The notes under the pieces were generated by a model. The model was given only the letters and a program-made list of their open reading frames with translations. It was not told where the DNA came from and searched no databases. Both the position numbers and the translations under genes were made by a program. 33,755 nucleotides of DNA from Basidiobolus meristosporus CBS 931.73 (lineage: Eukaryota > Fungi > Basidiobolomycota): assembly GCA_002104905.1 (NCBI GenBank), contig MCFE01000814.1:1-33755 (forward strand), in the 5' to 3' direction. Below are positions 1 to 33,755 of the stretch, in pieces (the stretch's first letter is position 1; every line of letters begins with the position of its first letter).

Positions 1-165
1 TACGCGGGCGAGGAGAAAGCGTATACAGCACTATCAGCAGTATAGGGTTAGGGTAATTTTGTATCTGCATCAAAAAGCCTACACACGATAATGGTCTTTG
101 GATGAAGCAAGTCAAACACCACAAAAAACAACACGACGAAAGATGAGAAGAAAAGGCAACCAAAA

Positions 166-236
166 TGCATACTCGGGGAATCGAACCCCGGTCTACCGCG
201 TGGCAGGCGGTAATTATACCACTAAACCAAGTATGC
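166..236 (-). tRNA. tRNA-Gly(GCC)
   Basis: Reverse complement GCATACTTGG...GTTCGATTCCCCGAGTATGCA folds as a cloverleaf; anticodon arm ACCGC-CT-GCC-AC-GCGGT; followed by T4. Confidence 0.95.
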
Positions 237-456
237 CGTACAGTAAATGATTTAGGGGTAAAAGTATACTATCATCTATGTTATACTGCATATTCATCCA
301 AGTCACGTTATACATTGAATTTAATAAACGGGAATTTTCTCAAAAGTCAGCAAGGATATATCAGCCAACAGAACATATTCCTGACTTCTCAGCACAGCAA
401 CACATCACATAGACTACAGATGCCACAACAGCAGTATCAAAAATAAAAAGATTATA

Positions 457-529
457 CGAGCATACCAGGGATCGAACCTGGAATCTCCTGATCCGTAGTC
501 AGGCGCCTTATCCATTTGGCCATACGCCC
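457..529 (-). tRNA. tRNA-Arg(ACG)
   Basis: GGGCGTA/TATGCTC acceptor stem, anticodon arm CCTGA-CT-ACG-GA-TCAGG, GTTCGA T-loop. Confidence 0.95.
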
Positions 530-773
530 GTTATTGACAGTTCTAAAGGCATACCGTTAATGAACATGAATGAAAAAACTAGGAAGTTTTGTTTTTGCCT
601 AATGGGAATCAACATATCTCATTCACATTGAGGAAAATGAATGGTTTATAGCTTATAGCTTATACCCTTGGGAATTTCAAAGTGAGTAAGGTTTGCTAGG
701 CCTTCACATTAGTGAGCTCAACAAGGTACGGCTATATAAAATAGATGGAATATCTTGATAAGTAAAAGTAGTG

Positions 774-845
774 TTCCGCATCGGGGAATCGAACCCCGGC
801 CTTCTCGGTGAGAGCGAGAGATCCTGACCACTGGACCAATGCGGA
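774..845 (-). tRNA. tRNA-Glu(CTC)
   Basis: TCCGCAT/ATGCGGA acceptor stem, anticodon arm TCTCG-CT-CTC-AC-CGAGA, GTTCGATTC. Confidence 0.95.
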
Positions 846-1214
846 GGAACACATAAGCTTAATAAGCAGGATACCTCTCTTACCTTACCCACTAAATAAT
901 GATTGAGTGATTGTGCGATTAAATCCAAACTCGACCACCGATTGATGGCTATTTAGTACGAGACTCTTGGCCGGTTTCTTTTCAATGTATGAGTTACAAA
1001 GATTTTATGCTGAAGTATGGTTGAGAAGTGTAATACTCTGTCGCCCAAAGTCTACTTTTGGATGGAAATACTAAATGGTAGATGCTGATATGTATGTGCA
1101 AACAAGCGCATTTATTTATCGAGGCAATTTCATTAGAATGCTTTTTATGACTACCAACCGATCTAACTATGGCCATTAATTCAACAAGATCAAGCTAATA
1201 AAACTACAAAAATG

Positions 1215-1286
1215 CTCTCGGACCGGGAATTGAACCCGGGTCTCCCGCGTGACAGGCGGGGATACTTACCACTATACTATCCGAGA
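1215..1286 (-). tRNA. tRNA-Asp(GTC)
   Basis: TCTCGGA/TCCGAGA acceptor stem, anticodon arm CCCGC-CT-GTC-AC-GCGGG, GTTCAATTC. Confidence 0.95.
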
Positions 1287-1780
1287 ATCTCAGAATCAAC
1301 GAAAAGAGACATATTAGCCACAGTTTAGAAACACAGGATCGAGCGGAGATGCTGGCCACGATTGCATGCCAAAAGGCCTTAACCGACATTGATAAGAACC
1401 TCCACGGAGACTCCTTTGTAAGGAATACAACACAATCCCGAAATGAAGTACCCGTAACTATACTATCCAAGACTAGCTTGTCTTGGACGAGGCTAGAGTG
1501 GATTACTGATAACCTTCTCCTTTCGCATGATCATTAGTGTTTTTGGGCGCACACAAACGAGGACGCATTCTTGTATATACCACGCCAGGGTGTCACTGCA
1601 ATACATTCGATGCTACAGGCCATTTCACAAGACAGGTGAGCTCTTTTTGAGACAAGTCAGTTCCATAAAAAAGTAACAAGGCCGGGCTACTTTTTGGTCA
1701 TGATTTTTCTAATCAAAATAACGCATTAATACTGGCCACTAGGCATTATAAGATGGTGGCTATTGGGTGTAAAAATTATT

Positions 1781-1854
1781 TGCTCACAGCAGGGGTCGAA
1801 CCTGCGACCTTGGCGTTATTAGCACCACGCTCTAACCAACTGAGCTATGCGAGC
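1781..1854 (-). tRNA. tRNA-Ile(AAT)
   Basis: GCTCGCA/TGTGAGC acceptor stem, D-arm TAGCTCAGTTGGTTAGAGC, anticodon arm TGGTG-CT-AAT-AA-CGCCA. Confidence 0.95.
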
Positions 1855-2185
1855 TTATTGATCTTTGGTGGTAGTACTGTCATTATAACTCGAATATTCT
1901 ACCCTTGCTAACTGTTGTTAAATGCATCATTGCATCGAAACGAGCCAATTTTGCTTTCCAAACTAACAAACCCAATAATAATATCAAAAGGAAGATGATC
2001 TGAACGCTAATCATCATAAAATACCAATCTCTTGCAAATCAAACTGATGTCCCAAGCCTAACTTGAGTACTACGGGTAAACATGTATACACCCTTCAAAA
2101 TGGTCGGGCTCACTTAGTGGCGAGTACCTTGAATAAGAATCAAAATTCTATTTTGAAAATGTCGAGCGTACAAAACAAAAATCAG

Positions 2186-2257
2186 TGAGGAGTGCGTGAT
2201 TTGAACACGCAACCTTTCGCTCTGGAGGCGAACGCGCTACCGTTGCGCCAACCCCCC
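2186..2257 (-). tRNA. tRNA-Trp(CCA)
   Basis: GGGGGGT/ACTCCTC acceptor stem, anticodon arm TTCGC-CT-CCA-GA-GCGAA, GTTCAAATC. Confidence 0.93.
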
Positions 2258-2644
2258 ACTTCTTGAGTGTTAGGTATTTATAGGTGGACTGATAGATAAA
2301 GAGAGCAAAGAAGAGTTAGGTAGACAGCCTCACTGCTGACTATACGTATAAATCTGCCTTAGCCGTAAATACCATAAACGCTGAGCTGTAAATTACTCCG
2401 AAATGTATTTGAAGTCCATGGTATTTGGTCACATTTTATATTCCTTCTGTATCTGCATTGATATACATTCAGTATCAAGTAAACATAACGGCTATATTTT
2501 TCCTGGGACGCCAAAGTGCATACCCCTTTCTTCCAGCCCCTTGTAACTCAATCATAATGGATATTGCCAATATTCCCCAACAGAACGGTAAAACAAGAAT
2601 TATTGTTGAATCATATACCATTAATGCTAACCCTATCCAACAAT

Positions 2645-2718
2645 GTCTTCGTGGTGTAGTTGGTTATCACGTCTGTCTAACACACAGACGGTCCTCGGTT
2701 CGAATCCGAGCGAAGACA
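2645..2718 (+). tRNA. tRNA-Val(AAC)
   Basis: GTCTTCG/CGAAGAC acceptor stem, anticodon arm TCTGT-CT-AAC-AC-ACAGA, T6 terminator just downstream. Confidence 0.95.
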
Positions 2719-3116
2719 TAACTTTTTTCACCAGCAAGCGTGCTACCCCAGTGACTATACTCAAAGTAGCATTATTATTATTATTACCGCTGTATAGTAT
2801 CGTAGTACCGGTGGTGATGGTTAGCAACAGCGAACCACTCCTCCAGAGTGGCACCTGGAGTGATCTCACGGTACACATCCTACATTGATTCGACCTGAAT
2901 TTACACCCATAGTAAACAGACAGAGATATTGAGTGGGTGGTGCAGAAGAAGGGTTGCTATCACCGAACCATGCTCAAGGGACAAGTGCGACGACCATAAT
3001 GAGTCCATATAGAGCAGGCGTTTCTATTAGCATTGTCAAGGGGATTAATATGGTTGTCTGATTGTTGTTTCTTTGATTGTTTTGAAGAGAAGAATAGTGC
3101 TAGTGAAGCCCCAAAA

Positions 3117-3306
3117 GGGCTCGGCGTCACCTAGAGGTAGTGCAATACTAGGGACACCTGTGGGCAGACAAGTGTGCAAGCAGGGACTTATCACCCGATG
3201 TTCAAAAATAAGTTTAATATCGAACTGGACTATGTCCAGTGTTTCAGATATTAAGCTGAAAAGAACAGATACTACACTTGATCTTAGCCAAAAGGCCTGA
3301 GAGGAT
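3117..3306 (-). ncRNA. U2: U2 spliceosomal snRNA (copy 1)
   Basis: Begins ATCCTCTCAGGCCTTTTGGCTAAGATCAAGTGTAGTATCTGTTCTT (U2 5' end with branch-pairing GTAGTA); Sm site AACTTATTTTTGAA; stem-loop IV loop ATTGCAC. 3' end approximate. Confidence 0.95.
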
Positions 3307-3710
3307 TGTAAGGATCTCCGGTGACATGGCGACTTTATTTATACTTACCAATGTTGCATGGGAAGCGGTTTAAATTATCAACGCTTTTTGAATTTTTATT
3401 CATAGTTTCGTATGTAGAACTGTGGTGTGGACCACATGTGTGTAGTTTTGCATTGGATCGAAGATTGACCTTAGAAAGCGTGAAATCATGGAATTATTAG
3501 CACATATGTATATTGGATAGCCCTTGAATCGGATTAAATTGGCAGATGGCCTATGGTAGAGTAGTGAGATGGGATGGGATTGTTTGGAATATCCTTAATG
3601 TGAAGATGGTAACGAACCAAGGCCAGAGCCATATAGGAGGGTGGATGTTTCGACACACACTCCAGAGTGCAGGCTATCATAAACAATTGATGGCTGCGAA
3701 GCAAAAGAAA

Positions 3711-3758
3711 GGGCTCAACCGGGAATTGAACCCGGGACCTCTCCCACCCTAAGAGAGA
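3711..3758 (-). pseudogene. 5'-truncated tRNA-Pro(AGG) in the palindrome spacer
   Basis: Reverse complement TCTCTC-TT-AGG-GT-GGGAG-AGGTCCCGGGTTCAATTCCCGGTTGAGCCC gives the anticodon arm, T arm and 3' acceptor strand; D arm and 5' acceptor strand are replaced by the inverted arm. Confidence 0.9.
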
Positions 3759-4110
3759 GCCATCAATTGTTTATGATAGCCATGCACTCTGGAGTGTGTG
3801 TCGAAACATCCACCCTCCTATATGGCTCTGGCCTTGGTTCGTTACCATCTTCACATTAAGGATATTCCAAACAATCCCATCCCATCTCACTACTCTACCA
3901 TAGGCCATCTGCCAATTTAATCCGATTCAAGGGCTATCCAATATACATATGTGCTAATAATTCCATGATTTCACGCTTTCTAAGGTCAATCTTCGATCCA
4001 ATGCAAAACTACACACATGTGGTCCACACCACAGTTCTACATACGAAACTATGAATAAAAATTCAAAAAGCGTTGATAATTTAAACCGCTTCCCATGCAA
4101 CATTGGTAAG

Positions 4111-4118
4111 TATAAATA
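4111..4118 (+). promoter_or_regulatory. TATA box upstream of U2 (also at 3336-3343 minus and 15621-15628 plus)
   Basis: TATAAATA starts 37 nt before the U2 +1 and is present in all three copies. Confidence 0.6.
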
Positions 4119-4147
4119 AAGTCGCCATGTCACCGGAGATCCTTACA

Positions 4148-4337
4148 ATCCTCTCAGGCCTTTTGGCTAAGATCAAGTGTAGTATCTGTTCTTTTCAGCT
4201 TAATATCTGAAACACTGGACATAGTCCAGTTCGATATTAAACTTATTTTTGAACATCGGGTGATAAGTCCCTGCTTGCACACTTGTCTGCCCACAGGTGT
4301 CCCTAGTATTGCACTACCTCTAGGTGACGCCGAGCCC
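4148..4337 (+). ncRNA. U2: U2 spliceosomal snRNA (copy 2)
   Basis: Mirror of copy 1; same conserved 5' end, Sm site and loop IV. Confidence 0.95.
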
Positions 4338-4735
4338 TTTTGGGGCTTCACTAGCACTATTCTTCTCTTCAAAACAATCAAAGAAACAACAATCAGACAA
4401 CCATATTAATCCCCTTGACAATGCTAATAGAAACGCCTGCTCTATATGGACTCATTATGGTCGTCGCACTTGTCCCTTGAGCATGGTTCGGTGATAGCAA
4501 CCCTTCTTCTGCACCACCCACTCAATATCTCTGTCTGTTTACTATGGGTGTAAATTCAGGTCGAATCAATGTAGGATGTGTACCGTGAGATCACTCCAGG
4601 TGCCACTCTGGAGGAGTGGTTCGCTGTTGCCAACCATCACCACCGGTACTACGATACTATACAGCGGTAATAATAATAATAATGCTACTTTGAGTATAGT
4701 CACTGGGGTAGCACGCTTGCTGGTGAAAAAAGTTA

Positions 4736-4809
4736 TGTCTTCGCTCGGATTCGAACCGAGGACCGTCTGTGTGTTAGACAGACGTGATAACCAACTACAC
4801 CACGAAGAC
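4736..4809 (-). tRNA. tRNA-Val(AAC), palindrome copy
   Basis: Mirror of 2645-2718. Confidence 0.95.
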
Positions 4810-5196
4810 ATTGTTGGATAGGGTTAGCATTAATGGTATATGATTCAACAATAATTCTTGTTTTACCGTTCTGTTGGGGAATATTGGCAATATCCATTAT
4901 GATTGAGTTACAAGGGGCTGGAAGAAAGGGGTATGCACTTTGGCGTCCCAGGAAAAATATAGCCGTTATGTTTACTTGATACTGAATGTATATCAATGCA
5001 GATACAGAAGGAATATAAAATGTGACCAAATACCATGGACTTCAAATACATTTCGGAGTAATTTACAGCTCAGCGTTTATGGTATTTACGGCTAAGGCAG
5101 ATTTATACGTATAGTCAGCAGTGAGGCTGTCTACCTAACTCTTCTTTGCTCTCTTTATCTATCAGTCCACCTATAAATACCTAACACTCAAGAAGT

Positions 5197-5268
5197 GGGG
5201 GGTTGGCGCAACGGTAGCGCGTTCGCCTCCAGAGCGAAAGGTTGCGTGTTCAAATCACGCACTCCTCA
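5197..5268 (+). tRNA. tRNA-Trp(CCA), palindrome copy
   Basis: Mirror of 2186-2257. Confidence 0.93.
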
Positions 5269-5599
5269 CTGATTTTTGTTTTGTACGCTCGACATTTTCA
5301 AAATAGAATTTTGATTCTTATTCAAGGTACTCGCCACTAAGTGAGCCCGACCATTTTGAAGGGTGTATACATGTTTACCCGTAGTACTCAAGTTAGGCTT
5401 GGGACATCAGTTTGATTTGCAAGAGATTGGTATTTTATGATGATTAGCGTTCAGATCATCTTCCTTTTGATATTATTATTGGGTTTGTTAGTTTGGAAAG
5501 CAAAATTGGCTCGTTTCGATGCAACGATGCATTTAACAACAGTTAGCAAGGGTAGAATATTCGAGTTATAATGACAGTACTACCACCAAAGATCAATAA

Positions 5600-5673
5600 G
5601 CTCGCATAGCTCAGTTGGTTAGAGCGTGGTGCTAATAACGCCAAGGTCGCAGGTTCGACCCCTGCTGTGAGCA
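5600..5673 (+). tRNA. tRNA-Ile(AAT), palindrome copy
   Basis: Mirror of 1781-1854. Confidence 0.95.
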
Positions 5674-6167
5674 AATAATTTTTACACCCAATAGCCACCA
5701 TCTTATAATGCCTAGTGGCCAGTATTAATGCGTTATTTTGATTAGAAAAATCATGACCAAAAAGTAGCCCGGCCTTGTTACTTTTTTATGGAACTGACTT
5801 GTCGCAAAAAGAGCTCACCTGTCTTGTGAAATGGCCTGTAGCATCGAATGTATTGCAGTGACACCCTGGCGTGGTATATACAAGAATGCGTCCTCGTTTG
5901 TGTGCGCCCAAAAACACTAATGATCATGCGAAAGGAGAAGGTTATCAGTAATCCACTCTAGCCTCGTCCAAGACAAGCTAGTCTTGGATAGTATAGTTAC
6001 GGGTACTTCATTTCGGGATTGTGTTGTATTCCTTACAAAGGAGTCTCCGTGGAGGTTCTTATCAATGTCGGTTAAGGCCTTTTGGCATGCAATCGTGGCC
6101 AGCATCTCCGCTCGATCCTGTGTTTCTAAACTGTGGCTAATATGTCTCTTTTCGTTGATTCTGAGAT

Positions 6168-6239
6168 TCTCGGATAGTATAGTGGTAAGTATCCCCGCCT
6201 GTCACGCGGGAGACCCGGGTTCAATTCCCGGTCCGAGAG
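6168..6239 (+). tRNA. tRNA-Asp(GTC), palindrome copy
   Basis: Mirror of 1215-1286. Confidence 0.95.
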
Positions 6240-6608
6240 CATTTTTGTAGTTTTATTAGCTTGATCTTGTTGAATTAATGGCCATAGTTAGATCGGTTGG
6301 TAGTCATAAAAAGCATTCTAATGAAATTGCCTCGATAAATAAATGCGCTTGTTTGCACATACATATCAGCATCTACCATTTAGTATTTCCATCCAAAAGT
6401 AGACTTTGGGCGACAGAGTATTACACTTCTCAACCATACTTCAGCATAAAATCTTTGTAACTCATACATTGAAAAGAAACCGGCCAAGAGTCTCGTACTA
6501 AATAGCCATCAATCGGTGGTCGAGTTTGGATTTAATCGCACAATCACTCAATCATTATTTAGTGGGTAAGGTAAGAGAGGTATCCTGCTTATTAAGCTTA
6601 TGTGTTCC

Positions 6609-6680
6609 TCCGCATTGGTCCAGTGGTCAGGATCTCTCGCTCTCACCGAGAAGGCCGGGGTTCGATTCCCCGATGCGGAA
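6609..6680 (+). tRNA. tRNA-Glu(CTC), palindrome copy
   Basis: Mirror of 774-845. Confidence 0.95.
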
Positions 6681-6918
6681 CACTACTTTTACTTATCAAG
6701 ATATTCCATCTATTTTATATAGCCGTACCTTGTTGAGCTCACTAATGTGAAGGCCTAGCAAACCTTACTCACTTTGAAATTCCCAAGGGTATAAGCTATA
6801 TAACCATTCATTTTCCTCAATGTGAATGAGATATGTTGATTCCCATTAGGCAAAAACAAAACTTCCTAGTTTTTTCATTCATGTTCATTAACGGTATGCC
6901 TTTAGAACTGTCAATAAC

Positions 6919-6991
6919 GGGCGTATGGCCAAATGGATAAGGCGCCTGACTACGGATCAGGAGATTCCAGGTTCGATCCCTGGTATGCTCG
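6919..6991 (+). tRNA. tRNA-Arg(ACG), palindrome copy
   Basis: Mirror of 457-529. Confidence 0.95.
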
Positions 6992-7211
6992 TATAATCTT
7001 TTTATTTTTGATACTGCTGTTGTGGCATCTGTAGTCTATGTGATGTGTTGCTGTGCTGAGAAGTCAGGAATATGTTCTGTTGGCTGATATATCCTTGCTG
7101 ACTTTTGAGAAAATTCCCGTTTATTAAATTCAATGTATAACGTGACTTGGATGAATATGCAGTATAACATAGATGATAGTATACTTTTACCCCTAAATCA
7201 TTTACTGTACG

Positions 7212-7254
7212 GCATACTTGGTTTAGTGGTATAATTACCGCCTGCCACGCGGTA
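7212..7254 (+). pseudogene. 3'-truncated tRNA-Gly(GCC) at the outer end of the right arm
   Basis: Matches the intact copy through ...CTGCCACGCGGTA, then reads TCCGGTACAC instead of GACCGGGGTTCG; the T arm (B box) is lost. Confidence 0.9.
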
Positions 7255-7521
7255 TCCGGTACACAATATAAATTACCGAAGTACAACAGAATAAAGGCTA
7301 CTCTAATTTACTCTGGGAATTTTTGGCACCCATTCCAGCCGGATGTTCTATATTGAAGTCGTATTAGAGAATACCATGCTTGGTTATTTATATGGTAGAT
7401 TCCGGTTGAATGCCTTGGCCACATCACCTATCTAGCGCTTAGTGTATCATTCACGATACTTCATTTCTTTCCTGCACCATGTCAGATTTGGGTGTATCGG
7501 CTTGAAATAGGGATGTGAACT

Positions 7522-8613
7522 TTGCCCTACATTGCAGGTCACTGGTATGCTTCTTGTTATGGTACAGTATTTACTGGATACAGCTTGGTTGGTAGAGCAG
7601 AAGACTGTAGTGCTAACATGGTTCTGTGGTATTTATGCTACCTAGAGTGTCACAGCAGTTGCACTTCATACAAGAGCAGGGTGTCATCATGTCTGGCTTG
7701 GATGACTTTGATATGCCATAATACTAGTTCCTCGAACATAAGTGGCATTTTTTGGGGTAGTGGTATGAGAGAGACGTATAAATATAATGGCTTTGGTCTA
7801 GACACAAGAATATACAGTATTCCTCAACTATTCAAAGACCACCTACCTCTCATCAAGGTTGCGACAATGAAAATTTCCGAATTTTTTGATAAAAACTGGC
7901 GGCTCACGGGTCTGTGGACGGTGTCCAGTATTGGCCCAAATAGTATTACTGGATCACGATTGAGCTATGATGATGAGTTCCTAGGCGAACAAGCCCTGTA
8001 TAAAATGGAGCCGTGGTGGCCAGTATATGATCATATAGAGCGAGGTTGGGAAGAAATAACACCTCCTCGCACACCCTTGGCTAGGTATGTTGCCATTGAA
8101 CATGGACAAACACTTGAAGGCTATTTTGATTATTGGCCTCTGGGTCAGTTAGAATCAGTTCCTGCATATATAGCTGAGTATGTACCCTATCATACCCCCA
8201 TTGTGAAAGTATGTGCTTATCACCTTGCTGGAGGGCAAGTCATAAAGCAGGGCCTTACCATGCAAGAGCCTTCTGTGTCCTATCTGATGGACACTGATGG
8301 ATTGACCACGCGAGCATATCGGACTGATTCCTATGAAGGTTCTTACCCATTATTTGGGTGTTATACGTTTGAGCAATCTCGTGGGCAATATTGGCTCTGG
8401 TGGCCAGATACTGGAAGGCAAATAGCACTTGGGCTCATCAGACTACATGAGGCAAAACAACAGCTTACAGTTCATTTAGATGGGCTACCAGCAGTGTTGG
8501 CTACGCACCCGTGGGCTTTGAAGGGCTCGGCAACTGATGAATACATGGGTGTTGGGATGTCTCAGACTAGATTTAGGACAGCTCTTGAAAACCCTAGGTG
8601 TGTTACTGAGTAG
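7522..8613 (+). CDS. Intronless orphan ORF, 363 codons, unknown product
   Basis: 1092 nt without a stop in moderately AT-rich DNA. ORF-track start is TTG; first ATG is codon 33. No family recognised. Confidence 0.5.
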   Translation: MPYIAGHWYASCYGTVFTGYSLVGRAEDCSANMVLWYLCYLECHSSCTSYKSRVSSCLAWMTLICHNTSSSNISGIFWGSGMRETYKYNGFGLDTRIYSIPQLFKDHLPLIKVATMKISEFFDKNWRLTGLWTVSSIGPNSITGSRLSYDDEFLGEQALYKMEPWWPVYDHIERGWEEITPPRTPLARYVAIEHGQTLEGYFDYWPLGQLESVPAYIAEYVPYHTPIVKVCAYHLAGGQVIKQGLTMQEPSVSYLMDTDGLTTRAYRTDSYEGSYPLFGCYTFEQSRGQYWLWWPDTGRQIALGLIRLHEAKQQLTVHLDGLPAVLATHPWALKGSATDEYMGVGMSQTRFRTALENPRCVTE

Positions 8614-8994
8614 CTGTATTGTTGGATTGTGTAACTACAACTTGTGTATTGCTATAGCTGATAAGCACTGAATCTGTCTTAAAACACCAACCTCAACCAG
8701 GCTTTTACTTAACTGAGAATTCTATAGTGGACAATAATAATATGCATAAAAAATGTAGGCAATGCAGTTTTCTTTTGGAGGTTGGAGACAGCTCATCAGT
8801 TGCAAATATGCTGCCTAATGTCTAATTAAATACATACTTGGTAATAGCTCTTTGTAACTGTTATATTGACTTTCATCAACCTTGACTTACTTTCTTACTG
8901 TACACTTCAACTCTTATTGAAATGAGGCTCTCAATGTTAAAGCACATCAAAATAGTTCCTGGCTTTTCCCACAGCCCTCTGGAGCTCTCTTGAG

Positions 8995-9247
8995 TGTTGA
9001 AAATTTGTAGTTGCACCTAGGTATTTCCTTAGCTTAGTCACATGGATCACAGTCAACATATATTAGAGAATTCTTATCAAATTCCTTTTTGGGATTTACT
9101 TGCATAGTTATGACTAAGATTTTAGACACCCAGAACATGAAAAAATGCTCAGGTGCTCAAACAGCCCCTCGTATTGCATAGATGCTTTGGGACTTTCCTA
9201 ATCATATTCTACATGTTTTCTTACCAAAATCATGTAAATGTATAAAT
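8995..9247 (+). mobile_element. Degenerate LTR, 5' part, interrupted at its TATA box
   Basis: TGTTGAAAATTTGTAG... aligns loosely with the LTR (TTAGAGAAT, CCCAGAACATGAAAA, ACAGCCCC, GGGAC.TTCCTA) and stops at TATAAAT. Confidence 0.7.
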
Positions 9248-9597
9248 TGTTGTAAAAGTTTGTAATTCCACCTAAATATTCACCTAACTTGGTCACCTAG
9301 ATCATTACCTTCAAATCCTAGAGAATACTGACCAAATTCCTTGTTGGGATTTAGTTAGAATATTTTCACCAACATACCAGATACCCAGAACATGAAAATT
9401 CTCAAAGTTTGTCCTAACAGCCCCATGCTTTGCACACATGCTCTTGGGACCTTCCTAAACTTATTCTATGTGTTTGGTATGCCAAGACCTTGTAAAAGTA
9501 TAAATACTACTTTTACATTCAATATATCATTAAGTGAAAACCACATAATCTACTTGTTCTTCCAATCACTTCCAGTATCTCCAAGACTCTTACAACA
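9248..9597 (+). repeat. 5' LTR (350 bp)
   Basis: TGTTGTAA...TTACAACA terminal inverted repeat; internal TATAAATA at 9499-9506. Confidence 0.92.
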
Positions 9598-9609
9598 GGT
9601 CATGAGCCC
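9598..9609 (+). other. Primer-binding site, half-tRNA-iMet type
   Basis: GGTCATGAGCCC directly after the LTR, resembling the GGTTATG(A/G)GCCC PBS of Ty5/copia, which pairs with the iMet anticodon arm. Confidence 0.8.
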
Positions 9610-9628
9610 CAAGCTGCCACTTTTTGCA

Positions 9629-12600
9629 ATGTCTACTACTGCTATTACTGGAACTTTTTCCTCTGCTGAAAAGTTGGATGGATCTAACTACTAAGTGTTG
9701 AAGGTGAAGATGAGGATTCTGCTACAAGAAAGAGGCCTTTGGGATTTTGTCATGGGAGAAGAATGCCCTCATTAAGACATGGGAGAGGAAGCCTTAAAGT
9801 ACTAGAAGAAAGAACAAAGTGCCTTCAACTGCATTTGCCTTAATGTTAAAGACAAATTGCTAATTCAATGCTCAAGAGCAAAAACAGCAAAGAATGCCTT
9901 CCAGGCATTAGAAGACACCTACCAGTCATGTTCAGCTGCTAAGAAAATGTATCTGAGACAAAAACTCTTTACTACAAAGATGCAGCCAAGAGAAGAAATG
10001 GAACATCCAATTAACAGAGTTACCCTGCTGGTAGATGAGATGGAATCTGTGGGCATACCAACTACTGATGAGGATATGATAGTAATCATCCTGAATAGCC
10101 TGACAGACAAGTTTTAGGGCCTTGTATCAGCCCTAGAGTCCAGAACTGAAGATTTGATCTTAAATTATGTATATGGAAGGCTCCTGGATGAAGAATTAAG
10201 GAAATCAAGTGCCAACAAGAAGGAAGAAGAAAATGCTTTAATAAGCAATGATAACCAACAAAGGAGGTACCTAAGACCTTACAAAGGTAACAGCAACCTG
10301 TTTTGCAACTACTGCAAATGTAAAGGACACACATCAGACTGGTGTCTCACAAAGAGATATAATCAGTAAAAGAAGCCTGCTTATGGAAATGCTGCAATAA
10401 CTGAAGATAGACTATTCATAACTGAACTGAAAATGACCACATAAATGGATTCTCAGACACAGTACATTGACCCTGGAGCATCTTAACACTTTACACACCA
10501 AAAAGAACTTTTTACTCAATATCAAGAAATTCCAATTAAGAAGGTTTTCATGGGTGACAATAGAACACTTGATGCAGTGGGAGAAGGAACTATCCAAGTA
10601 AACTTAGAAGCAGTGAAGGAAGCCATACACTGACCTTTAAAGAAGTACTCTATATACCAGAAATAGCCAAGAACCCTACTATCTCTAAGCAAGGCCACAG
10701 CAGAAGGACTCAGTTTCAGCTTTGACAATTCTGGATGCAAGATCACTGATCAAAATGGTGCCCATATTGCTTTGGGTATCAGAGATCAGAATATATATAA
10801 GTTGACTTATATTCCATCATATCTGAAAGCCAATATAAGTAACTTAAATGAAGAAGCACCAATGCTTTGGCACAGGAGATATGGGCACATCAATTTTGAT
10901 TATTTGCGCAAAATTTTCAAAGATCAGCTAATTTCCGGAGTAAAAATTGATCCCCCAGCTAATTTGAAGCACTGCAAAGCCTGTATATATGGGAAACAAG
11001 CCAGGCAATTGTTCAAGAGCTCTGGGTTAATCAAAACTAAGAAAAAATTCAGATCTGATTCACTCAGATATGTGTGGACCTATGCAAAATTTATCTGGCA
11101 GGATGAAGTATTTAATCACTTTTATTGATGATTATACAAGATACACATGGGTCTACTTTCATGGAGAGAAAGGAAGAAGCTCTGTCTAAGCTCAGGGAGT
11201 TTAAAGCCATGGTGGAGAGAGAAACTGGTGAAAAAATCAAGAAAATATGCTCTGATAATAGTGGAGAATATACCTCAAAACTCTTCATCCACTTCTGCAA
11301 AATTCATGGGATAAAGCAAGAGACTACTGTACCATACTTCACACAGCAAAATGGAGTAGCAGAACATGCAAACAGATCAATAATTGACATTGCAAGATCT
11401 ATGATTCATGATCAAAAAATTATCTGATGATTTTTGGGTAGAATTCAGTTGCCGCAGCTGTATACCTTAAAAATAGGAGTTATAACAGAATACTTTGTGC
11501 TTCTACTCCATTTGAAGCATGGCATGGATACAGACCAAGTGCAGAGCATCTAAGAATATTTGGGTGTACAGCTTATGCCAAGATACTGATTGGAAATCAG
11601 TCATATTTGAGCCAAAAAGTGTAAAATGCATATTTTTGGGCTACTGCAAGGAGAGTAAAGCATACAGACTCTACAAAACAAAAGAAAAGAAGCTAATCAT
11701 GTCCAGGGATGCATTGCTTGATGAATATTCAAAATTTTTGCAAAAAATGACATCAGATGATGACCAAAATCTGATCTCAACTCCACCACTTGTCAGAATT
11801 GAATCAGTGCCAAACAGTGAGATTTTTTTCACTCTAGAGAGCTCCACAACCATGGTTTGGCCTGGATCAGTGCCTAGGAATATCCTAGAAGAGATCATTC
11901 CAGTATCAAATGCCTGGAGATCCAACTGGACAAGTAAGAGCGCAAATTACTGTATTGATGAGGATACAAACTTAGCCTGTGCCTATTCAGTCCATATTCA
12001 TGAGCCCCAGACTGTAAAAGAGGCCCTAAATAGCCCTCAGACAAGGTTTAGGAGATCTGTAATGACTGAGGAATATCAGGCCCTGATGGAAAAGCAAACT
12101 TGGGTCTTGTTCAGATTGCCAATCAACCCAAAATCAATTGGATGCAGATGGGTCTTCAAGACAAAATACAAGGTTGATGGTACAGTTGAAAGATTCAAAA
12201 CAAGACTTGTGGCCAAAGGATACTCTCAGACAAAAGGACGTGACTATACTGAGATCTTTGCACTGGTAGCCAAGTTTTATTCCATCATATTAATATTGGC
12301 TATTGCAGCCAAATATAGTTTTTATACAACAAATGGATGTAAAAACTGCATTTTTGAATGGAGCACTTGATGAGGACATGTATATGGACCAGCTTGATGG
12401 GTTTCCTGACCAAGATAACCCCCATTTGGTCTGCAAGCTTAAAAAGTCTCCATATGGTCTCAAACAATCACAAAGAGCCTGGAATTGCACAATAGATTCT
12501 TATTTGTAATCTTGGAGTTGCAAAAGGAGTAATACTGACTATAGTATATACTATAAGCCAGATAGAGCAAATCCAGTTCTATTAGCTCTATATATGGATG

Positions 12601-13571
12601 ACCTAATTATAGCTGCCAATAACCTAGCAACATTAGAAGAGACTAAATCCAGCCTATCTAAGGAGTTCAAGATGTCTGATCTAGGAGAACTCAGTTACTA
12701 CTTAGGGATTGAGTTTTCCATAGACAGAAGCACCCAGACTATCACCCTAAGCCAGTCCAAGTATAATCAAGATATACTAAAGATGTACCATATGAAAGAC
12801 TGTAAACCAGCAGCTACCCTAATGGGGACAAACCTTAACTTGGTCAAAACTTAACCAAATCAAGAGAGCTTGGTGCCATCTGAAAGCCCTGACTTTCCTT
12901 ATCAATCTATGGTTGGCAGTCTGATGCATATCATGCTTGGAACACGTCCAGATATCTCATATTCAGTGGGAGTTGTCAGCCAGCATAATCAGAACTATGG
13001 ATCTGATCATATTGTAACTGTTAAGCAGATTTTTAGATACCTAAAAGGAGCTGCTGATATCTGCTTAAGATACACTTGTAAGGATTCAGAACAGGATCTT
13101 GTGGGATACTCTGATGCTGATTGGGGACAAAATTTGGAAGACAGAAGATCCACCACAGGATACACCTTTCTTTACTGTAAAGGAGCAATTTCATGGAACT
13201 CAAGAAAGCAACCAACTGTAGCACTTTCTTCCACAGAGGCAGAGTATATGGCATCCTGTGAAGCTACAAAATAAGCAATGTGGTTAAGAAAGCTTTTGAT
13301 AGATTTAGGCCTATGTTAAAAAATGCCTATTTCTTTATTTCCAGATAATCAAGGATGCATAGAATTAGGTAGATATCCAACTTTTCATGCTAGAACTAAG
13401 CACATAGATATCAGACATCATTTCATATGTGAAGCTATAGAGAATAACCTTGTTAATTTAGTTCACTGACTTACAGATTAAATGATTACAGGTATATTTA
13501 CCAAACCATTTGCTAGTGACAAGTTTGAATATCTTAGGTCAAAATTAGGACTGGTCAGCATGAATATTTAG
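9629..13571 (+). pseudogene. copia gag-pol pseudogene with many stops and frameshifts
   Basis: Gag LDGSNY*; zinc knuckle CNYCKCKGHTSDWC; protease IDPGAS*H; LWHRRYGH and CKACIYGK; integrase SDNSGEY and QNGVAEHANR; RT GCRWVFK, RLVAKGYSQ, QMDVKTAFLNG, YMDDLII; RNase H GYSDADWG and STEAEY. Confidence 0.95.
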
Positions 13572-13582
13572 TGGAGTGGGAA
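13570..13582 (+). other. Polypurine tract
   Basis: AGTGGAGTGGGAA immediately before the 3' LTR TGTTG. Confidence 0.8.
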
Positions 13583-13929
13583 TGTTGTAAAGATTTATAA
13601 TTCCACCTAAATATTCACTTGACTTAGTCACTGAGATCATTACCTTCAAATCCTAGAGAATACTGGCCAAATTCCTTGTTGGCATTTACTTGGAATATTT
13701 CACCAAAATATCAGACACCCAGAACATGAAAATTAGATAGGTTGTCTAAACAGCCCCAAACTTTACACACATGCTCTTGGGACCTTCCTAAGCCTATTCT
13801 ATGTGTTTACTTTGTCAAGACCATTTAAAATATAAGTGTTGCTTATACTTTCAAAAAATCATTAAGTGAAAACCACATAATCTACTTGTTCTCCAAATCA
13901 CTTCCAATATCTCCAGAACCCCTGCAACA
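13583..13929 (+). repeat. 3' LTR (347 bp)
   Basis: TGTTGTAAAG...CTGCAACA; about 85% identical to the 5' LTR by hand count. Confidence 0.9.
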
Positions 13930-14080
13930 ATTTTCATGTTCTGTGTACCTAATATTTTGCTGAAAATATTCCAAGTAAATTCCAGCAAGGAATTTGGTCA
14001 GTTTCTCTAAGATTTGTAGGTAATGATCTAAGTTACTAAGTTAGGTGAATATTTAGGTGGAATTAAAAAATTTTACAACA
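13930..14080 (-). mobile_element. Inverted 5' half of an LTR
   Basis: Reverse complement begins TGTTGTAAAA...CCACCTAAATATTCACCTAAC and ends at AGAACATGAAAAT, abutting the 3' LTR. Confidence 0.88.
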
Positions 14081-14139
14081 AAAACCACAATCTACTTGTT
14101 CTCCTAATCACTGTCAATATCTCCAAGACTCTTACAACA
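14081..14139 (+). mobile_element. LTR 3' tail fragment
   Basis: AAAACCACAATCTACTTGTTCT...CTCCAAGACTCTTACAACA matches the LTR end. Confidence 0.85.
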
Positions 14140-14149
14140 GTATGTCTCA

Positions 14150-14330
14150 GAAATTCTGTCCAAATTTCTTGTTTGGATATACTTTAAGTATTTCAATAAA
14201 GTCTCAGGTAACCTGGACATGGAGAATCTCAGAGCAGTCTAGTGATGTCAAAGCACTCCTCACATGCTCTTGGGACCTTTCAAGACTTACTCTACATGTT
14301 TGTTTTGTCAAGACTATGTAAACCCTTTGA
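14150..14330 (+). mobile_element. Heavily degenerate LTR fragment
   Basis: CCAAATTTCTTGTT and CACATGCTCTTGGGACCTT...GTCAAGAC match the LTR interior; boundaries approximate. Confidence 0.6.
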
Positions 14331-14468
14331 AAAGTTGCAAACTTGATATTCATCTGATAATCTGCTAGTATTCTACTGGTATTCTAACAGTATTTTGCTG
14401 GCATTCAGCTGGTGTTTTTTCTTTGAATCCTTAGTTACAATTTTTGGCAGAAGTAGTCACTGGATAAT

Positions 14469-14800
14469 TGTTGTAAAAATTTGTATTTCCACCTAAATAT
14501 TCACCTAACTTAGTCACTTGGATCATCACCTTCAAATCCTAGAGAATACTGACCAAATTCCTTGTCGGGATTTACTTAGAATATTTACCCAGAACATGAA
14601 AATTAGATAAGTTGTCCAAACAGCCCCAAACTTTGCACACATGTTCTTGGGACCTTCCTTAACCTATTCTACGTGTTTGTAATGCCAAGACCAGGTAAAA
14701 GTATAAATACCACTTTTACATTCAATAAATCATTAAGTGAAAAACACATAATCTACTTGTTCTCCAAATCACTTCCAATATCTCCAAGACTCTTACAACA
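14469..14800 (+). mobile_element. Solo LTR with 5-bp target-site duplication ATAAT
   Basis: TGTTGTAAAA...TTACAACA flanked by ATAAT at 14464-14468 and 14801-14805; carries a small internal deletion relative to the 5' LTR. Confidence 0.93.
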
Positions 14801-15149
14801 ATAATTACCAAGCTTAGTATGAGCACTGGTTGGCCTAGTCTCATACTGAAAAATATGTCTGCTTGTCTGCCAAATAGCTAGTACCTAAGATATTGAGAGT
14901 TTTCAGCTCTGAGCAACTTGGAATTCAGCTGGTATTATTATAGTGTTCTGCCAGCCTTATCTTGGTTTTTTCTCTAAGGGATAGTTTAGACAATTCATTA
15001 CATTCAACATATAATGAAGTAAAGTCTACCTACTCCATTTGCTTGCACAATGACTTCTAATATCTCCAAAACTCTTACAACTATATTTACTTGTTACTTT
15101 AATGGGCCCAGATTTGGCAGATATATTTCTAGGGAAGCTTTGGTCATTA

Positions 15150-15345
15150 TGAAACCTAAAGAGTGCATTTGCCAGTAGTTAGGCTATTGCAGTAAATCTA
15201 AGACCTGTACTTTGCATATTGTCAAAGTAAAGCAATTGATAAGCTGGGTTATCTTGCCTGAATAATATTTAAAGGTTTTATGAAAATGGCACCAGATAAT
15301 GCTAAAAATCTGATCTCAAGCCCACTGGCAGTCCAGATGGAATTG
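15150..15345 (+). pseudogene. Second, older copia pol relic (region downstream of integrase)
   Basis: Translates KPKECI..LGYCSKSK and NLISSPLAVQME, homologous to EPKSVKCIFLGYCKESK and NLISTPPLVRIE of the main element. Confidence 0.6.
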
Positions 15346-15504
15346 GAGCAAGATAATTAAATGAAGAAGCACCAATGTTGGACTTGGAAGATTCTATTGT
15401 AGCTTTTGTAAGTTGACCTAAGTACTCCACTAATTTGGTCACCGGAACTATAGCCCAAGAACCTTGGAGTGTCTGGCCCAAGTTCTTTGTTAGGATCAAT
15501 ATTT

Positions 15505-16036
15505 GATCCAATGCAAAACTACACACATGTGGTCCACACCACAGTTCTACATATGTAACTATGAATAAAAATTCAAAAAGCGTTGATAATTTAAGCCGCT
15601 TCCCATGCAACATTGGTAAGTATAAATAAAGTCGCCATGTCACCGGAGATCCTTACAATCCTCTCAGGCCTTTTGGCTAAGATCAAGTGTAGTATCTGTT
15701 CTTTTCAGCTTAATATCTGAAACACTGGACATAGTCCAGTTCGATATTAAACTTATTTTTGAACATCGGGTGATAAGTCCCTGCTTGCACACTTGTCTGC
15801 CCACAGGTGTCCCTAGTATTGCACTACCTCTAGGTGACGCCGAGCCCTTTTGGGGCTTCACTAGCACTATTCTTCTCTTCAAAACAATCAAAGAAACAAC
15901 AATCAGACAACCATATTAATCCCCTTGACAATGCTAATAGAAACGCCTGCTCTATATGGACTCATTATGGTCGTCGCACTTGTCCCTTGAGCATGGTTCG
16001 GTGATAGCAACCCTTCTTCTGCACCACCCACTCAAT
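15505..16036 (+). repeat. ~530-bp dispersed copy of the U2 locus (matches 3995-4526)
   Basis: Constant offset 11510; three substitutions seen, all upstream of U2. Confidence 0.95.
15658..15847 (+). ncRNA. U2: U2 spliceosomal snRNA (copy 3)
   Basis: Same sequence as copy 2, with TATA retained. Confidence 0.95.
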
Positions 16037-16229
16037 CCCTCAGCCCACTTGCTCGGGACAAAGTTCAACCTCATTGTATTACCTAACAACATGAAATGCT
16101 ACTTTATTTTGAGGCTTTTACATACAAGAATTCGAACTATAAAAGCATGAATTCAGACAGGATGGGTAAAATAGAGGGGAGATATGGAGAAGTATGGGGA
16201 AGTATGGATTCAATAAACTATTGATTAAA

Positions 16230-16264
16230 TTTAAACCTAAGTTTAAACCTAAATTTAAACCCTA
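16230..16264. repeat. 12-bp tandem repeat x3 (TTTAAACCTAAR)
   Basis: TTTAAACCTAAG TTTAAACCTAAA TTTAAACCCTA. Confidence 0.7.
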
Positions 16265-16367
16265 TAGAGCCTACATTCAAAAAGTGTGGATTCGTATGGA
16301 ATGGCTACATTGGAAGATTTGAAATTATGTACGAGGAAGGATTGTTTGGAAGAGACGATTATTTCGA

Positions 16368-19300
16368 CTAGTGCTCTTCCTGATTGGCGGTCTCTTCAGC
16401 ATTACGCTCCTCAGCGGGGCGAGGACTGGCATCCGCGGAAGAAGTGGCTACAAGCTTCTCTACCTCGGTGATGGCTAGATATACAAAAATGGAGAGTTGA
16501 CTCGAGATTAATCCTCAGTAATGTCACATAAAACTCGGATTGGCTTACTTGAAATTAAATGCTTGCCGTATGTGTACTTCTTGAGAGATTGCAAGTGAGG
16601 TTTGATCTTGGCGATAAGGATCTCCCTTTGATCACCATCAACCACGTCGAGCATCTTCTGTACCACATAATTGGCATATTGATCCTTCATCATAACAATC
16701 AACGCCGAGGTACCGTCGGGCTTGGTTTGGATGACTTCGTCGATAAGCGTCTGTCGGTCCCGTTTGCTGCCATGGGCGATACATTTCTCAACAACGTTAC
16801 TAGCAAACTTGTGCTTGCTCATCTGCAGCACTTGTCCGCGCACCTTGTTCACCACCAACGACCTGTCGGCCGGCTTGCCTCTCTCGAGTACATGCTGGAT
16901 GACATAGTTACCGTATTGGTCTTGAACAAGGTTTTGGGTGTAGCGGTGAAGCTCGTCAAGCAGAGGCTTGGTTTGATCATCAGTACAGTGCTCAAACATC
17001 CGCTGGATCACGCGGCAGCCGTAGGGGTGAGTGGCAAGATTGTAGACCTGTCCGTGGAATGCGTTGATGATAAACTGGATATGTTCAGCTGGCACACGTT
17101 CGATAGCCTTCTGGATCACATGATTCCCGTTTTGATCTTTCACGCATTTCAAAACGTTTCCGTCCAGCTCCTTGACCAAAACCGCCTGTTGCTCAGTCAA
17201 CACATGCTCAAGTGCCTTTTGAACTACACGGCATCCGTACATTTGCAGCGACAGCGACAGAACATGGGTCTCCATCTGCTTGGCGAGGATGGTCTTCTGG
17301 ACCTGGTTGCCGTGCTCAAAAAACTTCTGAATCACGTAGTTTCCGAAAACATCCGTCATGAGTTGGAGCGCATTGGGAAGGATTTCGTCGAAAACAAGCT
17401 GCTTCTCCTCACTGTTGGCCGTTTCAAGCTTCTGCTGAATGAAGCGAGAACCATGCTGATCTCCACTGAATTCCACCATGCTGCCCACAATATCTCGCAA
17501 TTCATACTTCTTGTTCTTGTTGTTGCGGAACTCCTCCAAGAGTGCGCTTCTCATTCCATGGTTGGGATCCGCCCCAAGGGTGGACATGTTCAAGTCAGGG
17601 GTCATCGAGCGCCTTCCTTGGCTAGCAGGGGCACCATAGGGGGCAATATTACCACCAAGATCGTGACCGTGGTGCTGGCGCAAAAGCTGCTCACGGAGAA
17701 GCATTTGCTGCTGGTTGAGCTGCTGTTGCTGCAAGAGCAACTGGTTACGAAGCTTCCTTTCGTTGAGAGAGTAGGACGAATGCGATCTGTGCAGCGTTGG
17801 GCCACCAAAGTTGGACGCGCCGCCGGTGGAGTTACCCAAGTAGGTGTTGCTGTTGATTCCGCTTCCACCAGTGCCATACAACTGGTTTCGCTTTAAGGCG
17901 CCAAGTTCGGCAGCGAGAACTTGCTCAGCGCGATTAAATGAGTATCCTTGTTGTTGGAGCTGTTGGATAGCCTGGCGATATTCCAACGGAGAAATACCCA
18001 AAGCATCTGCACGACTGTAGATGTCGTTTCCTACCAAACGCTCTTCTCGATCCCAGCCATAAGCATCTCCGCCATACCCAGAGTACATCGAGGCAGAAGT
18101 AGCGCCAAGCTCATTGACATAGGAGTTGTATCCTTGGGACTGCAACTTGGCCTGCTGCAAGAGACGGGCATGTTGAATGGCCTCATAGTCGCTATCGGTA
18201 AGGCTCATGCCTCGCATATCCATCAGCAAACTAGCCTCGTTGAGATCATTATTCGAACCTAACTTCTGGCCGCGTTGGAATTGTTGAGTAGGTGGGGTGG
18301 AATTGGCTCTTGGTGGCATAGGCCCTCTGGCCCCACGCATGGGTGGTGCGGCCGAATGCTCATCCAATCCATCCAATGCAACATTTACAACGGATCTAAG
18401 ACGAAGTCGATCGTAGTCATTATCCTGTAGATATCCAGCGCTTGAGTCACCTTCATCAACCCCACCACGACCACCATCGAATGAGCCTCCAGCTTGTCGT
18501 TGCTGAAGGGCAATCACCGGAGAGGGAGTACGAGGAAAATCCTAAATATCAGCAGAGAGTAAATACACAGTGGACGATTGGTGGTGTGGGTGTGGGTGTG
18601 GGTGTACGAATGAAAGAATATTTACATCTTGGATCAAATCGACCAAATTTCTACGGCGGGAAGCAGCATCTGCGTTGTTTCCACCGCCATAAATCTGCTG
18701 AATCTCATTCGATCCCCAAGGGTCATTTTTGGCTTCAGCCATTCTCAGGTTTCTACCTTGCTCAGGTTCAAGGCTCTATATTTCCAGATAACAACCATCA
18801 GGTTAGAGCTACACGCTTATTGAATGTGGCCAAGTAGAAATACTGACCTGGTCGAGGGGATGGGAGTTGGAGAAGTCCTCGCCTCCTATACCAAGAAATG
18901 TCAGCTCTCGCTAACTAAGATCCTTCAGTACCAACATTGTATGACTTACCAAAGCCCTTGAACCGCTCCAGCTCCTTCTCCTTTTGTGAAGGCCCATTCG
19001 AACTGTTTCCTAGGGTATCGAGACCAGCACCCGCCCACATCTGCCAAGATTGGTTGTTGGAGCCATAACCAGGTGGTAATCTAGCTTCGGCGCGAGGCTG
19101 ATTATAGTACTGGGAAGCTTGTTCAGATTCCAGACGAGTATTTCCAGCAGAATAGTCTCCATCTTGGTTTGGCTAAATCATCGGTTAGAATGCAGTCGAG
19201 GCAAGCCGCAACAGACGAAACACTTACGTTGAATCTTCCAAGTCGATCAAGCAGCTGAGTTGGAGGAGCACTGCTGGAACGATTTATGTCATTGGCTTGG

Positions 19301-19499
19301 CCAGTGAAAGGATCATACTCAAGGTCGAATTTCCCACGAAGCAAAGCAGCAAGCTGGGGGAAAGCTCATGAATAAGAGTCTTCGTCACTAAGTCGGCAAA
19401 TGTTGACCTTACCTGTCCTTGGGGTTGGTTTTTTGCCTTTGGTTGAAAGATGCCAGCCTTGCTAGAAGCTGGCATATCATCAGGATTGTAACGAGACAT
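16368..19499 (-). CDS. Pumilio/PUF RNA-binding protein (Pum/Puf3 class), spliced
   Basis: Eight PUF repeats in 16508..18517 with recognition triads S..Q, N..Q, C..Q, N..Q, C..Q, N..Q, S..E, N..Q, as in Pumilio. Upstream exons join in frame from ATG 19499 (RSSSAPP, DLIQD|DFPRTPSPV). A terminal intron 16548-16475 gives ...VEKLV...EEH* at 16368. Exon ends are hand-inferred. Confidence 0.93.
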
Positions 19500-20190
19500 C
19501 ACGCAGTTTTCCGTGTCTCAAATATCAAAATTAGGGGTTTTCGTCTACCCTCCAAAGTTTCCACAGAGAGTATGCTACCTTTCGGGTTATCAAAGTACCA
19601 GAAAGACCAGGTTTTTACGTTACCAAGTAGAGTCTACAAGTATGCAGGATCTATGGACAGAACTATTTGTACAGATTTACACCACTAAAGTACAAGGGTA
19701 CAAGAATGCACAAGAGGAACTAACGGTTTAGAGCAAAGATGAAGCGAGTGTAAGGCTAATGATGAGTGCAAAAACGCTTACTAGCCAACGTGGTGGGATA
19801 GAGGGTCTCAGCAAGTTCAATTAGAAATATTGGCCCCCCGAGGGAAGTTTACGGGGAAATTTTTGTTGCTTATGATTTCATGTTTCTTTTTTTAACTAGG
19901 GCATCAAGTTCGCTTAATTCTCAGCCTGTTTTCGGCTTATTTACTGATTAAATAATGGTTGTCTGATTAGATGCACCAGCTGAAAAAAATCTTCTGGTCA
20001 TTTGTTGTCTATTGTCCATGGCCAATCAGCAGCGAGACCGGATATTTAGCTAATGTGACAATTGATGGCCAATATGTTTCAATGAATGAAACTTTAATCA
20101 CACGCTTAATAGTTTCATGCTGTGTGAGCTATATATATTTATGTATTATCATCATTATCATCATCATCGAGCATCACTACTGTGGCAGAC

Positions 20191-20523
20191 ATGGCCCAAC
20201 TTACGATCTCCGTTTTCCTTATCCTTGCTATTCTTGAACACGTGCTCTGCGCGCGACCATATCCAAGGTACATGAATCCCTACTATGGTCCATGGAGACG
20301 TTACTCCTATGGTGAATACTGGCGGCCGCCTAGGATGTACAGAAATGCTGCAAAGCGACGTTCGGGTGGAGCGAATACACTCAGTCAAGTTAATGCTAGG
20401 TTGGCTGGTCTACTACAAGAGGGGGATAACATTATGTATATCCCACAAATGCCATCTCAAAACTATCGGAAATCACCAGCTAACGTTATGGTTACCCGAG
20501 GCAGATATTTCCAGGAATTTTAA
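20191..20523 (+). CDS. Small secreted protein candidate, 110 aa
   Basis: Hydrophobic N-terminus MAQLTISVFLILAILEHVLCA, then an R/Y/P/W-rich segment ending KRR; single exon. Confidence 0.55.
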   Translation: MAQLTISVFLILAILEHVLCARPYPRYMNPYYGPWRRYSYGEYWRPPRMYRNAAKRRSGGANTLSQVNARLAGLLQEGDNIMYIPQMPSQNYRKSPANVMVTRGRYFQEF

Positions 20524-21028
20524 ACATTATGGAAAGCCCAAGCAGATGCATGGATTCAGGAGTGTAGGTCAGAGCGTCATTTACATTGAATAAGCAGATA
20601 GATGAGCAAATAGGTATTAATTATAGGTAACGATTTTGGTTATTGATGTTCGATATCAATAATTTACGGGCAAGGGGCTTTGATCCAATCAAGTCACCCT
20701 TAGCATAGGGATTTTAAGATGTTGATTATTACAAAGCAAGCTGGAATTCTGCAAAGCGGTAGTGAAGCTTTGAATGGACCAACTGCTGTATCTAACATAT
20801 ACCTTGCTGCCATAGTGAGCCTCGATTCCTTGCTTGTAACTTTTCTTTGTAAAGTAATAACTAGACAGTTAGGCTTCCACCCTGTTTTGTCGTAGGTGAC
20901 TGACCCTACTCTTGTTCCAATAAGTAAATTTCTTTCCACTTCCGACAAAGAAAGTGTTGTTACATCTCCTGTATTATTGTTTCTTTTTTACCCCACTTTG
21001 ACGAACATTCCCACTATTGCATTACCCC

Positions 21029-23658
21029 ATGTCCACTGCTGCTCTAACCAAACCTGACGACGGGTCCACCTTTTACGGTGACTGCCAAAGACTTCTACGC
21101 CGCCTGCGGAAGGTCCCTTCGCTTACCACATTTCTGGATTCGCAGCAAGAAATGTGCACCACCGGCAGTTCCTATTGTCCTTTCCCTTCTGGAACGAATC
21201 CGGTGACCACGTTGTGGAACACCTTTCGCTTGGGCTCAAGCTTGTGCGCACTATTTAACGCCACAGAGCCAGAGACCTTATTAGAAGTAGATGAGGAGGC
21301 CACCTTAGAAAACCTCAAAGCCTGCAAACACGGCGTATATCACTTTTTACTGGCCTGCAAAAACCAACTTGGAATGACGGATGAAAATATGTTTACAATT
21401 ACGGAGCTCTATCAGGACGATACCAACAAGTTTTTGAAGGTAAGATAGAGCAAAGCGCACGTATCTGACCTGGCTCTAACCGATAGGCAGGTTTCTCATA
21501 CTGTGGAATTGCTCCTACAAAGAATGGTGGAGAAGGGTTTATTGGAGGATGATACAGCAGAGGAGGAGGGTGAGATGCCTCCAACGGGTGCCAACGAGTC
21601 ACAGTCAACAGATCCCCTCTCCAGTACCGCGCAAGAGAGGCTTCGTAAACAAACAGTCAAAGAATTGCTTATCACCGAGCGAAAGTACGTCAAAGATTTG
21701 GAGAAGCTTCAGGTACCCAACACTTCGCACTCGGCAAAGAAACCTTATTAATCTTCTCACAGGGGTATATGCATGAACTTCAGGCACAAAAGGTGGTTTC
21801 CAACGACATCCTGCGAAATCTATTTGCCAACCTCAATGGACTTGTTGACTTTCAAAGACGCTTTCTAATCGGAGTGGAGGCGAACGCGGAGCTCCCACCG
21901 ACTGAGCAAAGATTTGGGGCTTTGTTTATTCAAATGGTAACAGCCTTAGTCAACCACATGGATCTCCCAGGTCGCTAAAACCTCAACAGGAAAACAGCTT
22001 TACTGCATATGAGCCCTTCTGTGCCAACTACACCCATGCTTCAGAAATCGCCTTGGCCGAAGCCCCGAACTTGATGGTCAGTATAACCAGAGTGGGCGAT
22101 GTATCGGGACTTTCCCTAAGCCATCAATTTTCTAGAGATTGGCACATATCGTCGAGCCGACATATGGCCTGCCATCACTGCTCATCAAGCCAGTGCAGCG
22201 AGTGTGCAAATATCCGCTCTTGCTTTCGGTAAGTCGGGGATGCTACGGCCCATCACGTGCAATGGAACCATCGTTAAACCAATTTTGGAACCTAGCAATT
22301 GGCGAAGCTGATGTCTCCAGATGAGCCGTACTACCAAGAGCTCCTCGACGGTCTGGTGGCCATCAAGCGAGTGGCTGATCGAGTCAACGAGACACAGCGC
22401 AAGGAGGAAAACTTTATAGAATTGAAGAAGTTGGAGAAGATCATCGAGAACTGGAATGGCCCTTCGCTGTCCTATTTTGGAGAATTGCACATGTTTGACA
22501 AACTCTCTGCCACTGTCAACGATGTGGAGCGTGAGTGCTGGCTCTACCTCTTCGACAAGGCGCTCTTGGTTTGCAAAGAAACGGCAGCCAGCAGGAAAGC
22601 GAATAAGAATGGGAACTCCAAGAAGCCCCTCGCCCTGCACAACAAAGCCACTCTGCTCATTCGAGAGATACGAGCAGTGGTACCAACCGCCCGGAATGGT
22701 ATGTTAAGCCCGTAAGCGCATCCACAAACCATGCACTCAATAACGTATTTCGAGCAGGTACCTACTCGGTCAAAATTGATTGGCTCAACTCCGAAACGAT
22801 CCTAAGCCCGGTAAATGAAGAGCAATTCAAATTATGGACATCCACCATCGAAAAGGTCCGCGATGCGTACAAGGCTTCGAGGTTGAGCAAACAGACAGGC
22901 CCGAGACACCCAGGGCTCACTCGCGCCCACTCGAACCTATCAGAGCTAGAGGGGCACGAGGCCAATTGGAACTCGGATGATGATGCGGTCTCGTTTATCG
23001 ATCAGCAAGACGATCATGATGACGATGAAGTCCCACTTTCGCTTAGACGCTCCTCCTCCAAAGGTATACTGAACAGAAGCCGAAGCCAGTCGAATCCCGC
23101 ACACGTCCACTCCATGGGAGCGGGATATCCGCCCATGTCCATGCCTCCCTTACCCAGGGTGGAGAATTCATATGGAAGCCAGCACCCTGGCCACCTTAGC
23201 GCACCGGCGCCACCCTCGCACTCGTCTTACGAGCAAAGCCAGGCGTTTCTTGGGGAGCAGTTCCGCAAGCTGCAGCTCGAGAATGAACGTCAGGGCCGGA
23301 GAAAACCTATTTGTTAGCGGATCAAGCGTACCGACAGAGACGAAGCGCATCGTCGCCCAATATCCACAACCATTCCACCAACGTCAAGGTGCGTATCAAC
23401 TATCATGAAGACTCCTTCATGCTCGTGGTGCCGTCGGATGTGGCATTCGAGGAACTCCTGAAGAAAGTAGAAAAGAAGATCCATCTGTGCTCAGGAACCA
23501 GAATAGAAGGCAGGCTACGAATCAAGTACAAGGACGAGGAGAACGATCTGATATTGATCAACACTGACGAAGATGTGCAAATGGCGTTTGAAAATCGCAA
23601 TAACATGGAGGCTAGACAAAATGAGCTGGCAATGGTCGTAGATATCTATGTCAGTTGA
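21029..23658 (+). CDS. CDC24: Cdc24/Scd1-type Rho (Cdc42) GEF, spliced
   Basis: CH domain (FRLGSSLCALFN, GVYHFL), DH domain (ELLITERKYVKDLE, LLIKPVQRVCKYPLLL), PH domain, C-terminal PB1 (KVRINY...IKYKDEENDLILI). Frame break or tiny intron near 23290-23317. Confidence 0.93.
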
Positions 23659-24059
23659 TCCAATCACCCGCCATCATCCGCATCATCGCATCATCCGCAT
23701 TGTACATGTCCAGCATATTTATTACTACTGCGCACACCCATCGCTCACCTATAATCGAATAAAATGATGAACTCCAATCACATGATGCCTATGGGTGGAT
23801 TGGTGCAGTCACGTTGTATCAATAACTGGTTTCCATGCAAATGGCGGGTGGTTAGCGTGATCAAACTAAGGAAAAAGTGGTCTTTTTTTGCTTGGAATCA
23901 AATGACTTTTTTTTCTCTAGAAGAATATTGTCTGTGATCTGTTCCCACCTTTATTACCATTGTGACCAGAATTTTCGTTTCGCCGGCGTCCACTATCACC
24001 ATTCCTTGGTACTGTTTACCCCCCCACACTACCTAAATACAACTACTACTCCAGTGCAA

Positions 24060-24952
24060 ATGGGGAAATGGGCAGAAAAGTCGTATGATGACGAGCTACT
24101 TCGCAAGATGAAAAAGCTGTTCAATGAAGTCTCGGAGAAGAGTGAGAAGGACAACGTATGTTGGTTGAGCAGAGTGCTTTGTGTGTTGTGAATGTCTGAA
24201 CTGACCTTGACGTTGTAGGCTGAACCGTCGATAAGTTATCAAAGTTTTGTGGAGTCCTTTGACGAGAATGACCACTTCATTCGCCGCTTGTTTGAGTTTC
24301 TGGTTAAGGTTTGTGCAAGTCCCGAGCAGGCGCTTTTCTACCAGAGGGTGTGGTTAACAATTGTATTCTGCAGGATACTACCCAGCGACATCGCAAAAAG
24401 CGTCTACAACACAATCATTCAGAGACCCATCGCCATCAACACAGTCTAAGTTCCATACTCCAAGTACTACCACCTCCGCGACATGAAGTCGGTGGTCCTC
24501 TATCGAGTTCTCACTCGCCGGCAATTGCCGAGCATTTTGGTAGTAGCTCCCATGCACGGCCCCACCTGGAACGACGGCTCTCGCGAGACAACACGCGACA
24601 TCTCACCGCTTTGCTACAGAGGCAGGCAGCGATGGCTAGACTAAACCACAACCACCCCCCGCGAGCCCATTCCACCAGAAGTCCTGGCGCACCGGTGCCT
24701 TCAGTATTATCAGCACATGGACCACATCCATTTCCTAATTTCTCGGTCCGGCGTAGATCCATCCCCATTGACGTTGAGCATGGGAGAGAGCGAGAACGAG
24801 CCGCGCTGGCCAGACGGATGAGTTTGTTTGCGCATAGACAGCCACCTATACCTACGATAGCAGAGCTTGAGTCCAGCTCGGAAACACCCCCGCTTCACCC
24901 AACCACGAACACGGAATTCCAATTCCCCGGAGCGATTCAGGAGGAGAACTAA
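24060..24952 (+). CDS. Hypothetical protein, two introns inferred
   Basis: MGKWAEKSYDDELL...DN | GTATGT..TAG | AEPSISYQSFVESF...FLVK | GTTTGT..CAG | DTTQRHRKK...; low-complexity S/P/H/R tail. Confidence 0.55.
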
Positions 24953-25004
24953 GGGGTCATGCAAGCCCCTTCTTTGCCCTTCGCCTTTCACCCTTCACGC
25001 CACT

Positions 25005-25028
25005 TTCACCTTCACCTTCACCTTCACC
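25005..25028. repeat. (TTCACC)4 microsatellite
   Basis: Four perfect copies just downstream of the hypothetical gene. Confidence 0.8.
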
Positions 25029-25311
25029 CTCACTTTCCCCCACTGTTTTGGTAGCTTCAATGTACTCTATGATTTGTCAAGCTTAACTTACATTTATTAA
25101 TGCCTACTTTACCCACGATGTGTACCATACTTTAAAAAACCCTTTTGAAATAATCTTGTACTTTCCGTTTCTTAGCTGAGCTAATAAACTCTGCCCAAGT
25201 GTTGAGCCAACAAACCCCATCGATGTTGTATTGATAATATGGACCAAGTGAGCTGACATTTTAATTAGAGGAAAGGTTGCTTGGTTAATTACAAAGAAAT
25301 GGTGGGTGGGC

Positions 25312-26404
25312 TTATTCGGTTTCCATGGGTGCGGTGGTTGCAGCTTCGGTGTCAGTGGATCTGTTCAAAACATCAAAGTACTGCTCCAACTCTGGGCCTT
25401 CGAGGATCTGGAAGGGGGTATCCTTGCCCACATAGGCCAGGGTGCAGTTCTCGATGGTAAGCTCCTTGTCTTGCTGTAGAGTCTCGTTTAATGCGCGGAT
25501 ACCGTGGCGGATCAAGTCGCCCAATGAGCACTCGGGGAAGGCCTCGTACTGTCTCTCCAAATAGGTTTTCGCCGATTGGGATCGGGAGCCGATGGACATG
25601 GCGAAGTACTCGAAGTTTGTGCCGGCTGGGGTGCATTCGAAGAGATGTGGACCAGTTTCCTATATGACATTGCTATGAATAAACGCTACATGAAACCAAT
25701 CAACAAACGAGCAAAGTACGAACATCGTATCCAATCACGAGCAATCCAACACCATAAGGTCTGTTTCCGTAGTTTTGAGTATTGACTTGGGCCTCTGGTA
25801 TTATCAGATACGATTAGCCAGTGTCCATTATATACCACGCAAATCCACTTACTGTCAGCGATGGCTGAAACGATGCGAAGAATAGGAAGGGGGCGGTTGT
25901 AGAGCATCTTTGACTTCATGGCTTCAGCTCTCATGAAGTTACTACAAACGAGGTCAATTTTGTGGACAAGAGAGTGGTGCTTAGATCTGTTGCTGCATAT
26001 GTCATATACCTTAGGACACGGGCATCCGAAGTCAATCCAGCGATAGCAATCCCCATGTGGTCATCGACACGGTACAATTTCTTTTGGTAGGAGGCGAGCT
26101 CACCAGGGGTTCTCTGTTTGGCAACGTTCCATTAATCCGGGTTCGTCCGCATTGTGCTATCACAAGATCGGCGTTGTACTTACTTTCAAACCAACCAACA
26201 CGGCGTGGGTATTTGAGCGCAGACCCACTGCGGCTGAACCTTGCTTGACAGCCTCCAAGGCGTATTCCACTTGATGGATACGTCCTTGTGGACTCCAAGT
26301 AGAAATGTCGTTGTCGTATTGGTTTCTAAACTAAATAAAGTCCAACAAAGAGCGATTACTTTCCAGTTCTTCTACCAAACCGCTAGTGCGCAAGCACATA
26401 CCAT
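25312..26404 (-). CDS. PRE5: 20S proteasome subunit alpha-6 (PSMA1), spliced; first exon is ATG only
   Basis: ATG|GTATGT intron, then [72 protein letters not shown]. Confidence 0.95.
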
Positions 26405-26910
26405 GATGTATTTTACCAAGTCACTCTTTGGCTGGGAGCTTCACACTGGTATGGGATAAATAAGAGACTTTCTACTAGCTAAAGTCTCTATTCTACTCCC
26501 CTAGATGATAGCCTAAGCAGGATCACTTCACCGAATACGTAATCCTCATTCTCGAAAAAATTGAGATGTTGAATTGAAATGCTGCGTAAGTTGAATAAAT
26601 CTCGGTTAATCTAAATCACGTGTGATATGTGTTAGTGATATCTCCTGTCAACAATGGCATGTGTACGCATACATCTGGCTGAACACTCAACGTCTTGGTC
26701 CAACGCTGCACAGGTCTCATATATCGGAAAATTACATGGATGGCAGTAAGCATTGGATGCAGAGTAGGGACTGGATGCACCTCCTTGTGACAACCGCCTA
26801 TATATATATATGGAGGCCTCATAATGCTGGCGGATTTTCTCTATCAAGCCACTCGAATATGCCATATTGATTGATCGCTAATACAACCCTTGCTGCTGGC
26901 TATTGGAAAT

Positions 26911-29900
26911 ATGACATCGTCAAACAAGAAATACAGCAAACCTTCGTTATATCGACAACTTCGCGGTCACAGAGGGTCACAAGGTACGCACATTCTTGCG
27001 CTGTCACTCAGTCAAACGCTGATATTACCATGTAAAGATGGCGAATACACTACACAGTTCAACTTCAATCCATGGGATGACCACAAGAAGCTTCCATCGT
27101 TTGAGGCCGAGAAATTTTACGCGTCACAGTCAGAGGCAGGATCGTTTCGAAGAGGTTCCCAAAATTCGCTCGCATTGTCGCACGGCTACCCAAATCTATC
27201 CAAAGCTCGGAGAGGCTGGGAGCTGATTTCACGGGTCTTCACTCTTCTTATTCCAGATCTTCTGCTCAAATGGTTGGGGAGAAAAGATGCCGGTAGGTTG
27301 TGGTCCACCTGCCATCTCCACAACCAACTAACCCAGATACAGCCTCTAGACAATCTTTACGAGAGAAAATAACTCTGTTCTTGCTCATGCTGGGTGTGTC
27401 CTCATTGTTTGTTGTTTGGGTGGAGATCGTTCCATACTCCTATTGCACTCCCAAGCAGCTGTACTCGCCTGAGGAGTTGAGTGGGTCGAAATATGTCGCC
27501 ATCAATGGGAAGATCGCTGATCTGTCTCACTCCACATCCACGGTAGGGGAGGAGGTTAGGCGATATTTGGGCAAGGATGTATCCCCCATGTTTCCCTCAT
27601 TCACCCTGCTTGCGCGCACCAGAGGAGCCACCGAGTATCCTGATCATGAGATTAATCGCTGCATCCACAACCTAACCAAAGCGGATAATTGGCTGGAGAA
27701 GAGGATATTCAACGATCCTGGTTATCGCGTTTCCAACCAGAAGCTGATCGAGTGCCCTGGTCCAGCAGACAGACCGATGGTTCAGCCCACTCGGGCGTCC
27801 ACCCACTGCTTCTACAACATCTCTGTGCGTTTCGAAGTAGCCAAGGCAACCATTGGAGGTAACGATACATGCTTGGAGTTGCTGTTGATTGCATACAATT
27901 AATGCTGCTGTGTTGTGTTACAGATCTGGTTTTTGATTACTCTATCCTAGGAAGCAGTGATACGCCACAACTGGGCCACATGATAGTGAACGATCACCTC
28001 TATGATGTCTCTGACCTGATCAAGTACTCCGAAGCTGACCCGGATGCCCGATTGTTTCCGCGCGACGTCACCGACCTGATCGTCCAACATGTAGGCCAGG
28101 ATGCGACCGAGCCGTTTAGCAAACTGGAGCACAGCGACATCTACTTGCGCTGTATGGACAAGCTTTTCTACAAAGGCACGGTGAAGGAGGTCGTCTATCC
28201 AAGATGCAACTCCTTCAACCCCATTCTTTGGCTCACTCTTGGCCTTCCCTTCATGATTCTTACCACCTACACTGTAGTGGCATTGCTAGAGTTCCCACAC
28301 AAAGGGAAGTTGATGCCATCGTCCAACTGTATCGTGATGGTGCCTTGTTACGGAGAGGACCAGCTGACCTTGAAACTGAATTTTGACAGTGTGGCCAGAA
28401 CAAACTTGGATGATAGCAATAAGCTGTTGATGGTTATCTGCGACGGGGTCTTCACTCCACCTGGATCCACCGTATACACACATCAGCTTGTGTTAGATGT
28501 GCTGGGCTTTAGTGGCCCTGAACCCGAGCTAAAGGCCTACATCTCTCTGGGCGAGGGGAACAAGAATGTCAACCTGGCCAAGGTCTACTCAGGTTTCTAT
28601 TCATGCGGAACACATCGAATTGCTTATGTGGTGGTGGTCAAGTGTGGGAATCCCATGGAGATTCGCTATGCAGGCAACCGTGGTAAGCGGGACTCAGTAC
28701 TGATCATGTGGAACCTACTGGAGGGCCTTTTGGATCCTCACAACAAGCTAACACCGCTAGAATACGAGCTATATCACCACATCAATAACGTGATCGGGAT
28801 GGATCCGCGCTCATTCCAGTATGCATTGGTACTGGACGCTGATACGTATGTCACCCCAGGAGCTCTCTCTAAATTAATCGATCGAATGGACCAGAACCAG
28901 CAACTGATGGCTCTCTCAGGCCATGTGAAGCCAGCCAATCCATCGGACTCGTTCATTACGATGCTTCAAGTCTACCCTTTCTTTATGACACATCACTTCA
29001 AACCGGCCTTCGAATCGATGGTCGGTGGGGTGAACTTTCTACATGGCCCATGCACCATGTACCGGATCAAATTCGCCGACAACAAGCCTTGTGTGGTGGA
29101 TACCTCGGCCATCGTTGGATTCAGTACACCCAGACCGAACACAATGCATCTGCAAAACACACTGCTTCTGGGCGAGGATTCGTTCTTTTCCATCATCCTG
29201 CTCAAGACTTTTCCCCAGTTGCGGCTAGGCTTCGAGAGTTCCGCAATCTTCTACACCAAACTCACCCCAATATTCTCTGTCTTCCTTGGGCAACAAGGCA
29301 GGGCCACCAGCGCGGCATTTCACAGCCACTTCGAGCTGGCCAGGGTGCATCGAGGGCTGATCCATCAGGTTGTCACAGGAGTGAAGTTGCTGAGTCACAT
29401 GGTTATGCCGGTGTTTCTGCTCTATTTATACTATGTGGTGATCCGAAGTGTTGCCACAGACGAGCTATCGTACTTGGTGGTGGGAGCCACGCTGCTTTGC
29501 ATGCTGGGCTTCAATGTTATGATTCTGGCCGTGCGGGGGATGTTTTCATCGGTCTTCTGGCTGGTCTTTGCGCTCCTCTTCTCCCTTCCCTTCTACTGCT
29601 TTATCATCCCGCTGTATTCGCTGTGGCACCGTGACGACCGTAGGTGGGTGGACACCATCCCAACCGGGGCCAAATCGATCCGTCGTAAACACGGGATCTT
29701 GGATGACACCAGCAGCCAGTACAAAGTCAGCATGCAGATCTCATTGTTGACCATCGCCGAATATGATGAGCTGGAGAATGCGGAGGATGGACTCGGAGAT
29801 GGAACACAACAACTAATTTCGGTGGAGGATGCCAGTTCCACGGATACCATTCCGGGGATCCAGGTGGTGGAGTCGGATCTGACAACGCAAGTGGATCAGA

Positions 29901-30479
29901 AAGCAGAGGAGATTTTGATCAGCCTGCCCTTTGAATATCAATCCTCCCGGAGCACCATCTCGAAAACCCATCATCTCAGCGGCGCATCGCACAAAAGTTT
30001 GGACAACGACGAGCCACTCTCAATAAGCTGTTCTCCGAAATCCGCCAGCCGCCTCTCGCAAGTCACCTACAGCTCCATGCAGCAATCCGAGTACAGCAGT
30101 GACTACACCCGATCCTCTAGAACACTATCCTTTTACTCACGCCATCTAGACGCCGTTACCAACGAGACAGAATCCCAACCCAGGTCCAGACCGGAAAGCG
30201 ACCGGAGTTCCAACCGAGACCATTCCCATCTGCTGAACGGGCCCACCAACTGGCTCCAAGACAGCGCTGGTGCAGCGGCTGTTGCGGGAAGAGGTGTACT
30301 TCTTCCTCAAGGACTCCAATCTCAATTCGATCACTCGAAGAGACGTCAAAGAGCACCTGTTCGAGCATTTCGGGGACGCGGTTACCCTTCACAATGATTA
30401 TATTCACGATTGTATCGAGGAATTCACCCTGGAGAAGTTGGCCCTTTTGCCAACCAACAGCACGCCGCAGTCTCCATAG
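26911..30479 (+). CDS. Chitin-synthase family protein (class IV/V/VII-like: cytochrome-b5-like domains, GT2 core, DEK_C; no myosin motor), catalytic motifs altered
   Basis: REKITL, b5-like VAINGKIADLS and NDHLYDVS, VICDG, NRGKRDS, LDADT, LGED, IPLYSLWH.DD. DEK_C-like segment at 30270-30479 is in another frame. Start codon uncertain. Confidence 0.88.
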
Positions 30480-30661
30480 AGGATTTTGTTAAACTCCTGA
30501 CTATTTTATGTAAATAAACCCATCAATCCTACATCAAACCAAACGAAAGGAGTAAACATGAATCTGGTTATTCGGGAATGCTACACGATCACGAGAATGC
30601 TACACGAATACGAATAAGCGATGCTGTGCAACCTTCGAGAAAGTTACCGAGATTTGGCTCC

Positions 30662-30740
30662 CCTGATTCTATCCAGAGAAATCCCTTAATTTAACGAAAA
30701 CCTGATTCTATCCAGAAAAAGCCCTTAATTAAATGGAAAA
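30662..30740 (+). repeat. Imperfect ~39-bp tandem duplication upstream of the aminopeptidase
   Basis: CCTGATTCTATCCAGA.AAA.CCCTTAATT.AA..GAAAA occurs twice (30662-30700, 30701-30740). Confidence 0.85.
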
Positions 30741-30776
30741 ACATCCACCTTGCCAATCATTCCTCCTCTTTTTACA

Positions 30777-32163
30777 ATGTCGAAGAGTTCTCTCGCCTAT
30801 GCCCAAGACTTTCTGGACTTTGTGAACAACAGTCCAAGTCCTTTCCATGCGGTCGAGGAGAGCAAGAAGAAGCTAGAAGGAGCGGGCTTCGTGGAGATCA
30901 AGGAAAAAGAAAGCTGGGCTGGACTGATCAAACAAAACGGAAAATACTTTTTCACCCGTAACAAGTCCTCCATCATCGCTTTCGCCGTGGGTGGCAAGTT
31001 TGTGCAAGGCAACGGGGTCTCCATTGTGGGACGCGCACACTGACAGTCCCTGCCTGAAGATGAAGCCCATTTCGAAGAAGGAGAAGGAGGGTTACCTTCA
31101 GGTGGGCGTTCAAACTTACGGTGGTGGCTTATGGCACACCTGGTTTGACAGAGATCTGAGTGTTGCTGGAAGAGTGATGGTGGCGAATGAAGACGGCAGC
31201 TACCAAAGCAGACTGGTACGAATTGCAAGACCCATTCTTCGCGTACCTAACCTAGCCATTCACTTGGACCGTGGCTCAGGTGAGAACTTCACCCTGAACA
31301 AGGAGACCCATCTCACCCCCGTCCTTGCCACCGCAGCCAAGGCCTTGAACTCCAAAGCCGTAGAAAGCCAAGGATCGGACGAGATGTCCAAGCATCATTC
31401 GGTCTTGATCGAGTTGTTGGCCAAGGAACTGGGGGTCTCCGGAGAGAAGATTCAGGACTTTGAATTATGCCTCTACGATACCCAGCCATCCGCCATTGGT
31501 GGTGCCATGGACGAATTCATCTTTTCGCCACGCCTTGACAACTTGTTGATGTCACACTGCTCCATCGATGCCCTGATCAATTCTCTAGAGTCTTTGAGCG
31601 AGGATGCCAACATTCGTATGGTGACACTCTTCGATCATGAGGAGATCGGATCCCAATCGGCCTACGGAGCGAACTCGCATCTGCTAGAGGCCACTCTGCG
31701 CAGACTACAGTCCGGAGAGAACACCACCGGATTCGAGGAATCGATCCACAAAAGCTTCATGATCAGTGCGGACATGGCCCATGCCGTCCATCCCAACTAT
31801 CCCGAGAAACATGAGGAGAACCACCGCCCCGCGATGCACAAGGGACTTGTCATCAAGGTGAACGCTAACCAGAGATACGCAACCACATCGGCCACTTCGC
31901 TGGCTATCAAGGCTTTGGCCAAATCCCACCACATCCCACTTCAGGAATTCGTGGTCCGAAATGACATGGGATGCGGCTCCACCATTGGCCCTATCTTGAG
32001 TGCCAAGTTGGGCATGCGTACGATTGATGTCGGGGCGCCGCAATTGAGCATGCACAGTATTCGTGAGATGTGCGGTACTGAGGATGTCAAGCAGTCCATC
32101 CAATTGTTCACTGCCTTCTTCGAAGAGTACCAGCAACTGGATTCCAAGATCATGGTCGATTAA
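30777..32163 (+). CDS. APE4: Aspartyl aminopeptidase (M18, DNPEP) with a +1 frame break at ~31032
   Basis: [12 protein letters not shown], (G)[48 protein letters not shown]. Confidence 0.93.
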
Positions 32164-32353
32164 GTGCGGTGAAGCACGATTCGCCCATCAATAAAAATCT
32201 AGATTTTCCTTTGCTTTTCCTTTGCTGCAACTAAACGATGAATTATTCATGATTGTGCGAAAAAAGAAAAAAAACCAACCCCAACCCTAACCCTAATGAG
32301 ATTTTGACTACCCGTGTATTCTGCTGGGTTGCCTTGTGTGTATCAGAAGCGAC

Positions 32354-33755
32354 ATGGGAAAGAAGCAATTTATCGATCGGAAAAACGCTCGCCACTTCGA
32401 GGTGGTCCATCGTTCCCAGCGTGATCCCCTGGCTGGTGATGGTGACTCCTCCAGCAGAGTGTTAAGAGAAGTGGTGCCCTTGAACGTAGCAAAGGTTAGA
32501 TACGGAAACCGGACCGTATGCTACAGAGGCCATACTGATCAGGTTGAATTTAGAAAGAGAACAAGGAGGAGAGACGTCTTGAAGCGCAAGAGGGGAACAA
32601 GGAAGATCTCGAAGAGTAAATACCAACAAATAACGCTCAACGCTCCAGGGCGAAGTCATATTGGCCAAACCTCTAAACCCACTTTCCTCTGTCTAGACGC
32701 ATCGGACAGGCTGCCTTGTACGGAATCTACTATGATGATTCCAAGTACGACTACACCCAGCATTTACGTCCCATCGGCGAGAACCCTGATGCTGTTTTCG
32801 TAGCCGCACCCAAAAAGCAGGAGAAGACCAGACATACGGGGATTCAGTTCGTCGACGATGACGTGGTAAGTCCCTGGATTTCCTCTTTGCTTCCGACCTC
32901 GCCGGCTCACACTTCTCAGGCTTCCGTCTCCTCTAGAAGAGAGAGAAAGGTTACCTTCGACCTCCCACAGGACGCCTTGCCCTCCGAGTATGAGCTCTCC
33001 ACCGGTGTGATGAATCAGTCCGCCCTACCCGAAGATCTTCAAGGGTTACAACCCGACATGGACCCCGAATTGAGAGCAGTACTGGAGGCTTTGGACGACG
33101 AGGATGGCATCGATGATGGAGATTTGGATGAGGACTTTATCCAATCCTTGGACGCGGAAGGGGGTGAGGAGTATGGCGATGATTACGCCTGATTATGATG
33201 ATGAGGAGTATGAGGAGGATACCACCGGATGGGCCAATATCAGAAGGTAACCTTTACATGTACCACTTGACCTAACCGGCCCCAACTCACCGCTCACCCT
33301 GCCCGTAGATACATGGGAGCCAAGTATGATTCGGATGACGAGTACGAAGAGGACACCCGAACCAACTTCACCATGTCCTCCTCCGTGATGTTCCGTAACG
33401 ACAAGCTCACTTTGTTGGACGAGCAGTTCGACAAGGTCGAGAAGGAGTACGAGGAGAGCGAGACCGAGTCGGAGTCGGATTCGGAAAGACCGGAGCGAGA
33501 GGACCTGGACGATATCCTGGACGAGTTCTTGGACAAGTACGAGCTGGTGGGTAAGAAGATGGTCCCCAAGCTGGAGGGGATTCGGAGGAGAAGTTGGAGG
33601 CCATGAGAAAGGCATTCCTGGAGGTCAGTCTGGAGGAAAAAAAGCAACAGATGAACGCTCCCCCCAAATATGAGAAGGACTCCACCCCCATGCTCATGCC
33701 GGTGGCGTCGAGGGCCGAGAGGGAGAGGGAGATGTGGGATTGCGAGTCTATCCTG
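32354..33755 (+). CDS. LTV1: LTV1 40S ribosome biogenesis factor, spliced, incomplete at window end, two frame breaks
   Basis: MGKKQFIDRKNARHFEVVHRSQRDPL, GIYYDDSKYDYTQHL, MDPELRAVLEALDD, TNFTMSSSVMFRN, WDCESIL. Confidence 0.92.

What the first reader, a model, noticed from the sequence alone, without database searches (positions are those of the whole stretch)
194..7254. 7-kb near-perfect palindrome doubling the tRNA/U2 island
Seen: ~3.5-kb arms around a 62-bp spacer. This duplicates six intact tRNA genes and U2 (plus a Gly fragment) and puts two U2 promoters head to head. Known: long palindromes with tiny spacers are normally unstable (cruciform or hairpin cleavage) and arise by fold-back repair. 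Inference: either a recent fold-back amplification raising tRNA/U2 dosage, or a maintained structure whose read-through would give kilobase dsRNA. Caveat: whole-genome amplification (MDA) chimeras and long-read fold-back artefacts give the same geometry.
Basis: partly seen in the sequence, partly recalled or inferred. Interest (0 to 1): 0.8.

Follow-up and report, generated by a model that had tools for sequence, protein, structure and literature searches.

The report
Contig-end mirror repeat of tRNA genes
The 7-kb mirror-image repeat of tRNA and U2 genes is really in the deposited sequence, but it forms the last stretch of a small duplicate contig whose sister contig shows the same locus unfolded, so it is more likely a long-read assembly fold-back than a true chromosome structure.

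Summary
The arms are 194-3695 and 3758-7254 around a 62-bp spacer. They are about 99.86% identical (3 substitutions, 2 indels). Each arm carries six tRNA genes plus U2.

The context changes the reading. The window is the whole contig MCFE01000814.1 (33,755 bp) of Basidiobolus meristosporus CBS 931.73, so the left arm plus 193 bp is the contig's terminal 3.7 kb. A sister locus lies on the 345-kb contig MCFE01000001.1. It has an intact tRNA-Pro preceded by six more tRNA genes, and it is collinear with the right arm and the DNA to its right. Only junction J1 (3757/3758) is non-native. The outer boundary (7254/7255) is simply where two different cassette versions differ. Neither arm can be a copy of the other.

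Three small differences cluster within about 75 bp of J1. Earlier scan notes, which I did not check, report near-identical tRNA cassettes elsewhere in this genome and similar suspect flipped copies on other contigs.

My verdict is about 60% assembly fold-back tail and about 30% real hairpin-mediated inverted duplication, which is a known kind. The kilobase-dsRNA idea fails on geometry. Raw reads or one long-range PCR would settle it.

The parts
1..193 (.). Contig-end flank unique to the left copy. It includes the last 28 nt of tRNA-Gly and a TAGGGTTAGGGT motif at 43-56.
   Evidence: No other copy exists in the window or in L003. The contig starts at base 1.
166..236 (-). Intact tRNA-Gly(GCC)
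   Evidence: ARAGORN and Rfam, 65.6 bits
194..3695 (.). Left arm. It carries Arg 456-530(-), Glu 773-845(-), Asp 1214-1286(-), Ile 1781-1854(-), Trp 2185-2257(-), Val 2644-2719(+) and U2 3115-3308(-).
   Evidence: It has a private substitution at 2823 relative to both the right arm and L003.
3696..3757 (-). Spacer: tRNA-Pro(AGG) positions 27 to the 3' end (3711-3757) plus the T-run terminator (3696-3710). It is natively contiguous with the left arm.
   Evidence: It aligns to the intact tRNA-Pro of L003 (8415-8487) except for G>A at 3754 and a C3 vs C4 run near 3712.
3757..3758 (.). J1, the only non-native junction. tRNA-Pro position 26/27 is joined to the inverted sequence that starts 16 nt past the tRNA's 3' end, with 1 nt of microhomology.
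3758..7254 (.). Right arm, the resident copy. It carries U2 4146-4339(+), Val 4735-4810(-), Trp 5197-5269(+), Ile 5600-5673(+), Asp 6168-6240(+), Glu 6609-6681(+), Arg 6918-6992(+) and the Gly fragment 7212-7254(+).
   Evidence: 3758-5153 is collinear with L003 8503-9897, with 0 substitutions and 1 indel.
7254..7255 (.). J2, the outer end of symmetry. tRNA-Gly position 44 is joined to old array DNA. It is not an inverted junction.
   Evidence: Cassette-to-downstream adjacency in the same orientation is also present on the sister contig.
5154..8006 (.). 2,853-bp segment absent from the sister contig. It is a clean deletion there with no microhomology, and it truncates the ORF.
7385..7640 (+). 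Relic of another array unit: the Leu-Tyr spacer plus a decayed tRNA-Tyr, 75-80% identical to L003 6671-6985.
15485..16036 (+). Third U2 unit, 98.55% identical to the arm copies and convergent with the PUF gene. This is the conserved position.
   Evidence: B. ranarum L002 has U2 in the same position.

Best explanation
The palindrome is most likely an assembly product. Contig MCFE01000814.1 is a small second copy (allele or recent duplicate) of an internal region of the 345-kb contig MCFE01000001.1. Its true sequence is the right arm and everything to its right. Natively that sequence would continue leftward through an intact tRNA-Pro into Ala, Lys, Asn and further genes, as on the sister contig. 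Instead, the terminal read or reads at the contig's left end was a fold-back chimera. It derived from another, more complete copy of the same tRNA/U2 cassette, one with an intact tRNA-Gly. That strand turned back inside tRNA-Pro, leaving a 62-nt loop. The assembler attached it through the 3.5 kb of near-identical cassette sequence. Shown: the contig-end position, the unfolded sister locus, the single non-native junction, and the fact that neither arm can be a copy of the other. Inferred: that J1 exists only in one or a few reads.
For: (1) The window is the entire contig. P0123 lies on a 33,755-bp contig, L004 covers MCFE01000814.1 from base 1, and L004 is byte-identical to window 1-18613. The left arm plus 193 bp is therefore the contig's terminal 3,695 bp. 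(2) The sister locus L003 on MCFE01000001.1 has Thr, Leu, Tyr, Asn, Lys, Ala, an intact tRNA-Pro-AGG, U2 and Val. It then runs into the DNA that matches window 8007-18957. The right arm is collinear with it, and only J1 is non-native. (3) The left arm carries an intact tRNA-Gly and flank, while the right arm carries Gly(1-43) joined to array DNA. The symmetry therefore ends where two pre-existing cassette versions differ, not at a repair junction. (4) Three small differences from the sister contig lie within about 75 bp of J1: 3754 G>A, a C-run length difference near 3712, and a 1-nt insertion at 3782. The rest of the inner arm shows 1 difference in 1.4 kb. Two of the three are 1-nt indels, as expected where few long reads support a consensus. 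(5) The assembly is PacBio-based. Long-read fold-back reads are documented and can tangle assemblies (PMC12870357). (6) Earlier scan notes, not checked here, report near-identical multi-tRNA cassettes on other contigs and a flipped copy or mirrored contig end judged probable artefacts.
Against: The spacer is genomic and asymmetric. It is not a SMRTbell adapter, so the simple missed-adapter artefact is excluded. The same paper found virtually no fold-backs in modern PacBio HiFi data. The arms differ by substitutions, 2 of 3 at CpG sites (P about 0.012), plus a 7-bp repeat slip. Both arms are therefore well-polished real sequences rather than one noisy read. A cluster of changes next to a junction is also what mutagenic break repair would leave. 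Real inverted duplications seem common in this genome according to earlier notes. No reads were available, so support for J1 was not measured.
Confidence: 0.6

Rival explanations
1. This is a real, heritable hairpin-mediated inverted duplication. A break or stalled fork inside tRNA-Pro of a complete cassette copy left a 3' end that folded back 62 nt and copied its own strand. The inverted copy was then resolved by homologous recombination within the 3.5-kb cassette into the truncated cassette at this locus. This matches the yeast class in which fold-back inverted duplications end in a repeat and are resolved by a secondary translocation.
For: The asymmetric single-copy genomic spacer and minimal microhomology match sequenced fold-back junctions (PMC3907307; PMC6134005). 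J1 lies in a tRNA gene, a known replication pause site (PMC6358216; bioRxiv 10.1101/2020.01.29.925644). The arms are two distinct, clean sequences with CpG-type differences. The mutation cluster around J1 fits error-prone repair. Every base left of J2 is cassette repeat, so a contig break about 7 kb from the unique anchor is also expected for a real structure.
Against: It sits at a contig end, with only 193 bp beyond the arm. The sister contig is unfolded. It has only 1 nt of microhomology, whereas 2-8 bp is typical in the human series. It needs two in-vivo steps that an assembler performs automatically. There is no independent assembly or read evidence.
Confidence: 0.3
2. One replicative event made both junctions. 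A fork stalled at tRNA-Pro, the nascent strand switched to the opposite strand and copied 3.5 kb, then it stalled again at tRNA-Gly and switched to the downstream DNA (FoSTeS/MMBIR with both breakpoints at anticodon-arm edges).
For: Both boundaries fall inside tRNA genes, at positions 26/27 of Pro and 44/45 of Gly. The chance of both lying in tRNA genes is about 0.02.
Against: The sister contig has the cassette joined to the same downstream DNA in the same orientation, without any inverted copy. The right arm is therefore resident, and J2 pre-dates or is independent of the inversion. J2 is not an inverted junction and there is no third copy.
Confidence: 0.05
3. This is a maintained functional palindrome that raises tRNA/U2 dosage or produces long hairpin RNA. 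The arms would be kept identical by gene conversion.
For: The arm segment shows 0 substitutions against the sister contig, while neighbouring DNA differs by 0.34-1.45%. That could reflect homogenisation. CpG content in the arms is preserved (o/e 0.78).
Against: The divergent U2 genes give identical, not complementary, RNAs. The centre-directed tRNA-Val genes terminate at T6. The genome reportedly has many copies of such cassettes, so the dosage gain would be marginal. Homogenisation among three near-identical assembly copies can equally be a polishing effect. There is no conservation evidence.
Confidence: 0.03

Closest known systems
Long-read fold-back or chimeric-read artefacts carried into contig ends (PMC12870357; WGA palindromes, bioRxiv 10.1101/173872)
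   Same: A near-perfect palindrome that forms the tail of a contig. An unfolded version of the locus exists in the same assembly. Consensus-type differences are concentrated at the turn.
   Different: The centre is a 62-bp asymmetric genomic loop, not an adapter or a zero-gap turn. The arms carry real substitution differences. No WGA is known for this culture.
Hairpin (fold-back) mediated inverted duplications: yeast GCRs (PMC6134005) and human inv-dup-del (PMC3907307)
   Same: A single-copy spacer native to one arm, little microhomology, and an inverted copy that ends within repeated DNA and continues into another locus.
   Different: The spacer is 62 bp against a median of about 3.4 kb in the human series. 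The arms are only 3.5 kb. Microhomology is 1 nt. It is unverified in DNA.
ODIRA (origin-dependent inverted-repeat amplification; PMC11790251, PMC10766186)
   Same: A strand switch between short inverted repeats a few tens of bp apart, giving an inverted junction with a small loop.
   Different: ODIRA gives an inverted triplication with two inverted junctions. Here there is one inverted junction and no third direct copy on the contig.
Tandem multi-tRNA gene cassettes (Entamoeba, Xenopus, fission-yeast centromeres; and, per earlier scan notes, this genome)
   Same: The unit seen here (Thr, Leu, Tyr, Asn, Lys, Ala, Pro, U2, Val, Trp, Ile, Asp, Glu, Arg, Gly) has one gene per amino acid, is densely packed, and is followed by a decayed relic of the next unit.
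   Different: This copy includes a U2 gene and is truncated. I did not see the tandem copies myself.

Membership tests
Long-read assembly fold-back artefact | The palindrome lies at a contig end | tested here: met
   The window is the whole of MCFE01000814.1. The left arm ends 193 bp from base 1.
Long-read assembly fold-back artefact | An alternative, unfolded path for the same locus exists | tested here: met
   L003 on MCFE01000001.1 has an intact tRNA-Pro and upstream tRNA genes, and is collinear with the right arm.
Long-read assembly fold-back artefact | The junction is supported by one or very few (near-symmetric) reads | not testable with these tools
   No reads are available. The only indirect hint is the cluster of 3 small differences within about 75 bp of J1.
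Long-read assembly fold-back artefact | Adapter or zero-gap centre (missed SMRTbell adapter type) | tested here: not met
   The 62-bp centre is tRNA-Pro 3' part plus terminator, matching L003 at 60 of 62 positions.
Hairpin-mediated (fold-back) inverted duplication | Inverted arms separated by a single-copy spacer that is native to one arm | tested here: met
Hairpin-mediated (fold-back) inverted duplication | Inverted microhomology (typically 2 bp or more) at the spacer/inverted-arm junction | tested here: not met
   Only 1 nt (T26 of tRNA-Pro) is shared.
Hairpin-mediated (fold-back) inverted duplication | The arms are mirror copies of one another up to a second repair junction | tested here: not met
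   Symmetry ends where two pre-existing cassette versions differ: intact Gly plus flank against Gly(1-43) plus array DNA. The latter adjacency is shared in orientation with the sister contig.
Hairpin-mediated (fold-back) inverted duplication | Doubled read depth over the arms and native reads across both junctions | not testable with these tools
   No reads available
ODIRA inverted triplication | Two inverted junctions flanking an inverted middle copy, with a third direct copy | tested here: not met
   The DNA after 7254 has no similarity to the arms or the left flank.
Gene-conversion-maintained palindrome (Y-chromosome type) | The palindrome is conserved in related strains or species, with arm identity above flank identity | not testable with these tools
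   Only short B. ranarum contigs could be reached. They end inside U2.

The most novel reading that the evidence does not exclude
The palindrome is real and heritable. A fold-back began at the base of the anticodon stem of a tRNA gene inside a repeated tRNA/U2 cassette and was resolved by recombination into a paralogous cassette. That left a 7-kb palindrome with a 62-bp spacer, which has persisted long enough to gain CpG-type substitutions. It would be a natural, sequence-resolved example of tRNA-gene-triggered fold-back rearrangement and of tolerance for a long short-spacer palindrome in an early-diverging fungus.
Probability: 0.3. Interest if true: 0.45.

Novelty: not a real feature. Interest (0 to 1): 0.2.

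Why it matters
If it is an artefact, the practical value is a warning. Contig-end palindromes in this PacBio assembly, which has many small near-duplicate contigs and repeated tRNA cassettes, should not be read as biology, and tRNA/U2 gene counts from it are inflated. If it is real, it would be a clean natural example of a known mechanism, a fold-back inverted duplication resolved through a repeat. It would be anchored at a tRNA gene, which ties replication pausing at Pol III genes to genome rearrangement outside yeast. It would also show that a 3.5-kb-arm palindrome with a 62-bp spacer can be carried stably.

Tried and rejected
(a) A TE insertion splitting a longer right arm. The missing 193 bp and the rest of tRNA-Gly occur nowhere else in the window.

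(b) An ODIRA triplication. The second junction is not inverted.

(c) A missed SMRTbell adapter. The spacer is genomic.

(d) A two-switch replicative event making J1 and J2 together. The sister contig argues against it.

(e) Foreign or mobile DNA at J2, including a Helitron-like 5'-TC end. The native dinucleotide does not fit, and the DNA is a relic of the same tRNA array.

(f) Independent assemblies through exact look-ups of junction-straddling ORFs and a long ORF. Nothing was on record.

(g) A word search, Pfam and the protein atlas for the 363-aa ORF. All were blank. Only the exhaustive search found the sister-contig copy.

(h) A metagenome scan for the tRNA-Pro segment. There were no hits.

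(i) B. ranarum synteny. The contigs are too short and end inside U2.

(j) A resection-strand test on the arm substitutions. With 3 G>A changes on the plus strand there are too few to interpret.

I did not fetch the main contig beyond L003 on either side. Full nesting of contig 814 inside contig 1 is therefore inferred from 15 kb of collinearity and is not shown to the contig's right end.
Full report
OBSERVATION. The inverted repeat exists exactly as described. The arms are 194-3695 and 3758-7254, separated by 62 bp. Base-by-base comparison gives 3 substitutions (1650, 1929, 2823). It also gives a complex 6-bp net indel in a TATAGCT tandem (646-653 vs 6801-6802) and a 1-nt insertion at 3782. 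All five differences are intergenic. ARAGORN and Rfam find tRNA-Arg, Glu, Asp, Ile, Trp and Val plus a full-length U2 (151 bits) in each arm. tRNA-Gly(GCC) is intact only at 166-236, and its first 43 nt are repeated at 7212-7254. The spacer is the 3' part of a tRNA-Pro(AGG) gene on the minus strand plus its T-run terminator. A third U2 unit of 552 bp, 98.55% identical, lies at 15485-16036.

WHAT THE WINDOW IS. The flanking genes (Pumilio-family, CDC24, chitin synthase, M18 aminopeptidase, LTV) are fungal. The best Pumilio hits are Basidiobolus ranarum proteins at 86-90% identity. In B. ranarum a U2 gene also sits convergent with the Pumilio gene. The third U2 unit is therefore the conserved site.

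The 363-codon ORF just right of the palindrome had no match by word search, Pfam or the protein atlas. The exhaustive search found one close relative, P0121, at 97% identity. P0121 is ORY08407.1 of B. meristosporus CBS 931.73, on the 345,098-bp contig MCFE01000001.1. Its cluster-mate P0123 lies on a contig of exactly 33,755 bp. Look-up of P0123 returned MCFE01000814.1 from base 1, and that locus is byte-identical to window 1-18613. The window is therefore a complete small contig of GCA_002104905.1. The left arm plus 193 bp is its terminal 3.7 kb. PMC7466969 describes this assembly as PacBio-based.

THE SISTER LOCUS. L003 (MCFE01000001.1:132719-153222, reversed) carries tRNA-Thr, Leu, Tyr, Asn, Lys and Ala. 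These are followed by an intact tRNA-Pro(AGG), then U2 and tRNA-Val. L003 8503-9897 equals the right arm 3758-5153 with no substitution and one indel. L003 then jumps to the equivalent of window 8007 and stays collinear through the TE block, the third U2 unit and the Pumilio gene to at least window 18957.

Over that stretch the two contigs differ by 94 substitutions and 15 one-to-three-base gaps in the 6.5-kb TE block. They differ by 14 substitutions and no gaps in 4.2 kb of genic DNA. These are two real biological copies (alleles or a recent duplicate), not a noisy duplicate. The 2,853 bp missing from L003 (window 5154-8006) is a clean deletion without microhomology. It truncates the ORF, so the window's state is the older one.

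CONSEQUENCES FOR THE ANATOMY. The right arm and everything to its right is the resident sequence of this locus. The spacer is natively contiguous with the left arm. The only non-native junction is J1 (3757/3758). There, tRNA-Pro position 26/27 abuts the inverted sequence that starts 16 nt past the tRNA's 3' end, after the 15-nt terminator stretch, with 1 nt of microhomology.

The outer end of symmetry (J2, 7254/7255) is not an inverted junction. The DNA right of it (7385-7640) is a 75-80% identical relic of the Leu-Tyr spacer and a decayed tRNA-Tyr of the same kind of array. The left arm has an intact tRNA-Gly and flank that the right arm lacks. The right arm is joined to DNA that the left arm lacks. 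Neither arm can therefore be a copy of the other. The palindrome juxtaposes two different copies of one tRNA/U2 cassette in inverted orientation. Its extent is set by where those copies differ.

This removes the idea, also noted by the first stage in s1-239834, that both 'duplication breakpoints' arose in one event. The positions at the anticodon-arm edges are correct, but J2 is independent of the inversion.

REAL OR ARTEFACT. Both readings need a strand that turned back inside tRNA-Pro of a complete cassette copy, followed by a homology-based join into this locus. They differ only in whether that join happened in the cell or in the assembler.

For the artefact:
- The palindrome is at the contig end.
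- The sister contig is unfolded.
- Three small differences from the sister contig lie within about 75 bp of J1: G>A at 3754, a C3 vs C4 run near 3712, and a 1-nt insertion at 3782. The rest of the inner arm has one difference in 1.4 kb. Two of the three are 1-nt indels. That pattern is expected where most native reads map better to the unfolded contig, leaving a thin consensus.
- Earlier scan notes, which I did not verify, describe near-identical 9- and 17-tRNA cassettes on other contigs. They also describe a flipped copy and a mirrored contig end judged probable artefacts. These supply a source for the left arm and a precedent.
- Fold-back reads are a documented long-read artefact (PMC12870357).

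Against the artefact:
- The centre is a genomic asymmetric loop, not an adapter.
- Modern PacBio data show almost no fold-backs.
- Both arms are clean sequences. Two of their three substitutions are at CpG sites (P about 0.012).
- Clustered changes at a junction also fit error-prone repair.
- The structure matches the known yeast and human class of hairpin-mediated inverted duplications resolved through repeats. Its turn lies in a tRNA gene, a known replication pause site.

I put the assembly fold-back at about 0.6 and a real fold-back at about 0.3.

The two U2 genes do face away from each other across the centre, with 837 bp between their 5' ends. Read-through from divergent promoters in a palindrome gives two identical RNAs, not complementary ones. 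A hairpin RNA needs one transcript that crosses the centre. The only centre-directed genes are the tRNA-Val copies, each followed by TTTTTT. The single-stranded centre can fold strongly (-47 kcal/mol over 136 nt, z = -12.6), which only restates the palindrome. An ODIRA-type triplication is excluded on this contig. A dosage benefit is doubtful if cassettes are as numerous as earlier notes say.

LIMITS. No reads, no second assembly of this strain and no DNA-level search of fungal genomes were available. I saw 15 kb of collinearity with the main contig, not the full length. The tandem cassettes reported by earlier notes were not inspected. The contig is fungal, not human, and no restricted step arose.

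Noticed in passing
window 9245-15484, compared with 1-7254 and 16500-33755: CpG observed/expected is 0.04 in the decayed copia-like element block (gag, integrase and RVT_2 fragments; about 350-bp LTR-like repeats at 9245, 13583 and 14466). It is 0.35 in 7255-9244 and 0.78-0.79 in the tRNA/U2 arms and the genic DNA. CpG loss is therefore extreme and confined to repeats, consistent with methylation-driven decay that spares the tRNA cassette.
   Followed up: partly
window 14801-18957 vs L003 16348-20504: The two sister contigs differ by 14 substitutions, all of them transitions, with no indels. In 11 of the 14 the small contig carries the A/T state. This may mean a C-to-T-biased process acts on one copy.
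   Followed up: partly
window 7522-8613 (+): A 363-codon open frame (annotated as the 248-aa hypothetical protein P0123) has no relative in 1.8 billion representatives apart from its own sister-contig copy, which the 2,853-bp deletion truncates. Its 5' part overlaps a decayed tRNA-Tyr relic. It is an orphan gene or a chance-preserved frame.
   Followed up: partly
window 43-56: TAGGGTTAGGGT, two telomere-type repeat units, lies about 110 nt downstream of the intact tRNA-Gly and 42 nt from the contig end. Its orientation is the opposite of that expected for a left-end telomere. Its origin is unknown; it may be a relic of a telomere-tailed element described in earlier notes.
   Followed up: no
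window 15485-16036; L003 17032-17583; L002 4442-4564: A U2 gene convergent with the 3' end of the Pumilio (puf3-like) gene is conserved between B. meristosporus and B. ranarum. The B. ranarum contig breaks inside U2, which suggests U2 is multi-copy there too. The 552-bp U2 unit, including 170 bp upstream with a TATAAATA box and 187 bp downstream, is shared at 98.5% with the cassette copies.
   Followed up: partly
L003 6264-9554 plus window 4735-7254: Together the two contigs outline one cassette unit of 14 different tRNA genes (Thr, Leu, Tyr, Asn, Lys, Ala, Pro, Val, Trp, Ile, Asp, Glu, Arg, Gly) with a U2 gene embedded between Pro and Val. A decayed relic of the next unit follows it. It may be related to the 17-tRNA cassettes in earlier notes.
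   Followed up: partly
L003 9897/9898 (window 5153 | 8007): The large contig carries a clean 2,853-bp deletion relative to the small contig. It removes five tRNA genes, the Gly fragment and the 5' part of the ORF, with no microhomology at the junction.
   Followed up: yes
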